Below are positions 1 through 64,000 of a stretch of DNA of 64,000 nt, one piece after another. The stretch is from Clostridia bacterium (GTDB taxonomy: Bacteria; Bacillota; Clostridia; UMGS1883). The number at the start of each line of letters is the position of its first letter. Position 1 is the first letter of the stretch. The notes beneath the pieces are model-generated. The model searched no databases, was not told the origin of the DNA, and saw only the letters and a program-made list of their open reading frames with translations. A program made the translations under genes and the position numbers. The stretch covers positions 183,079-247,078 of the forward strand of contig JAZQCM010000001.1 of the NCBI GenBank assembly GCA_045546275.1. The letters run 5' to 3'.

Positions 1-81
1 GAAACCTATAATGTTTTAAAAAGCGAAAAAATCGCAGATAAAAAAATTCAGCTTTTAAGGGATTATAAGATAATCTAAAAG

Positions 82-110
82 TTGACAATTAAGAAAAAAA
101 GTTGTATAAT
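82..110 (+). promoter_or_regulatory. sigma-A-type promoter TTGACA-17-TATAAT upstream of ilvA. An 8-bp inverted repeat GTTGTATA..TATACAAC overlaps the -10.
   Basis: TTGACA at 82-87, 17-nt spacer, TATAAT at 105-110; palindrome spans 101-120. Confidence 0.6.
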
Positions 111-143
111 TTTATACAACTTTTTTATATAGAAGGTGTTTTT

Positions 144-1337
144 ATGGTTACATTAGACAAGGTTTATCACGCATCACACGTTTTGAAGGATGTTATCAGA
201 GCTACAGATTTGATTAAGGCTCCAAATATTAATCCCGAAAGCGATATTTATCTTAAAACTGAAAACCTGCAAATTACAGGTTCTTTCAAGGTTCGTGGTG
301 CATATTATAAAATTTCTCAGCTTTCCCAGGAGGAAAAGGAGAGAGGTGTTATCGCTTGTTCTGCGGGCAACCATGCGCAGGGCGTTGCGTTAGCAGCTCA
401 GAAAGCAGGCATTAAGTCACTCATTTGCCTTCCCGATGGTGCGCCCATTTCCAAGGTTGAAGCCACAAAGGGCTATGGCGCTGAGGTTTGCATGGTAAAA
501 GGCGTTTACGACGATGCCTACAACAAAGCACTTGAATTGAAGGATGAAATGGGTTATACATTCATTCATCCCTTTGACGATGAGCAGGTTATTGCAGGTC
601 AGGGTACAATTGGTCTTGAAATTTTAGAGCAGCTTCGTGATGTTGATGCAGTTATTGTTCCTGTTGGCGGTGGCGGTCTCATTTCAGGTGTTGCATTTGC
701 AATTAAGAGTCTAAATCCCAACATTAAAGTTTACGGCGTTCAGGCAGAAGGCGCAAGCAGCATGGTGAACTCTGTTCATGACCACCAGATTGAAAAACTT
801 GAAAGCGTAAAAACAATTGCTGATGGTATTGCTGTTAAGGAACCCGGCAAGTTAACCTTTGAAATTTGCGAAAAGTATGTTGACGAGCTTGTAACAGTTA
901 CCGAAGACGAAATTTCAACTGCCATCCTCACACTTATTGAACAGCATAAGTTGATTGCTGAAGGTGCAGGTGCAGTAAGCGTTGCGGCGGCACTTTTCAA
1001 CAAGGTTCCCGTAAAGGGCAAAAAGGTTGTTTGCGTGGTTTCAGGTGGTAATATTGACGTTACAATTTTGTCAAGAGTAATCAAGCGAGGTCTCTTTAAG
1101 AGTGGCAGAAGCTGTCAGTTGGTTGTTGAGCTTGTTGATAAGCCCGGTCAGCTTGTTGGTGTTTCGCAGATTATTGCAGACCATGGCGGCAACGTAACAA
1201 GTGTACATCACGAAAGGGCAAACGAAAACAGCGACGTTAACGGATGCTTCTTAAGAATTATTATGGAAACAAGAAACTTTGACCATATTAATGAAATTAA
1301 AAAAGCACTTACCGACGGTGGTTACAAATTAGTATAA
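144..1337 (+). CDS. ilvA: Threonine ammonia-lyase (threonine dehydratase), PLP-dependent, with a C-terminal ACT-like regulatory domain
   Basis: PLP-lysine motif SFKVRGA and glycine loop GGGGL. RBS GAAGGTG lies 5 nt before the ATG at 144; the ORF-track start at 102 lacks an RBS. Confidence 0.9.
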   Translation: MVTLDKVYHASHVLKDVIRATDLIKAPNINPESDIYLKTENLQITGSFKVRGAYYKISQLSQEEKERGVIACSAGNHAQGVALAAQKAGIKSLICLPDGAPISKVEATKGYGAEVCMVKGVYDDAYNKALELKDEMGYTFIHPFDDEQVIAGQGTIGLEILEQLRDVDAVIVPVGGGGLISGVAFAIKSLNPNIKVYGVQAEGASSMVNSVHDHQIEKLESVKTIADGIAVKEPGKLTFEICEKYVDELVTVTEDEISTAILTLIEQHKLIAEGAGAVSVAAALFNKVPVKGKKVVCVVSGGNIDVTILSRVIKRGLFKSGRSCQLVVELVDKPGQLVGVSQIIADHGGNVTSVHHERANENSDVNGCFLRIIMETRNFDHINEIKKALTDGGYKLV

Positions 1338-1348
1338 GGAGTGTTATT

Positions 1349-1723
1349 ATGAGCGAAAAGATTTACACAAACAATGCGCCTGATGCAATAGGTCCTTATT
1401 CACAGGCGATAAAGGTTGGAAACTTTGTTTTTACATCGGGTCAGATTGCAATTAATCCCGAAAGCGGAAACGTTGAAGCTGTTACCATTGAAGAACAGAC
1501 CACCCAGGTAATGAAAAACCTTGGCGCTGTTTTAGAGGCAGCCGGTACAAGCTTTGAAAAAGCTGTTAAAACAACTTGCTTTTTAAAAAACATGAGCGAT
1601 TTTGCGGCATTCAATGCAATATACGGTGAGTACTTCACAAGTAAGCCTGCAAGAAGCTGTGTTGCAGCAGCGGAGCTTCCCAAGGGTGTTTTAGTTGAAG
1701 TTGAAGTTATAGCTGAAATATAA
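1349..1723 (+). CDS. ridA: RidA/YjgF family reactive-intermediate (enamine/imine) deaminase
   Basis: 124 aa, typical RidA length and sequence (PYSQA..GQI). Classic pairing with a threonine dehydratase. RBS AAGGAG. Confidence 0.85.
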   Translation: MSEKIYTNNAPDAIGPYSQAIKVGNFVFTSGQIAINPESGNVEAVTIEEQTTQVMKNLGAVLEAAGTSFEKAVKTTCFLKNMSDFAAFNAIYGEYFTSKPARSCVAAAELPKGVLVEVEVIAEI

Positions 1724-1730
1724 TTAATAT

Positions 1731-1770
1731 TAACAGGTATCTTTAAAGGTGCCTGTTATTTTTTTGCATA
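1731..1770 (+). terminator. Intrinsic terminator after ridA
   Basis: Hairpin AACAGG...CCTGTT followed by a T-run. Confidence 0.6.
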
Positions 1771-1816
1771 AAATACTCTTTGTCCAATATACATAGCTGT
1801 ATAAAGGTGATGTTTT

Positions 1817-2665
1817 ATGAAGTATGAAAAATATTTCCCAAATGAATTTGCCGCATGGCTCGACAAATACGCAAAAAAAGCTACCGACATAACCCTTATT
1901 CGTGATAAAAATATGTTTATTTCGGAAAACGGAAAGCTGATAATTTCTGAATTGTTAGTAAGTGCATATCTTTTGAACAATATAGTTGAAAAGATGTGTA
2001 ACGGCAGTGTTTATGCAAGTCAGCACATGCTAAAGAAAGGATATATTAAGCTTTCTGACGGGACAAGAATCGGGGTTACAGGGAAAATTGTTTCAGACGA
2101 AAACAGCGTTGCAACTCACATGCGGGACATCAGTGCCATAAATATAAGAGTGCCAAGGGAAATAATCGGCGCTGCAAAGGATATTATTCCCTATATTGCT
2201 GAAAATGATAATATTTTCAACACTCTCATTATCGGACCTCCGTCATCGGGCAAAACCACAATTTTACGTGATATTATTTCATTTTGCGGAAACAGATTCA
2301 GAACAGGGATTGCGGACGAGCGAGGCGAACTTTCAGAAAGGTTTAATCTTGGTAATTTTACCTTTTCTATGCAGGGTGGAAGCAAGGAGGAAATGATGAT
2401 AATGCTTTTAAGGAGTATGTCACCTGATGTGATTTTTACCGATGAAGTTGGAACAAAAGAGGATGAAAATGCCATTAAAAAGCTTATAAATGCCGGAGTG
2501 AAAATAATTTGCACTGCTCATGGATACAATGTGGAGGACTTATTAAGACGAACTGTATTGAAAGAGCTTATTTTGAACAAAGTTTTTGAAAGGCTTGTTA
2601 TAATTTCAAAAAGAAATGGCGTTGGAACCTTGGAAAAAATAATTAATACGGAGGATATAGCATGA
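1817..2665 (+). CDS. spoIIIAA: Stage III sporulation protein AA (AAA+ ATPase)
   Basis: Walker A GPPSSGKTT. First gene of an eight-gene co-directional spoIIIA-like operon. Confidence 0.85.
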   Translation: MKYEKYFPNEFAAWLDKYAKKATDITLIRDKNMFISENGKLIISELLVSAYLLNNIVEKMCNGSVYASQHMLKKGYIKLSDGTRIGVTGKIVSDENSVATHMRDISAINIRVPREIIGAAKDIIPYIAENDNIFNTLIIGPPSSGKTTILRDIISFCGNRFRTGIADERGELSERFNLGNFTFSMQGGSKEEMMIMLLRSMSPDVIFTDEVGTKEDENAIKKLINAGVKIICTAHGYNVEDLLRRTVLKELILNKVFERLVIISKRNGVGTLEKIINTEDIA

Positions 2666-3144
2666 TTAAAATGCTTGGACTTTTATCAGTTTTCTTTTCT
2701 GCGGCATTAACGGGTGTATTTATGTACAAAAGACTAAACGAACGAACAGAAATTTTAAAAGAGACAAAAACATGTGCAATACATATTAAAAATGAAATTG
2801 AATACCGTAAAGCACCCTTGGACGAATGCTTCAAGGGCAGAGGAAAGCTTTTTTCAAATGCGTACAAGTTAATTAATAACGGTGAACTTCCGCCAAAAGA
2901 AGCAATCAAAACCGCTCTAAAGCCTCTTGAAGCTTTTTCATTGGACGACCGTCTTGTTATAGAAGCGTTTGCAGAAAACCTCTCCTGCGAGGATTTGAAA
3001 GGGCAAATTGCAAACTTAGAAATGTTTATAGCGTCCTTAAATGAAAATATTAAGTTGGCAACTACGGAAAGCTCCAACAAGGGAAAGCTGTTTTGCTACG
3101 GCGGGGTGCTTACAGGCATAGGTTTAGTTATTGTTTTGCTTTGA
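2662..3144 (+). CDS. spoIIIAB: Stage III sporulation protein AB
   Basis: 160 aa with an N-terminal TM segment. Its position and 4-nt overlap with spoIIIAA match spoIIIA operon synteny. Confidence 0.7.
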   Translation: MIKMLGLLSVFFSAALTGVFMYKRLNERTEILKETKTCAIHIKNEIEYRKAPLDECFKGRGKLFSNAYKLINNGELPPKEAIKTALKPLEAFSLDDRLVIEAFAENLSCEDLKGQIANLEMFIASLNENIKLATTESSNKGKLFCYGGVLTGIGLVIVLL

Positions 3145-3159
3145 TGAAAGGATAAATGT

Positions 3160-3354
3160 ATGAATGTTGATTTAATTTTTCAGATAGCCGGTATTGGAAT
3201 TATTGTTGCTGTTTTAAACCAGCTGCTTGTGCGCTCAGGCAGGGAAGAGCAAGCGCTCATGACAACCCTTGCAGGCTTGCTGGTTGTTTTAATAATAATT
3301 GTGGAAAAAATAGGTGAGCTGTTTTCAACTGTAAAGTCAGTTTTCGGATTATGA
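3160..3354 (+). CDS. spoIIIAC: Stage III sporulation protein AC (small 2-TM protein)
   Basis: 64 aa, hydrophobic, in operon position. Confidence 0.75.
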   Translation: MNVDLIFQIAGIGIIVAVLNQLLVRSGREEQALMTTLAGLLVVLIIIVEKIGELFSTVKSVFGL

Positions 3355-3731
3355 ATATTTCTCTGTATTTTGCTTTGGCAATAGTAACCGCTTTCCTTTC
3401 GCTGTACTTAAAACAGGTAAAGCCGGAATATGCACTGTGCGTAAGCCTTTGCGGCGTTATTTTTATGCTTAGCGGAATAGTTCCGAGAGTTTTAGTTCTA
3501 ATGCAGGAAATAGAAAGCTTTGTTATGATAGACACAAACTATCTTGAACCTGTTTTGAAAATTATTGGGCTTTCTTATCTAACGCAATTTTCTTCTGATA
3601 TTTGCAAAGATGCGGGGGAAAACTCTTTGTCAAACCAGGTTATGACAATCGGAAAAATTACGGTATTGTTCATTGCAATGCCGATTATTAAAGATGTTTT
3701 AAGGCTGATTTCGAGCCTGTTGGAGAATTAG
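3351..3731 (+). CDS. spoIIIAD: Stage III sporulation protein AD
   Basis: 126 aa membrane protein, overlapping start, in operon position. Confidence 0.75.
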   Translation: MNISLYFALAIVTAFLSLYLKQVKPEYALCVSLCGVIFMLSGIVPRVLVLMQEIESFVMIDTNYLEPVLKIIGLSYLTQFSSDICKDAGENSLSNQVMTIGKITVLFIAMPIIKDVLRLISSLLEN

Positions 3732-3732
3732 A

Positions 3733-4779
3733 ATGGATAAGTATATTGAGGTTCCTGATTTAACGAAAATCAGTAGCGAAGGCTTGAAAAACATTGAACG
3801 GTTAATACCCTCATTCAGCTTTGAAACTATGATGGAAGAAATTACCGCTTCGAAGAATATTTTTAACCCCGGGCAAATTTTAAACACACTCTGCAAAATA
3901 TTTTTAGAAGAGATATATTCTTCTTTAAGGCTTTTGTCTGTGATTATGGCAATAATTCTTTTGGGTGCATTTTTAGAAAACTTAAGAGCATCGTACGAAT
4001 CAAATAATCTTAAAGCCGGGATTGTAAGTGTTTCGTTAGTAATAGGACTTGCAGTAAAGGTTTTTAAAACTATATCAGCATACGCATTAAATGTTAGTAC
4101 TGATATGTGCAATGTTATGTCGGCACTTTTGCCGATAATGCTGCCTCTTTTTGTTTCGTCGGGATTTGCACTTACAGGAAGTGCCATGCAGCCTGTGCTG
4201 TATTTTATGTGTAATTTATTTGCTGTTGCATTCACAAAGGTTTTAATACCTATATCTTCGGCATACCTTGCAATTTCACTTGCCGATGAAATGAGCGAGG
4301 GGGTGTCGCTTTCAAAATTACGTGAACTTATAAAGAAAATATACAATTTTATTCTGGGAATAATAATGACCGTTTTTACGGGCATTTTGGGCATAAGCAG
4401 CTTTGTAACCGTTGCACTGGATTCTGTTGGTGCAAAAGGTGCACGCTTTGCAATTTCCAGCATGGTGCCTATTGTGGGAGGGTCGGTTTCGGATGCATTG
4501 GGAGCGGTTGTTTCGGCGGCGGTTGTTTTAAAAAACACAATTGGGGTTGGTGGAATTATTTGCGTTCTGGCACTTTGCATTGTTCCTGTGCTTAAAATCG
4601 GAATAATTGTGCTTTTTATAAGGCTCACAAATGCAATAACAGAGCCTGTTGCCGAAAAGCACACCATTACGGCGCTTTCTGCAGTTGCAGACAGCTTAAG
4701 CATGGTAAACGCGGCGGTTATTTCGACCGCAATAATGATGATAATTTCAATAGGAATAATTATGGGGATAAAAGGATGA
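3733..4779 (+). CDS. spoIIIAE: Stage III sporulation protein AE (polytopic membrane protein)
   Basis: 348 aa, multi-TM, in operon position. Confidence 0.8.
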   Translation: MDKYIEVPDLTKISSEGLKNIERLIPSFSFETMMEEITASKNIFNPGQILNTLCKIFLEEIYSSLRLLSVIMAIILLGAFLENLRASYESNNLKAGIVSVSLVIGLAVKVFKTISAYALNVSTDMCNVMSALLPIMLPLFVSSGFALTGSAMQPVLYFMCNLFAVAFTKVLIPISSAYLAISLADEMSEGVSLSKLRELIKKIYNFILGIIMTVFTGILGISSFVTVALDSVGAKGARFAISSMVPIVGGSVSDALGAVVSAAVVLKNTIGVGGIICVLALCIVPVLKIGIIVLFIRLTNAITEPVAEKHTITALSAVADSLSMVNAAVISTAIMMIISIGIIMGIKG

Positions 4780-5198
4780 AAGATATTCTGTTTCAGGCTG
4801 TCGGCATTGCATTTTTAAGCGTTATATGTGATTTAATGATTAATGATGGAAATTTGAAAAAATATATAAGACTTGTTATTGGCTTTTTAATGATGAGTGT
4901 GCTTATAAAGCCAATAGATGTAGTTCTTCCAAAAGTTGATTTTGAAAAGTTTAATTATACGGAATTCTCCGAAGAACAATTAATGGCAGAAAGTGATGCA
5001 ATTGTCCTTGGTATGCATAAAGACAATATTGAAGAATATTTAAGGAGCACTTATAACCTTTCGGGCAAAATCTTTATTGAATTATTTTCAGACGGCAATG
5101 TTAAAGCTGTTTCATTTGAAGACAATTTATCAAACGAAAGCTTAATTGAAATCAAAAATAGTTTAAATTGTGAAAATGTTTACGTATTGGAGGGATAA
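4776..5198 (+). CDS. spoIIIAF: Stage III sporulation protein AF
   Basis: 140 aa, N-terminal TM, in operon position. Confidence 0.65.
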   Translation: MKDILFQAVGIAFLSVICDLMINDGNLKKYIRLVIGFLMMSVLIKPIDVVLPKVDFEKFNYTEFSEEQLMAESDAIVLGMHKDNIEEYLRSTYNLSGKIFIELFSDGNVKAVSFEDNLSNESLIEIKNSLNCENVYVLEG

Positions 5199-5199
5199 T

Positions 5200-5688
5200 A
5201 TGACATTTGACCTTAGAAAGCTCTTTGGTAATATTGCTGACAAGAAAGTCATATACATATCAGGAATAATAGGTGTTCTTTTGCTCTTTGTTTCAACCTT
5301 TGCTACGCATGATGAGCCTGAAATGGAGATGGTTGAAGAAACTAAGGATTACTGCACTGAAACGGAAGATAAAATGGAGTTCATACTTTCAAAAATAGAG
5401 GGTGTTGGAAAAGTTAATGTGATGATAACCCTAAAAAACAACGGTAACATCACATTGGCAAAGGATAAAGATGTTAATATTGAAAAAACAATTGTATTAA
5501 GCAAAAAAGGTGGTGGTGAGGAAACTCAGACTGTAAGTGAAGCATATCCTGAAATACAGGGGGTTGTTATTGTTGCAGATGGGGGCGGAAACATGAAAAC
5601 GAAAGAAAATCTGACCCTTGCTGCAAAAGCTCTTCTTAACACGGATGCTCATAAAATAATTGTATTTGAAAGGACTGTAGATAAATGA
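5200..5688 (+). CDS. spoIIIAG: Stage III sporulation protein AG
   Basis: RBS GGAGGG lies 5 nt before the ATG at 5200. N-terminal TM plus beta-rich periplasmic domain, in operon position. Confidence 0.7.
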   Translation: MTFDLRKLFGNIADKKVIYISGIIGVLLLFVSTFATHDEPEMEMVEETKDYCTETEDKMEFILSKIEGVGKVNVMITLKNNGNITLAKDKDVNIEKTIVLSKKGGGEETQTVSEAYPEIQGVVIVADGGGNMKTKENLTLAAKALLNTDAHKIIVFERTVDK

Positions 5689-6194
5689 TTTTTAAACGTA
5701 AACAACTTACACTCATTATGCTTGCGCTTTTAATCTGCATGGCAGGTTATTTGAATTTTGCATCAAAAAGTACAACCGTATCTGAGGATTACATGGGTCA
5801 GGCTAAGCTTGTGGGGAATATGGAGGACGGAAAAGTGAAAGAAAATGAAGATTTTTTTGCATCTGCAAGGCTCGAAAGAGAAGCCGGAAGAAGCAAATCC
5901 ATCGAAACATTCAACAGCGTAATCAATAATGCTAACAGTGCCCCTGAGGTTAAAACCGAGGCACAGAACGGCATTTTAAAGCTTGCCGATAACACAGAAA
6001 TGGAAACTGCAATAGAGAACCTGATAAAGGCGCGAGGCTTTGAAGATGCAGTTTGCTTTATTAATAATGACCAAGCAAATGTTGTGGTCAAATGTGATAA
6101 TCTTGAAGAACAAAAGGTTTCAATAATTACAGAAATTGTAACAGAACAAACCTCAATTTCTCCGGAAAAAATCAAAGTAGTTGAAATTAAATAA
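5685..6194 (+). CDS. spoIIIAH: Stage III sporulation protein AH (YscJ/FliF-like)
   Basis: 169 aa with an N-terminal TM. Last gene of the spoIIIA operon. Confidence 0.7.
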   Translation: MIFKRKQLTLIMLALLICMAGYLNFASKSTTVSEDYMGQAKLVGNMEDGKVKENEDFFASARLEREAGRSKSIETFNSVINNANSAPEVKTEAQNGILKLADNTEMETAIENLIKARGFEDAVCFINNDQANVVVKCDNLEEQKVSIITEIVTEQTSISPEKIKVVEIK

Positions 6195-6279
6195 AATACT
6201 TGATTATTTATCATAAAATTGTTATACTATAATAAGAAATATGCGGTTAAAACTGCAAATAAAGGACGGAGGAAAAAAC

Positions 6280-6663
6280 ATGGGTGAAAACTATATCTCC
6301 ACAGCAGGTGGTAATATCAGAATTTCCGAAGAGGTTATTTCTATAATTTCAGCAATTGCAGCAAAAGAAGTTGATGGCCTTGCATCAATGGGTGGTTCGC
6401 TTCTTTCCGGTCTTGGCGATCTTATAAGCAAGAAAAACCAGGGTAAGGGCGTAAAGGTTGAGTTTATTGATGATGGTATTGTAATTGAGCTCCACATCAC
6501 AGTGAAATTCGGTGCAAAAATTCGTGAAGTATCTGCCCTCATTCAGGAACAGGTTAAGAACGCTGTCGAAACAATGGTTAGTCTTAATGTTAAGGCTGTA
6601 AATGTTTTTGTTGATGGTATTGAACTTGAAAAAGCAAAAACAGTTGTTGAAGATGCAGAATAA
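6280..6663 (+). CDS. Asp23/Gls24 family alkaline shock protein (YqhY-like)
   Basis: Asp23-like sequence and ~128 aa length. It follows spoIIIAH as yqhY does in Bacillus. RBS GGAGG before the ATG at 6280. Confidence 0.8.
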   Translation: MGENYISTAGGNIRISEEVISIISAIAAKEVDGLASMGGSLLSGLGDLISKKNQGKGVKVEFIDDGIVIELHITVKFGAKIREVSALIQEQVKNAVETMVSLNVKAVNVFVDGIELEKAKTVVEDAE

Positions 6664-6697
6664 TTTATAAATTTTATATACAAAGGAGAGATTTAAA

Positions 6698-8185
6698 ATG
6701 AACAATATTCCCGTAGTAAAAGTTGGTGTTGTATCCGTAAGCCGTAACTGTTTCCCCATCAGTTTAAGCGCAAAAAGAAAAGAAGCCGTAAAGGCTGAAT
6801 GCGTAAAGGCTGGTCTTGATAACGTTTACGTTGCTGATACAATTATTGAAAACGAAATCGATGCAATGAAGGCGCTTGAAGAGCTTAAGGGCGTAGGAGC
6901 GAATGCACTTGTTCTTTTCCTTGGCAACTTCGGTCCCGAAATTCCCGAAACAATGCTTGCTCAGAAGTTCGATGGTCCCGTTATGGTTGTTGCTGCAGCT
7001 GAAGAAAGCCAGAACGACCTTTTTGACGGAAGAGGCGACGCTTACTGCGGTATGCTTAACGCTTCCTACAACCTTGACCTTCGTGGTGTAAAGGCATATA
7101 TCCCCGAATATCCCGTTGGTACAGCTGACGAAATTGCAAAGATGATTGCAGACTTTGAGCCTATCGCAAGAGTTATTATTGGTCTTCATGGCCTTAAGAT
7201 TTTCTCTTTCGGTCCTCGTCCTTACGACTTCATGGCTTGTAATGCACCTATTTCTCCTCTTTACAAGGACCTTGGTGTTGAAATCCAGGAAAACAGTGAG
7301 CTTGACCTTTACGCTGCATACCATGCACATAAGGATGACCCCAGAATTCCTGCAATTGTTGAAGAAATGGCAGCAGAAATCGGTTCAAATAATCCTTACG
7401 AAGGTATTCTTCCTCGTCTTGCACAGTATGAAATTACTCTTCTTGACTGGGCTGAAGAAAACAAGGGTGCTTCCAAGTACTTTATCTTTGCTAACAAGTG
7501 CTGGCCGGCATTCCAGACACAGTTTGGTTTTGTACCCTGCTATGTAAATGGCCGTTTGGCAGCTCGTGGTATTCCTGTAGCTTGCGAAACTGACATTTAT
7601 GGTGCAGTAAGTGAATACATAATCACATGTGCAACACAGAAAACAGCAACTTTGGTTGACATTAACAACTCCGTTCCTAAGGATATGTTCGAAGCTAACC
7701 CCGCTGAATTTGCAGGCTATAAGCTTACAGATACATTCATGGGCTTCCACTGCGGTAACACAGCTAAGGAATGCTTAACATGTGCATCCATGAGCTATCA
7801 GAGAATCATGAAGAGAGATCTTGAACCCGACACAGAACCCGATATTACACGTGGCACTTTGGAAGGTAACCTTATCCCCGGCGAAACAACAATCTTCCGT
7901 CTTCAGTCCACAAAGGATTCTGTTCTTCGTTCTTATGTTGCTGAAGGTGAAATTGCAAACCTTGACTGTAAGAGCTTTGGTGGTATTGGTATTTTCAAGA
8001 TTAAGGAAATGGGTCGTTTCTACCGTCATGTTCTTGTTGCTAAGTGCTATCCTCACCACGCAGGTATTGCATTCAAGCATGCAGGTAAGACTCTCTTTGC
8101 AGCAATGAAGCTTCTTGGTGTTGAAGACGTTGCTTACAACCAGCCTGCAGGTCTTCCTTACAAGGACGAAAATCCCTTCGGTTAA
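6698..8185 (+). CDS. L-fucose/L-arabinose isomerase family protein (FucI-like sugar isomerase, ~495 aa). It is not the canonical AraA.
   Basis: Length and sequence fit the FucI-like isomerase superfamily. It sits immediately upstream of araD. Confidence 0.55.
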   Translation: MNNIPVVKVGVVSVSRNCFPISLSAKRKEAVKAECVKAGLDNVYVADTIIENEIDAMKALEELKGVGANALVLFLGNFGPEIPETMLAQKFDGPVMVVAAAEESQNDLFDGRGDAYCGMLNASYNLDLRGVKAYIPEYPVGTADEIAKMIADFEPIARVIIGLHGLKIFSFGPRPYDFMACNAPISPLYKDLGVEIQENSELDLYAAYHAHKDDPRIPAIVEEMAAEIGSNNPYEGILPRLAQYEITLLDWAEENKGASKYFIFANKCWPAFQTQFGFVPCYVNGRLAARGIPVACETDIYGAVSEYIITCATQKTATLVDINNSVPKDMFEANPAEFAGYKLTDTFMGFHCGNTAKECLTCASMSYQRIMKRDLEPDTEPDITRGTLEGNLIPGETTIFRLQSTKDSVLRSYVAEGEIANLDCKSFGGIGIFKIKEMGRFYRHVLVAKCYPHHAGIAFKHAGKTLFAAMKLLGVEDVAYNQPAGLPYKDENPFG

Positions 8186-8205
8186 TTTCGGGAGGAGAGA
8201 GATAA

Positions 8206-8904
8206 ATGTTAGAAGCATTAAAAGAAGCCGTTTTACAGGCTAACTTAGAATTACCTAAGAAAAATCTTGTTACATACACTTGGGGTAACGTAAGTGGTAT
8301 TGACCGTGAAAAAGGTTTGATTGTTATTAAGCCCAGCGGTGTCAGCTATGAAGAAATGAAGGCAAGCGACATGGTTGTTCTTGACCTTCAGGGCAATAAG
8401 GTTGAAGGCGACATGCGTCCTTCCTCCGACACTCCCACTCATATTGCACTTTACAACCAGTACCCCGAATTAGGCGGCGTTGTTCACACTCATTCAAGAT
8501 GGGCAACAGTCTGGGCACAGGCAGGAAAGAGCATTCCTCCCTTAGGCACAACACACGCTGACTATTTCTATGGTGCAATTCCTTGTACAAGAAGACTTAC
8601 ACAGGAAGAAATCGAAGGCGAATATGAGCTTAATACAGGTAAGGTTATTATTGAAACCTTTACAAACCTTGGTATTAATCCTGTTCATGTTCCCGGTGTT
8701 GTTTGCTACAGCCATGGTCCTTTCTCCTGGGGTAAGGATCCCGACGAAGCTGTTCACAATGCTGTTGTAATGGAAGAAGTTGCTATGATGGCACTTAACA
8801 CAAAGCTTCTTAACCCTTCCATTGGCGATGTTGACAGCTACCTTCTTGATAAGCACTTCCTCCGTAAGCACGGCGCAAATGCTTATTATGGTCAGGGTAA
8901 ATAA
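8206..8904 (+). CDS. araD: L-ribulose-5-phosphate 4-epimerase (class II aldolase/adducin family)
   Basis: Conserved AraD blocks [15 protein letters not shown] and THADYFYG. 232 aa. Confidence 0.85.
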
Positions 8905-8914
8905 TTAAATTATT

Positions 8915-8945
8915 AAACGCCACAGCGTAGCTGTGGCGTTTTTAT
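8915..8945 (+). terminator. Intrinsic terminator after araD
   Basis: AAACGCCACAGCG-TAG-CTGTGGCGTTTTT. Confidence 0.8.
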
Positions 8946-9140
8946 GTTGGAAATTGATGTATAAGTAAAGAGGTGACCCTACGGGGACGCGGTCAACTGT
9001 AACTGCTCTGTCGGCGCTTCGCTTGCCAATCGCAGACAGTTTTCGCATAAGCTCTGCCAAGCCAATCACACTTCGCAAAGCTCGTGTTCTTGGGGCAGTA
9101 GCTTATCGAACCTCGGGGTTCGCCATGCAGTAGTTTCCAA

Positions 9141-9180
9141 AAGAAAAAGAGAACATCCAAAGGATGTTCTCTTTTTCTTT
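9141..9180 (-). terminator. Perfect hairpin immediately 3' of tRNA-Glu
   Basis: AAAAGAAAAAGAGAACATCC-aaa-GGATGTTCTCTTTTTCTTTT, a perfect 20-bp palindrome with flanking A/T runs. Confidence 0.65.
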
Positions 9181-9256
9181 TGGTGACCCTACGGGGACTC
9201 GAACCCCGGTCTTCGCCGTGAGAGGGCGACGTCCTAGACCGCTAGACTATAAGGCC
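9181..9256 (-). tRNA. tRNA-Glu (anticodon CUC), 76 nt, with an encoded CCA end
   Basis: Cloverleaf folded by hand: acceptor GGCCTTA/TAGGGTC, anticodon stem TCGCC/GGCGA with loop C-U-CUC-A-C, T-arm CGGGG-TTCGAGT-CCCCG. Confidence 0.8.
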
Positions 9257-9407
9257 AAATCAAATTACTTAATTATATTAACACAAAGAAAATAATTTGT
9301 CAACATAAAACTTTTTCTGAAAATAATTTGAAATTTTTACAAATAAATGCAACTTTTTTCCACCCTGAAAAGTATTATAAATGAAAACACTCAAAGGAGA
9401 GAGAAAT

Positions 9408-11468
9408 ATGAAAAAGTTACTTGTTAAAATTTTTGCAATGGTTCTTGCAATGGTTCTTACACTTACTCCCGTTATTCTTTCAAGCGGACAGCAAAACCCC
9501 ACAAAAACCTTTGAAATTGAAAAAAGTGCCAATACTATTACGAGAGGTGAGTTTTCAAAATACCTTTGTGAGTATTTTGAAAAAAACAGCTATGATGAAG
9601 CCTGCGAATTTTCTGATGTAGACGAAAATAGCGAATACTTTAAGTACATTTCAATTGCAGTTTCTGAGGGCTGGATAACAGGCTTTGAGGACAACACGTT
9701 CCGTCCTGATAACAGTATAACCTTTGAACAGGCAATCACTATTTTGTGCAGAGCATCAGGAATTTACGGCAGCTATTATGAATATCCTGCCGATTACATT
9801 TCATATGCTATTGAACATTCGTTTACTGACGGAATAAACGCTTTAATCGGTGAAAGCATCACCGGTGAACAATTGAGTTTAATGCTTGAAAACTTCAACG
9901 AAAACAGGGAAGATGAGCTTTTGGAGGAAGATGGATTTTCCTTTTCTACCGGTTTATTTGGCTTTAGCGGTGGTGGCTCATCCTATTCCAAATCAAAATC
10001 TGAGAGCGTAAATATGATGGCAGATTTTGAAGCCGGTGTATGGGAAGAAGCAGAAATTGACATGGATGATGCTTTTTATGGCAGTTTTAATACCGAAGAG
10101 TATGTAAAAGAGGCTGAGAACGTGTTTAAAAACGTGTTAACATCTCCGCTCTCAACATTTTCAATCGACACCGATACTGCCTCCTACAGCAATTTACGCC
10201 GCTTTATTTTAAACGGGCAAAAAATCCCCAATGGTTCGGTAAGAAGCGAAGAGCTTATTAATTATTTTACCTACACAAAGGCTGAAACTGAGAAAGGCAA
10301 GCCATTTGGTGTTAATTATTCTGTCGGAGAATGTCCTTGGAACAAAGAAAATTATCTTGCAATGATAACAGTTTCAGGCGAAGAGCTCACAGAATACAAG
10401 CCTTCTAATTTGGTATTTTTGATTGACACGTCTGGCTCTATGAGCGATTATAACAAGCTTCCTTTGGTAAAGAAAGCTCTCTCCATGCTTCTTGACAAGC
10501 TTACCGAAAAGGACACAATATCAATTGTTACTTATGCATCGGGAACAAAAGTTGCACTTGAAAGCACAAAAGCAACCGAAAAGGAAAAGATTTTAAGCGC
10601 AATTGATTCATTGATGGCATATGGTGCTACTTCCGGCGCAAGCGGTATAAATCTTGCTTATGATTTGGCCGAAAAAAACAAGCTTTCCGACGGAAACAAC
10701 AGAATTGTCCTTTGCACAGACGGTGACTTTAATGTTGGCATTTCTTCAACAGGAGATTTAGAAAAGCTTATTGAGGAAAAAAGAAAAAGTGGCATATTTT
10801 TAAGCGTTTTAGGCTTCGGTATGGGTAACTACAAAGACAACAGAATGGAAACCTTAGCCGACAAAGGAAACGGTAATTATGCATATATTGACAACCTTCG
10901 CGAAGCAAAGAAAGTTCTTGTTGACGAAATGAGTAAAACTATTTACACAATTGCAAAAGACGTTAAAATACAGGTTGAGTTTAACCCTGAAACCGTAAAG
11001 GAATACCGCCTTATAGGTTATGAAAACCGACAGCTCAACAACGAAGACTTTGAAAATGACAAGGTAGATGCAGGCGAGCTTGGAGCAGGTGCCACAGTCA
11101 CAGTTCTTTACGAATTAGTTCCGTCTAATGGAAACGTAGAGAATAAGTTAAAGTATCAGACTGTTGAAACCAACGGCAGCAATGAATTGATGTGTGTTAA
11201 AATCCGCTACAAAGAACCAAACGGCACAGAAAGTATTTTGTCAGAATATCCTGTTTTAAAAGAATATAATCAAAGTATTGAAAAGGATTTCTTCTTTGCA
11301 TCGGCTGTAGCAGAACTTGGTATGCTTTTGAGCGAATCTGAATATAAAGGCAATTCAACTTTTGAAAATGTTATAGGTTTAGCGAGACAGGGCATGGACG
11401 AAGATAAATTCGGACTCCGCTGTGAATTTATACAGCTGGTAGACTTATTGAGGTATAGCAGCAAATAA
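9408..11468 (+). CDS. Secreted cell-wall-associated von Willebrand factor A domain protein: signal peptide, SLH-like domain, VWA (MIDAS DTSGS) and a YfbK-like C-terminal domain
   Basis: Hydrophobic N-terminus. The segment FSDVDENSEYFKYISIAVSEGWITGF is SLH-like. LVFLIDTSGSM...TDGDFNVG is a VWA domain. RBS GGAGAG before the ATG at 9408. Confidence 0.7.
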   Translation: MKKLLVKIFAMVLAMVLTLTPVILSSGQQNPTKTFEIEKSANTITRGEFSKYLCEYFEKNSYDEACEFSDVDENSEYFKYISIAVSEGWITGFEDNTFRPDNSITFEQAITILCRASGIYGSYYEYPADYISYAIEHSFTDGINALIGESITGEQLSLMLENFNENREDELLEEDGFSFSTGLFGFSGGGSSYSKSKSESVNMMADFEAGVWEEAEIDMDDAFYGSFNTEEYVKEAENVFKNVLTSPLSTFSIDTDTASYSNLRRFILNGQKIPNGSVRSEELINYFTYTKAETEKGKPFGVNYSVGECPWNKENYLAMITVSGEELTEYKPSNLVFLIDTSGSMSDYNKLPLVKKALSMLLDKLTEKDTISIVTYASGTKVALESTKATEKEKILSAIDSLMAYGATSGASGINLAYDLAEKNKLSDGNNRIVLCTDGDFNVGISSTGDLEKLIEEKRKSGIFLSVLGFGMGNYKDNRMETLADKGNGNYAYIDNLREAKKVLVDEMSKTIYTIAKDVKIQVEFNPETVKEYRLIGYENRQLNNEDFENDKVDAGELGAGATVTVLYELVPSNGNVENKLKYQTVETNGSNELMCVKIRYKEPNGTESILSEYPVLKEYNQSIEKDFFFASAVAELGMLLSESEYKGNSTFENVIGLARQGMDEDKFGLRCEFIQLVDLLRYSSK

Positions 11469-11471
11469 CAT

Positions 11472-11498
11472 AAAAAGACCGCACAAGCGGTCTTTTTA
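11472..11498 (+). terminator. Intrinsic terminator
   Basis: AAAAAGACCGCACAAGCGGTCTTTTTA. Confidence 0.8.
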
Positions 11499-11500
11499 TG

Positions 11501-11529
11501 TTGAATTAAGAAAAAAGTTATGTTATAAT
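11501..11529 (+). promoter_or_regulatory. sigma-A-type promoter TTGAAT-17-TATAAT for the MATE gene
   Basis: Hexamers read at 11501-11506 and 11524-11529. Confidence 0.55.
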
Positions 11530-11559
11530 CATTTCGTTGTATGAAACGAGGTTGATTAT

Positions 11560-12930
11560 ATGTTGAAAAAATTATTTGCACCTACAGACATGACTGTGGG
11601 AAGTCCCTGGAAAAGCATTGTTTTATTTACTCTTCCAATGCTTATAGGCAATATTGCCCAGCAGCTTTACAACACTGTTGACAGCATTGTGGTTGGTAAA
11701 TATATTGGCGATAACGCGTTAGCGTCGGTAGGCAGTGCTGGTCCTATATTAAACATGCTTCTGGTGTTGTTCATTGGTATTTCCGCAGGTGCCAACATTA
11801 TGGTTTCTCAGTACTTTGGCGCCAAAGACCGCGAAAGCTTATCTTACACCATCGGTAACTGTATTACTGTAACGGCAATATCCTGTGTTATACTGATTGT
11901 GATTGCAACGCCGTTAATCAGACCTGTTCTGGCAATGCTTAATACACCGCCTACTATTATTGAAGGCTGTGGAGACTATCTTATGATTTCCCTTATCGGC
12001 ATTGCGGGCATGGGCTACTATAACATCCTCAGCGGTGTAATCCGAGGCATGGGCGACTCTTTCTCTGCACTTGTATATCTTTTGATTTCTACTGTTATAA
12101 ACATTGTACTGGACATTTACTTTGTTGCAGTTGTGAACATGGGTGTAGGCGGTGTTGCACTGGCTACTGTTATTGCCCAGATGATTTCTTCAATATTTTG
12201 TTTTATAAAGCTTTCAAAAATGCGTGAGCACTTTGATTTTGGGTTTAAATATCTTAAACCAAAGAGCAAATATGTAAATACAATTGTTCGTTTGGGCGTG
12301 CCTTCGGGTCTTACACAGGCTATTTTCTCTTCAGCAATGATTATTGTACAATCCCTTACAAATTGCTTTGGTGAACAGTTTATTGCAGCAAACGTTGTTA
12401 TCATGCGCGTGGATGGCTTTGCAATGATGCCCAATTTTTCATTTGGTACAGCGCTTACCACATATGCAGGTCAGAACGTGGGAGCAAAGCGATATGACAG
12501 AGTTGTGCAAGGTGCAAAGCAGGGAACACTTATTGCTGTTTTATGCTCCACAACAATTACTGTTGCAATTCTCTTTTTTGGCAAATTATTAATGGGTGTA
12601 TTTACCGACACCAAGGAACTTGTTGATTTAAGCTTTTATCTCATGAAAATTCTTGCTGCAGGTTACATTGCCGTTGCAGTAACACAAAGCCTTTCCGGAA
12701 TTATGCGTGGCGCAGGGGACACAATGACACCCATGTGGATATCACTCATTACAACTGTAGCACTCCGTGTACCTGTTGCATACGGAATATCGTTTTTAAC
12801 AAGAAGCGAGCTTCTTCCTTACGGTAGAAGCGAATGCATACAGATTTCACTGCTTGTGTCATGGGTAATGGGCGCAGTTCTTACAGCGCTCTTTTACAGC
12901 AGAGGAAAATGGAAAACAAAAGCAATATAA
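11560..12930 (+). CDS. MATE family multidrug/oligosaccharide efflux transporter (12 TM)
   Basis: 456 aa polytopic protein with MATE-like repeated halves. Terminator at 12934-12958. Confidence 0.85.
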   Translation: MLKKLFAPTDMTVGSPWKSIVLFTLPMLIGNIAQQLYNTVDSIVVGKYIGDNALASVGSAGPILNMLLVLFIGISAGANIMVSQYFGAKDRESLSYTIGNCITVTAISCVILIVIATPLIRPVLAMLNTPPTIIEGCGDYLMISLIGIAGMGYYNILSGVIRGMGDSFSALVYLLISTVINIVLDIYFVAVVNMGVGGVALATVIAQMISSIFCFIKLSKMREHFDFGFKYLKPKSKYVNTIVRLGVPSGLTQAIFSSAMIIVQSLTNCFGEQFIAANVVIMRVDGFAMMPNFSFGTALTTYAGQNVGAKRYDRVVQGAKQGTLIAVLCSTTITVAILFFGKLLMGVFTDTKELVDLSFYLMKILAAGYIAVAVTQSLSGIMRGAGDTMTPMWISLITTVALRVPVAYGISFLTRSELLPYGRSECIQISLLVSWVMGAVLTALFYSRGKWKTKAI

Positions 12931-13051
12931 ACTAAAAGACCTCTATGAGGTCTTTTTTGTATGCAAATTGAGACTTAATATCACTTGTACAAAAATCACG
13001 CTATTTTATTGTGCAATATTAACAAAATATAAAAAGTTTTCAAAAAATTAT

Positions 13052-13080
13052 TGACAATATTGCACAAATGTGTTATTTTA
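13052..13080 (+). promoter_or_regulatory. Candidate promoter TTGACA-17-TATTTT (with a downstream TATAAT alternative). A 12-bp inverted repeat TTGTGCAATATT/AATATTGCACAA flanks the -35.
   Basis: TTGACA at 13052. Inverted-repeat arms at ~13008-13019 and ~13058-13069. Confidence 0.4.
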
Positions 13081-13160
13081 TAATTGAACAAAGGGAAAAC
13101 ACAAAAAGCTGAACAAAGAATAAATCAGCTAAGGGAATTTGAACAGAAGGAGTGTTCGAT

Positions 13161-13351
13161 ATGAGGATGATTAGAGCAGTGTATTTGGCTTAAGTGAATT
13201 TCACTACAAGACAAATGAATAGGATGTGTTCTATATGAAAATGATCAGGGCAGTGTATTTAGCTTAGTGAATTAAATTCACTACAGAATGAATATATAAG
13301 GATGTGTTCTATATGAAAATGATCAGAGCAGTGTATTTTATCAGAAAATAA
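13161..13351 (+). other. Tandem array of three SD-preceded mini-ORFs: 13161-13193 MRMIRAVYLA, 13235-13267 MKMIRAVYLA, 13313-13351 MKMIRAVYFIRK. A palindrome AGTGAA(T)TTCACT follows the first two. Two more SD (GCGGAGGA)-preceded sORFs lie at 13370-13381 (MYD) and 13453-13512 (19 aa).
   Basis: Repeat period of 74-78 nt. The units differ mostly by synonymous or conservative changes (AGG>AAA R>K, ATT>ATC, AGA>AGG, TTG>TTA, TAA>TAG). Each mini-ORF has AAGGAG/AAGGATG 6-8 nt upstream of its ATG. Confidence 0.4.
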
Positions 13352-13672
13352 TACGCGGAGGACAGTCCAATGTATGATTAAAAATTAACCAATCAGTTTG
13401 GTTAACAACATAAACAACTTAATAGTTTCGTTTTGCGCGGAGGATAGGAAAAATGTTAAAGTTCATTTCAGCAAAACAAATCAAACGTATCTTAATCAAT
13501 CCGGGTGTGTAGGAGGACTTACCATTGAATAATTAATAATGGCAAAAACAACCCAACCTGAAGTTTAAAATTTAGTTTACATAAAGAATACGCATTGATA
13601 CTGTGAAACGAAGCTAACTTGAAAGTTGACAATTCAATAGTTTATAAGCAATTTAGTTAAATGTTTATATAG

Positions 13673-13708
13673 AAATCCCGATAACCAAAGTTATCGGGAT
13701 TTTATTTA
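13673..13708 (+). terminator. Intrinsic terminator/attenuator immediately upstream of the choloylglycine hydrolase gene
   Basis: AAATCCCGATAAC-caaa-GTTATCGGGATTTTATTT. Confidence 0.75.
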
Positions 13709-13741
13709 TGAATTTTACCAATACTAAGCTTGGTGATTAAT

Positions 13742-14599
13742 ATGTGTACTGCAATCAGATTTAACAATTCTCTTTTTGGCAGAAATTTGGATGTTGATTC
13801 CTCTTACGGCGAAAAGGTTATTATAACACCAAGAAAATACCCATTTATCTATAACAATAACCACTACGCTTTTATAGGCACAGGAATTGTTATAGATGAT
13901 TATCCGCTGTATTTCGACGGAACAAATGAAATGGGTTTAAGTATTGCGGCATTGAGGTTTAAAGGCTGTGCTTATTACTTCATGCCATTTGACAAAAAGA
14001 TTAACATCCCGTCATATGATTTTATAAATTATATTCTGTCGAACTGCAAAACAGTAAAAGAATGCAAAAACTTGTTGAAGAATGTTAATATTACGAACAA
14101 AAGCTTTTCTGAAAAACTACCTAATGAACCTTTACATTGGATGATTTCGGATAAAAAAGAATCAATTACCGTAGAAAGTGTAAAAAACGGCTTGAAAATT
14201 TACCATAATAAATATGACATTTTAACAAATGAACCCACTTTTGACATTCACATTGAAAATATTGAAAAAGAAAAGATAATATCATGGGATTATTCCGCTG
14301 AGTCAAGGTTTTTACGAGGAGAGCACATTAAGTGCATTTCGTCTGCAGGAAATAATAAAAACGAGAAAATCAGCTGCTTTTTTCACATTCTATCCTCAGT
14401 AGCACAACAAAAGAATACCCAAAAGAATGAATTTACTTTGTATTCCTCCTGTTGTGACATTGAAAAAATCATTTATTACTATAAAACCTATGATAATTTT
14501 TCAATTCGCTGTGTTGATATAAATAAAGAAAACTTAAATGGCAAATCTCTTATTTGTTATGAAATGAATAATGATTTTCAGATATTTGAGCAAAATTAA
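13742..14599 (+). CDS. Choloylglycine hydrolase family Ntn-hydrolase (bile-salt hydrolase / penicillin V acylase-like linear amide C-N hydrolase)
   Basis: Cys directly after the ATG start (MCTAIRF..NLD), which is the Ntn Cys nucleophile motif. ~285 aa, typical of the family. The ORF-track start at 13730 is TTG; the ATG at 13742 is preferred. Confidence 0.75.
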   Translation: MCTAIRFNNSLFGRNLDVDSSYGEKVIITPRKYPFIYNNNHYAFIGTGIVIDDYPLYFDGTNEMGLSIAALRFKGCAYYFMPFDKKINIPSYDFINYILSNCKTVKECKNLLKNVNITNKSFSEKLPNEPLHWMISDKKESITVESVKNGLKIYHNKYDILTNEPTFDIHIENIEKEKIISWDYSAESRFLRGEHIKCISSAGNNKNEKISCFFHILSSVAQQKNTQKNEFTLYSSCCDIEKIIYYYKTYDNFSIRCVDINKENLNGKSLICYEMNNDFQIFEQN

Positions 14600-14626
14600 A
14601 AGGCACTTATTAAGTGCCTTTTAATT
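14596..14626. terminator. Bidirectional terminator between the convergent genes
   Basis: AAAAGGCACTTATTAAGTGCCTTTT, flanked by A and T runs. Confidence 0.75.
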
Positions 14627-15160
14627 TTAGTTATTTCCAAACTTCTTTTCATATTCTTCCATACAACTGGCAATAATTTCTTCCGCTTCCTGACGGCCGA
14701 GAACTTCTTTAACTGCAGTTTCTTTGTCCTCCAAAAGCTTGTACACTTCAAAAAAGTGTGTTATTTCTTTAAAAATATGTTCAGGAAGATCACGAAGGTC
14801 TTTATAACCTGAATATGTAGGGTCTTTAAAGGGGAGGGCAATAATTTTTTCGTCAACTTCACCGTTGTCAATCATTTTAATAACGCCGATGGGATAAACA
14901 CGAACCAAAACAGCAGGATCAATTCTTTCCTGGCAAAGCACAAGAACATCCAACGGGTCGTTATCGCCTGCATATGTGCGGGGAATAAAGCCATAGTTTG
15001 CAGGATAGTGTGTAGACGTGTACAAAACTCGGTCAAGAACAATCATACCTGTTTCTTTGTCAAGCTCGTACTTGTTTTTACAACCCTTGGGAATTTCAAT
15101 AACTGCAACAAAGTCGTCCTTTTTAATTCGCTCCTTAGAAATGTCATGCCAAATGTTCAT
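14627..15160 (-). CDS. ppa: Inorganic pyrophosphatase (family I)
   Basis: Conserved family-I PPase blocks (EIPKG..KYE.D, DNDPLD). Confidence 0.9.
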   Translation of the reverse strand: MNIWHDISKERIKKDDFVAVIEIPKGCKNKYELDKETGMIVLDRVLYTSTHYPANYGFIPRTYAGDNDPLDVLVLCQERIDPAVLVRVYPIGVIKMIDNGEVDEKIIALPFKDPTYSGYKDLRDLPEHIFKEITHFFEVYKLLEDKETAVKEVLGRQEAEEIIASCMEEYEKKFGNN

Positions 15161-15184
15161 AATGTTACATCCTTTCTTAGATAA

Positions 15185-16456
15185 TTAAAATCTGTACTTT
15201 TTGGGATAGTGGTTTTTTAATTGTCCGTTTGCGGATTTAAACCAACCCATGGGAAATCCTGTATATAAAGCGGCACCCCAACCATTTGGAGCAGCCCCGT
15301 TTATAACGTCGCCGTGATAATAAAGGTCAATATTATTATCTTTCATTTCGTAGGAAATCTTAAAATTTTCCTTCTTTAAAGCCATACACAAGTGGTGTGC
15401 AGGTTCAAAACGATTCTTCTTCAATTCACCCAGATGAAGTCCGGGTAAAATGAGCTTTATGTTTTGAATGTCGCCGAATAAATCTGGCAACAAATATAAA
15501 TTTTCGCCAAAAAGAAGGAACTTTCCTTTAAGCTTTGTATTGAGAAAATCCTTTTCGAACTGTTTGAAGGGTGATGGGTCAGCCTCTTTTAAGAGTGGTT
15601 TGCGCTTGTTGAAATTCACATCGCCATTCTTTTTCAGCTTTGCGGCAAAATGTCCTTCGCCTTTCTTTTCGTGGGGGTATATATGCTCCATTGTTTCAAG
15701 AGTAAATTCGGGATGTGTTTCTAAAAATACATGTACAGTATCTTCGTTTTCGCAGGGGGCAAAGGTGCAAGTTGAATAAACCAGTGTTCCTCCTGAAGAA
15801 AGCATTTTTGCAGCAGAATTTAAAATGTGTTGTTGTCTTTGTGCGCAGGATAAGGTGTGCTCAACACTCCACGCATTAATCGCCTCGGCCTCTTTTTTAA
15901 ACATTCCTTCGCCTGAACAGGGAGCATCCACAAGGATTTTATTAAAAAATCCTTCAAATTCATCTTCCATATCTTCAGGACTCATATTTGTGACAACGGC
16001 ATTCATTACTCCCGTGCGTTCAATGTTTTCGCGAAGAATCAAAGCTCTTGAACGGACAATTTCGTTAGAAACCAAAAGTCCCTTACCATTAAGCTTTGCG
16101 GCAATCTGCGTGGATTTTCCGCCGGGGGCGGCACACAGGTCCAAAACTATGTCTCCTTCGTTAACATCTAAAAGTTCTGCCGAAATCATGGCTGAAGGCT
16201 CCTGGGAATAGAAAAGACCTGTTTGATGGCATGGATTTTTACCAAAACCACCCTCATAATAAAACCCTGTGGGACACCAATCAACCTTGCCGGTAGAATA
16301 GGGAAAAATTTTGAGCAATTCTTCGGGCGTAATTTTAAGAGTATTTACTCTGAAACCGTTATAAGGCGGAGCAGAGTAGGAGTTTAAAAAAGCCTCAAAT
16401 GATGTGTCTAAGGTTTTTTTCATCCTCTGTAAAAAATCTTTCGGAAGTTCTATCAC
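15185..16456 (-). CDS. NOL1/NOP2/Sun-family RNA m5C methyltransferase (RsmF/YebU-like)
   Basis: SAM-binding motif DLCAAPGGKS. Catalytic Cys motifs DAPCSG and TLVYSTCT. Confidence 0.75.
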   Translation of the reverse strand: MIELPKDFLQRMKKTLDTSFEAFLNSYSAPPYNGFRVNTLKITPEELLKIFPYSTGKVDWCPTGFYYEGGFGKNPCHQTGLFYSQEPSAMISAELLDVNEGDIVLDLCAAPGGKSTQIAAKLNGKGLLVSNEIVRSRALILRENIERTGVMNAVVTNMSPEDMEDEFEGFFNKILVDAPCSGEGMFKKEAEAINAWSVEHTLSCAQRQQHILNSAAKMLSSGGTLVYSTCTFAPCENEDTVHVFLETHPEFTLETMEHIYPHEKKGEGHFAAKLKKNGDVNFNKRKPLLKEADPSPFKQFEKDFLNTKLKGKFLLFGENLYLLPDLFGDIQNIKLILPGLHLGELKKNRFEPAHHLCMALKKENFKISYEMKDNNIDLYYHGDVINGAAPNGWGAALYTGFPMGWFKSANGQLKNHYPKKYRF

Positions 16457-17625
16457 TTTAATATACCGCTTTCGTCAATCTTTTCAATTGCTCTTTCAAT
16501 TTCGGGTACGGTTTTAGTAAGAGCAAATCGTACATAGCCTTCGCCAAGAGAGCCAAATGCAATGCCCGGAGTACAAAGAACGCCTGTTTCTTCCAAAAGC
16601 TTAAAGCAAAACTCTTCTGAGGACTTGAATTTTTCGGGCATAGGAAGCCATGCAAACATTGTGCCTTTGCCTTTGGGAACAGTCCATCCAATTGAAGAAA
16701 GACCGTCACAAAGTGCGTCACGTCTTTTCTGATATTCATTGCATTGAGCCTTTAAAAACTCGCTGTAGTCTTCTGTAAGTGCCGAAATAGCTGCCATCTG
16801 GATAGGACGAAATATACCGAAATCATACTGGCTTCTGAGTTTTTTAATTGCATTTATAACTGTTGTGTTGCCTATGGCAAAGGACACACGTGCACCTGTT
16901 AAATTAAACGACTTTGAAAGAGAGAAAAACTCAATTCCAACATCCTTTGCTCCTTCGTGCGAAAGGAAAGATCCGCCTTTTTTGCCATCATAAACAATGT
17001 CAGAATATGCATTGTCATGTACAACTATAATGTTGTGTTTTTTTGCCCATAAAATAAGCTCATCATAAAAATAATCAGGTGCTGTGGCACAAACAGGGTT
17101 GGAAGGATATGAAACAATTATGTATTTAGCTCTTTTAAGAACATCCTCGGGGATTTCATCGAGCTTAGGAAGATAATTATTTTCTTCAAGTACAGGGTAG
17201 TAGTATTCTTCAGCACCGCCAAGATACGCACCAGCCGAAAAAATGGGGTAACCGGGATTGGGAAGAAGGGCAATGTCACCCTTATCGCAAAGTGCCATTG
17301 CCAAATGGCCAATGCCTTCCTGACTGCCGTTGGTTGCAGTGATTTCTTCGGGTAAAATTTCGGTATTGAAGCGTTTTTTGTAATAATTGCAAAGAGCTTT
17401 TTTCAGTTCAGGAAGTTCGGTAAGGGTATAACCATAGGTTGTAGGGTCATTAACGCCTTTAGCCATTTCTTCCACAACCTCTTTTGGTGCAACAAAATCA
17501 GGAGTGCCAATCGAGAAGTTAATAACCTCTTTACCCAGCTTTTCCATGTCAATACGCTTTTGGTCAAGAAAAGCAAAAATACCTGTTTTAAAATGGTCTA
17601 ATCTCTTTGATGTGTTAATTTTCAA
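16453..17625 (-). CDS. Class I/II PLP-dependent aminotransferase (aspartate / LL-DAP aminotransferase-like)
   Basis: 390 aa; SxSKxF PLP-lysine region (FSLSKSFNLTGARV). Confidence 0.75.
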   Translation of the reverse strand: MKINTSKRLDHFKTGIFAFLDQKRIDMEKLGKEVINFSIGTPDFVAPKEVVEEMAKGVNDPTTYGYTLTELPELKKALCNYYKKRFNTEILPEEITATNGSQEGIGHLAMALCDKGDIALLPNPGYPIFSAGAYLGGAEEYYYPVLEENNYLPKLDEIPEDVLKRAKYIIVSYPSNPVCATAPDYFYDELILWAKKHNIIVVHDNAYSDIVYDGKKGGSFLSHEGAKDVGIEFFSLSKSFNLTGARVSFAIGNTTVINAIKKLRSQYDFGIFRPIQMAAISALTEDYSEFLKAQCNEYQKRRDALCDGLSSIGWTVPKGKGTMFAWLPMPEKFKSSEEFCFKLLEETGVLCTPGIAFGSLGEGYVRFALTKTVPEIERAIEKIDESGILK

Positions 17626-17742
17626 TGTCTATCACCTTTGCATATAACTTTTATTTATTTATTATCTCACATATCTTTACATATTTCAAGTGCTGATACG
17701 AAAAAACGTATATTTTTTTTGGATAGTTTTCACAATATACTG

Positions 17743-17771
17743 TTGCAAAAATGTAGATTTTTTGATATAAT
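17743..17771 (+). promoter_or_regulatory. sigma-A-type promoter TTGCAA-17-TATAAT upstream of the large lyase gene
   Basis: Hexamers at 17743-17748 and 17766-17771. Confidence 0.5.
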
Positions 17772-17803
17772 TACAATATATTTTTATATTAAGGAGTGAA
17801 AAT

Positions 17804-20800
17804 ATGAGAAAAGTATTAAGCTTCATGCTTACGTTGGCACTTGTATTGTCAGTATTTGCTGCAATACCCTTTACTTCAAGTGCTGCAAGCATGTCGGATG
17901 CAGATTTTTTTGCAAAATTTGATTTAACATTTTCCGGAATGGAAGACGTTAAAGCCGCAGTAGACAGAGGCGACTTTGCTACTGCAAAGAAAGAATTTGT
18001 TGAATATTTGTCTGAAAGAAAGGCGAACGGTGACGCTGCAGCGTTCCCCATTACTGCTGATGACGAAAACTATGGTCAGGCGGTGTTGCCTCTTGACAAT
18101 ATTTTAACAGGTCCTTACGAATTTGACGTTTGGCTCAACCGTTTCACGGTTACAAGCAAGGATTACGAGCTTTACGAAATTGACCTTACTGAAAAAACAA
18201 GCCAGGAATTAAACAACCAGGCAATTTCAATAATGCTTTTCGAAAGACAAAAGCAGGCTTTCCCAGTGCTTGTTGCAAGTAAGGAATATGCAGATTATGA
18301 GCCTGTCCTTGTTATTGAAACAGCAGAGGGTAACACATATGAAATTATGGCAAACCATGATACATATGTGAACAGCGGTGCTAAAACAACAACTTATGGA
18401 GATGCTACCGAGCTTTATGTCAAGGAGCAGAGCGATTCTCTTTCTGATGCCTTCGGCAGCCAGACAAGAAGAGCTTATATTAATTTCCCCTTAACAGAAG
18501 CTGCTAATCAGACCATTGAAAAAGCAACAATGAAGCTTTATGCAAAGTTGGCTTCAGATGCAACTGTTGATTCTTTGGATGTTCATGTAATAAGTGTTGG
18601 CGATACTATGTGGGACGAAACAAAGCTTACATGGGCAACAATCGGCGGCAATATTTATTCATATCAGAATGCCGATGTTCCAACATGGTATAAACCTGAC
18701 GGTGCAGACAACGAATATGAAAACGTTACAACTCGTTTCTGGTTTGCAAGAAGCATGGCGTATGAATATATTACATATCTCGAAAACCCCGAACAGTATG
18801 CAATCGACCATCCGCTTTATCCCGACGGCTCCGTTTTTGGTGAAAAGCTCATTGATTTAATGGATGCTTTTGCAACTCAGCGTTCTTACGGCTATAACCG
18901 TACGCTTGAAACAGGTGAAAGACTCAACCGTTGGGTTGACGTTTTAGATGCTCTTATTGACACACCTGCAGTTAAGAACAACCCCGATAAAGTTTGCAAT
19001 ATTATTTCTTTCATGTGGGGTGATTGCAATAGCCTTGCTACAAAGGATATTACAAACGGCTCCTACTGGTGGAGTAACTGGAGAATTGTTGCAAATGCAG
19101 GCTTCTTCAAGGGTAATGAGTATTTTCCTGAATGGAAAAACTATTCCACTTGGAGAAACAGAGTAGTTGGCAATATTGAATACACACTTGACCTTCTCTT
19201 TGTTGACGACATGAGCTTTGCAGAAGCAGGCCCTGCGTATGCAGTATGGTGTGTTGAACTCTTTGGTGACTGTGTGAGAATGGCTGACATTAACAACCGT
19301 CCTCTTGACAAAACCTTCACCGAAAAGCTCCGCTACGCAACACGTTTTGCTCTTGAAAGCCTTTATCCTGATGGTTATGATACAAACATAGGCGACTCTA
19401 ACTATAAGGACAGAATGAGCGTATTTGCAGATTTGGCTGACTACTATAAAAACGACTCAATCCTTAATGCCTTTGTAAACGGAACCGATGAAAACGACCC
19501 CGAATATTACTCCAGCATTTATCACGATTCCAACACAATGCTTATGCGTAACAGCTGGAATCCCGAGGATGCAGTTTATTTACAGCTTAACAACAATCCC
19601 TTTGACGGTCACGCACACCCCGACAGCAATGGAATTGTTATGTATGCATACGGCAAGCCCTTATTAGTTGACTCCGGTCGTTACAGCTATTCAAGCTTTA
19701 ACTCAATTTATAACGACCTTCGTTACGCTTCAGCACATAACACAATCGAAGCTGTTGGTCAGTCTATGGCAAGCCATGCAAACGCCGCTAAGCCCTTGGA
19801 ATACGCTGTTACAAACGATGTGTTTGACTTTGCAACAACAAGCCAGACAGGTTACAGTGGCACAACACATACAAGAAATGTTTTGTTTGTCAAGAACGGA
19901 TATTCTATCGTTACAGACTTCGTAACAGGCAGTACAAGCCGTGAATACCGCCAGAACTGGCACTTTATGCCATCTTCCAATGCTCAAATGAACGGCAATA
20001 CAGCTACAACCAACTTCTATAACGAAGCGAATATTGTTATAGCAAATGCAAACAGCACAACAGCTCTTATCCGTGATGGTTATCACAGTGCAGATTACGG
20101 CTTGGTTGCAGGAAGCAAGTACGCATCCTACGGAAAAACAGGCAGTGAAGTTAAGTTTGACACACTTCTTTGCCCTGTAAGAAAGGATGTATCTTCTGAA
20201 TATGCCGCAAGCGAAATTGCAGTTACAGACCTTGCAGAAAATGACAACTCCAAGGCTGCACTTGAAATTACAATTGATGGCGATACAAGCTACTACTATG
20301 TAAAGAATAAAGACACCGCAGATGGCAAATTCGGCGATTATACGACCGATGCAAAAATGGCATACGTTGCAGATGATGCTTCTTATGTATCTGTTGTTAA
20401 TGGTTCTTATGTTGAAAATGTTTTTGAAAGCAATAATAATGTTGCATCCATGGCAATCAGCTTTGAAAGCAGTTTTGGTGAAAACACAATTAACATTGTA
20501 GGTGACAAGCTTGTTCCTTCAACAGACAGCGATGCTGTTAAGATTTTTGTTCCAGAAGATGTTGATACAGTAACTCTCAACGGCAAAATGATTAGATTTG
20601 CCACAGAAACAACTGATGAAGGCACAGTAATTCTTGCAGTAAGAAGCACCGATATAACAGGTAGCGGAGAAATCAGCTTGAATGGCAAGGAATACAACAT
20701 CATTGGCGAAAACCTTATTACAAATGGTGATTTCTCTAACGGTACAGTCGATTGGACAAATGCAGCTACAGGTGCACAGTACTCCGGTACAGTTTCTTCA

Positions 20801-23326
20801 ACAAATGCCCATGGCGATTCTAAATCTCTTACAAACACAGGTAACGCCGGTGGTAGTGCAGTATCCACTTTAAGAAGATTTGTTCCTGTTGAAGGCGGAA
20901 AGAGTTACTATCTTTCTTATTACGCATATGCAACGCAAGCAACAACAGGCAATGCGCAGATGTCTGCGGCGGTTCTTACAAAGGGCGGTCCTGTTTATGG
21001 AAACTTTAACGGACTTACATACTACAACTACAATACTTATGGTGGTATGAACTCATGGTCTTCCGAATCATCTAACACACATATAGGCGGTAGTGTTTCG
21101 AGAGCCGATGACTTGTATGCTCAGGGTATGAATCATAAAGAATTTGTATTCAATGCTCCCGAAGATGCAGAGCATATTATGCTTAGTTTCTTTGCGTGGA
21201 CAGATACCGGCAGACTTTATCTTAGCGATTTCCAATTGCTTGAGCTTGAAGAAATCGTAAATGAAGACGAAGTTCAGACAACTGTTACTGTTGAGTTTAC
21301 AGATACAGAAGGTAACGCAGTTGCAGATAGTATTACAGAAGAAATAACAGAGGGCGAAATTTATATTTATGAAGCCCCGGAAACAATCACTTATAATGAT
21401 GCATATTATGTGCTTAACGAAGAGGAATCTCTTCTCAGCTGCAAGGTTGCAAAGGGTGATAATGTTATAAGCGCTGTATATGATAAGGTAGGTCTTGTAA
21501 CGATTAAGCACACAGATGCTTCGGGCAATGAAATTGCAAACAAAGAAACTTATGAATGTGTGATTGGCGAAAGCTTTAACGGAAGTAGCTATGCAAAAAC
21601 AAACCTTATTTTCGAATCAAAGGTTTACAATTATGTAGCAGACAGCAACGATGCAATTACTGTATCTGACAAAATTTCTCAGAATATAATTGAACTTCAA
21701 TACGAAGAAAGCGATGTTTCTTTTGATGGCAAACTTGCTTACTTCACATTTGATGATGAAGAGACTGGTTTTGCAAGCGAATTTGCAAAGGCGGATAGCA
21801 ATGGAGCTAATGTTCTTTCTAACGATGCAATGAAGGGCAAGAGCTTGTATCTTAACGGCACAGGCGCCAACTTCCTTAACCTTACAAATGCTGAAGGTGA
21901 AGCTCTTCTTACAGGTCTTGACGAAATCACAATCGTGTTCTTCGCAAAGGTTGTAGGCAGTGGTGCTAACTGGTCGGTATATATGGCTCCTGATGTGTCC
22001 TCGCAGGTATACGCACAGGAAAAATACGTTGGTATGCTTCACAACGGAAACCTTATTGTTGAAAGATATCTTAACTCGGGTTCACGTGCTCCTTCAATCA
22101 GTGCTTCTGATCCAATAGGCACATGGAAGAAGTATGCTTTGGTAATTGAAGAAGATGCCACAACACTTTACATCGATGGTACTAAGACAACTCTTGAATC
22201 TTCTTACAAGCTTTCTGATATTCTCGGAAGTAATTCTGTAGTTCAGATTGGTAAAGCAAACTGGGATAGCGGCGAGTATTTCAATGGTTATATTGATGAA
22301 TTTATGATTTATAACTACGCTCTTTCTGAAAGAGAAATTGCTGACATTGGTGGCAGTAGTAAGGTGACCGTAAACTTTGTTGACAAAAACGGCGCAACAC
22401 TTAAGGATAGTAAAACAATCGATGTTCTTTCGGGTGTTGAGCTTACGGAAAATGTAATTGGTTATGAAAAGCTTATTACAGTTGGCTCTGTTAGTTACAT
22501 GGTTAAGAATGTTGAAGGTCTCGGACAAGTTGCTAATGGTGCAGATATGACAGTTAAGGTTATTTACGCTGAGGCTGTTTCCTCTGAAGCTACATTTAAG
22601 GCAACAAAGGGCGACTCACTTCGTTCCGCTACAGATTCTTCTCTTTCCGATTTTGCAAGTGAAGAAGGCGGAGATTATCCTGCAAGACTTATGGCAGATA
22701 ATCGCTGGTATAAGAGAGCAGGTGTTGCAGGCTTTGCTGTTAGTGTTCCTGAAGACGAAATCATTACAAAGGCAACTGTTAAGCTTCACGTGAATGCTTC
22801 AAACGGAACAAACGGTGCAGCAATTTATGACGCGTCAAGCCTTCCCGAGGATTGGTCAAGAGGTAATGTAACAGGCTTTGCTCTTCCTGCCGAGCCCATA
22901 ACAACAGGTGTTGTAAGTGGTAGCTACATTACATTTGATGTTACTGATTATGTAACAGAAAACGGCAATGTAAGCTTTGCAGTATTTACAACAGTTGACC
23001 AACAGTACATTATCTACGATTCCGAGCTTACAAGCTATGTTCCTGAGCTTATTGTTGAAACAGCTAAGGAAAAGGTTACAAGCTTTGAAATTGTTGATGG
23101 CAAGGCCGTTTACACCTCTTACGACGGTGAAGATGCAACAGTTATGGTTGTTTACTACAGCTCGGACAATGAAGTGATTAAGGCGGTTTCTGATAGCGGA
23201 AATGGTGAAACTGTTTCTGTTGCTATTGAGACTGTTTCGGGTGCTGTAAGATACAAGGCTGTTGTGTGGAATTCCAAGAGTGCAATGAAACCCATTATGA
23301 AGCCAATTGAAGTTAATCTTAACTAA
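17804..23326 (+). CDS. Secreted 1840-aa multidomain polysaccharide lyase with a heparinase II/III-like catalytic region, flanked by carbohydrate-binding and Ig-like modules and a LamG/concanavalin-like domain
   Basis: Signal peptide present. The heparinase II/III-type motif FDGHAHPDSNG..GRYSY is readable. Two DNRLRE-like domains are present (N-terminal ..RRAYINFPL..ATMKLYAKL and C-terminal ..MADNRWYKRAG..ATVKLHV). There is a CBM-like module NGDFSNGTVDWT and a LamG-like module (GKSLYLNG...GYIDEFMIYNYALS). Confidence 0.65.
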   Translation: MRKVLSFMLTLALVLSVFAAIPFTSSAASMSDADFFAKFDLTFSGMEDVKAAVDRGDFATAKKEFVEYLSERKANGDAAAFPITADDENYGQAVLPLDNILTGPYEFDVWLNRFTVTSKDYELYEIDLTEKTSQELNNQAISIMLFERQKQAFPVLVASKEYADYEPVLVIETAEGNTYEIMANHDTYVNSGAKTTTYGDATELYVKEQSDSLSDAFGSQTRRAYINFPLTEAANQTIEKATMKLYAKLASDATVDSLDVHVISVGDTMWDETKLTWATIGGNIYSYQNADVPTWYKPDGADNEYENVTTRFWFARSMAYEYITYLENPEQYAIDHPLYPDGSVFGEKLIDLMDAFATQRSYGYNRTLETGERLNRWVDVLDALIDTPAVKNNPDKVCNIISFMWGDCNSLATKDITNGSYWWSNWRIVANAGFFKGNEYFPEWKNYSTWRNRVVGNIEYTLDLLFVDDMSFAEAGPAYAVWCVELFGDCVRMADINNRPLDKTFTEKLRYATRFALESLYPDGYDTNIGDSNYKDRMSVFADLADYYKNDSILNAFVNGTDENDPEYYSSIYHDSNTMLMRNSWNPEDAVYLQLNNNPFDGHAHPDSNGIVMYAYGKPLLVDSGRYSYSSFNSIYNDLRYASAHNTIEAVGQSMASHANAAKPLEYAVTNDVFDFATTSQTGYSGTTHTRNVLFVKNGYSIVTDFVTGSTSREYRQNWHFMPSSNAQMNGNTATTNFYNEANIVIANANSTTALIRDGYHSADYGLVAGSKYASYGKTGSEVKFDTLLCPVRKDVSSEYAASEIAVTDLAENDNSKAALEITIDGDTSYYYVKNKDTADGKFGDYTTDAKMAYVADDASYVSVVNGSYVENVFESNNNVASMAISFESSFGENTINIVGDKLVPSTDSDAVKIFVPEDVDTVTLNGKMIRFATETTDEGTVILAVRSTDITGSGEISLNGKEYNIIGENLITNGDFSNGTVDWTNAATGAQYSGTVSSTNAHGDSKSLTNTGNAGGSAVSTLRRFVPVEGGKSYYLSYYAYATQATTGNAQMSAAVLTKGGPVYGNFNGLTYYNYNTYGGMNSWSSESSNTHIGGSVSRADDLYAQGMNHKEFVFNAPEDAEHIMLSFFAWTDTGRLYLSDFQLLELEEIVNEDEVQTTVTVEFTDTEGNAVADSITEEITEGEIYIYEAPETITYNDAYYVLNEEESLLSCKVAKGDNVISAVYDKVGLVTIKHTDASGNEIANKETYECVIGESFNGSSYAKTNLIFESKVYNYVADSNDAITVSDKISQNIIELQYEESDVSFDGKLAYFTFDDEETGFASEFAKADSNGANVLSNDAMKGKSLYLNGTGANFLNLTNAEGEALLTGLDEITIVFFAKVVGSGANWSVYMAPDVSSQVYAQEKYVGMLHNGNLIVERYLNSGSRAPSISASDPIGTWKKYALVIEEDATTLYIDGTKTTLESSYKLSDILGSNSVVQIGKANWDSGEYFNGYIDEFMIYNYALSEREIADIGGSSKVTVNFVDKNGATLKDSKTIDVLSGVELTENVIGYEKLITVGSVSYMVKNVEGLGQVANGADMTVKVIYAEAVSSEATFKATKGDSLRSATDSSLSDFASEEGGDYPARLMADNRWYKRAGVAGFAVSVPEDEIITKATVKLHVNASNGTNGAAIYDASSLPEDWSRGNVTGFALPAEPITTGVVSGSYITFDVTDYVTENGNVSFAVFTTVDQQYIIYDSELTSYVPELIVETAKEKVTSFEIVDGKAVYTSYDGEDATVMVVYYSSDNEVIKAVSDSGNGETVSVAIETVSGAVRYKAVVWNSKSAMKPIMKPIEVNLN

Positions 23327-23330
23327 ACTT

Positions 23331-23392
23331 AAAAGGAGAGCCAATGGCTCTCCTTTTTCATAATAAAAGCTCAGCTTAGCTGAGCTTTTATT
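23331..23392. terminator. Two back-to-back intrinsic terminators between the convergent lyase and GH genes
   Basis: AAAAGGAGAGCCAATGGCTCTCCTTTTT and AAAAGCTCAGCTTAGCTGAGCTTTTA. Confidence 0.8.
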
Positions 23393-25356
23393 TAGTAGCA
23401 TATTGAATTAATTTCAGTACCTTTTTCTTCTGTAGGGGGCAAATCGCCATTTGCAACAAGATAAACTTCTTTGTGAGTAAGCTTTGCGCTTTCAACAATT
23501 TCGGTATATTCCTTGTTGCACACATCAACAAAACCAATCTGATAGTTTTCGCCATCAAAACGACCTAAATAACCTTGGTCATTAAGGGTAAAATAGTGCG
23601 CACCTAAACAGTAAGGGTGAGACGCACAACGATGCAGGTAATAGCGGTAAGTTTTTGCTCTGTCTTCCTGTGTGGCAACACCTTGTATACCGGTAGCATC
23701 CAATCCACGGTCCAATGCACCAAAGTGGAATTCACCAATCATAACCGGCATATCAACCAAATCAACAATATGCTGAATGCTTCCATATGGGTCGTGGCGG
23801 TAACAGTTGAATGAGAATACATCGAAATATTCACAGCCACTTGTTACGGTTTTGTTTGCAACCCATGCATAGCGCATACCAAGATTAAGGTGGTTTTTGT
23901 CAACTTTCTTTAACGCAAGAGCAGGAACTTTGATAAATTCTCTGACCATTTCTGCCGAAATTGACATTAAATCATCAAGGGCTGTTTTATTCAACAAATC
24001 TTTATCGATAGGTGAGTACAAAGCGTCAAACTCTGAAAAATCCTTTTCCCATGCAGCATTGAGGTTTGTAATGCAGGAATACTTATGCTTAAGGCTATCA
24101 ATAATATAATCCTTTGAATAGAACTTAACGTCACGCTCTAAGGTAACTGCCGCAATATTAAGCCCGTCAGAAAACGCCCAGTTAGGTTCGTTGCTCATGA
24201 AATAGCCGATCATGTTCTTATCATTTTTCAGCACTTCAAGCTGTTGTGCCCATTTTTCACTTTCAACGTTGTATTCAGGTGAAAAAACATCGGGAAAATC
24301 ACGGAAAATATTTTCTGTTGTACGTGGAAAACCATGAAGAATATGTACATAGGGAAGATTGGAGTTTTTAATGAAATTCATATCGCTCCAACAAGCAACT
24401 GTGTTTACACCCCAGTCAACAAGCCTTCTTTTTGTAATCTTTGTCCAGGCTTCATACCAGTTTTCGCCAAAAGTGCGATATAAATTGTATTTATGCCACG
24501 AGAAGAAAACTTCATCGCCAAATCTTCTTTTTGACCAACCGGGAGTGTCTTTGTCGGGAAGATAGTCGCAGAACGCTTCGATACCTGTAAGGTTACAGTC
24601 TCCATCAACACCCACGCAGTCAAGACCTGCGCTGAAAAATGCATATCCGTCAGGGTCCTTTAACCAGTATCGACCGTTCGCTTTTTCCAAAGCAAAAAAG
24701 CCTGTAGGTTCAAATTTTTTGCCAAGCCAACCACCATAGGCGGAAAGTCCTGTTATTGGATTGGCTGTTTTTTCATATTCATTAAATAAATAAGCTTTAA
24801 GCTCTTCCTCGTTATTAGTTTTTCCAATCCAGTTAGTTATTTTCTTTTGTCCCAGCGTGTCAACAAGCTTAACTTCAGGAACTTCATAAAAGGGCTCCTC
24901 ATTTGCAATATATGCATCATGAATTTCAAGAGAAACATCATTGGGAGAGGGAGAAACGCCAAACGCAAAGCCTGTCAAGTTTTTTAACTTTACAGGTGTT
25001 CCCAACACAACAGTCTTTAATCTGCCAGGCTTTCTCTTCAAAAAAAGCACACCGCCTTCAGCAGATTCTTCCTTCAAAGAAACAACAGTTTTTACATGTG
25101 GTAATAAACCTATTTTTACCGTTATATCGCTGTTTTTTCTATCGCTATCCCAAAAGTTAAGCGTAACACTTGTTGAATATTCAGAAAGGTTTGTAACAAC
25201 AAACACCACATATTCTTCGCTGTTACAGGCATAGGAACAAATTGTGCCTTTTTCGCCACGAAAATACAGCATACCGCCGTTTTTCGAAAAGGTGTATACT
25301 CCATTATCAAAAGTAACATTTTTCATTTCTGCGCTGTTAAGATCAATTTTTTTCAT
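23392..25356 (-). CDS. Putative clan GH-A (TIM-barrel) glycoside hydrolase, 654 aa, no signal peptide evident
   Basis: Candidate acid/base motif NEP (FMSNEPNW) and candidate nucleophile GEFH. No family could be assigned by eye. Confidence 0.4.
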   Translation of the reverse strand: MKKIDLNSAEMKNVTFDNGVYTFSKNGGMLYFRGEKGTICSYACNSEEYVVFVVTNLSEYSTSVTLNFWDSDRKNSDITVKIGLLPHVKTVVSLKEESAEGGVLFLKRKPGRLKTVVLGTPVKLKNLTGFAFGVSPSPNDVSLEIHDAYIANEEPFYEVPEVKLVDTLGQKKITNWIGKTNNEEELKAYLFNEYEKTANPITGLSAYGGWLGKKFEPTGFFALEKANGRYWLKDPDGYAFFSAGLDCVGVDGDCNLTGIEAFCDYLPDKDTPGWSKRRFGDEVFFSWHKYNLYRTFGENWYEAWTKITKRRLVDWGVNTVACWSDMNFIKNSNLPYVHILHGFPRTTENIFRDFPDVFSPEYNVESEKWAQQLEVLKNDKNMIGYFMSNEPNWAFSDGLNIAAVTLERDVKFYSKDYIIDSLKHKYSCITNLNAAWEKDFSEFDALYSPIDKDLLNKTALDDLMSISAEMVREFIKVPALALKKVDKNHLNLGMRYAWVANKTVTSGCEYFDVFSFNCYRHDPYGSIQHIVDLVDMPVMIGEFHFGALDRGLDATGIQGVATQEDRAKTYRYYLHRCASHPYCLGAHYFTLNDQGYLGRFDGENYQIGFVDVCNKEYTEIVESAKLTHKEVYLVANGDLPPTEEKGTEINSICY

Positions 25357-25376
25357 TTTCCATTCCTCTTTTCTGT

Positions 25377-26741
25377 TTACTTAAGCATATTTTCTCCTAT
25401 GCGATAAACATCGCCTGCGCCCATTGTAATAACAATTTCATTATCTTTGACACTTTCTTTTAAATATGCTTCTACTTCATCAAAAGTTTTTATATAAATG
25501 GCATTAGGAATGCAGTCTGCAAGCTCTTTTGCGCTTACAATGCCTGTATCCTTTTCACGTGCCGCATAAATATCAGTTATTATTACTTGTGCATCACTTT
25601 CGGAAAATACGTTTACAAAATCCTCAAACAAGGTTTTGGTACGGGTGTAGGTATGAGGTTGGAACACACACCATACCTTTGAAAAATCCATTCGTTCAGC
25701 TGCCGAAAGAGTTGCCTTGATTTCCGAAGGGTGATGAGCGTAATCATCAACAATTAAAGTGTTTTTATGAAAACCTTTCTTTTCAAAGCGACGATGTGCA
25801 CCATGGAAATTGAATAGTGCGTTAGCAATATCTGTTTTATCAACTTCGCACAAGTCGGCAACTGCAAAAGCCGCCAATGCGTTATACACACTGTGAGTTC
25901 CGGGCACGGTCAGTGCTACATTTGCATACAGAATGCCGTTTTTCAGCACATCAAAGGTGGGGCAGTCAAACCTGTCAAACACAATATTTTCTGCCTTATA
26001 AGTACAATTTGAATTTATACCAAAAGTTATAGCCTTTTTCTTCGTGTAGGAAAGCGCTTTTGAGACGTTGGCATCGTCACCATTTGCAATTATTGCACCA
26101 TTTAAAGCGGTTTTGTCGGCAAAATGTCCAAAAGCATCAATTATATCATCAAGGTCTTTGAAATAATCAAGATGGTCCGCTTCGATGTTTAAAATCAGAC
26201 TATAACGAGGTGAAAACTGCAAAAAGCTACGATGATATTCGCAAGCTTCGGCAATAAAATAGTCCTTTGCGCCAACCTTAAGGTTTCCGCCAATAACGTC
26301 AAGCTCACCGCCGATTGTAACTGTAGGGTCTTTTTCAGCTTCAAGAAAAATCTGCGAAATCATGCCTGTAGTACTGGTTTTTCCGTGAGTGCCTGAAATT
26401 GCAATAGGGGAGTTGTATCTTGTCATAATTGCGCCAAGAAGCGTTGCACGGTCAATCACGGTTATATTTTTCTCTTTTGCAGCAATAATTTCAGGGTTAT
26501 CCATTTTTACTGCGGCGGTATGAACAACAATATCCTGGTTTGTTATGTTTTTACTGTCGTGACCAATATAAATTTTAGCACCTGATTTTTCCAGATGATG
26601 TGTAAGATTACTTTCCTTAAAATCGGAGCCGGAAACAATGCAACCATCATCCATCAAAATTTTGGCAAGAGCACTCATGCTTATGCCGCCAATTCCGATA
26701 AAATGTATTTTTGTACCTTTTGTAAGCATATCAGAAATCAT
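25377..26741 (-). CDS. murC: UDP-N-acetylmuramate--L-alanine ligase
   Basis: N-terminal HFIGIGGISMSALA and Mur ligase ATP site GTHGKTSTT. Confidence 0.9.
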   Translation of the reverse strand: MISDMLTKGTKIHFIGIGGISMSALAKILMDDGCIVSGSDFKESNLTHHLEKSGAKIYIGHDSKNITNQDIVVHTAAVKMDNPEIIAAKEKNITVIDRATLLGAIMTRYNSPIAISGTHGKTSTTGMISQIFLEAEKDPTVTIGGELDVIGGNLKVGAKDYFIAEACEYHRSFLQFSPRYSLILNIEADHLDYFKDLDDIIDAFGHFADKTALNGAIIANGDDANVSKALSYTKKKAITFGINSNCTYKAENIVFDRFDCPTFDVLKNGILYANVALTVPGTHSVYNALAAFAVADLCEVDKTDIANALFNFHGAHRRFEKKGFHKNTLIVDDYAHHPSEIKATLSAAERMDFSKVWCVFQPHTYTRTKTLFEDFVNVFSESDAQVIITDIYAAREKDTGIVSAKELADCIPNAIYIKTFDEVEAYLKESVKDNEIVITMGAGDVYRIGENMLK

Positions 26742-26802
26742 ATTTTCTCCTCCAAAAAACGATTACTTTATTATTATATCAAAAAAAATTAAGAAATACT
26801 AT

Positions 26803-26831
26803 TGAAAATTTCCATTTACTTTGATATTATA
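26803..26831 (+). promoter_or_regulatory. Candidate promoter TTGAAA-17-TATTAT upstream of spoVG
   Basis: Hexamers at 26803-26808 and 26826-26831. Confidence 0.4.
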
Positions 26832-26896
26832 CAATTATAGATAAAAAATCAAGTGTCTTTTGGCAACTTGTTTAAGAAATTAGGAGGGAATTTAAT

Positions 26897-27166
26897 ATGG
26901 AAATCACAGACATCAGAGTTAGGAACATGACTAACGACGGAAAAATGAAGGCAATTGTATCGGTAACGCTGGATAATATGCTCGTTATTCACGACATTAA
27001 AGTTATCGAAGGCGTTGAAAAAATGTTTATTGCTATGCCAAGCAGAAAGAATGCGGAGGGCGAGTATAAAGATATTGTTCATCCCATTACAAGCCAGCTT
27101 CGTGAAGCACTTCAAAGTGCTATTCTCGCAAAATATGAAGAAGTTCTGAAGGAGCAGGATGCTTAA
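26897..27166 (+). CDS. spoVG: Septation protein SpoVG
   Basis: MEITDIRVR...highly conserved SpoVG sequence, 89 aa. Confidence 0.9.
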   Translation: MEITDIRVRNMTNDGKMKAIVSVTLDNMLVIHDIKVIEGVEKMFIAMPSRKNAEGEYKDIVHPITSQLREALQSAILAKYEEVLKEQDA

Positions 27167-27240
27167 TAGCTGAATCAGGCAGGCCTTTTTTCGCTTGCCT
27201 TTTTTCTTGTGTATATCAACAAAGTTTAGGAGATGAGTGT

Positions 27241-28602
27241 ATGAATTTTTCGCTTGTCGTTCTCGCAGCAGGTGAAGGAAAAAGGATGAAGTCCTCAAAA
27301 TCAAAGGTTGTTTTTGAGGTTTGCGGAAAAGAAATGGTTAATCATGTTATCGATGAAGCCGTAAAGGGCGGAGCCGATGAATGCTGTGTGGTTGTAGGCC
27401 ACAAGGCCGATATGGTTATGGCAGCAATCGGCGATAAAGCTGAGTTTGTTATGCAAACCGAGCAAAAAGGTACGGGCCATGCAGTTATGCAGGCTGCGGA
27501 TTTTCTTAGAAAATCTGAAAACGTTATGATTTTAGCAGGTGACACACCACTTATCTGTGCCGAAACTCTAAAAAGAGCAATGGATGAGCACATTGCAAGC
27601 GGAAATTCCTGTACCGTTCTTACAGCAGTTATTGACAATCCCTTTGGCTATGGAAGAATTATCCGTGATGAAAACGGCGATGTGTCAAAAATTGTAGAGC
27701 AGAAAGACGCAACAGCAGACGAAGCAGCAGTTTGCGAAATCAACTCAGGAATGTACTGCTTTAAAGCGGCAGAGCTATTGAAGGCTCTTGATAAAATAAC
27801 AAATAATAACGCTCAGAATGAGTATTATCTTACAGATACACTTTCAATCATGAAAACTGAAGGACTTAAGGTTGGCGCATTTATCGTAGATGACGCTACT
27901 GAAATTTCGGGTGTAAATGACCGCTTGCAGTTGTCTCAAGCTGAAAAGGTAATGCGTAAGAGAATTAACACATACCATGCATTAAACGGTGTAACCTTTA
28001 TTGACATTGACAATACTTATATCGAGCCCGATGTTACAATCGGTGCAGATTCTGTTATTTATCCCGGTGCGTTGCTTCAGAAAGCATCACATATCGGTAA
28101 AAATGTGGTTATAGGACCAAATTGCCGTATTGTGAACAGCACCATTGAAGACGGCTGTGACGTTTATTTTTCCACAGTTGTTGACAGTAAGGTTGGTGAA
28201 AATACACATGTTGGACCTTACGCTTATTTGCGTCCCAACAGCAATGTTGGCTCAAACTGCAAGGTCGGCGACTTTGTAGAACTTAAGAATGCATCCTTAG
28301 GTGACGGTACAAAGGTTAGCCATCTTACATATATTGGCGATGCCGAGGTTGGCAAAAATGTTAATTTCGGTTGTGGAACAGTTATTGTAAACTACGACGG
28401 CAAAAACAAGTACAAAACAGTAATTGGTGACAATGCGTTTATCGGTTGCAATTCTAACCTTGTTTCGCCTGTTAAAGTAAATAACAACGCTTATATCGCC
28501 GCAGGCTCTACCATAACGGAAGAGGTTCCGGAAGACTCACTTGCAATTGCAAGGAGCCGTCAGGTAATAAAAGACAACTGGAAAGACAGACGACAGAAGT
28601 AA
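27241..28602 (+). CDS. glmU: Bifunctional GlcNAc-1-P uridyltransferase / GlcN-1-P acetyltransferase
   Basis: [11 protein letters not shown] nucleotidyltransferase motif and C-terminal left-handed beta-helix hexapeptide repeats. Confidence 0.9.
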
Positions 28603-28628
28603 ACGCAAAAGAACGGAGGAGAAGCATC

Positions 28629-29597
28629 ATGTTACACGATTCTAAGAACATCAAAATTTTCTCAGCAAATTCAAACCCAAATCTTGCCGCAAGCATAGCA
28701 AATCATCTTAATTTGCCTCTTGCGTCAAACAAGGTAGGCAAATTCTCAGACGGTGAGATTTTTGTTAACCTTGACGAAACAGTCCGTGGTAGCGACGTTT
28801 TCATTATTCAGTCTACATGCGACCCTGTTAACGATCATCTTATGGAGCTCCTTATTATGATCGATGCTTGTAAGAGAGCATCTGCAGGAAGAATTGTTGC
28901 TGTTATGCCTTATTTCGGCTATGCAAGACAGGACAGAAAAGCAAAGGCAAGAGACCCGATCACAGCAAAGCTCGTTGCAAACCTTATTACTGCTGCAGGC
29001 GCTACAAGAGTCCTCACAATGGACCTTCACGCTTCACAGATTCAAGGTTTCTTTGACATTCCCGTTGACCACCTTTTAGGTGTTCCGCTTCTTGCGCCTT
29101 ATTATCTTGATAAGTTTGATTCAATGGATGACGTTGTTGTTGTTTCGCCCGATTTTGGTAGTGTAACAAGAGCAAGAAATTTTGCGAGAATTATCAATAC
29201 TCCCATTGCAATTATTGACAAGCGCAGACCCAAGCCCAATGTGAGCGAGGTTATGAATATTATTGGTGACATTAAGGATAAAAAGGTTATCCTTGTTGAC
29301 GATATGATCGATACTGCAGGCACAATTACTCATGGTGCAAAAGCACTTATGGAGCGTGGCGCAAAGGAAATTTATGCTTGTTGTACACATCCCGTGCTTT
29401 CAGGACCTGCTCTCGAAAGAATCGCAGATTCACCCATTAAGGAATTGCTCGTTCTTGATACAATTGAGCTTCCCGAAGAAAAGAAGACTCCTAATATCAA
29501 GGTTCTTTCTGTTTCTAAGTTATTTGCAGAAGCGATTGAGAGAATTTATGAAGATGCATCTATCAGTCCGCTTTTTGCTCCTCCTTCAACTAAATAA
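28629..29597 (+). CDS. prs: Ribose-phosphate pyrophosphokinase
   Basis: Conserved Prs sequence ([32 protein letters not shown]). Confidence 0.9.
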
Positions 29598-29605
29598 AAC
29601 AACTC

Positions 29606-29636
29606 AAATCGGAAAATGGTTTCATTTTCCGATTTT
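29606..29636 (+). terminator. Hairpin terminator/attenuator between prs and pth
   Basis: AAATCGGAAAATGgtttcCATTTTCCGATTTT. Confidence 0.6.
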
Positions 29637-29658
29637 GTGCGGAAAGGTATAATTGATT

Positions 29659-30228
29659 ATGTATTTGATTGTAGGCCTCGGAAATCCGGGGCGCGAATAT
29701 GAAAAAACACGCCACAATGTTGGCTTTACAGCTCTTGATTACCTTGCATACGATGCTAATATCAACGTGTCCAAGATTAAATTCAAGGGAATATACGGAG
29801 ATGGCATTATCGGTGGCGAAAAATGTATACTTTTAAAGCCTCAGACATATATGAATCTCAGCGGCGAAAGTGTGCGTGAAGCCAGTGAATATTTCAAAAT
29901 CGAACCGAATAAAATTATAGTATTGTATGACGATGTTGACATTGACCCGGGACGTGTAAAAATCAGACCCAAGGGAAGTGCCGGCGGTCATAATGGTATT
30001 AAATCTATCATATATCAGCTTTCCAGCGAGGATTTTACCAGGGTTCGTTTTGGTGTAGGTAAGGCTGAGCACAATATGGTAAACCATGTCCTTGGTAAAT
30101 TCAGTGAAGAAGATGGTGTTAAGGTATCCGATGCAATTCGTAAATTGCCTGAAATCATTAATATCATTGTAAAACAAGGCGTTAATGAAGCGATGAACAA
30201 ATTTAACGGAAATAAGGATTTAACATGA
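29659..30228 (+). CDS. pth: Peptidyl-tRNA hydrolase
   Basis: YLIVGLGNPG..TRHNVGF. The start may instead be the TTG at 29653. Confidence 0.85.
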   Translation: MYLIVGLGNPGREYEKTRHNVGFTALDYLAYDANINVSKIKFKGIYGDGIIGGEKCILLKPQTYMNLSGESVREASEYFKIEPNKIIVLYDDVDIDPGRVKIRPKGSAGGHNGIKSIIYQLSSEDFTRVRFGVGKAEHNMVNHVLGKFSEEDGVKVSDAIRKLPEIINIIVKQGVNEAMNKFNGNKDLT

Positions 30229-33200
30229 GGATTGAAGAATTAATTTCCTCCGCTGCCGAATATGAAAATATTCTGAAAGCGGCACAAAATGGGCATTATC
30301 CTATTCACATCACAGGGCCTTCCGAATCGGTAAAGGCTCATTTTGTGGTGTCATTTTTAAATTCTTTAAACAAAAAGGCTTTCATAATCACCTACAGTGA
30401 ACTGCAGGCAAAAAAGCTTTTTGACGATATTTCTTATTTTGCAAAAAATTCTGCAGTTCTTGTTCCCGAAACCGATATTAACATTTATAAAACCGAAGCG
30501 GCGGACAATGAAGCAGATAACAAACGTATTGAGGCTCTTTTGCAAATACCAAACAAAGACATTGTAATAATGAGCACCCTTTCTTTGCTTCAGTACACTG
30601 TTTCAAAGGAGGATATTGAGCTCTTATCCTTTAATGCTAAATTAGGCGATGTTTTTTCCCTTGAAGAGCTTTCTGAAAGATTTATTAAAATGGGGTACAA
30701 ACGCCTTGATATGGTAGAAAACCCCGGACAATTCGCTTTAAGGGGCGGCATTATTGACATTTATCCTCCCGGTGGCGAAGCTTATCGAATTGAATTTTTT
30801 GACGACGAGGTAGACCTTATAAAGGTTTTTGACCCTTTCACTCAGCTTTCAACCGAAAAGAGGGAAGAAGTACGTATTTCTCCCGCATCCTCCAAGACCT
30901 TTGCAGGTAGTATTTTGTCCTATATTCCCAATGACGCCATTGTACTATTCGACGAACCCAATCGTGTGAGTGAAACGGCTGAAACCATCCGTTTTGAGCT
31001 TGAGGATAACATTAAAGCTCTTATTGAAAAGGAAATTGAGTTTGACAAAGATAAAGAATATATACAGTCATATCACACTCTTATAAATAAGCTTATAAAA
31101 AATCCCGTTGTTTCCATTTCTGCATTAAGCAGGATTTGTCCTGATTACCATGTAAAAACAAACCTTTCTTTAACTGCTAAAACTCTGCAGAATTATAACG
31201 GCAACATACAGTTTCTGTACGACGATATTTCTACATGGCTTAAACAAAAATACAACGTTTACATTCTCGGCGGCAGCAGTATGCGTTCAAGGTCTCTTTG
31301 CGAGGCTCTTGAAGACAAAGGCTTTAAGGTTGCATTTTACGATAGCTTTGACCAGGTTAAGCCTGATGACACTCTTGTATCGGTAATACGAGGCTCGGTA
31401 AATAAAGGCTTTGAATATCCATTAATAAATACAGTTATAGTAAGTGACCGTGAAATTTTCAACACGGAAAAGAAGAAAAGAAAAGTTAAAAAAGATCCTA
31501 ACACCACAAAAATTACAAATCCTGTTGATATTACCCCGGGAGATTTTGTTGTTCACAATGTACACGGTATAGGTAAATACATGGGCATGAAAAGACTTGA
31601 AGTGGACCATGTAACAAGAGATTACTTCAAAATAGAATATCGAGGCTCAGATGTGTTATATATCCCGGTTGACCAGCTTGACCTTATAAATAAATATATA
31701 GGTGCCGGAGAAGGGAAGGGTGTACGCATAAATAAGCTCGGTGGGGCTGAATGGGCTGCCACAAAGGCAAAGGTAAAGAAAAGTACTGCCGAAATGGCAA
31801 AGAAGCTTACAGAGCTTTATGCAGAGCGCTCAAGGGCGGTTGGTGTTGCATTTTCCGAGGACTCATCCTGGCAGAGAGAGTTTGAAGATGATTTTGTTTA
31901 TGAGGAAACAGAAGACCAGCTGAAGGCTGTTGAAGAAATTAAAAACGATATGGAGTCTTCAAGACCAATGGACCGCCTGCTTTGCGGTGATGTTGGCTAC
32001 GGCAAAACCGAGGTTGCCATGAGAGCGGCGTTTAAAGCCGTTGATTCAGGCTATCAGGTTGCATATCTTGTGCCAACCACCATACTTGCTCAACAACACT
32101 TCAACAATTTTGTTCAAAGAATGAAAAAATTCCCCATAACGGTCAGAATGCTGTCACGTTTTTCTTCGCCAAAAGAAACTGCCGAAACATTACGAATGCT
32201 AAAAAGCGGCGAATGTGACATTGTAATTGGCACACATAAGCTGTTGTCACCAAAAATTGAGTACAGACGACTTGGACTTCTTGTTATTGACGAAGAACAG
32301 CGCTTTGGCGTTGCACACAAAGAAAAAATTAAAGAATTCAAAAAGAATGTTGATGTACTAACTCTCAGTGCAACACCTATTCCCAGAACTTTACACATGG
32401 CAATGGTGGGCATACGTGATATGAGCGTGCTTTTGAACCCTCCGGATGACCGTTATCCTGTGCAGACATATGTGCTGGAACACAACAAAGTAATACTTCA
32501 GAGTGCTATTGAACGTGAACTTTCACGAAACGGGCAGGTGTATTACGTTTCAAACCGTGTTACAGGCATGGAAAAAACAGTTGCCGAAATTTCAGCTTTG
32601 GTGCCTGATGCAAGAGTTGAAATGGCACATGGACAAATGAGCGAGGCACAACTTGAAAAGACCCTCATGCGCTTTTTAAATCATGAAATTGATGTTTTAG
32701 TTTGTACAACAATCATTGAAACAGGCATGGATGTACAAAATGTAAACACAATTATTATAGAAGATGCAAATCATTTTGGTTTATCCCAGCTTTATCAGCT
32801 ACGAGGAAGAGTAGGGCGAACTAACCGCCTTGCATATGCATACCTTACCTTTGACCCTAAAAAATCTCTGGACGAAATTGCCGAAAAAAGGCTTCGTGCA
32901 ATAAAAGAGTTTACCGAGTTTGGGTCGGGCTTTAAAATTGCTATGCGCGATTTGGAAATCCGTGGCGCAGGCAACGTTTTAGGTCCCGAGCAACATGGAT
33001 TTATGGCAACTGTAGGCTACGATATGTATTGTCAGATGCTTTCTGATTCTGTTAATGAGCTAATGGGCTTACCTGTTGAAGAAAAGAAGATTTCAACGCA
33101 GATTGATCTTAGTGTTAATGCTTACATTCCCAATGAATTTATCGACTCGGAAAGACTGAGAATAGAAGCATATAAGTCCATTGTGGCAATCGAAGATATT

Positions 33201-33542
33201 AACGACTTCAACCGTGTTCAGGAGGAACTTGAGGACCGTTATGGTGTTATTCCGTCATCTGTGGATATGCTTATGAAGATTGCGCTTATAAAAGCTTACG
33301 CAAATGCATTAGGTATCACCGACATTTCTCAATCAAAGGATGGTATTGTTCTTAAGTTGTTAAAATCACACACTCCTGATATTAAGGTGTTGTCAAAAAT
33401 TTCTTCAAGCAAAATTGTAAGAATACTGTTCAGTGCAGGGGAAAAGCCATATATTCTCATCAGAATGCAAAGTCCTACCGAAAAAGAAATTATAGAAAAA
33501 CTAAACTTTGTAATAAATTGCTTGCAAAACCCCGAAATTTAG
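30225..33542 (+). CDS. mfd: Transcription-repair coupling factor
   Basis: 1105 aa. DEAD/DEAH helicase motifs (GDVGYGKTEVA, DEEQRFG) and a TRCF C-terminal domain. Conserved spoVG-glmU-prs-pth-mfd order. Confidence 0.9.
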   Translation: MRIEELISSAAEYENILKAAQNGHYPIHITGPSESVKAHFVVSFLNSLNKKAFIITYSELQAKKLFDDISYFAKNSAVLVPETDINIYKTEAADNEADNKRIEALLQIPNKDIVIMSTLSLLQYTVSKEDIELLSFNAKLGDVFSLEELSERFIKMGYKRLDMVENPGQFALRGGIIDIYPPGGEAYRIEFFDDEVDLIKVFDPFTQLSTEKREEVRISPASSKTFAGSILSYIPNDAIVLFDEPNRVSETAETIRFELEDNIKALIEKEIEFDKDKEYIQSYHTLINKLIKNPVVSISALSRICPDYHVKTNLSLTAKTLQNYNGNIQFLYDDISTWLKQKYNVYILGGSSMRSRSLCEALEDKGFKVAFYDSFDQVKPDDTLVSVIRGSVNKGFEYPLINTVIVSDREIFNTEKKKRKVKKDPNTTKITNPVDITPGDFVVHNVHGIGKYMGMKRLEVDHVTRDYFKIEYRGSDVLYIPVDQLDLINKYIGAGEGKGVRINKLGGAEWAATKAKVKKSTAEMAKKLTELYAERSRAVGVAFSEDSSWQREFEDDFVYEETEDQLKAVEEIKNDMESSRPMDRLLCGDVGYGKTEVAMRAAFKAVDSGYQVAYLVPTTILAQQHFNNFVQRMKKFPITVRMLSRFSSPKETAETLRMLKSGECDIVIGTHKLLSPKIEYRRLGLLVIDEEQRFGVAHKEKIKEFKKNVDVLTLSATPIPRTLHMAMVGIRDMSVLLNPPDDRYPVQTYVLEHNKVILQSAIERELSRNGQVYYVSNRVTGMEKTVAEISALVPDARVEMAHGQMSEAQLEKTLMRFLNHEIDVLVCTTIIETGMDVQNVNTIIIEDANHFGLSQLYQLRGRVGRTNRLAYAYLTFDPKKSLDEIAEKRLRAIKEFTEFGSGFKIAMRDLEIRGAGNVLGPEQHGFMATVGYDMYCQMLSDSVNELMGLPVEEKKISTQIDLSVNAYIPNEFIDSERLRIEAYKSIVAIEDINDFNRVQEELEDRYGVIPSSVDMLMKIALIKAYANALGITDISQSKDGIVLKLLKSHTPDIKVLSKISSSKIVRILFSAGEKPYILIRMQSPTEKEIIEKLNFVINCLQNPEI

Positions 33543-33582
33543 TGTAAAATAGTTTTAATTTATTTACGAAAGGGAAAATATT

Positions 33583-34629
33583 ATGAAAAGATTATTTAGT
33601 ATTTTATTGGCAATCGTAATGATTTCCGCAGTGTTTATGACAGGTTGTTCAAATAATGCCCCTGCAGTTGACGAGCACGACCATGAGCAAGACCACACTG
33701 AAGTTGTGTTCCCCGACAACGTTGTGGCATATGTAGGCGATTATGAAATTACAAAGGATGAATTTGCAATTTATGTTGATATGGCGGTTATGAACGTTCA
33801 GCAGTACATTGGCAATGCTCCCGGTTGGGAGGAAACCCTCGGCTCCGATGGAATAACTGCACGTGATTCTGTTCTTTCCTTAGCGCTCAATGAAGCATGG
33901 AAACTCAACTCCTTCCTTGGCAGCTGCACAAACAACGGTCTTTACACAGCCGAAAAAGATGAAGAATTCTTCAAAACAACTGTAGAAGACTTTGGCGGTG
34001 AAGAGTTGTTTGCAGAAACAATCGAAAACGCAGGTTTTTCCGAAGATGCATATAAGAAATACATCTCCTGTATTGGTGCTTACACTGCTTTAGTTGAATC
34101 TATCTGTTCAAAAGAAGATGCAAACGCAATTTACAATGACAAGTACATCACAGCAAAGCACATTCTTCTTAATTTTGAAGGAAGAGAAAGCGAAGAAAAA
34201 ACACTTGAAGAAATCAATGCTGTTTATGACAGAGTTAAAAATGGTGAAAACTTTGAAGAGCTTATCAAAGAACTCGGTGAAGATCCGGGTCAGAACCCTG
34301 AAACAGGCTATACTTTCCCCGAAGGTGTAATGGTTGATGAATTCTATCAGGGTGCATTAAAGCTTGAAATTGGTGCGGTTTCCGAGCCTGTTAAAACTTC
34401 TTACGGATATCACATTATTAAGCGTTATGAAAATCCTGCCGAAGGTAGCGACGAGTACGAATATAACCTTATGAACATTCAGACAACTGAACTTAACAAC
34501 TATCTCACAGAAGAAACAGTTGAAACCTTTAAAAACGATTATCCTCTTTCTGTAAACGAAGATATGTTGCGCAAGTTAGACCTTTCAAAATACACAGCGG
34601 AAATTTCCACAGACACTGTAGCAGAATAA
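33583..34629 (+). CDS. prsA: Foldase PrsA-like lipoprotein (PpiC-type peptidyl-prolyl isomerase)
   Basis: Lipobox MTGCS and parvulin-like block HILLNF...GYHIIK. Confidence 0.7.
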   Translation: MKRLFSILLAIVMISAVFMTGCSNNAPAVDEHDHEQDHTEVVFPDNVVAYVGDYEITKDEFAIYVDMAVMNVQQYIGNAPGWEETLGSDGITARDSVLSLALNEAWKLNSFLGSCTNNGLYTAEKDEEFFKTTVEDFGGEELFAETIENAGFSEDAYKKYISCIGAYTALVESICSKEDANAIYNDKYITAKHILLNFEGRESEEKTLEEINAVYDRVKNGENFEELIKELGEDPGQNPETGYTFPEGVMVDEFYQGALKLEIGAVSEPVKTSYGYHIIKRYENPAEGSDEYEYNLMNIQTTELNNYLTEETVETFKNDYPLSVNEDMLRKLDLSKYTAEISTDTVAE

Positions 34630-34634
34630 CTTTT

Positions 34635-34669
34635 AAAAGCAAGCAAAATGTGAATTTTGCTTGCTTTTT
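34635..34669 (+). terminator. Intrinsic terminator after prsA
   Basis: AAAAGCAAGCAAAATGTGAATTTTGCTTGCTTTTT. Confidence 0.8.
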
Positions 34670-34684
34670 CAATTGTTGTATTTC

Positions 34685-34713
34685 TTGACTTTAACACTTA
34701 GAAATGTTATAAT
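34685..34713 (+). promoter_or_regulatory. sigma-A promoter TTGACT-17-TATAAT for lysA
   Basis: Hexamers at 34685-34690 and 34708-34713. Confidence 0.6.
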
Positions 34714-34746
34714 TATTCAAATAGGTTATACCATGAGGTGATACAC

Positions 34747-36042
34747 ATGATTTTAGAAGGACAGGGCGTTAATGAGCTCAATCATTTTACTATAGGCGGT
34801 TGCGATAGTGTTGAGCTTTGCAAAAAATACGGCACGCCTTTATACGTTATTGATGAAACAGTTGTGAGAAATCACTGTAAACTATACAAAAACTCCATTG
34901 ACGAATTTTATGACGGCAACGGTCTTGTTTTCTTTGCTTCAAAGGCTCTTTGCAACAAAGAAATGATAAGAATTGTAAAAAGCGAAAGCTTAGGCTGTGA
35001 CGCAGTTTCCGCAGGCGAATTGTACACTGCACTTTCTGCAGGCATGGATCCTGAAAAAATTTGTATTCATGGCAACAATAAAACCGAAGAAGAGTTAAGG
35101 TTTGCCATTAGTAACTCCGTTGGCAGAATTGTGGTTGATAACATATCGGAGCTTGAAAAAATTGACAGCATTTCAAAAGAGTTTGATACAAAGCAAAAAA
35201 TTCTCTTCAGAATAAAGCCCGGTATTGATGCCCATACGCATAATTTTATTATGACAGGGCAGATTGACTGCAAGTTTGGCTTTGCTTTGGAAACAGGCGA
35301 GGCAAAAAAAGCAGTTTTAAAGGCGATGGAATATGAAAATCTTGTAATAGGCGGTGTTCATTGTCATATCGGCTCGCAGATTTTTGAAGCAGAGCCTTTC
35401 AAGGAAGCTGCAAAGCTGCTTGTTAATTTCATAGGTGAGATTCGCGACGAAACCGGCTATGAAATGACCGAATTAAATCTTGGCGGCGGATTTGGCGTTA
35501 CTTACACCAATAACGATGACCCTATACAGTTTAATAAATACATTGAGGAAATCAGCGTTATTGTTAAAAACGAGTGCGATAAAAGATCGCTTTCACATCC
35601 CTTTATTATGATGGAGCCCGGAAGAAGCATTGTGGCGACTGCAGGTGTTACACTTTACACTGCCGGAGCAATAAAAGACATTCCTAATATCCGTCGCTAC
35701 GTGTCTGTTGATGGTGGAATGTGTGATAATCCCAGATATATTCTTTATCAGGCTGAATATACTGCTCTTGTGGCGAACAAAGCAGGGGATGAAAAGAGTG
35801 ATGTAATTACTCTTGCAGGCAAATGCTGTGAGTCAGGCGACCTTTTAGGAGAAAATATGCCCATACAACCAATTTCAGAGGGGGATATAATTGCGGTTCT
35901 TACAACAGGTGCTTACAATTATTCTATGAGCTCAAATTATAACAGAATCTGCCGTCCACCCATTGTAATGGTTAAAAATGGGGACGACAGATTGGTAGTA
36001 AAAAGAGAAACTTTTGAGGATTTGATAAGAAATGATATCTAA
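34747..36042 (+). CDS. lysA: Diaminopimelate decarboxylase
   Basis: Fold-III PLP decarboxylase; HCHIGSQ motif, GGG loop and EPGR block. RBS GAGGTGA lies 5 nt before the ATG at 34747. Confidence 0.9.
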   Translation: MILEGQGVNELNHFTIGGCDSVELCKKYGTPLYVIDETVVRNHCKLYKNSIDEFYDGNGLVFFASKALCNKEMIRIVKSESLGCDAVSAGELYTALSAGMDPEKICIHGNNKTEEELRFAISNSVGRIVVDNISELEKIDSISKEFDTKQKILFRIKPGIDAHTHNFIMTGQIDCKFGFALETGEAKKAVLKAMEYENLVIGGVHCHIGSQIFEAEPFKEAAKLLVNFIGEIRDETGYEMTELNLGGGFGVTYTNNDDPIQFNKYIEEISVIVKNECDKRSLSHPFIMMEPGRSIVATAGVTLYTAGAIKDIPNIRRYVSVDGGMCDNPRYILYQAEYTALVANKAGDEKSDVITLAGKCCESGDLLGENMPIQPISEGDIIAVLTTGAYNYSMSSNYNRICRPPIVMVKNGDDRLVVKRETFEDLIRNDI

Positions 36043-36682
36043 TTTAATACCAGGTTTAGACATTCAGGGATTAGCGTTTAACTTTATAATTTTATTTTTT
36101 GCAATAACCGTTCACGAATTTTCTCATGGCTATGTTGCTTACAAATTAGGTGACCCCACCGCAAAAGCTATGGGAAGGCTTACTTTAAATCCATTAGCAC
36201 ATCTTGACCCGTTGGGTGCACTTATGATGATTTTTTGCGGTTTTGGTTGGGCGAAGGCTGTTCCCGTAAACCCATATTACTTTAAAGACCCCAAAAAGGA
36301 CATGGTTTTAGTTGCCTTTGCAGGACCTGCATCAAATCTTATTATGGCATTTATTGCAGCAACACTCATTCCTTTTGCAACAAAGTATCTGATTATGTCA
36401 ATGCCCATGGTACCGTTGTTCCTTTACTTTTTCATGTTAAGAAACTTACAATTTGCGGCATTTAATCTTATTCCGTTTCCACCTTTAGATGGCAGCAAAA
36501 TTTTGTTTTCACTTTTACCAAACCATTTGTACAATAAGTTTTTAACATATGAAAATATTGGTACAATTGTGCTTTTGTTGCTTTCTTTCACAGGTATTCT
36601 GGGAAATATTATAGGTTTGGTTATAACACCAATTCTCAGCGTATATGGTATGTGGATAAGCTTTTTAAGTAATTTGTTGTAA
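36032..36682 (+). CDS. Site-2 protease (M50) family zinc metalloprotease, membrane-embedded
   Basis: HEFSHG (HExxH) within a TM helix; 216 aa polytopic protein. Confidence 0.65.
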   Translation: MISNLIPGLDIQGLAFNFIILFFAITVHEFSHGYVAYKLGDPTAKAMGRLTLNPLAHLDPLGALMMIFCGFGWAKAVPVNPYYFKDPKKDMVLVAFAGPASNLIMAFIAATLIPFATKYLIMSMPMVPLFLYFFMLRNLQFAAFNLIPFPPLDGSKILFSLLPNHLYNKFLTYENIGTIVLLLLSFTGILGNIIGLVITPILSVYGMWISFLSNLL

Positions 36683-37444
36683 TTGAGGCTTTTTATGAGT
36701 GATGTTTCATTTAAAACTGCGGTTTTTGAAGGACCTTTAGATTTACTTTTGCATCTTATTGCAAAAAACAAGGTCAATATCTACGATATTCCTATTTCAG
36801 AAATTGCAGATCAGTATTTTGAATATCTTGCAGAATGTGAAGCCATGGACATGGAGCTATCCAGTGAATTTGCGGTAATGGCGGCACAGCTTTTGTATAT
36901 AAAATCAAAAATGCTTCTTCCTGTATATGACGAGGAAGAGGAAGACCCAAGAGCAGAGCTTGTAGACCGATTAGAAGAATACAAGCGTTACAAAGAAGTT
37001 TCAAAAACCCTTGATGTAATGCAGCATGCAATGGATGAAACTGTTTTCAAGGCACCCGAGAATTTAGATATACCAAAGGTTGTAATTGAAAATAAGTCAA
37101 TGAAGCCCGATTTGTTATACGCATCATTTATGATGATTATGGAACGAAATCTGGCAAAGAAACCTCTTTCGCCTAAAAATTTCAGTGGCGTTATTGGCAA
37201 AAAGCGAGTTTCTATTCCGCATCAATCAAGGTATGTCATGACAAAGCTCAAATCAAAGAAAAATGTTGATTTTGAAGAGCTTTTTGAAAACATGACTACA
37301 CGCGGTGAAATGGTTGCGACTTTCATGGCTGTTTTAGAGCTGATACGAGACAGTCATATGATGGTTTTTGAAAGAATGGGCAAGATTATTTGTCGGAGGT
37401 GTGATGATTTCGATGGATATGAATCAAGTGGCTCAGACGATTGA
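36683..37444 (+). CDS. scpA: Segregation and condensation protein A
   Basis: ScpA N-terminus FEGPLDLLLHLI..NIYDIPI. Confidence 0.85.
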   Translation: MRLFMSDVSFKTAVFEGPLDLLLHLIAKNKVNIYDIPISEIADQYFEYLAECEAMDMELSSEFAVMAAQLLYIKSKMLLPVYDEEEEDPRAELVDRLEEYKRYKEVSKTLDVMQHAMDETVFKAPENLDIPKVVIENKSMKPDLLYASFMMIMERNLAKKPLSPKNFSGVIGKKRVSIPHQSRYVMTKLKSKKNVDFEELFENMTTRGEMVATFMAVLELIRDSHMMVFERMGKIICRRCDDFDGYESSGSDD

Positions 37445-37970
37445 GGCAATACTTTTCGCAATAGGTGATGCAGTTGAAATTAATGATATTGCATCCAGTC
37501 TTGAAATTAGTGCAGATGAAGTAAAAAAGGGAGCTAAGATGTTGCAAGAACGATATTCAAACACAGCTTCCGGAATAAGACTTATTGAAATTGCTGATTG
37601 CTATCAGCTTTCGTCAAATCCTGCCTGCTATGACTACATTAAAAAAGTAAGTCAGATAAAAAAGCAGTCGGGCTTATCAAGTGCAGCAATTGAAACACTT
37701 TCAATTATTGCCTACAATCAACCTGTCACAAAGGGCACGGTTGAATTTATCCGTGGTGTAGACTCGTCATATTCGGTAAACAAGCTTATAGAGCGAGGTC
37801 TCATTGACGAATTGGGAAGAGCTGAGACTCCCGGAAGACCCATACTTTACGGAACAACCATGGAGTTTTTAAGAACTTTCGGTTTGAAAAACCTCGAAGA
37901 ATTACCTCCGCTTCCGGAAAAAAGCATGAGCTCTGATGAAACCACAGAATCTAAGGAGGATGCAAATTGA
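37404..37970 (+). CDS. scpB: Segregation and condensation protein B
   Basis: ScpB winged-helix sequence (QTIEAILFA..., AYNQPVT..IRGV). GGAGG before the ATG at 37404; the ATG at 37413 is an alternative start. Confidence 0.8.
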   Translation: MISMDMNQVAQTIEAILFAIGDAVEINDIASSLEISADEVKKGAKMLQERYSNTASGIRLIEIADCYQLSSNPACYDYIKKVSQIKKQSGLSSAAIETLSIIAYNQPVTKGTVEFIRGVDSSYSVNKLIERGLIDELGRAETPGRPILYGTTMEFLRTFGLKNLEELPPLPEKSMSSDETTESKEDAN

Positions 37971-38536
37971 ACACCTTTGTTATTATAGGCATAATATTTG
38001 CAGTTCTTGTTATTCTGGCGTATATTCCGATTGGCATCGGCGCAAAATATGATAACGGCGTATTTGTTATTGTAAAAATATCTGTATTTAAATTTAATAT
38101 TAAACTGAACAAAAAGGTTAAAAAGCTCTCAAAGAAGGACGATAAATCAAGTAGCGCAGAGGAAGAAATTAATAAAAGCATTATTGGACTTGATTTCATC
38201 CTGTCGCTTTTAGGTGATTTCAGAAGGTTTGTGCGAAAGAGGTTTTCTCTTGAGGATTTTAATATAAATATAGTTTTCGGAACTTCCGAGGCATCCTCAA
38301 CTGCTGTTGCTTCCGGAGCGTTCTGGGCACTTATTTATAATTTGATTGGTTTAATTGATATGCTTGTTCAGGTCAAAAAACCTTATATTGACATTAAACC
38401 AATTTTTAACGATGCAGTGTGGAATTTAACTGCAGAAGGGGTCATTGTTTCGAGACCTGTGCATGTAGTTGCAACTGCGTTTGTTTTTGTATGTAAATTT
38501 TTAAAATATAAAAAATCAAGGAGGACAAACAAATGA
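37967..38536 (+). CDS. DUF2953-like sporulation-associated membrane protein
   Basis: N-terminal TM and a Lys-rich linker. Conserved position between scpB and ytfJ in Clostridia. Confidence 0.45.
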   Translation: MNTFVIIGIIFAVLVILAYIPIGIGAKYDNGVFVIVKISVFKFNIKLNKKVKKLSKKDDKSSSAEEEINKSIIGLDFILSLLGDFRRFVRKRFSLEDFNINIVFGTSEASSTAVASGAFWALIYNLIGLIDMLVQVKKPYIDIKPIFNDAVWNLTAEGVIVSRPVHVVATAFVFVCKFLKYKKSRRTNK

Positions 38537-38928
38537 GTACACATCCCATCAATGAGCTTATGACAGATGTTATGAGCAACTTAAAATCAATGGTAGACGT
38601 TAATACAATTGTAGGTAACCCCGTTGAAACACCCGATGGAACAACAATTATTCCCGTTTCTAAGGTTGGCTTTGGTTTTGCAGCAGGCGGTAGCGATTTT
38701 GGAAAGTCAAATGGTATCAGCGGTGAACCTGCAAACTTTGGCGGTGGCAGCGGTGCAGGTGTGTCAATTGCACCTATCGGCTTTTTGGTTGTAACAAAGG
38801 ATCAGATCAGAATGATTCCCGTAAATTCAACCAATTCTGCTGTTGACAAGCTTGTTGACTACATTCCTACAGCTATTAACAAGGTAAATAATCTTATCGA
38901 GAAGCACAAAGAATCCAAAGAAGACTAA
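38533..38928 (+). CDS. ytfJ: Sporulation protein YtfJ / GerW family
   Basis: Gly-rich GFGFAAGGSDFG...GGGSGAGVSIAPIGFLVV segment, typical of YtfJ. Confidence 0.75.
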   Translation: MSTHPINELMTDVMSNLKSMVDVNTIVGNPVETPDGTTIIPVSKVGFGFAAGGSDFGKSNGISGEPANFGGGSGAGVSIAPIGFLVVTKDQIRMIPVNSTNSAVDKLVDYIPTAINKVNNLIEKHKESKED

Positions 38929-38940
38929 AATTTAGCATGA

Positions 38941-38978
38941 AAAACAGGAGTAAATGGATATTTTACTCCTGTTTTTGT
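38941..38978 (+). terminator. Intrinsic terminator after ytfJ
   Basis: AAAACAGGAGTAAATGGATATTTTACTCCTGTTTTT. Confidence 0.8.
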
Positions 38979-38997
38979 ATTTATACGCAAATTGTTG

Positions 38998-39026
38998 TTG
39001 AAATGGGAAAAATCTTGTGGTATACT
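38998..39026 (+). promoter_or_regulatory. Promoter TTGAAA-17-TATACT with an extended -10 TG
   Basis: Hexamers at 38998-39003 and 39021-39026, with a TG at -15/-14. Confidence 0.45.
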
Positions 39027-39099
39027 GTATCTTGGTGAATATCTTTGATTTCTTCATAAAGTGGCACATTTTTCATAAATTATTATGAGGTGGTATTTT

Positions 39100-40212
39100 A
39101 TGAAGCGTATTGTTATTTTACTTACAGTTTTTTTGTTTGCTGTTTGTAGCAAAGTGACTGCTTATGCTGTTGAAATTTCAGCCAAAAGCGCAATTGTTAT
39201 CGATGCAGCAAGCGGAAAAATTTTATATGAGAAAGATGCTCACACTAAAAGGGGCATGGCAAGCACAACTAAAATTATGACTTGTCTTCTTGCCATTGAA
39301 ACCCTGAATTTAGAAGATATTGTTACGGTAAGTCCTTTTGCGGCAGGTACCGAAGGCTCCTCAATATGGCTTGAAGCCGGGGAGAAAATCAGCGTTGAAG
39401 ATTTGTTGTATGGCTTAATGCTTTCAAGTGGCAACGATGCTGCAACCAGCCTGGCAGAATTCGCGAGTGGAAGCGTTGATGCGTTCACAGTGCTTATGAA
39501 TAAGCGGGCAAAAGAGCTAAAAGCAGTTAACACAAACTTTACCAATCCTCACGGTTTGCCTGATTCACAACACTACACAACAGCATACGAGCTTAGTTTG
39601 ATAAGTCGTGAAGCTATGAAAAATGATTTGTTCAGAAAAATTGTTTCCACTAAAAACAAAACAATTTCCTGGGAAAGTTCCAAGTGGGACAGAAGCCTTT
39701 CAAATCACAACAAGCTTTTAAAAATGTATGAGCATGCTGTTGGCATTAAAACAGGCTATACAAAAAAGGACGGTCGGTGTCTTGTTTCAGCAGCTGAAAA
39801 CGGTAACATGAGGCTTATTACAGTAACCTTATCCGCACCTGATGACTGGAATGACCACATTAAGCTTTACGAATACTGTTTTAATACATATTCACCAATC
39901 ACTGTCTGTAAACAAGGAACATCTTTAGGCCTCTATAATCCTTTAAATAATAATGCTGAACCAATTGAGCTTATATTGAACAACACTGTTTCTGCCATAT
40001 TGACACAATCGGATTTGAATTCAGTGAAGAAAATTGTTAAATTGAATATTACATTCCCCGTGGATAAATCTCAAAAAATAGGGGAGTGTGATTTATATTA
40101 TTCAGATTTTAAAATAGGCAGTGCAGATATTATTTCAGGCAACGCATCAGACATAAAGCCTGCATTGACTGATATTATAAAACAACTAATGAAGGGAATA
40201 GCTTTACAGTGA
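39100..40212 (+). CDS. Serine-type D-Ala-D-Ala carboxypeptidase (PBP5/DacF-like, S11 family)
   Basis: Signal peptide, active-site SxxK (ASTTK), SGN motif and KTG motif. RBS GAGGTGG before the ATG at 39100. Confidence 0.8.
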   Translation: MKRIVILLTVFLFAVCSKVTAYAVEISAKSAIVIDAASGKILYEKDAHTKRGMASTTKIMTCLLAIETLNLEDIVTVSPFAAGTEGSSIWLEAGEKISVEDLLYGLMLSSGNDAATSLAEFASGSVDAFTVLMNKRAKELKAVNTNFTNPHGLPDSQHYTTAYELSLISREAMKNDLFRKIVSTKNKTISWESSKWDRSLSNHNKLLKMYEHAVGIKTGYTKKDGRCLVSAAENGNMRLITVTLSAPDDWNDHIKLYEYCFNTYSPITVCKQGTSLGLYNPLNNNAEPIELILNNTVSAILTQSDLNSVKKIVKLNITFPVDKSQKIGECDLYYSDFKIGSADIISGNASDIKPALTDIIKQLMKGIALQ

Positions 40213-40949
40213 GATTACAAAAATATATGGCTCTCTGCGGTGTTGCTTCCCGCAGAGCCAGCGAAGATATAATCAAACAGGGTAGGGTAACTGTCAACGG
40301 CGATGTGATTGACTACATGGGTTTTGAAGTTGATGAAAACTACGACATTGTAGAAGTAGATGGAGCTCCTATCCGTCCTGAAGCTAAAAAGTTTTATATT
40401 CTTTTAAATAAACCTAAGGGTTACGTTACAACTGTCAGCGATGAATTCGACAGGCCCACTGTAATGGAACTGGTTCGTGATGTTCACGCCAGAATTTACC
40501 CTGTAGGAAGGCTTGACTATGACACGGCAGGGCTTTTAATTATGACTAATGACGGGGAATTTGCAAATATACTTACACATCCCAGTCACAATGTTAATAA
40601 AGGTTATATTGCACAGCTTAACAAAATGCCCGATGCCGAAGCATTAAACACATTAAGAAAGGGTGTTTTACTTGACGACAAATTAACCGCTCCTGCAAAG
40701 GTTGAGGTTTTAAAGGCTACAAAATTCAACTGTGAAATTAAAGTTACAATTCACGAGGGAAGAAACCGCCAGGTAAGAAGAATGTTTGAAGCTATTGGAG
40801 CAGAGGTTACAATGCTTAAACGTATTTCTGTCGGGAATGTAACCTTAGGTAATCTCCCCGAAGGTAAATGGCGTCACTTAAACGATGCCGAGCGCCAGCG
40901 TCTTGCAGGCAAGGATACCAAGAAGAGTAAACCTACTCGCAAAAGATAA
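40209..40949 (+). CDS. rluB: rRNA pseudouridine synthase (RluB/RsuA family) with an S4 domain
   Basis: S4 motif RLQKYMALCGVASRR and catalytic GRLD. Confidence 0.85.
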   Translation: MRLQKYMALCGVASRRASEDIIKQGRVTVNGDVIDYMGFEVDENYDIVEVDGAPIRPEAKKFYILLNKPKGYVTTVSDEFDRPTVMELVRDVHARIYPVGRLDYDTAGLLIMTNDGEFANILTHPSHNVNKGYIAQLNKMPDAEALNTLRKGVLLDDKLTAPAKVEVLKATKFNCEIKVTIHEGRNRQVRRMFEAIGAEVTMLKRISVGNVTLGNLPEGKWRHLNDAERQRLAGKDTKKSKPTRKR

Positions 40950-40998
40950 ATTTGTGTATAATTGAAATTTTAAATATAAAATCCAGGAGGTAGAAAAA

Positions 40999-42492
40999 AT
41001 GAGCATGGATGAAAAGCTTGCTATGCGTAATCAGGCTAAAGCAAATATAGCTTTAGGCGGTGGCGCAGATAAGCAAAACAAAGTAAAGAGCTCAGGCAAA
41101 ATGCTTGCCGGCGAAAGAGTAAATGCACTCTTTGACGAAGGCAGCTTTATTGAACTTGACGCTTTTGTTTCCGCACGCAACTGTGATACTGCCGCAGATG
41201 GCGTTGTTACAGGCTATGGTACTGTAGACGGAAGGCTTGTGTTCGCTTATGCACAGGATCCTACAGTTATCGGCGGTTGCATTGGCGAAATGCATGCAAA
41301 GAAAATTTGCAAGGTATATGATATGGCAGCAAAAATGGGGGCTCCCGTAATTGCTGTTCTTGATTCTAATGGTGCAAGATTGGAAGAAGGGGTTTTAGCA
41401 CAGGCCGCTGTGGGCGAAATCATGGCTGCAGCTTCCCGTATTTCAGGTGTCGTTCCTCATATCAGCCTTGTTTTAGGCGTATGTGCAGGTTCCTCTGCAA
41501 TTATTTCACAGATGAGTGACTTTGTAATCATGAGCGAAAAAGATGGAGCGGAATTATTTATTAACTCTCCTTCCGTTGTTACTGCTTCTACAAACAAAAA
41601 ATATGAAGCAAATGCTCTTGCAAACGCTTCAGTTTCAGGTAATGTTCACTTTACCGGCAAGGATGACGCAATGTGTATCGAAGCGTGCAAGCTCCTTTTG
41701 AGCTATCTTCCTTCTAATAACCTTTGCGATGCACCTGAATTCGAATGCGGAGACGATTTAAACAGAGTTTCCGAATCCTTCATGGCTGTTGATGGAGAAT
41801 ATGACGTAAGAAGTCTTATTGCTGCTGTAGCTGACGATGGTGCATTCATGGAAACCCAGGCAAACTACGCAAAGGGTGCTGTTACAGGTTTTGTTCGCCT
41901 TAACGGCTCCACTGTTGGTGTTGTTGCTAACCAGGGCAACGAAGAAGGTAGCCTTCTTTCCGGACAAGCTATTGAAAAAATGGCTCGTTTTGTACGTTTC
42001 TGCGATGCATTCAATATTGCAATACTCACATTTACTGACGTTGAAGGCTTTAAGGTAAGTGCTGATGAAGAAAACTGGGGCCTTGCAAGAAAGAGCGCAA
42101 GACTTCTTTATGCATTCACAGAAGCAACCACTCCCAAGGTAAATGTTGTTGTTAAAAAGGCTTATGGCGGCGCATATGCGGCTATGAACTCCAAGCAGAC
42201 AGGTGCTGATGTTGTTTTAGCATACCCCACAGCTTGTATTGCAGCAATTGCTCCCGAAGCAGGCGTTGGCGTTCTTTATGCTGACCGTCTTAAGGCAGGG
42301 GAGAGTCGTGACAGCCTTGTTTGTGAATATGTAGAAGAAATTGCATCTCCTTACAATGCAGCTAAATCAGGCATGGTTGATGACATTATTATTCCCGGCG
42401 AAACTCGTCCAAGAGTTATTGCGGCGTTTGAAATGCTCAGAAGTAAGCGTGTAAACGCTCCTTCCAGAAAGCATGACAATATGCCTCTTTAA
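40999..42492 (+). CDS. Acyl-CoA carboxyltransferase (12S-type; methylmalonyl-CoA decarboxylase alpha / propionyl-CoA carboxylase beta family)
   Basis: 497 aa; duplicated crotonase-like CT fold. Resembles MmdA/PccB. No biotinyl domain. Confidence 0.8.
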   Translation: MSMDEKLAMRNQAKANIALGGGADKQNKVKSSGKMLAGERVNALFDEGSFIELDAFVSARNCDTAADGVVTGYGTVDGRLVFAYAQDPTVIGGCIGEMHAKKICKVYDMAAKMGAPVIAVLDSNGARLEEGVLAQAAVGEIMAAASRISGVVPHISLVLGVCAGSSAIISQMSDFVIMSEKDGAELFINSPSVVTASTNKKYEANALANASVSGNVHFTGKDDAMCIEACKLLLSYLPSNNLCDAPEFECGDDLNRVSESFMAVDGEYDVRSLIAAVADDGAFMETQANYAKGAVTGFVRLNGSTVGVVANQGNEEGSLLSGQAIEKMARFVRFCDAFNIAILTFTDVEGFKVSADEENWGLARKSARLLYAFTEATTPKVNVVVKKAYGGAYAAMNSKQTGADVVLAYPTACIAAIAPEAGVGVLYADRLKAGESRDSLVCEYVEEIASPYNAAKSGMVDDIIIPGETRPRVIAAFEMLRSKRVNAPSRKHDNMPL

Positions 42493-42505
42493 TAGGAGGT
42501 TATGT

Positions 42506-42859
42506 ATGAATATATATGATCTTAATACAACCGGCGAAATAATTTCTTATGGCGTTGTTGTAACAATTCAGGGCATTATGGTTGTTTTCTTAATTCTCAT
42601 ACTAATAATGCTGACAATTTATGCTATGGGTCTTTTCTCCGGTGACAAGAAAGTGAAGAAAGAAGTTGTTACAGAAGCACCTGTTGCACCTTCTATGGTT
42701 GAAGATGCAGTTGACGAAGGCGAATTAATCGCTGTTCTCACAGCTGCTGTAGCTGCATGTTTGGGCACAAGCCAGTCAAGTGTTAATATTCGTAGCTACA
42801 AGAAGGTTTCTTCCGCTTGGGGCAATGCCGCAAAGCGTGAAGTTCTTGAAAAATTTTAA
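42506..42859 (+). CDS. Na+-transporting decarboxylase small membrane subunit (OadG/MmdD-like)
   Basis: N-terminal TM helix followed by an Ala/Pro-rich linker. RBS GGAGG before the ATG at 42506. Confidence 0.55.
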
Positions 42860-42873
42860 GGAGGTATATTGTA

Positions 42874-43227
42874 ATGAGAAAATTTATTATAAACGTTAAT
42901 GGTAATTCTTACGAAGTAGAAGTTGAAGAAGTAGGCGGTGCTTCCGCTCCTTCCGTTGCTCCCGTAGCACAGGTTGCTGCAGCAGCTCCCAAAAAAGCAG
43001 CTGCTCCCACAGGCAGCGGTGAACCCGTAAAGGCTCCCATGCCCGGTACAGTTCTTGACGTTAAGGTTAGTAATGGTGCAAAGGTTAATGAAGGCGACGT
43101 ACTTGTTGTTTTAGAAGCTATGAAGATGGAAAACGACATCAAGGCTCCCAAGGCAGGTACAGTTACTGTTATAACTTCAAAGGGCTCCAGCGTTAATACA
43201 GGTGATGTTTTAGTTACAATTGCGTAA
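42874..43227 (+). CDS. Biotin carboxyl carrier protein (biotinyl-lysine in EAMKMEN)
   Basis: C-terminal biotinyl domain with an AMKM motif; Ala/Pro-rich linker. Confidence 0.85.
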
Positions 43228-43269
43228 TTAAAGCTTAAAAAATTAACGCAGATTGGAGTGTGAATACAA

Positions 43270-44532
43270 ATGTTTGAAATGTTAGTTGACGGTTTGAGTA
43301 GCTTTGCTATAAAAACCGGCGTTGCTCAGATAGCAATGGACTTTACTGCAGGCGGTTGGAAAACACTCGTTATGATTGTTATTGCATGTGTGCTTTTGTA
43401 TCTTGCAATAGTTAAAAAGTTTGAACCGCTTTTACTTTTACCAATTGCATTTGGTATGCTACTTGCAAACCTGCCTTTAGGCGGGGTTATGCATCCCGAA
43501 TATTTCATAAACCCCGAGTATCTGATTGATGGCGAAAAGCTTAATTTCAGTCTGATACTTAATAAGGGTGGTCTTTTGGACCTTTTGTACTTAGGTGTTA
43601 AGCTTGGTATTTATCCTCCGCTTATTTTCTTAGGTATCGGTTGTATGACCGACTTTGGTCCTCTTATTTCTAACCCAAAGAGCATTCTTTTGGGTGCAGC
43701 AGCACAGCTTGGTGTATTTATCACATTCTTCTGTGCAGTGCTTCTTGGCGCATTCGGCCTTTTCGGTTTTGGTGCCGACGGAAATGTTGCAACAATCTTT
43801 AAGGAAGCAGCTTCCATTGGTATTATCGGTGGTGCCGACGGTCCTACAGCAATTTTCGTTACAAAAACGCTTGCTCCCGGACTTCTTAGTGCCATCGCCA
43901 TTGCGGCATACAGCTACATGGCACTTATTCCTCTTATTCAGCCTCCTATTATGAGGCTTTTCACAACAAAGAAGGAACGACAGATTGTTATGGAACAGCT
44001 TCGTCCCGTAACTCAGAAGGAAAAAATTATTTTCCCCATTGCCGTTGCTCTTATTGTAATTTTGCTTGTTCCCGATTCTGCAAGTTTGGTTGGTACACTT
44101 ATGCTTGGTAACCTTATTAAGGAATCAGGCGTCGCTGAACGACTTTGCAAAACAGCGCAGAACGAACTTATGAACATTATTACGATTTTCCTTGGTATCA
44201 CAGTTGGCGCTACTGCAACAGCAGACACATTCCTCACACCAAAGACAGTTCTTATCATTGTTCTTGGTCTTGCTGCTTTCTCCGTTTCTACAATGGGTGG
44301 TTTACTACTTGCAAAGCTTATGTGTAAGCTTACAGGAGGCAAGATCAATCCTCTTATCGGTTCTGCAGGTGTTAGTGCTGTGCCTATGGCAGCAAGAATG
44401 AGCCAGCAGGTTGGACAGGAAGAAAATCCTGCAAACTTCCTTCTCATGCACGCTATGGGTCCCAACGTTGCAGGTGTTATCGGTAGTGCGGTTGCAGCCG
44501 GTGTATTCCTTGCAAACTTTACAGGTATTTAA
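43270..44532 (+). CDS. Na+-transporting decarboxylase beta subunit (OadB/MmdB/GcdB family)
   Basis: 420 aa polytopic membrane protein with conserved beta-subunit blocks. Confidence 0.85.
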   Translation: MFEMLVDGLSSFAIKTGVAQIAMDFTAGGWKTLVMIVIACVLLYLAIVKKFEPLLLLPIAFGMLLANLPLGGVMHPEYFINPEYLIDGEKLNFSLILNKGGLLDLLYLGVKLGIYPPLIFLGIGCMTDFGPLISNPKSILLGAAAQLGVFITFFCAVLLGAFGLFGFGADGNVATIFKEAASIGIIGGADGPTAIFVTKTLAPGLLSAIAIAAYSYMALIPLIQPPIMRLFTTKKERQIVMEQLRPVTQKEKIIFPIAVALIVILLVPDSASLVGTLMLGNLIKESGVAERLCKTAQNELMNIITIFLGITVGATATADTFLTPKTVLIIVLGLAAFSVSTMGGLLLAKLMCKLTGGKINPLIGSAGVSAVPMAARMSQQVGQEENPANFLLMHAMGPNVAGVIGSAVAAGVFLANFTGI

Positions 44533-44550
44533 TTAGGAGGTAAATGAAAC

Positions 44551-45942
44551 ATGGTAAAAATTACAGAAACAGTCCTCCGTGATGCTCATCAGTCACTTAT
44601 TGCTACAAGAATGACAACAGAGCAGATCTTGGGCATTGTTGAAAAGCTTGATAAAGTTGGTTATCATTCTCTTGAGGCGTGGGGTGGAGCAACATTCGAT
44701 TCCTGCCTTCGTTTCCTCAACGAAGACCCCTGGGAAAGACTTCGTAAAATAAAGGATAAGGCAAAGAATACTCCTTTACAGATGCTTTTCCGTGGTCAGA
44801 ACATTTTAGGCTACCGTCATTATGCAGACGACGTTGTTGAATATTTTGTTCAGAAGTCTATTGCTAACGGTATTGATATTTTAAGAATTTTCGATGCGTT
44901 GAACGACGTAAGAAACTTTGAAACAGCTATTAAGGCAACTATTAAAGAAAAGGGTCACGTACAGGCAGCTATCAGCTACACTTTAAGTGACTTCCATACA
45001 AACGAATCCTTTATTAAGCTTGCAAAGCAGCTTGAAGATATGGGTGCAAACAGTATCTGTATCAAGGATATGGCAGGTCTTTTAACTCCTTACGTTGCAT
45101 ACGACCTTGTGTCCGGCATGAAAAAGGCTGTTAAAATTCCGATTCAACTTCACACTCACTACACAAGTGGTGTTGCAAGCATGACATATCTTAAAGCAAT
45201 TGAAGCAGGAATTGACGTTGTTGACTGTGCTATGAGCCCCATGGCACTTGGTACAAGCCAGCCTCCTACAGAATCTTTGGTTGCTACATTAAAGGGAACA
45301 GAGTACGATACAGGTTATGACTTGAACCTTCTTTCCGAAATTGCGGATTATTTCCGTCCTCTTCGTGAAGAATACCTTAAGAGTGGTCTTTTGGACCCCA
45401 AAGCATTAAGTGTTGATGCAAATACTCTTAAGTACCAGGTCCCCGGTGGTATGCTTTCAAACCTCATTTCTCAGCTTAAGCAGCAGGGCAAAGAGGACAA
45501 GTACGAAGAGGTTTTGAACGAAGTTCCAAGAGTTCGTGCCGATGCAGGTTATCCTCCTCTTGTAACTCCCACAAGCCAGATTGTTGGTACACAGGCAGTT
45601 CTTAATGTTATTACAGGTGAACGTTACAAGATGACAACAAAGGAATTCCGTGCAATGGTTCGTGGCGAATATGGTCAGACCCCTGCTCCCATTTCTGATG
45701 AATTCAGAAAAATGATTATTGGCGATGAAGAAGTTATTCACTGCAGACCTGCAGATCAGATTCCCAATGAATTGGACAAATTCAGAAGCGAAATTGCCGA
45801 ATATATTGAACAGGACGAAGACGTGCTTTCATACGCACTCTTTGACCAGGTAGCAACAAAGTTCTTTAAGTACCGTCAGGGTGCTAAGTACAAGATTGAC
45901 CCCAATCTTGCAAATACTGAAGAAAAAACTCATCCCATATAA
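44551..45942 (+). CDS. Oxaloacetate decarboxylase alpha / pyruvate carboxyltransferase (5S-type, HMGL-like TIM barrel) without a biotinyl domain
   Basis: N-terminal ITETVLRDAHQSL, HTHYTSG metal site, 463 aa. The C-terminal BCCP domain is absent (it is supplied in trans by 42874-43227). Confidence 0.8.
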   Translation: MVKITETVLRDAHQSLIATRMTTEQILGIVEKLDKVGYHSLEAWGGATFDSCLRFLNEDPWERLRKIKDKAKNTPLQMLFRGQNILGYRHYADDVVEYFVQKSIANGIDILRIFDALNDVRNFETAIKATIKEKGHVQAAISYTLSDFHTNESFIKLAKQLEDMGANSICIKDMAGLLTPYVAYDLVSGMKKAVKIPIQLHTHYTSGVASMTYLKAIEAGIDVVDCAMSPMALGTSQPPTESLVATLKGTEYDTGYDLNLLSEIADYFRPLREEYLKSGLLDPKALSVDANTLKYQVPGGMLSNLISQLKQQGKEDKYEEVLNEVPRVRADAGYPPLVTPTSQIVGTQAVLNVITGERYKMTTKEFRAMVRGEYGQTPAPISDEFRKMIIGDEEVIHCRPADQIPNELDKFRSEIAEYIEQDEDVLSYALFDQVATKFFKYRQGAKYKIDPNLANTEEKTHPI

Positions 45943-45953
45943 TAACAAAATTA

Positions 45954-45999
45954 AACAAAGTGCCCGATAAAATCATTATCGGGCAACTTTGTTTGTAAA
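45954..45999 (+). terminator. Intrinsic terminator after the decarboxylase cluster
   Basis: CAAAGTGCCCGATAAaatcaTTATCGGGCAACTTTGTTTG. Confidence 0.8.
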
Positions 46000-46011
46000 G
46001 AAGGAAAGACA

Positions 46012-47256
46012 ATGCTTAATATTAATCCTAAAATTATTGAATTAGCTAAAGAAATTGAAATAGAAACAGCCGATAAATTTAAAGAAATCGATGAAATTGC
46101 TGCATTTAATCAGGAAAAAGTGTTGAATGCCTTTATAAATAACAGAGTCAGCGACTCACACTTTAACCACTCCACAGGTTACGGCTACAACGATATCGGC
46201 AGAGAAGTTATTGACAAAATTTATGCTGATACCTTTGGCACAGAGGATGCTCTTGTGCGACATAATATTGTAAACGGCACTCATGCTTTGGCAATAGCGT
46301 TATTTGCTGTTCTGCGCCCAAATGATACACTTCTGGCAGTAACCGGCAAGCCTTATGACACGCTTGAAGAAGCTATAGGAATTTCCGGCGACGGAAAAGG
46401 CGGAAGTTTAAAGGAATTTGGAGTAAATTATCGTCAGGTTGATTTAAAGGATAATAAACCCGACTTTGAAAGAATAAAAGAAGAATTAACACAAGATGTA
46501 AAATGCTGTATTATCCAAAGAAGTAAAGGCTACGACTGGAGAGACACTCTTTCAAGCGAGGAAATAGGGGAGATAGTGCAGTTTATTAAGAAAATTAAGC
46601 CTGATACAATTTGTATGGTGGACAATTGCTACGGTGAATTTGTAGAAAAGTTTGAACCCAGCAATTTTGGTGCCGATATGATTGTAGGCTCACTCATAAA
46701 AAATGTAGGTGGCGGTTTAGCGCAAAGCGGTGGTTATATCGCAGGCACCAAAGAATGTGTTGAATTGGCGGCATACCGTCAGACAAGCCCGGGAATAGGC
46801 AAAGAATGTGGTGCAACGCTTGGTCAGAACAGGCACATTCTCCAAGGCTTTTTCATGGCTCCGCACATCGTGGCACAGGCTGTCAAAACTGCAGTATTCT
46901 GTGGTGCTATGATGGAAAAGCTCGGTTTTGAGGTTAATCCTACATCAAAAGGGAAGCGTAGCGACATAATCCAATCAATTAAATTCAATAACCCTGATAA
47001 ATTGATTAAATTCTGCCAGGGTATACAAATGGCTTCACCTGTAGACAGCTTTGCAGTACCTATGCCATGGGATATGCCCGGTTACAACCACCAAGTTATT
47101 ATGGCAGCAGGAACTTTTGTTTCGGGTGCAAGTATTGAAATAAGTGCCGATGCACCAATTAAAGAACCTTATGTTGGTTATCTTCAGGGCGGACTTACAT
47201 ATGAAAGCGGAAAAATTGCAGTTATGTATGCCGCAAGCCGATTGATAGAAGAGTAA
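46012..47256 (+). CDS. YnbB / 'aluminium resistance' family PLP-dependent enzyme (Cys/Met-metabolism, methionine gamma-lyase-like)
   Basis: ~414 aa; sequence character fits the PF06838 family. This is a recognition-level call. Confidence 0.5.
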   Translation: MLNINPKIIELAKEIEIETADKFKEIDEIAAFNQEKVLNAFINNRVSDSHFNHSTGYGYNDIGREVIDKIYADTFGTEDALVRHNIVNGTHALAIALFAVLRPNDTLLAVTGKPYDTLEEAIGISGDGKGGSLKEFGVNYRQVDLKDNKPDFERIKEELTQDVKCCIIQRSKGYDWRDTLSSEEIGEIVQFIKKIKPDTICMVDNCYGEFVEKFEPSNFGADMIVGSLIKNVGGGLAQSGGYIAGTKECVELAAYRQTSPGIGKECGATLGQNRHILQGFFMAPHIVAQAVKTAVFCGAMMEKLGFEVNPTSKGKRSDIIQSIKFNNPDKLIKFCQGIQMASPVDSFAVPMPWDMPGYNHQVIMAAGTFVSGASIEISADAPIKEPYVGYLQGGLTYESGKIAVMYAASRLIEE

Positions 47257-47351
47257 GGGAGTAAAGGGTTTTACTTAAAAGAATTGTTTTAAACACACAA
47301 TTAATTCAACAAAATAAAAATTTTGTTGAATTGGGAATAGGAGGATGTAAT

Positions 47352-48335
47352 ATGAACGTTAATAACGAATACCGCGATATTCCGGCGTTTGCACGGCGTT
47401 TTCTTGTGCATATGTCAACTATTCTCGGCAAATCTGATAAAACTGTACACGAATACTATTATGACCTTCGAACATTTTTCAGATTTTTAATGTGTTATTT
47501 TAACAAAGCTTCCTTTGATGATTTTGATACACTTAATGCTTCTGATTTTTCTATTAAAGACCTGGATAAATTAGTTACAGATGATTTGTATGAATACCTT
47601 ATGTTTATCAGAAATACACGTGATAATAATCCAAATGCTTTAGCACGTAAAATTTCTTGTCTTAAATCGTTTTATAATTATATGACTACAAAATCACATC
47701 AGCTTGATAATAATATTGCTAAAGATCTCGAATCTCCCAAAATTCCCAAAAAACTTCCCAGGTATCTTACATTAGACCAATCACGAAAACTTTTGGAATC
47801 TGTTGATGGCGAATTTGCAGTTCGTGACTATGCAATTATAACATTGTTTTTAAACTGTGGTATGCGTCTTAGTGAGCTTGTTGGTATAAATATGCATGAC
47901 ATGCAAGAAAATAGTATATTTATACGTGGCAAGGGCAACAAAGAACGAAAAGTTTATCTTAATGAGGCTTGTATTGCCGCAATTAATGATTATCTTGCAA
48001 TAAGGCCTCACGACGGGGTTATTGACCGTGACGCTCTGTTCTTAAGCAAAAGAAAAACTCGTATTTCTAACAATATGGTCTATAGAATGGTAAAAAAGAA
48101 CATGGAACGAGCAGGTTTAGACCCGGATAAATATTCACCGCATAAGCTCCGTCATACTGCCGCAACATTAATGTATGTGCATGGCGATGTTGATGTAAGA
48201 GCTCTGCAAGAAATACTCGGTCACGAACAGCTCTCTACCACTCAGATTTATACACACGTTGATGAAAAACAATTGCACGAAGCAGTAAGTCGCAATCCTT
48301 TGGCAAACACAAAAAAGCAAAAAAAAGACAGCTGA
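47352..48335 (+). CDS. Tyrosine site-specific recombinase, XerC/XerD family
   Basis: Catalytic R..HxxR..Y region LRHTAATLMYVHG...LGHEQLSTTQIYTHV. RBS GGAGG before the ATG at 47352. Confidence 0.8.
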   Translation: MNVNNEYRDIPAFARRFLVHMSTILGKSDKTVHEYYYDLRTFFRFLMCYFNKASFDDFDTLNASDFSIKDLDKLVTDDLYEYLMFIRNTRDNNPNALARKISCLKSFYNYMTTKSHQLDNNIAKDLESPKIPKKLPRYLTLDQSRKLLESVDGEFAVRDYAIITLFLNCGMRLSELVGINMHDMQENSIFIRGKGNKERKVYLNEACIAAINDYLAIRPHDGVIDRDALFLSKRKTRISNNMVYRMVKKNMERAGLDPDKYSPHKLRHTAATLMYVHGDVDVRALQEILGHEQLSTTQIYTHVDEKQLHEAVSRNPLANTKKQKKDS

Positions 48336-48349
48336 TGCTGTCTTTTTTT
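48323..48349. terminator. Bidirectional terminator between xerC-like and the ECF operon
   Basis: AAAAAAGACAGCTGATGCTGTCTTTTTTT. Confidence 0.8.
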
Positions 48350-49068
48350 CATTTGAAAACTCCGTATTTTTGCTTAATTCTCTTTAGTTTCTTTCCTATA
48401 GGTTTATTCATAATAATCATAAAAATTACGTTTGATATTACATAACTGAGCATAACGGGAACACTTGCCACAACAAGAGAAATATACCTTTGAAATGTAA
48501 ATAAAGAATCAAGATTAATTGTTGTGTAAATATCCATTACTAAAGAAAAAACCACACCTGCAATTGCTGAAAATGAATATAACAAAACCTTGTTCTTTTC
48601 AAGTAAACTCCTTTTGTTCAGAACACCTGCAATAAAACCAATCAGCCCCCACACAGCCATCTGGAAAATTGTCCATGGACCTTGACCGTATTGCATGTTT
48701 GAAAAAAGTGCGGTAAACGAGCCTGTAATAAATCCTGCATCACAGCCTAAATACATGCCTGTTATTATAACAAGTGCCGTTACAGGTTTAAAATGCGGAA
48801 CAAAAATGAAAATTATCCGAGAAGCTGTGCATAATGCAGTCATTACTGCTATTATGACAATTTCTCTTGAGCTTTGTTTACTTCGCTCAAATTTGCTGAA
48901 AAAAGGTATTAAAACTATTATTGCCGAAATCATTGCAACCAGCATGTATTTTTCATTGCCTAAAAATAAGCTCGAAGTAATTGAAAGAATTATTAAACAA
49001 AATATAGCAAAAATGCTTTTATACTTACTGATATGTACCATTCCTTTTACATAGAGTTGAAATATCAT
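48349..49068 (-). CDS. ECF transporter substrate-specific (S) component, predicted corrinoid-specific (CbrT-like) from operon context
   Basis: Small multi-TM protein that terminates the ECF T-A-S operon. The start is uncertain: candidates are 49068, 49041 and 48945, which give 239, 230 or 198 aa. Confidence 0.55.
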   Translation of the reverse strand: MIFQLYVKGMVHISKYKSIFAIFCLIILSITSSLFLGNEKYMLVAMISAIIVLIPFFSKFERSKQSSREIVIIAVMTALCTASRIIFIFVPHFKPVTALVIITGMYLGCDAGFITGSFTALFSNMQYGQGPWTIFQMAVWGLIGFIAGVLNKRSLLEKNKVLLYSFSAIAGVVFSLVMDIYTTINLDSLFTFQRYISLVVASVPVMLSYVISNVIFMIIMNKPIGKKLKRIKQKYGVFK

Positions 49069-50575
49069 CAATGGTTACTGTGTTTTCAAAAAATCCTTTT
49101 GAAACAATCGATGCAGTTGTTGTGTAAAACTTGTTTTTAGAGAAAACCTGGCGTGGTGTGCCTTCCGAAACGATTTGACCATCATACAAAAAAACACACC
49201 TGTCAGAAAATTCTGCGGAAAACTCCGCATCATGAGTAACTGCAATTATACACATTCCTTTTTCCTTCAACCGCTTTAACAGCTCCCCTACTTCCCTTTT
49301 CCCCTTTGCATCTATCCCCTTTGTTGGTTCATCAAGGCAAAGAATTTCAGGGTTTGTAAGCAGGATTTTTGCAAGAGCTGCCTTTTGTGCCTCTCCTCCG
49401 CTTAAATCAAAGGGATTTCTGTTTAATAGATGAGTAATTTTAAGCTCATCTGCAATTTCCATATAATCATTTGAAACAAGGCTTAAATCATCTTTCAATA
49501 CATCTTTTGTGAAAACTGTTTTGACATTCTGCGGCAAAAGCACTATTTTTGATGTATAATTATGCACTTTCCCCGAATATGGCTTCAAAATATTGTTTAT
49601 AACCCCCATAAAGGAAGTTTTTCCTGCACCATTTCCACCAAGAACAACAGCAATTTCGCCTTTATATGCAGTAAAATTCAATTTTTTCAACACATCGGAA
49701 TCGTTTTTGCCATAACGGAAATAAATATCCTTGGCTCGCAAGGCTTTTTCACCAAATTGAACGCTTTCTTCAATGGAGTTTATATCATTCTTGTAGTTTT
49801 TTCTCAAAAAGCTTCTGCAATCACTAACTGATGCAGGCACATCATTTAAGGATATACCCAGCGCCTTCAGCAACCTTACGGCAAAGGGATATTCAACAGC
49901 ATCGGTATCGAGATTATTAAATACTTCTAAACCTTTTCCTTGGGCAATCAACTTTCCATTTTCCATAACACAAATTTTTGTGGCAAAATTAATTAATTCT
50001 TCAGATTTATGCTCGGAAATGATAATTGTAATCCCCATTTCACTATTAAGCCTTTTTATCATATCAATAAAATTTCTTGCAGCAATTGGGTCAAGCTGAC
50101 TTACCGGTTCATCCAAAAGTAAAATATCCACATCGGATGCCATCACAGACGCAAGAGTTACAAGCTGCTTTTCACCACCTGAAAGTTGGGTGGTTTTTTT
50201 GTGAAAAAGGTGTGTAATGTCAAAAAACTCAGCAGTTTCGGCAACCTTTTGTCTTATTTCATACTTAGGTAACCCCTCGTTTTCAAGAGCGAAGGCAATA
50301 TTGTGCCAAACAGTATCGGAAACAATCTGTGTTTCCACATCCTGTGTTACAATACCGGTTTTTATGCCTCTTTTAATAACTATTTCTCCATTTTTTTCAC
50401 CAAAAGGAGAAATAGCTTCGTTCAAAAGTTTTATTAAAGTTGTTTTTCCGCTGCCGGAAGAGCCTGTTAACAAGATAAAATCTCCTTGATTAACGCTTAA
50501 AGAAAAGTTGTCTAACGCATAGCTTTCCTGCCCGGGATATTTAAAACTTAAATTTTCGATATTAAGTATTTCCAC
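49025..50575 (-). CDS. ECF transporter fused duplicated ATPase (EcfA1-EcfA2)
   Basis: Two ABC cassettes (GSSGSGKTT / GGNGAGKTS; LSGGEKQ / LSGGEAQ). GTG start with a strong AAGGAGGGG RBS. Confidence 0.85.
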   Translation of the reverse strand: MEILNIENLSFKYPGQESYALDNFSLSVNQGDFILLTGSSGSGKTTLIKLLNEAISPFGEKNGEIVIKRGIKTGIVTQDVETQIVSDTVWHNIAFALENEGLPKYEIRQKVAETAEFFDITHLFHKKTTQLSGGEKQLVTLASVMASDVDILLLDEPVSQLDPIAARNFIDMIKRLNSEMGITIIISEHKSEELINFATKICVMENGKLIAQGKGLEVFNNLDTDAVEYPFAVRLLKALGISLNDVPASVSDCRSFLRKNYKNDINSIEESVQFGEKALRAKDIYFRYGKNDSDVLKKLNFTAYKGEIAVVLGGNGAGKTSFMGVINNILKPYSGKVHNYTSKIVLLPQNVKTVFTKDVLKDDLSLVSNDYMEIADELKITHLLNRNPFDLSGGEAQKAALAKILLTNPEILCLDEPTKGIDAKGKREVGELLKRLKEKGMCIIAVTHDAEFSAEFSDRCVFLYDGQIVSEGTPRQVFSKNKFYTTTASIVSKGFFENTVTIDDISTLCKRNGTYQ

Positions 50576-51405
50576 TTTATCCCCTCCTTAAGCTCGTTCA
50601 GACAAGGCAAAAACGATAGAATTGCAACAGACAAATATAACAAATATCCATTATTCTCAAATTTAATTGACGGATAATAGAAAAATTTACCCTGAGAATT
50701 TAAAAGACAAACTATAATAATTGCATCTAAAGCACATACCAAATGAGAAAACAACACATCGTGCTTTGAGTATAAAACATCACTATAGTCGGAGTGCTTT
50801 GCGTTTTCAAAGCCACGGGACCGCATAACATCTGCGGTGTCTATGGCGTTTTCTATTGATAATGAAATCAGCGACGAAAAAGAATTTGTCGCAAGGTTAA
50901 GCTTTCCTTTAATAGTTTTTGTATCAAATACTCCTAAAGCTTTTTGTGTGTTCATTATAGTTTTAGCATTTTCGGTTACAAGTGGAATGAACCTTAATAT
51001 CATAATAAAAACAACGCTTAATTTAGGTGATAGTTTTCCAAGTATGTATGTGAGCTTGTCCTCGGTGAAAACATAGGAAAAAAGCTTAAACCAGAACACA
51101 ACGCCAACAATTAAAAGTGCTGTAGCAAAGCCATAAAAGAGCGCTTCAAAGGTTATACGTTGGTCAAACAAATAGAAAAGCACAGTTTCTCCGTTGTGAG
51201 AAAATATGGGATTAGACAAAGTTATAATGAAAAACAAGGGTAAATACAACTTAATTCCAAGCTTTTTTGTAAAAACCCCCACCGTTATAATACCTCCCAA
51301 AAACAAAACCAGAAGTACTACCGGATTCATTGTAATCAGCGATAAAATAACAATTGATGCAAAGAATATTAATAATGTGATCGGATGAAAATCCTTAAAT
51401 TGCAT
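50548..51405 (-). CDS. ECF transporter transmembrane (T) component EcfT
   Basis: 285 aa polytopic protein with an EcfT-like Arg-rich coupling region. Overlaps ecfA by 28 nt. Confidence 0.8.
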   Translation of the reverse strand: MQFKDFHPITLLIFFASIVILSLITMNPVVLLVLFLGGIITVGVFTKKLGIKLYLPLFFIITLSNPIFSHNGETVLFYLFDQRITFEALFYGFATALLIVGVVFWFKLFSYVFTEDKLTYILGKLSPKLSVVFIMILRFIPLVTENAKTIMNTQKALGVFDTKTIKGKLNLATNSFSSLISLSIENAIDTADVMRSRGFENAKHSDYSDVLYSKHDVLFSHLVCALDAIIIVCLLNSQGKFFYYPSIKFENNGYLLYLSVAILSFLPCLNELKEGIKWKYLISKI

Positions 51406-51407
51406 TA

Positions 51408-51893
51408 TTATCCCCCATTTTTGTAACTTTCACCAATATCTTTTCCCAAATTACAGGTGTACACCCATTCTATTACATCTCCATCATGAAGAACATATTC
51501 ACTGCAGCCTTTGGCAGCAAATTGCCCATTTACAGTGTACATCCAACCCGACAATTCTCCGCAGGAAAATTCATAAACATAATTAATTCCTTCAACATAG
51601 CAGTCATGAAGAGATTGTGTGTATTCAAGTTGTATATTATTCTCTTTTGCCACAGCTTTAAGAGCATCCAACACACTTGAGCCTTTAGATACATTAATTA
51701 TAGTTTTTTGCAAAATTGAACCATTTTCAGGTATGTATTCAGTGTTTTTAAGTGCTTCATCAAGCTTTAAATAGTTTTCAAAAACTGTAGCACAATTAAT
51801 AGATACCGATACACTGATAAGCTCCGCGTCCTTTTGATTACAACCAGAAATAATAACAATTAATACTAAAAATAATACTAATACTTTCCTCAT
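51408..51893 (-). CDS. DUF4430-domain lipoprotein (transcobalamin/intrinsic-factor beta-domain-like)
   Basis: Lipobox LIVIISGCN. C-terminal motif SGWMYTVNG...GDVIEWVY is shared with two other ORFs in the operon. Its ATG overlaps the upstream stop (ATGA). Confidence 0.6.
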   Translation of the reverse strand: MRKVLVLFLVLIVIISGCNQKDAELISVSVSINCATVFENYLKLDEALKNTEYIPENGSILQKTIINVSKGSSVLDALKAVAKENNIQLEYTQSLHDCYVEGINYVYEFSCGELSGWMYTVNGQFAAKGCSEYVLHDGDVIEWVYTCNLGKDIGESYKNGG

Positions 51894-53143
51894 ATTCGTC
51901 TCCTGATTATTATAACAGAAAATATTACAATTGCAACAAAAATCCCCGGAATTGTCCACATATTGAATAATGGTTTGTTGTTTGTTCCAACTTCGTTAAT
52001 CTCGGTCGTTGGTGCTTCTGTTGGTATGTTTTCTTCAATAGTTTCAACAATATTATCGGTAGTTGCTGAAACTTCAACTGTGGGCTCAACAGACAATTTG
52101 ACTTCTGTATATTCATTTATGGGCTCATTAAATAATTCAACTTCTGTCTGGGACACAGCAAAAAACTCGGTAGGTATTTCAATTTCCATCTGAACCGTTT
52201 CAAGCTTTAAAAAAGTCTCTTCCTCTGTTGCAGGCTCGGTTTCGCTTTCAACGTTTTTCGCCATAGCATTTGCTGAATACACAGGCCCGTTCTTATCAAT
52301 GGCCGACAACGCACAAACAGCTTGATATGTTGCCATTACGTCAGTTTCTCCACCTGCAACATGTGAAAACCCATCAGCTGTTTTAAATTGCAATAAGGCG
52401 TTGTGTAAATCTATAAATTCACCATAAAACCTATTTTGAAAAGCTTTCAAGGCAATTATAACCTGTGCTGTACTTTCGGCGTTAGGCACCCCTTTTTCCG
52501 AAAAAGTACCATCTTTGTTCTGAGTGCTTTGCAAGTAATTCATGGCACGCACAACTGTATTGTTGACATTAACATCATCCATATAAAAGGATAAAGCGTA
52601 AAGAACCATGGCTGTGATGTCACAGCTCGACTCATCATCAGAAAGAGAAAAGCCGCCATCTTCATTCTGTTTTGAAAGTATTTCCCTAAGAATTGCGTCC
52701 TCTGTATTAATACCATTTCTGACTTTTTCAAAATTGCCTGAATTTAATGCAATTAACGCCCATATGTAACCATTTAGACCTTGTTTTCCAAGGTTTTCTC
52801 TGAAATACACACCGTCATTTAAAAGATTAATCCCAAAGAAGTTTGTTGCATCGTAACCAAGAAGGTTTAGTGCAATTATTAAGCGGTGCCATTCGGTGGA
52901 TTTGTTTGCACTGAGCTTGCTTTTAGTTAAATACTTGCTTTGTACATATTCATTCAATCCTGTTATATATACGTCCTCATCAAAATCAACTCCCGAAACA
53001 GTCAGTGCAATTGCAGACCAATCTGAATGTGTACTTCCGGGCGAAGACATAAGAACATTTTCTAAAACAGATTCATTTCCCAAAACCACCGTAGAATTTG
53101 AAAGGATACTAAAAACCAATAAAACTATAGCAATCTTTTTCAT
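51890..53143 (-). CDS. Secreted, C-terminally TM-anchored prenyltransferase / squalene-cyclase-like alpha/alpha-toroid repeat protein
   Basis: Signal peptide; repeated motifs QNEDGGFS and QNKDGTF with aromatic spacing, typical of terpenoid-cyclase/prenyltransferase repeats. Glu/Thr-rich linker and a C-terminal TM with RRRI. Confidence 0.55.
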   Translation of the reverse strand: MKKIAIVLLVFSILSNSTVVLGNESVLENVLMSSPGSTHSDWSAIALTVSGVDFDEDVYITGLNEYVQSKYLTKSKLSANKSTEWHRLIIALNLLGYDATNFFGINLLNDGVYFRENLGKQGLNGYIWALIALNSGNFEKVRNGINTEDAILREILSKQNEDGGFSLSDDESSCDITAMVLYALSFYMDDVNVNNTVVRAMNYLQSTQNKDGTFSEKGVPNAESTAQVIIALKAFQNRFYGEFIDLHNALLQFKTADGFSHVAGGETDVMATYQAVCALSAIDKNGPVYSANAMAKNVESETEPATEEETFLKLETVQMEIEIPTEFFAVSQTEVELFNEPINEYTEVKLSVEPTVEVSATTDNIVETIEENIPTEAPTTEINEVGTNNKPLFNMWTIPGIFVAIVIFSVIIIRRRI

Positions 53144-53697
53144 AATAACAAATCTTCCCCATAATTAAGCGTAAATATAAGTTCAATTTTGTCCCCGGGT
53201 TTAGGAATATAATCACACATACCAACAGATGGCAATTCATCATTCACTGTGAATACCCATCCTGATGTATCCGTAAAGTCAAATTCCCCAAGGGTTCCTT
53301 CAATACTTACGCTGTCAGTATATTCAATATTGTTTTCAGATAAATATGCTTTTGCTTCATCGGAAATAAAGGCGTTGGAAGTGTCGATTTCTTCAACTGC
53401 TGAAAGATAAAACCATTCTTCTGTTGTCCCTGAATAAATGGGAACAAAACCGCTTTCTTCGAGAATACTTATAAAAATTTCAGCACAGTTTTGTCCAACA
53501 AAGACAACCTCTGTTAAAGGGACTATTTCTTCTATTGAAACATTCGGTGCTTCTACAGCACAGTAAATATAGTCTTCAATTGGTTCATCATAGTCGTTGA
53601 TATACTCACTGTCTGTAATTTCATACTGCTGAACAATACCTTCAGTAACGCTTGTTAAAGCAATTATGGCAGCGGTTAAAACAGTAAAAATCTTCAT
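53140..53697 (-). CDS. Secreted DUF4430-like protein
   Basis: Signal peptide. C-terminal SGWVFTVNDE...GDKIELIF matches the shared DUF4430-like motif. Confidence 0.5.
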   Translation of the reverse strand: MKIFTVLTAAIIALTSVTEGIVQQYEITDSEYINDYDEPIEDYIYCAVEAPNVSIEEIVPLTEVVFVGQNCAEIFISILEESGFVPIYSGTTEEWFYLSAVEEIDTSNAFISDEAKAYLSENNIEYTDSVSIEGTLGEFDFTDTSGWVFTVNDELPSVGMCDYIPKPGDKIELIFTLNYGEDLLL

Positions 53698-55854
53698 TTA
53701 CTTCACCTCCGTAATCGGAACAAGGCCCTCGTTCCAGACAAACACTTTAATGTTGCCATCCATACCTGAAATGTCCACATTTTCAACATAACAGCCATTA
53801 TCCTTTTCTATTTTCCTTACAATCGTATCTGTTACCATGGAATCATTATAATTAGCAATTATTACATATGCATCACATTTAAGATTTGCATTGATTTTCA
53901 CAAAAACTTCAGATTGTTCAACAGAAATACCTGCTACATTAATTTCCAGCCATGGTGCAATTAAGGGGGAGCCACCCTCCCTTTCCGATGCTGAAATTAC
54001 ATATTTTCCCGGCATATCAAAAGATAATGTAACAACTCCCTGATCATCAGTAGTCTCGATTGTTTCCATTTCACCCGTTTTGGGGTCAACAACAGTAATA
54101 TCCGCATTTGAAATATTCATCATCATATTCTCAAGCTTCGAATCTTCGTAACAGCTGTACCAACCAAAAGGATAACCCTTAAGAGTAAGTGTAAATTCTT
54201 CGCTTTTATTAACATCTATATTTTCACAAGCTTTACCCTGATTTTCAAAATGAACATAGTTGTCTAATGCCCAGTCGTCACGGTAAAAGAAAAACTCAAC
54301 CTTGTCCCCTTCTTTAACAGGAGATTGATTTAAAGAATAACCCGTATAGCCGTAATCAGTCAAAACATCGTCGTGAGGAGCCTTGCCGTTTACAGCAAAG
54401 CCAAAGTTATATGTATCAATACAAAGAACTCTTGATAAATAGCCCTCTTGAGAAACAGAAAGATAATCATTACAGGTTTCTTGCGTAAAATCTTCACCGA
54501 ATGTATCTTCATGAATTTTTACAAGCACGTCAAGAGCAGATGCAGAATCTGTTACAGTGTCTGTATAACCATAGCTTTCAGCCTTATCGGCAAACACTTT
54601 CACATCAGTTAAAGGAACAATAAATCCATCCTCAATTAAAGCAGTACGGACTTTTGTTCTGCTGTCTTTTAACGCAAAAAGATACCCTGAGTCATTTTTG
54701 TAATATAAAGTACCATTTTCATCAGCAATTATGTCTGAAATACAATATTGTGAGTATCCGTCAGCATTATAAATTTCATCGACTATACAATCGTCAACAC
54801 TATCAGCATCAGGTTTGATTTTAATAAGTATAATGCCACCCGGTGTTGAGTTGTATGTGGTGTAAAGATAAATATATCCTTCATCAGCAATGTGAGTTGT
54901 CGATAACAGCACAGTGCATTGGGGATATGCTTTTACAGGAACTGAAAAAAGTTTTGTAAGGCTGTTTGCATCAAACACAGAAATTGTTTTGTTTGCCGTT
55001 CCTATATAAATTCTTCCATTGTAAATTACAGGCGTAGATGTGGATGCTGCGCCAATTTCACCGTATTTAACATCGGACAGTATATTTTTGTCTAATTTAG
55101 CTGAAACAAGGTAACCACCTTTTGTTGTAGCGTAAATTCTGCCTTCGTAATATGTAACAGTTGAACGGATGTCACCTTTGTTTTCAACATCAATGCTGCT
55201 TATAATTTCACCGCTTGTTTTATCGCAGGAATAAATATGAGCAATTTTATCTGTGCCATCATCCGTTGCAAAAATAACAGAATCGTCGGTAGTGTATGCA
55301 CCAACCCAGTACAAGCCGCCATCTATATTTTTACGCCATTTAACCTCTCCTGTTTCACTGTCTAATGCAACAAATGCCGCTTCTTTCTTTTCCCCGTTCC
55401 AGAATCCGGTAAACACCAAGTTTTCGGAGTATGTAACAGGCGACATTCCTTTTCCTCCCGAAATATCTTCAAACACCCATTCTGATTCAAATGTTTCAGC
55501 ATTAAAAGCCTGAACTGTTCCATTTGACAAATTCATGAAAATTTTACCATTAGCAAAAGTCGGTGCAACATAGCCATAGCTTTGCTGCTCTGCCATTGAA
55601 ATTTTTGTAATTATACTTCCGTCTTCAACATTAACTGCAAAAAGCTCGTCACCTGACATGATAACAATTTTATCTTCAACAATCACAGGTACTCCGGCAG
55701 GTTTTTGCCAGCCTTCGCCAATTTTTGTTGCCCATTTAAGGGTTAAGGTGTCGCCGGTGTCAGTATCTGTAACCGTACCAAAAACTGTTATACTGCTTGT
55801 AATAACCAGTATAAAAACCAAAATTACTGTAAAAAAATTTGAGTATGCCTTCAT
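53698..55854 (-). CDS. Secreted PQQ-like beta-propeller repeat protein with an embedded DUF4430-like module and a C-terminal beta-rich region
   Basis: Signal peptide. Recurrent propeller-blade patterns (LFAVNVEDGS, FVALDSETGEVKW, IYATTKGGYL, IYIGTANKTISVFDANS). A mid-region module ..GYSLNQSPVKEGDKVEFFFY.. is DUF4430-like. RBS GGAGG. Confidence 0.55.
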   Translation of the reverse strand: MKAYSNFFTVILVFILVITSSITVFGTVTDTDTGDTLTLKWATKIGEGWQKPAGVPVIVEDKIVIMSGDELFAVNVEDGSIITKISMAEQQSYGYVAPTFANGKIFMNLSNGTVQAFNAETFESEWVFEDISGGKGMSPVTYSENLVFTGFWNGEKKEAAFVALDSETGEVKWRKNIDGGLYWVGAYTTDDSVIFATDDGTDKIAHIYSCDKTSGEIISSIDVENKGDIRSTVTYYEGRIYATTKGGYLVSAKLDKNILSDVKYGEIGAASTSTPVIYNGRIYIGTANKTISVFDANSLTKLFSVPVKAYPQCTVLLSTTHIADEGYIYLYTTYNSTPGGIILIKIKPDADSVDDCIVDEIYNADGYSQYCISDIIADENGTLYYKNDSGYLFALKDSRTKVRTALIEDGFIVPLTDVKVFADKAESYGYTDTVTDSASALDVLVKIHEDTFGEDFTQETCNDYLSVSQEGYLSRVLCIDTYNFGFAVNGKAPHDDVLTDYGYTGYSLNQSPVKEGDKVEFFFYRDDWALDNYVHFENQGKACENIDVNKSEEFTLTLKGYPFGWYSCYEDSKLENMMMNISNADITVVDPKTGEMETIETTDDQGVVTLSFDMPGKYVISASEREGGSPLIAPWLEINVAGISVEQSEVFVKINANLKCDAYVIIANYNDSMVTDTIVRKIEKDNGCYVENVDISGMDGNIKVFVWNEGLVPITEVK

Positions 55855-55964
55855 TCTAATAACCTCCGTTTGTTTTTTTACAGAATAATGGCATACTCAA
55901 ACAAGGCTTCTTACGAAACCTTAAAAGCGTACAATCCAGTATCCTGTGGATTTATAGTACAAAG

Positions 55965-56122
55965 AAGTGGCAGGTCTTCCGACTCAGTTTCAACGCTTTC
56001 CTCGTCTTCCCGGTTACCCAGTGACATTTTAAGAAAAGCTCCGCATCACGGCAGCAAGGTCTGTCTGGGATTTTCACCCAGTTCCCTATTATGCGTATCT
56101 GCAAAATGCAATACGCCACCTA
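55965..56122 (-). ncRNA. Cobalamin (AdoCbl/B12) riboswitch
   Basis: The minus-strand RNA reads ..AGGUGGC..AAUAGGGAACUGGGUGAAAAUCCCAG..GCUGCCGUGAUG..GUCACUGGG..GGGAAGACG..AGUCGGAAGACCUGCC (B12 box). A ~110-nt expression platform precedes the first ORF, and the segment GCCUUGUUUG can pair with the SD region CAAACGGAGG. Confidence 0.85.
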
Positions 56123-56146
56123 CATCTTTATATTATTCAATTTTAA

Positions 56147-56593
56147 TTATTCAAAACTCATCTGCGAAAAATCACATATGTAAATCCAGCTTATTAAATC
56201 TCCTTCGGAAACAGTATAATCTGTCATAATAGCTTCGTTATTGACTTCATATACCCATCCGCTCATTTCACCGCAGGATTTTTCATAAATGTAATTAATT
56301 CCCTTAGCGTAGCCCGAATCTGCATCAATCTGAATGTCATATTCTTTAGCTACTTTCTTTAAAACATCAAGGGCGCTGTCGCCTTCATTAGCCTCAACTT
56401 CAACAGTTTTAAGTATAAGACCATCTTTGGGCACATACTTTTCATCACGAAGGCTTTCGTCAAGCATTTCGTAATTTGAAAGAATGTCGCTACAGTCAAT
56501 CTCAACTTTAACGTTTACCACATCTTTCTTTGCACAGCCTGCAGTTACAAGCAATACTAAAATGAGTAAAAGTGTTTTGATTAAACTTTTCAT
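56147..56593 (-). CDS. DUF4430-domain lipoprotein (fourth paralogue)
   Basis: Lipobox LVTAGCAK. Motif CGEMSGWVYEVNNE...GDLISWIY. Confidence 0.6.
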   Translation of the reverse strand: MKSLIKTLLLILVLLVTAGCAKKDVVNVKVEIDCSDILSNYEMLDESLRDEKYVPKDGLILKTVEVEANEGDSALDVLKKVAKEYDIQIDADSGYAKGINYIYEKSCGEMSGWVYEVNNEAIMTDYTVSEGDLISWIYICDFSQMSFE

Positions 56594-57423
56594 TAATCAA
56601 TTTCACCTCGTCTACGTAACAAATAATAATTCAGCTCACCACCTACCAGCAAGAATACAATGCAAAAATAAATCCAAAGCATCATGATGATAAGCGCTGT
56701 AAGACTACCATAAAGATATGACTTGTTTGAAAAATTGTCAATATAAATTGAAAATAAATATGAAAAAATTATCCAACCTGATGAAGACAACACCGCTCCG
56801 GGGATTTGTTTTACAAAGCGAAGCTTACGTCCTGTTGCAAATGTATAGATACAGGTAAACACAAAGGACAATACAAGCATTGAAATCAAAAGCTTTGCCG
56901 AAAGTACTTTGCTTACAATGATAATTGCTATCGGAAAAAATTTATTTATAATTTCTCCTGCAACATTTCCGAAAACCATTAAAATCAATGATACCAGTAT
57001 TGCAATCACAACCATTATTGTGAAAAACACACCTTGCAAATTAAGCTTGATAAAATTCCTCTTTTCCTTAACTTTGTAAACACAGTCAAGCCCCTTTTCC
57101 AACGCAACTACGCTTCGGGAGGCTGTCCACAACAGCATGAGTGCAGGTACAGAAATTACCGACACCGAATCTGCGGCAAGAACTTCCGAAATTATATAAT
57201 GCACAAAGCTAAGTACACTTTTGGGGACGTTTCTTCCGAATAAATTAATTATTTCATCGGCAGTAAAGGTTATAAACCTACCTGTCAACATCAGAATTAA
57301 AATCAGAAACGGAACCGCAGAAATCACAATATAGAAGGAAGCATACGCGCTATACACGGTTATATTATCATCACCTGCTGTTTTAAATATTGATTTAGAA
57401 ACATTATACAGCTTCTTTATCAT
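56593..57423 (-). CDS. YihY/BrkB family inner-membrane protein
   Basis: 276 aa polytopic protein with a YihY-like N-terminal block. Confidence 0.7.
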   Translation of the reverse strand: MIKKLYNVSKSIFKTAGDDNITVYSAYASFYIVISAVPFLILILMLTGRFITFTADEIINLFGRNVPKSVLSFVHYIISEVLAADSVSVISVPALMLLWTASRSVVALEKGLDCVYKVKEKRNFIKLNLQGVFFTIMVVIAILVSLILMVFGNVAGEIINKFFPIAIIIVSKVLSAKLLISMLVLSFVFTCIYTFATGRKLRFVKQIPGAVLSSSGWIIFSYLFSIYIDNFSNKSYLYGSLTALIIMMLWIYFCIVFLLVGGELNYYLLRRRGEID

Positions 57424-57434
57424 ATTATCATTCC

Positions 57435-59846
57435 TTATTTTTGAATGAAATAATACCAGTTGCCTCTAATTGCAGTAAGCTCTTTGTTCTTTGCGATTTT
57501 TTCAGGCGCATAAACAATTCCAAATTCTTTTCCTTCATCGGTTTTTCCAAACACAAATGAAACTGTATCCTCCGCATTTGGATTGTATTTTACAGAAAAT
57601 GCAACAAACTGTTCGGACAACTCGCCTATAAGTTCTATAGCATTGTCGGAAAGCTTAATGAAGCTACCCAACTTATAATCGCGGATTTCAAGACCATTAC
57701 CAACTTTGTTGATATAAGCACCATTATTGCAGTTTTTGTTGAGATATGTTACCACCGCCGAAAGTATGCTTTCGTGAGACAGTAAGAAATCCCCTGCTGT
57801 TTTTTCAGAAAAATCACCGGTGAAGCCATTTTCAGGGCGAGAAATCGAGTCAAAGTCAATATCATCGCTTTCCACAATATCATTGTGCTTAATTTCAGCG
57901 TCAGGACTGTACATCCATTTAATTGTTTTAATAACAAGCGCTGCAGCTTCTGCAACAGTTATGCTGTCGGTAGGATTAAGATACCCGTTAAAGCCCGCAA
58001 TAATACCTGTTGAGCACATTGTGTCAACATAGTCTTTTGCCCAGAAAGAAACATTATCACTATCCTTAAAGCTGATAGAAACATCGCCCTTTTCAGCATT
58101 TGAAATTCTTGCAAGAATGATTATAGCCTCTTCTCTGCTTATAAGGTCCTCGGCATGAACCTGACCTTTTTCATCGCCTGTCATGTAGCCTATTTGCTGG
58201 GCAGTAATACAGTCTTCATAAAAATCACTATTTTCATCCAAATCAGAAAATTTAGACTTCCCCGAAACGGAAAAACCTAACAATCTGTTAATTAATGCTG
58301 CAAAATCGCCTCGCGAAATGTGGCTGTCAGCTTCAATTGGCTTTCCTGAAGGAGATTGTCCAAAGGAATTGACCGTGTCACAGAACATTTTACCCCAGTA
58401 AGAATCGTCATAGCCTGCAATAAATTCGCCGTAATTTACAAGCTTAAGCTCAGTTTTTTCACTTTTAAGTAAAACTTCGCCATCTGTATCAATTGCAAAA
58501 AACTCAATTGAAGGCTTTTCACATGATAAAAGTTCTTCTGTAATATCAATAGTTGCTGAAAACTCAAACTGAGCAGTACCCGCTTTATTCTCACGAACAA
58601 GATTAGCCGTTGTATTATCTTCAAAAACAACTTCGCCATCTTTATCTGACACAACCATTCTGATTTCTGTAACCATATTATTAAATTCGTATGTAGCACC
58701 AGAAAGGGATGCTTTGTAATTTACAGGAGAATACACGCCATAAAATGTTCCACTATCCCCCACGGTAAGATTTACGCCATCAGAAAGATTAAAATCAATA
58801 AAGCGAACCTCGCCATCTTTATTTGTGTTTTCAACACGAGAAAGAGCAATAAATTGATTATATTTGCTTTCAACAACTTTCCCTTTCTTTTCAAGGTTAG
58901 CATCCGCAAATCTAAAAGGAACAGCTTCTTCACCTATGTCATAATACAAATAATTAACCTTGTTAGGGACACTCTTACTGAAAATGCTTCCAAGCTTTAC
59001 ATTATCAGAAGCTCTTGAAGTATCAAGATAGTTAAGGAGTATGTAAACATCCTTATCCCCCGAAAGTTCAACCTTTATGTTATCTGCAAACCTCTGATTA
59101 ACAGAGTATGAAAAGTCCTTTGTAACATTATTTAAAAAGCTCGAAGGATTCCAGTAGCCTACAATAGAATTGGGTAAAACAAGGTCGTTTTCTTTGGTAT
59201 ATTCAGCCAAATTAACGTTGTCTGTTGCAATCAGACGTTTATTGTTGTTTCCAATGTTAATAGTTTTAACAGTTTTAAAAACCTCTTCACCATACAAATC
59301 AAGGGCAGTTACTATAAGCTCATATTCACCACTTATTAAATCTGGAAGAGATTTTTCGTATTTATCAACCAAATTAAGGTCAAAATCCTTTGTGGCACCG
59401 CCAAAAATAATTGCCGCAAAATAGTCTTCTTTAACAACAATTTTGTTATAAGCTAAACGAATTGAATCACGGTCATTGCCGTCATACAAAATATCGGGGG
59501 GCGTTAATGTGTTTAACAAAACATTCTTTGCATCGTTTACTGCAGTGCCATTTTCATAGTCCAAAAGAAAATATGAGCCCGGTGTTACACCATCAGGTCC
59601 TACATTACTTTCAAGAAGCCTCACAGCCTCTCCCATTGAGTTGTTGAGTCTTATTCTTAGGTTTAAAGGCTGCTCCTTTGCGGTTGCTCCATTTCGATCA
59701 ATTTTTCCGATTACGTAAAAATCTCTCAACGGCATAATTTCAGTTTCTGTTGGTGCAACAACTGTAACTTCCGCAGCACTCGCACTGATGAAAAGCAACG
59801 AAAGAACTATAATTGACACCGTAAACAATAAAAGAACTTTTTTCAT
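57435..59846 (-). CDS. Large secreted S-layer-homology (3x SLH) domain protein with a ~470-aa N-terminal region of unknown function
   Basis: Signal peptide. Three ~55-aa SLH repeats in the C-terminal half (..ISRGDFAALINRLLGF.., ..ISREEAIIILARI.., ..ITVAEAAALVIKT..). Confidence 0.7.
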   Translation of the reverse strand: MKKVLLLFTVSIIVLSLLFISASAAEVTVVAPTETEIMPLRDFYVIGKIDRNGATAKEQPLNLRIRLNNSMGEAVRLLESNVGPDGVTPGSYFLLDYENGTAVNDAKNVLLNTLTPPDILYDGNDRDSIRLAYNKIVVKEDYFAAIIFGGATKDFDLNLVDKYEKSLPDLISGEYELIVTALDLYGEEVFKTVKTINIGNNNKRLIATDNVNLAEYTKENDLVLPNSIVGYWNPSSFLNNVTKDFSYSVNQRFADNIKVELSGDKDVYILLNYLDTSRASDNVKLGSIFSKSVPNKVNYLYYDIGEEAVPFRFADANLEKKGKVVESKYNQFIALSRVENTNKDGEVRFIDFNLSDGVNLTVGDSGTFYGVYSPVNYKASLSGATYEFNNMVTEIRMVVSDKDGEVVFEDNTTANLVRENKAGTAQFEFSATIDITEELLSCEKPSIEFFAIDTDGEVLLKSEKTELKLVNYGEFIAGYDDSYWGKMFCDTVNSFGQSPSGKPIEADSHISRGDFAALINRLLGFSVSGKSKFSDLDENSDFYEDCITAQQIGYMTGDEKGQVHAEDLISREEAIIILARISNAEKGDVSISFKDSDNVSFWAKDYVDTMCSTGIIAGFNGYLNPTDSITVAEAAALVIKTIKWMYSPDAEIKHNDIVESDDIDFDSISRPENGFTGDFSEKTAGDFLLSHESILSAVVTYLNKNCNNGAYINKVGNGLEIRDYKLGSFIKLSDNAIELIGELSEQFVAFSVKYNPNAEDTVSFVFGKTDEGKEFGIVYAPEKIAKNKELTAIRGNWYYFIQK

Positions 59847-59869
59847 AGTGGTATTTTCCTTTCAATCTT

Positions 59870-59901
59870 TAGTGCAGAAGCGCCTTTGCACTTCTGCACT
59901 A
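59870..59901. promoter_or_regulatory. Perfect 11-bp inverted repeat TAGTGCAGAAG-n9-CTTCTGCACTA between the araA stop and the SLH-protein start. No U-tract on either strand.
   Basis: Read directly from the sequence. It lacks the poly-U of an intrinsic terminator, so it may be an operator or RNA structure. Confidence 0.4.
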
Positions 59902-59913
59902 TGACAAGATGAA

Positions 59914-61386
59914 TTATTTAAGTTTATAAGCAATATCGTTATAGAAGAGCTCCTTCTGCAAGGAGTTAACATCAGTATTTTTGTCAATAACAACAAATTC
60001 AATATCGCACATTTTTGCAAAGTCTCGAAGTTCGTCAACAGTAAGAGCTGTGGAAAGACAGGTGTGATGTGCACCGCCTGCATAAATCCAGCATTCAGCA
60101 CTTGTAGCAAGGTCAGGATGGGGTCTCCAAAGAACACTTGCAACAGGAAGCTTGGGCATTTTGTGAGTATTCTCAACAACATCCATTGTGCAAACGATCA
60201 TTCTGAAACGATTGCCCATGTCAATAATAGTTGCTGCAATACCGTCACCGGGCTTTGAGTCAAACACCAATCTTGCAGGAGGATTCTTACCGCCTATACC
60301 CAAAGGATGAACTTCAATCTTGGGTTTGTTTGCAGCAATGGAAGGACAAACCTCAAGCATGTGAGCACCAAGCGCCATTTCGTTATTCTCCTCAAGGTGA
60401 TATGTATAATCTTCCATGAAGAGAGTTGCGCCTTCTTTGCCCTGAGCCATGTACTTCATAATAGCAGTAAGGGCAGAAGTTTTCCAGTCGCCTTCGCCAC
60501 CAAAGCCGTAACCATCATAATGAAGATCCTGTACTGCAAGACCGGGAAGCTGTTCAAGGTTATGTAAGTCTTCGAAGGTTGTTGTAAACGCCTTGTAACC
60601 ACCTCTATCAAGGAACTTCTTTATACCAACCTCGTAAAGAGCCTGTTCACGAACAGATTTAACATCATCTGTATTCATTTCATAGCGCTCGTTATAAATT
60701 GCCATCTGAGCGTCAACTTCTTCATCAGTTACATCTTTAATAACGTCTGTAAGGTCGCCTACGCCGTAGCCGTTAACCTGCCAGCCAAATTTGATTTCAG
60801 CTTCGACCTTGTCACCTTCAGTAACTGCAACGTAGCGCATGTTGTCACCAAAACGTGCAACCTTAAGGCTTTTTGAGAAAGCATAGCCTGCTGCAGCTCT
60901 CGCCCATGCTTCAATGTCGCTTACAACCTTGGCATTTGTCCAATGACCTGCTACAACCTTTCTTTGAATTCCCATTCTTGTTGCGATAAAGCCGTGTTCA
61001 CGGTCGCCGTGAGCAGACTGGTTAAGGTTCATGAAATCCATGTCAATGGAATCCCAGGGAATTTCACGATTGTACTGAGTGTGAAGGTGTAAAAGAGGTT
61101 TTTGAAGCATGTTGAAGCCTGTTATCCACATTTTTGAAGGAGAGAAAACATGCATCCATGTAATTACACCAATACAATCATTGTCAGCATTTGCCGCCTT
61201 GAAAACAGCAGAAATTTCATCAGGAAGAGTTACAAGTCCTTTGGAAACAACGCTTACGGGAAGTTTTTCATCAAGATGCTTTGCAATTTCCTCCGCATGA
61301 GAATTCATTTCGGCAAAAGCATCTGTACCGTAAAGATGCTGACCGCCTGTTATAAACCAAACTTTTTTGTTTTTCATAGCAAACAT
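59914..61386 (-). CDS. araA: L-arabinose isomerase (canonical AraA)
   Basis: N-terminus KVWFITGGQHLYG and 490 aa length; characteristic AraA family sequence. Confidence 0.9.
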   Translation of the reverse strand: MFAMKNKKVWFITGGQHLYGTDAFAEMNSHAEEIAKHLDEKLPVSVVSKGLVTLPDEISAVFKAANADNDCIGVITWMHVFSPSKMWITGFNMLQKPLLHLHTQYNREIPWDSIDMDFMNLNQSAHGDREHGFIATRMGIQRKVVAGHWTNAKVVSDIEAWARAAAGYAFSKSLKVARFGDNMRYVAVTEGDKVEAEIKFGWQVNGYGVGDLTDVIKDVTDEEVDAQMAIYNERYEMNTDDVKSVREQALYEVGIKKFLDRGGYKAFTTTFEDLHNLEQLPGLAVQDLHYDGYGFGGEGDWKTSALTAIMKYMAQGKEGATLFMEDYTYHLEENNEMALGAHMLEVCPSIAANKPKIEVHPLGIGGKNPPARLVFDSKPGDGIAATIIDMGNRFRMIVCTMDVVENTHKMPKLPVASVLWRPHPDLATSAECWIYAGGAHHTCLSTALTVDELRDFAKMCDIEFVVIDKNTDVNSLQKELFYNDIAYKLK

Positions 61387-61441
61387 TCCTTTCGTAATTT
61401 ATTGAAATAATTATATCACAGCATTTCATTTTTAGCAATAA

Positions 61442-61597
61442 TTATGTTGAATATTGAAAAAATAAAAATATGGAAAGTGCGACGGAAAACATAACAGCAA
61501 CAAACCCTACCCTGTTCCCGGATTTTAGTTCGTATAAAGCATAGGAAAAAACGTGTATCGAAACAAAAACCGTAGCCAAACACAAAAGAAAAGTCAT
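61442..61597 (-). CDS. Small 51-aa two-TM protein translationally coupled to the gerXC stop (candidate germinant-receptor D-type subunit)
   Basis: Its ATG directly abuts the TAA of gerXC (TAAATG). Sequence MTFLLCLATVFVSIHVF...VGFVAVMFSVALSIFLFF gives two hydrophobic helices. It is below the ORF-track length cutoff. Confidence 0.35.
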   Translation of the reverse strand: MTFLLCLATVFVSIHVFSYALYELKSGNRVGFVAVMFSVALSIFLFFQYST

Positions 61598-62869
61598 TTA
61601 GTTCACCACCTGTGATAATTCCCCATAGGTTCTCATAGTTACCTCTACATCTACATTAAACAAAGCTTTTGAAAATCTTTCAGCCCAGTTATAATCTTTC
61701 CATTTTTCTACTGTTAAAAAATTACTTTTTGCTACTTCAGAAAACCCGCATATATCGCAGTTTATATCCCTTGATATTTTTAGTAAAAAGGCATTAATCA
61801 CATTTTCAATTTTCACCTCAAGGTATTCCTCAAAATCTGAAGTGTTTTTGATACAATCTGCATATTGACCAACCTGCACAAAATCGCCTTCAAGATTAAT
61901 TTTCACGTCAATGACAGGTGTATTTGCGCAAGAAATGTCAATTTTCGTGTTTTTTTTGCGAGATAAATAACAAGTAACCATAGAGCTTGGGCTTTCAGGA
62001 TTGGAAACCGTTACATAAGATGACGGAAACCCATTGGTGATCATTTGCAAAGCAATTGTTTCAACCCTTCCTAAAACACAATTAAACTGCCCGTTTTTTA
62101 ATACTGCAACCGATTGAATTTCCGCAGGATTGTCGCTTTTTGAAATGGTTTCTCCTGCAATTGTGTTAATAGCGAAATCATCAGTGTATGACGCAAAATG
62201 TCCTGTAATTTTCTTATCCTTCTCGCTTTCTTCTCTCGGTTCGTCCGAAGGATTTTCCGTAGGTTCTTCGTTTTCCGACAAATATTGAATGTTGTTTAAT
62301 GAGCAATAAGGCAAAACCGATGCTTTCCCTTCTCCGAGAAGTCTGAAATAAGAATCGTATAAATATAAGTCCCCTTTATTTCCTGCTGATAATTTACTGA
62401 AAATCATTTGAAAATACTTTTCTAAATGATAAGTCTGTACAGGGTTTATTTTTTCAAGGAATTCCATGGACGACTTGTCTGTTATACAAACATAGGTATT
62501 AGGACGAAAATGGTTTGAGCGCACAAGCATATAAATATAGTCACTTATACCTTCACGGGCAAGCTCTTCCGAAAAAATAAGAGTTTGAGTGTGCGTAAGC
62601 TCAATTGTCTTACTTTTAAAATTGTTAATCTGTTCAATTGCTGAATATATTGATGGCGCTTCAATCACTATTGTTTCGTCCTCTTCAGCACCGCCTTTCT
62701 TTGAATTATCCTTTGCAGGAGATGTAAACACGAATGTGAAACGGTAGTTATAAATCTCGCCTTTATCGAATCCTATTGCCGTAACAAAGGATTTTTCATC
62801 AACCTCGGTAACGTTAGTGCAACCTGAAAAAAGTACAACCGCAATTAACAGCATTGAAATCAATTTCAA
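61598..62869 (-). CDS. Spore germinant receptor C subunit (Ger(x)C lipoprotein)
   Basis: Lipobox LFSGCTN. 423 aa, GerAC family character. Overlaps the B-subunit gene. Confidence 0.8.
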   Translation of the reverse strand: MKLISMLLIAVVLFSGCTNVTEVDEKSFVTAIGFDKGEIYNYRFTFVFTSPAKDNSKKGGAEEDETIVIEAPSIYSAIEQINNFKSKTIELTHTQTLIFSEELAREGISDYIYMLVRSNHFRPNTYVCITDKSSMEFLEKINPVQTYHLEKYFQMIFSKLSAGNKGDLYLYDSYFRLLGEGKASVLPYCSLNNIQYLSENEEPTENPSDEPREESEKDKKITGHFASYTDDFAINTIAGETISKSDNPAEIQSVAVLKNGQFNCVLGRVETIALQMITNGFPSSYVTVSNPESPSSMVTCYLSRKKNTKIDISCANTPVIDVKINLEGDFVQVGQYADCIKNTSDFEEYLEVKIENVINAFLLKISRDINCDICGFSEVAKSNFLTVEKWKDYNWAERFSKALFNVDVEVTMRTYGELSQVVN

Positions 62870-63978
62870 CTGTCTTTAACCACCTTTCCTCTGATAGATG
62901 CAATAACAAGAACAATTAAAGGTATTATGGGATACGAAATATAGTTGTACGTCATAAGAAAGTCGTAAATCCGTTCAACGTTTGTTTCTGACCCAGGGAT
63001 TAACGCGAAAAAATACACTATAACAGTAAAAAGAAAAACAATTGGCTTGTTATCACTCAAATTAAAGCTTTTTTTGAAAGTATATGAAGAGAGCCATAAC
63101 CCCACTCCAACGTATAAGAACATGCTTCCGCACCATATAAATATGTTTAAAGGTTCTATTCGCTGGAAAAACGCCCCTGCTTTCAACATTCTCGTCATTT
63201 GATACAAAGGTACAGAAAATGTACCCGCAGCTTCATAAGGCACAGCCAATTGATATAGTAAAGTTATTCCGCTTAACAAAACAATAGAAATCGCAATAGC
63301 TGTAAAGCCAATCTGCTTTACAGCTGATTTTTTCCTTAAAAGAGGGGTTAAAAGAAAAATAGTACCAATTTCAAAATATGAAGAGTTTTTGAGTAGTGCA
63401 TTCTTTACAATTTTATCGAATCCTACTCCCAGAACGGGTTTGATATTTAAAACCGATAGTCTTGAAAAATTAACAAAAAGTATAACCATTACCGACACTA
63501 TAATCAAAGGAAGTATTAGTCCTGCAATACTTATTTGATTTTTTATTCCGTAACAAGCCGCAACGACACCGCCAGCAGCAATAAAGATGCCTACTGCCTC
63601 GTAGGAAATGCCCCTTAAAACAGTATTTCTGACCAGTTCTTCAAAGCATCTGAATACAGCGGTTGTATTTAAAAGCAGTACTAATGTGTAAAAAACACCA
63701 AATACTCTACCGCCCGCTTTACCAAAGGCAATTTCAGAAATTTGAAAAATGTCAGCGTTTTTAAAATTCAAAAATAGTTTGATTACAAGAGCGGTTATAA
63801 AAATTTCAAAAACACCGCTTAACAAAACCTCAATCCAACCTCCACTTTTGGAGTGCTGAACGTAAAGCACAGGTGCAGAAATCAGAATTTTTGTTAATAC
63901 TAACGACACAATTAATGTAATAATTGAATAATTACCAACAGTATTTTTTTGCATAATACTCTCCGTCACTTTTTCCAT
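62866..63978 (-). CDS. Spore germinant receptor B subunit (GerAB/APC-superfamily permease-like)
   Basis: 370 aa polytopic membrane protein upstream of and overlapping gerXC. An A subunit presumably lies beyond the window end. Confidence 0.8.
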   Translation of the reverse strand: MEKVTESIMQKNTVGNYSIITLIVSLVLTKILISAPVLYVQHSKSGGWIEVLLSGVFEIFITALVIKLFLNFKNADIFQISEIAFGKAGGRVFGVFYTLVLLLNTTAVFRCFEELVRNTVLRGISYEAVGIFIAAGGVVAACYGIKNQISIAGLILPLIIVSVMVILFVNFSRLSVLNIKPVLGVGFDKIVKNALLKNSSYFEIGTIFLLTPLLRKKSAVKQIGFTAIAISIVLLSGITLLYQLAVPYEAAGTFSVPLYQMTRMLKAGAFFQRIEPLNIFIWCGSMFLYVGVGLWLSSYTFKKSFNLSDNKPIVFLFTVIVYFFALIPGSETNVERIYDFLMTYNYISYPIIPLIVLVIASIRGKVVKDS

Positions 63979-64000
63979 TTGCGAGAAATTTCAGATTCTT

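Follow-up and report, generated by a model that had tools for sequence, protein, structure and literature searches.

A riboswitch-linked propeller–SLBB protein as a candidate component of extracellular B12 capture in Clostridia

Which part does the first gene behind a cobalamin riboswitch play in the B12 supply of a Gram-positive bacterium? The question was raised by a 718-aa ORF in a window of 64,000 nucleotides (the whole stretch of DNA that was analysed) from a genome of spore-forming Clostridia type. The original prediction had placed this ORF directly after a B12 riboswitch, and the Rfam search agreed: an RF00174 aptamer lies 97 nt 5′ of the ATG, which is preceded by a GGAGG ribosome-binding site, so that the ORF is the first gene after the riboswitch. 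The gene can be taken as real because 23 full-length orthologues with 45–66% identity occur in the same operon; its nearest relatives come from uncultured Oscillospiraceae/Clostridia MAGs of animal guts. The hairpin of the leader has a U-poor 3′ tail (fold z-score −1.8), and a terminator scan of this region found none at scan level, only a weak U-tail hairpin.

53698..55854, minus strand: gene of the 718-aa propeller–SLBB–Ig–Ig protein (ORF with ATG start, full-length orthologues)
55855..55951, minus strand: leader or expression platform with an 8-bp hairpin (AAGGUUUC-GUAA-GAAGCCUU) and the ribosome-binding site
55952..56139, minus strand: cobalamin riboswitch aptamer (Rfam, 100.7 bits, E 5.4e-24, full model 1–189)

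In the encoded protein, a putative signal peptide is followed by an eight-bladed propeller, then by a divergent SLBB module and finally by two beta-sandwich (Ig-like) domains; the pI is 4.3.

55777..55854, minus strand: putative signal peptide without lipobox, residues ~1–26
54661..55767, minus strand: eight-bladed BamB/PQQ_2-type beta-propeller, residues 30–398 (Pfam, AlphaFold2, Foldseek, PDB profile search)
54262..54660, minus strand: divergent DUF4430 / transcobalamin-like SLBB (beta-grasp) module, residues 399–531 (hhalign)
53971..54261, minus strand: Ig-like / transthyretin-like beta-sandwich 1, residues 532–628 (weak CarboxypepD_reg match, E 0.0037)
53701..53970, minus strand: beta-sandwich 2, residues 629–718, specific to close orthologues

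A hydrophobic helix at the N-terminus (residues 2–18) together with AXA-type cleavage motifs present in the orthologues suggests that the protein is secreted. A search of the mature protein for anchors revealed no LPXTG motif, SLH domain, lipobox or C-terminal membrane segment.

The propeller was recognised by Pfam as PQQ_2 (PF13360, 64.2 bits, cut-off 27.6, E 1.8e-17), and the AlphaFold2 model (mean pLDDT 87) displays eight four-stranded blades over residues ~37–397, to which the 30 strands found by DSSP were assigned. In this model, residues 37–44 form strand D of blade 8, the N-terminal 'velcro' strand closing the ring. The best Foldseek matches in the PDB were eight-bladed BamB (E 1.6e-19), as chains within BAM complexes, and YxaL (E 4e-16), with target TM values of 0.77–0.80; a PDB search with the propeller profile returned BamB, quinoproteins and designed 'Cake' propellers only. 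Domain search and model thus support the PQQ-type propeller that had been predicted from the letters. The PF01011 family of PQQ-dependent quinoprotein dehydrogenases matched a single stretch of ~40 residues with 19.4 bits, below its cut-off of 26.7, and no known catalytic motif was found.

Of the 111 positions in the D-A/B-C loops, 27 are conserved to at least 90%, compared with 8 of 67 in the opposite loops (Fisher p = 0.052), a marginally significant indication from the model that the conserved polar/aromatic residues lie mostly on one propeller face. These face residues are W152, Y182, D198, D228, R230, K245, T272, T274, Q312, Y334, N335, N387, D388 and S389. Cys371 is kept in 180 of 184 propeller domains. 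A disulphide with the candidate partner C313 was rejected as the sole reason for this conservation, since C371 occurs without C313 in 71 of the 184 domains.

The internal DUF4430-like module of the original prediction was recovered by profile–profile comparison (96%, E 4e-9), while the Pfam search gave no match at E<=10. Aligned by hhalign with the neighbouring DUF4430 genes, residues ~404–522 reached probabilities of 95–96% (E 4e-9 to 3e-8); 20 column-shuffled controls stayed at or below 10%, and the reversed control at 0.1%. The segment GYSLNQSPVKEGDKVEFFFY aligns with the C-terminal 'Y..GD.I.W.Y' strand of DUF4430. Pfam/NCBIfam scans of the 718-aa protein did not detect DUF4430 in the isolated C-terminal half either, and PF14478 matched 0 of 15 family versions of the module, each searched alone. 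As Pfam is blind to the module, it was called from profile–profile evidence only. Its family-specific motifs are AExYG(Y)TD and PHDDVLTxYGYTGY. Searched against PDB sequences, the profile of this SLBB variant found nothing significant, with no TC, IF or HC, and a canonical DUF4430 neighbour found no meaningful match; a relationship to transcobalamin is accordingly supported via DUF4430 only.

The beta-rich C-terminal domain expected at the outset proved to be two beta-sandwich domains, seen in a model with a pLDDT of 90. The order of SLBB variant followed by beta-sandwich 1 was seen in most relatives. Foldseek comparison with the PDB of a separate, high-confidence model of the C-terminal 322 residues gave generic tandem Ig/FN3/complement matches (TM ~0.2), which are uninformative on the SLBB fold.

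The surrounding genes, all encoded on the same strand, provide the context in which this protein has to be seen.

56147..56593, minus strand: 148-aa DUF4430 lipoprotein, lipobox VTAGC (PF14478, E 3.9e-09)
53140..53697, minus strand: 185-aa secreted DUF4430 protein (PF14478, E 3e-10)
51890..53143, minus strand: 417-aa alpha/alpha-toroid (prenyltransferase-like) protein (PF00432, E 6e-10)
51408..51959, minus strand: DUF4430 lipoprotein, lipobox IISGC (PF14478, E 1.8e-19)
50548..51405, minus strand: EcfT, CbiQ family (PF02361, E 1.9e-11)
49025..50575, minus strand: fused EcfA-EcfA′ ATPase with two ABC_tran domains (PF00005, E 3e-47, two matched stretches)
48349..49071, minus strand: CbrT-like ECF S component (6FNP chain A, E 3.6e-10; PF07155)
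48318..48351, minus strand: intrinsic terminator closing the operon, a 15-bp stem followed by a T-run

The set for an ECF-CbrT-type importer is complete, with a CbrT-like S component, EcfT, two EcfA domains, the cobalamin riboswitch and a terminator after the S gene. Pfam annotation, which covered the genes of the riboswitch operon and those next to it, showed no TonB-dependent transporter. The 417-aa toroid protein has a signal peptide as well as a membrane anchor at its C-terminus and is, by analogy, a candidate counterpart of the transcobalamin alpha-domain (PMC1796856, bioRxiv 10.1101/864751). The true start of the DUF4430 lipoprotein following it is probably an internal ATG at residue 23. 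The 148-aa DUF4430 lipoprotein is encoded upstream of the riboswitch, which puts it beyond riboswitch control; its gene overlaps the BrkB stop codon. A conserved gene for an SLH-domain protein is located just upstream in all close orthologues. Altogether, the locus encodes four SLBB modules and one alpha/alpha toroid, which resemble a split transcobalamin and any of which could be the binder.

The propeller belongs to a family of ~1,228 clusters at 50% identity. We defined this clostridial propeller–SLBB–Ig family by the propeller motifs GFW, GGxYW, TDDG, GDxRS, TKGG, STSTP, YPQ, TYNxxPGG, QYC and YYKNDSG together with the SLBB variant (AExYG, LD..H, FT) and an Ig-like domain in one polypeptide, and the 718-aa protein carries every defining motif. 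A same-strand cobalamin riboswitch precedes the gene in 58 of 80 species-level loci, 13 of the 22 negative loci having an upstream sequence too short to judge. The last nhmmer round, run over 87 loci, placed 78 of 79 riboswitch matches on the strand of the gene; Rfam confirmed 7 of the 12 weakest matches and added 2 riboswitches among 11 nhmmer-negative loci. At species level, SLBB modules are present in 72, ECF genes in 54 and the toroid in 25 of the 80 loci, and the riboswitch was present at all four of four loci with differing architectures. In many loci the propeller gene lies directly upstream of ecfT; genes of the P0063 class are monocistronic behind the riboswitch, and the +/-8 kb around them contain neither ECF nor toroid genes.

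Across the family, the propeller is found together with the SLBB variant and an Ig-like domain in either order: propeller–SLBB–Ig in the 718-aa protein and the P0063 class, SLBB–Ig-...-propeller elsewhere. About 400 residues of other domains separate SLBB module and propeller in many relatives, and at five loci propeller, DUF4430 and toroid are fused in one polypeptide. Besides the propeller, some members possess dedicated anchors such as SLH or choline-binding repeats; hydrophobic segments at the C-terminus were found in 50 of 140 family representatives. No other part of these proteins is conserved as strongly as the propeller, which shows 40–47% identity and dozens of near-invariant residues shared by Oscillospiraceae, Lachnospiraceae, Christensenellaceae, Eubacteriaceae and Syntrophaceticus. 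Cultivable carriers of an orthologue include Eubacterium barkeri, E. aggregans, Hominisplanchenecus faecis and Syntrophaceticus schinkii. This linkage of the family to riboswitch, SLBB and ECF genes is strong evidence for a B12-related role, and the 718-aa protein is almost certainly part of a B12-acquisition apparatus. Its being the most strongly regulated gene product of the operon, as the original prediction presumed, is conjecture, and as the primary corrinoid receptor it is at most a candidate. A literature search, which covered few subscription journals, returned no paper characterising the clostridial propeller family.

Part of this picture, which the original prediction had missed, was drawn before. 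Burroughs, Balaji, Iyer and Aravind described in 2007 a fusion of beta-propeller and SLBB in Clostridium (gi 28210494), noted CbiO/CbiQ operons with SLBB proteins predicted to serve B12 scavenging, and suggested that the propeller, among other accessory domains, ties the protein to the surface of the cell (PMC1796856). Their SLBB surface proteins are, like the 718-aa protein, multidomain and secreted or surface-bound with a beta-grasp module similar to the transcobalamin C-terminus, and their operons combine, as here, paralogous SLBB proteins, a CbiO-like ATPase and CbiQ-like genes with a partner alpha/alpha toroid. The SLBB module of the 718-aa protein differs in representing a divergent subfamily missed by PF14478. 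The propeller received one clause, as a tether, in that study, and gi 28210494 is likened here by its description, not by propeller type. Riboswitch linkage, family size, the permuted propeller/SLBB/Ig unit, the conserved face and Cys371 go beyond the earlier work.

In the Bacteroides systems, BtuG and BtuK are seven-bladed outer-membrane lipoproteins which hold B12 on one propeller face, and BtuG caps the TonB-dependent transporter BtuB (PMC13616437). BtuG and BtuK of Bacteroides thetaiotaomicron and the 718-aa protein are all surface or extracellular beta-propellers from B12 transport loci under cobalamin riboswitches, the acidic character of the 718-aa protein (pI 4.3) is another shared trait, and the fusion of the BtuGH propeller to a second B12-binding domain is mirrored by the fusion to SLBB. 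However, the 718-aa protein has eight instead of seven blades of the BamB/PQQ_2 type, lacks a lipobox, belongs to a Gram-positive host and is paired with an ECF importer. Neither BtuG nor BtuK chains appeared at E<=1 in the propeller-profile search of the PDB, and BtuG was absent among the top 50 Foldseek matches of the 718-aa model; the anticipated analogue, not homologue, of BtuG is therefore what the comparison supports. BtuG is a proven B12 binder, whereas the 718-aa protein is a candidate by family context, with one-face conservation as an indirect hint of binding at the propeller.

In transcobalamin, B12 is sandwiched between a beta-grasp domain on one side and a second domain on the other (PMC1796856). 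Mammalian transcobalamin, intrinsic factor and haptocorrin have a C-terminal domain that appears homologous, via DUF4430, to the SLBB module of the 718-aa protein, and the operon shares with transcobalamin the alpha/alpha toroid and, presumably, the logic of two domains clasping one corrinoid. Alpha-like and beta-like parts are separate genes in the operon, and the 718-aa protein carries a propeller in place of the toroid. 6FNP is the structure of the vitamin B12 transporter ECF-CbrT from Lactobacillus delbrueckii (PMC5997447). Common to this transporter and the operon are the S component matching CbrT, EcfT and a double ATPase, to which the locus adds five extracellular proteins. The ECF-CbrT study reportedly characterised the four-subunit membrane transporter. 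No extracellular accessory protein is known from that work. BamB and YxaL share fold and repeat type (PF13360) with the propeller (Foldseek E 1e-19 to 1e-15) at an identity of only 16–18%, and the family-specific face motifs belong to the clostridial propeller clade. Unlike the 718-aa protein, BamB is a lipoprotein of the periplasm that serves the BAM machine of the outer membrane as a scaffold. YxaL is a secreted Bacillus protein without a known link to B12.

We somewhat favour the view that the 718-aa protein is secreted and serves as an accessory part of a Gram-positive system for scavenging corrinoids, and that the riboswitch shuts this protein off under B12-replete conditions. Under B12 shortage, the protein would be exported, as would the remaining SLBB proteins and the toroid with its membrane anchor, and it would help to catch extracellular cobamides and deliver them, via the CbrT-type S component, to the ECF importer encoded at the operon's end. 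The SLBB module, similar to the transcobalamin beta-domain, may contact the corrinoid. The conserved propeller face would provide a second working surface that either completes the pocket for the ligand, as the alpha-domain does in transcobalamin or the propeller face in BtuG, or takes up the ligand and hands it off. Observed are the anatomy, the riboswitch, the operon content and the association of the family as a whole with riboswitch, SLBB and ECF genes; in the scheme built around them, we infer secretion, binding of the ligand by whichever domain and the direction in which it is handed off. Several points count against it: the enrichment of conserved residues on one face is marginal (Fisher p = 0.052); even with no propeller, the toroid and DUF4430 proteins encoded separately in the operon might make up a whole transcobalamin-like binder; BamB, the closest fold, is a protein–protein scaffold; the mature protein shows no recognisable anchor and may be either released or retained; and the SLBB module is tied to transcobalamin through DUF4430 only. 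Moreover, the ~400 residues between SLBB and propeller in many relatives argue against an obligatory intramolecular sandwich.

A possible, on balance unlikely, alternative is that the propeller binds no corrinoid and serves as a BamB-like platform. Its conserved face would then dock a conserved partner, be it the S component of CbrT type, loops of EcfT, the toroid protein or DUF4430 lipoproteins, so that binders are held over the transporter and SLBB and toroid alone touch B12. This is consistent with BamB chains from BAM complexes being the top structural matches and BamB being found by the propeller profile as well, with the frequent position of the propeller gene next to ecfT, with the full split transcobalamin-like pair that the operon encodes apart from the propeller, and with the absence of an anchor from the 718-aa protein where the toroid is membrane-anchored and two DUF4430 proteins are lipoproteins. 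However, for the monocistronic P0063-class genes a docking partner would need to be encoded elsewhere, as ECF and toroid genes are missing from their vicinity. The polar/aromatic face with its often unpaired cysteine also resembles the B12-contacting residue types of BtuG (PMC13616437), which is not diagnostic, and since binders to which the propeller is fused come with anchors of their own, they do not need it simply to stay in place. The tether of Burroughs et al. (PMC1796856), by which the propeller would bind peptidoglycan or a surface polysaccharide and keep the SLBB module on the cell surface, in the manner of the Ig, FIVAR and fasciclin domains that further SLBB proteins carry, would suit both the missing anchor motifs of the 718-aa protein and the neighbouring SLH-domain gene of the close orthologues. 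We consider it improbable, because other members carry dedicated anchors (SLH, choline-binding repeats, C-terminal hydrophobic segments) alongside the propeller, and its conservation across five lineages as the most conserved part would be unexpected for recognition of variable wall polymers.

Slightly more improbable still is a different ligand or an enzymatic function, in which another tetrapyrrole is imported or the propeller is an extracellular enzyme that, for example, releases or remodels corrinoids from carrier proteins or incomplete cobamides. The Lsa1836-1840 operon of L. sakei, with the same layout of ECF, alpha-like and beta-like parts, has been experimentally tied to haem uptake (bioRxiv 10.1101/864751); eight-bladed PQQ-type propellers include tetrathionate hydrolase and quinoprotein dehydrogenases, and the near-invariant Cys371 could be catalytic. 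Yet cobalamin riboswitches precede the family in most species, and CbrT, which the S component matches, has been demonstrated to be a subunit of a B12 transporter; both points speak against another ligand, as the sub-threshold PF01011 score and the failure to find a known catalytic motif do against an enzyme. Within the preferred account of a corrinoid-scavenging component, a bolder version may be put forward tentatively, which we regard as rather doubtful when taken as a whole: the eight-bladed propeller would be a new high-affinity corrinoid-binding class, a Gram-positive BtuG counterpart of independent origin, with the ligand on the conserved face near the central channel and Cys371 as axial cobalt ligand, like the cysteine in BtuM, so that decyanation or base-off capture might occur, and propeller and SLBB would together form a secreted or surface 'cobalophore' feeding ECF-CbrT.

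Extracellular cobamide capture is well understood in Bacteroides, where BtuG, BtuH, BtuJ and BtuK take part, and according to a 2026 review the extracellular capture role of BtuH/BtuJ homologues in Gram-positive Firmicutes 'remains entirely uncharacterized' (PMC13616437). Yet Firmicutes are co-dominant in the gut and contend there for the same pool of cobamides. The clostridial propeller family is a concrete candidate for a Gram-positive capture apparatus, being large, riboswitch-controlled in the majority of sampled species and linked to transcobalamin-like modules and ECF-CbrT, and it probably contributes to extracellular B12 capture by Gram-positive gut bacteria. If the propeller binds corrinoids, it would represent a further independent propeller-based B12 capture and enlarge the range of folds that bind B12; as a scaffold, it would show how split transcobalamin-like binders are arranged over an ECF transporter. 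With a true 'cobalophore', gut Clostridia could rival Bacteroides in the contest for cobamides. Whether binder or scaffold, the propeller matters for how gut and rumen communities compete for cobamides and for the proposal that the B12 carriers of animals came from bacteria.

The 718-codon ORF follows a full-length cobalamin riboswitch aptamer on the same strand, its ATG lying 97 nt downstream and preceded by a GGAGG site, and is thus the first gene after the riboswitch, as originally predicted. It opens an operon ending at a strong terminator:

Riboswitch operon and adjoining gene (window coordinates)
56147-56593, minus: fourth SLBB protein, a 148-aa DUF4430 lipoprotein, directly upstream of the riboswitch
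55952-56139, minus: full-length cobalamin riboswitch aptamer (Rfam, 100.7 bits, E 5e-24)
53698-55854, minus: gene 1, 718-codon ORF (ORF reading)
Residues 532-628 of its product: beta-sandwich domain 1, after the SLBB variant
Residues 629-718 of its product: beta-sandwich domain 2, after beta-sandwich 1
53140-53697, minus: gene 2, 185-aa secreted DUF4430 protein
51890-53143, minus: gene 3, 417-aa prenyltransferase-like alpha/alpha-toroid protein with C-terminal membrane anchor
51408-51959, minus: gene 4, DUF4430 lipoprotein
Minus strand: gene 5, EcfT (CbiQ family)
Minus strand: gene 6, fused double ABC ATPase
Minus strand: gene 7, 240-aa S component
Minus strand: strong terminator after the S component gene

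The S component matched chain A of PDB 6FNP (E 3.6e-10), described as the ECF-CbrT vitamin B12 transporter (PMC5997447). For gene 4 the mechanical start is a GTG located 22 codons ahead of an ATG which opens a typical lipoprotein signal (MRKVLVLFLVLIVIISGC); this internal ATG is probably the true start, and with it most of the seeming overlap with the toroid gene disappears. By analogy, the toroid and DUF4430 proteins can be regarded as counterparts of the two halves of transcobalamin, a likeness pointed out by Burroughs et al. 2007 (PMC1796856) and drawn also for Lsa1839/1840 of L. sakei (bioRxiv 10.1101/864751). Here they are encoded separately as a 'split transcobalamin' (toroid, 51890-53143; DUF4430, 51408-51959 and 53140-53697; all minus strand). 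Among the loci of relatives (L numbers), toroid and DUF4430 are fused in L009, and propeller, DUF4430 and toroid form one polypeptide in five (L075, L076, L079, L083, L087).

The 148-aa lipoprotein gene lies upstream of the riboswitch and hence outside its control; it overlaps the stop codon of the BrkB-family gene and, judged from this arrangement, its expression appears not to depend on B12. Its equivalent in L008 has a second cobalamin riboswitch of its own (4853-5054), so regulation of this paralogue is not alike among close relatives. Further upstream, genes for an approximately 800-aa SLH-domain surface protein (57435-59846, minus) and a BrkB/YihY-family membrane protein (56593-57423, minus) form a pair conserved in every close orthologue locus (L001, L002, L008-L013). 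The SLH protein might fix the B12-capture proteins, which otherwise lack an anchor, to the wall.

The predicted PQQ-type beta-propeller was borne out by a PQQ_2 match (PF13360, 64.2 bits, cut-off 27.6) and by an AlphaFold2 model built from 23 orthologues (mean pLDDT 87), in which residues ~37-397 form eight four-stranded blades, the eighth closed by an N-terminal strand. The model lacks the initiator Met and its numbering is the protein numbering minus 1. A Foldseek search of the PDB gave eight-bladed BamB as best match (E 1.6e-19, target TM 0.77-0.80), followed by YxaL and tetrathionate hydrolase. The protein begins with a hydrophobic helix that has no lipobox, and orthologues carry AXA-type cleavage motifs, from which secretion of the protein can reasonably be inferred. 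Little weight was given to its very acidic character (pI 4.3, net charge -54).

The proposed internal DUF4430-like module held in profile-profile comparison, although domain searches were blank: Pfam and NCBIfam yielded no DUF4430 match in the protein, nor when the C-terminal half was scanned by itself at a cut-off relaxed to E<=10, and 15 versions of the module from across the family, each scanned alone, all failed to match PF14478. Comparing an alignment of the 23 orthologues with one of nine bona fide DUF4430 proteins, taken from the present operon and related ones, linked residues ~404-522 to DUF4430 with 96% probability (E 4e-9), and a broader alignment of the module gave 95% (E 3e-8); none of 20 column-shuffled controls exceeded 10%, and the reversed control stood at 0.1%. 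Its motifs mark this SLBB variant (residues 399-531) as a distinct subfamily, with invariant AExYG, LD...H, FT, P, G and D and two insertions, AExYGYTDTV and PHDDVLTxYGYTGY. The C-terminal beta-rich part originally noted resolved into the two beta-sandwich domains.

A word-index search retrieved 23 full-length orthologues (45-66% identity) and hundreds of larger proteins sharing only the propeller half. When separate HMMs were built for each domain, propeller, SLBB variant and first Ig-like domain were found together in most larger relatives, usually permuted (SLBB-Ig-...-propeller) and sometimes with canonical DUF4430 replacing the variant. Exhaustive HMM searching (E<=1e-30) delineated 1,228 clusters at 50% identity, with proteins of 447-3,530 aa; among 140 representatives, at least 62 combine the propeller with SLBB in one chain and 50 have a hydrophobic C-terminal anchor. 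The ~760-aa class P0063 was ruled out as 'propeller-only', as it carries the same SLBB variant (hhalign 90.8%, E 1.2e-6); after its propeller come a weakly matched Ig-like domain (57% probability, E 1e-4) and a membrane anchor.

Four loci of differing architecture, including a monocistronic P0063 gene and a DUF4430/MacB-FtsX operon, all had a cobalamin riboswitch upstream. A one-genome-per-species scan turned up 299 relatives, and 80 loci were retained. The record titles are mostly of Clostridia-class Bacillota (among them Oscillospiraceae, Lachnospiraceae, Christensenellaceae, Eubacterium barkeri, E. aggregans, Syntrophaceticus schinkii, Intestinibacter, Hominisplanchenecus); a small number of MAG records carry the label Bacteroides, Bacteroidaceae or plain 'bacterium'. 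Iterated nhmmer with the aptamers gave 79 matches over all 87 loci, 78 on the gene's strand. Rfam confirmed seven of the 12 weakest calls, leaving five nhmmer-only, and added two riboswitches, one AdoCbl-II, among 11 nhmmer-negative loci. A riboswitch precedes the propeller gene in 58/80 loci; 13 of the 22 riboswitch-less loci have <2.5 kb of upstream sequence. In 36 loci the propeller gene is the first to follow the riboswitch, and in 21 it comes after a DUF4430 gene; SLBB modules occur in 72/80, ECF genes in 54/80 and the toroid in 25/80. The comparison across loci speaks strongly for the propeller being part of a B12-scavenging apparatus coupled to ECF-CbrT.

Individual loci showed variations. 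Two or three cobalamin riboswitches occur in tandem or before successive genes of one cluster in L015, L026, L052, L054, L063, L075, L081 and L086, and L074 has an AdoCbl-II variant instead of the classic type. Aptamer-like sequences upstream of the propeller operons of L020, L023, L027, L038 and L055 (nhmmer E 1e-9 to 1e-14, below the Rfam gathering score) could represent divergent cobalamin riboswitches or else some other kind of conserved leader. In one branch (L006, 556-7925) the propeller gene is last in a riboswitch operon where a MacB/FtsX-type ABC system takes the place of ECF genes. A 956-aa DUF4430 protein is encoded there too, and its dockerin domain may point to binding of a cellulosome-like scaffold.

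Conservation among 184 non-identical propeller domains was mapped onto the blades. Positions at least 90% conserved made up 27/111 in the D-A and B-C loops, all on one face, 8/67 in the opposite loops and 24/183 in strands; the difference between faces was marginal (Fisher test, p = 0.052). Conserved residues of the first face are polar or aromatic (W152, Y182, D198, D228, R230, K245, T272, T274, Y310, Q312, Y334, N335, N387, D388, S389); the few on the other are mostly turn glycines. Of the 184 domains, 180 have Cys371, which lies in the QYC motif at the entrance of blade 8. As its sole candidate disulphide partner, C313, occurs in only 110/184, Cys371 is kept unpaired in 71 domains. In BtuG/BtuK, Ser, Asn, Gln, Glu and Tyr residues of a single propeller face contact B12 (PMC13616437), and a Cys of BtuM is described as axial cobalt ligand (PMC6072759); for the present propeller these are analogies.

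We consider it somewhat probable that the protein is a secreted accessory of the ECF-CbrT system: the riboswitch would repress its gene, the protein would help to capture corrinoid and hand it off, the SLBB variant would touch the ligand and the conserved propeller face would be a second surface for binding or transfer. Rather unlikely is a propeller acting as BamB-like scaffold or dock without ligand contact. The surface tether proposed in 2007 appears improbable, weakened because dedicated anchors exist beside the propeller in family members and the propeller is the best-conserved domain across families. Least likely is a role with another ligand or as an enzyme, against which stand the riboswitch and the CbrT homology of the S component.

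The accessory reading recalls BtuG, of which a convergent analogue had been proposed. The protein does not belong to the BtuG family: its propeller has eight blades against the seven of BtuG and shows no relationship to it in sequence, the lipoprotein signal of BtuG is lacking, and the partner transporter is ECF instead of TonB-dependent. The originally noted difference in propeller type stands, any relation to BtuG being one of analogy, not homology, and the protein may work like BtuG.

Two other regions of the window were noted. At 40999-45942 (plus), a carboxyltransferase, a membrane decarboxylase beta-subunit-like protein and an HMGL-like/PYC_OADA alpha subunit are encoded, a set resembling a sodium pump of the methylmalonyl-CoA or oxaloacetate decarboxylase kind; were its substrate methylmalonyl-CoA, the cell would need B12-dependent mutase chemistry too, which would suit a need for B12 uptake. 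The 1,840-aa protein at 17804-23326 (plus), with CBM96, heparinase II/III N- and C-terminal and laminin-G-like domains, is probably a large extracellular polysaccharide lyase unrelated to the propeller.

The propeller protein falls within the class of transcobalamin-like SLBB surface proteins that was predicted in 2007 by Burroughs et al. (PMC1796856), who already included a 'beta-propeller' fusion from Clostridium as well as CbiO/CbiQ operons. Experimental characterisation of the propeller family was not found in the searchable literature; its kind is known by computational prediction and experimentally uncharacterised. For BtuH/BtuJ homologues of Gram-positive Firmicutes, a role in extracellular capture 'remains entirely uncharacterized' (2026 review, PMC13616437). 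The propeller family makes extracellular B12 capture in Gram-positive bacteria a directly testable question.
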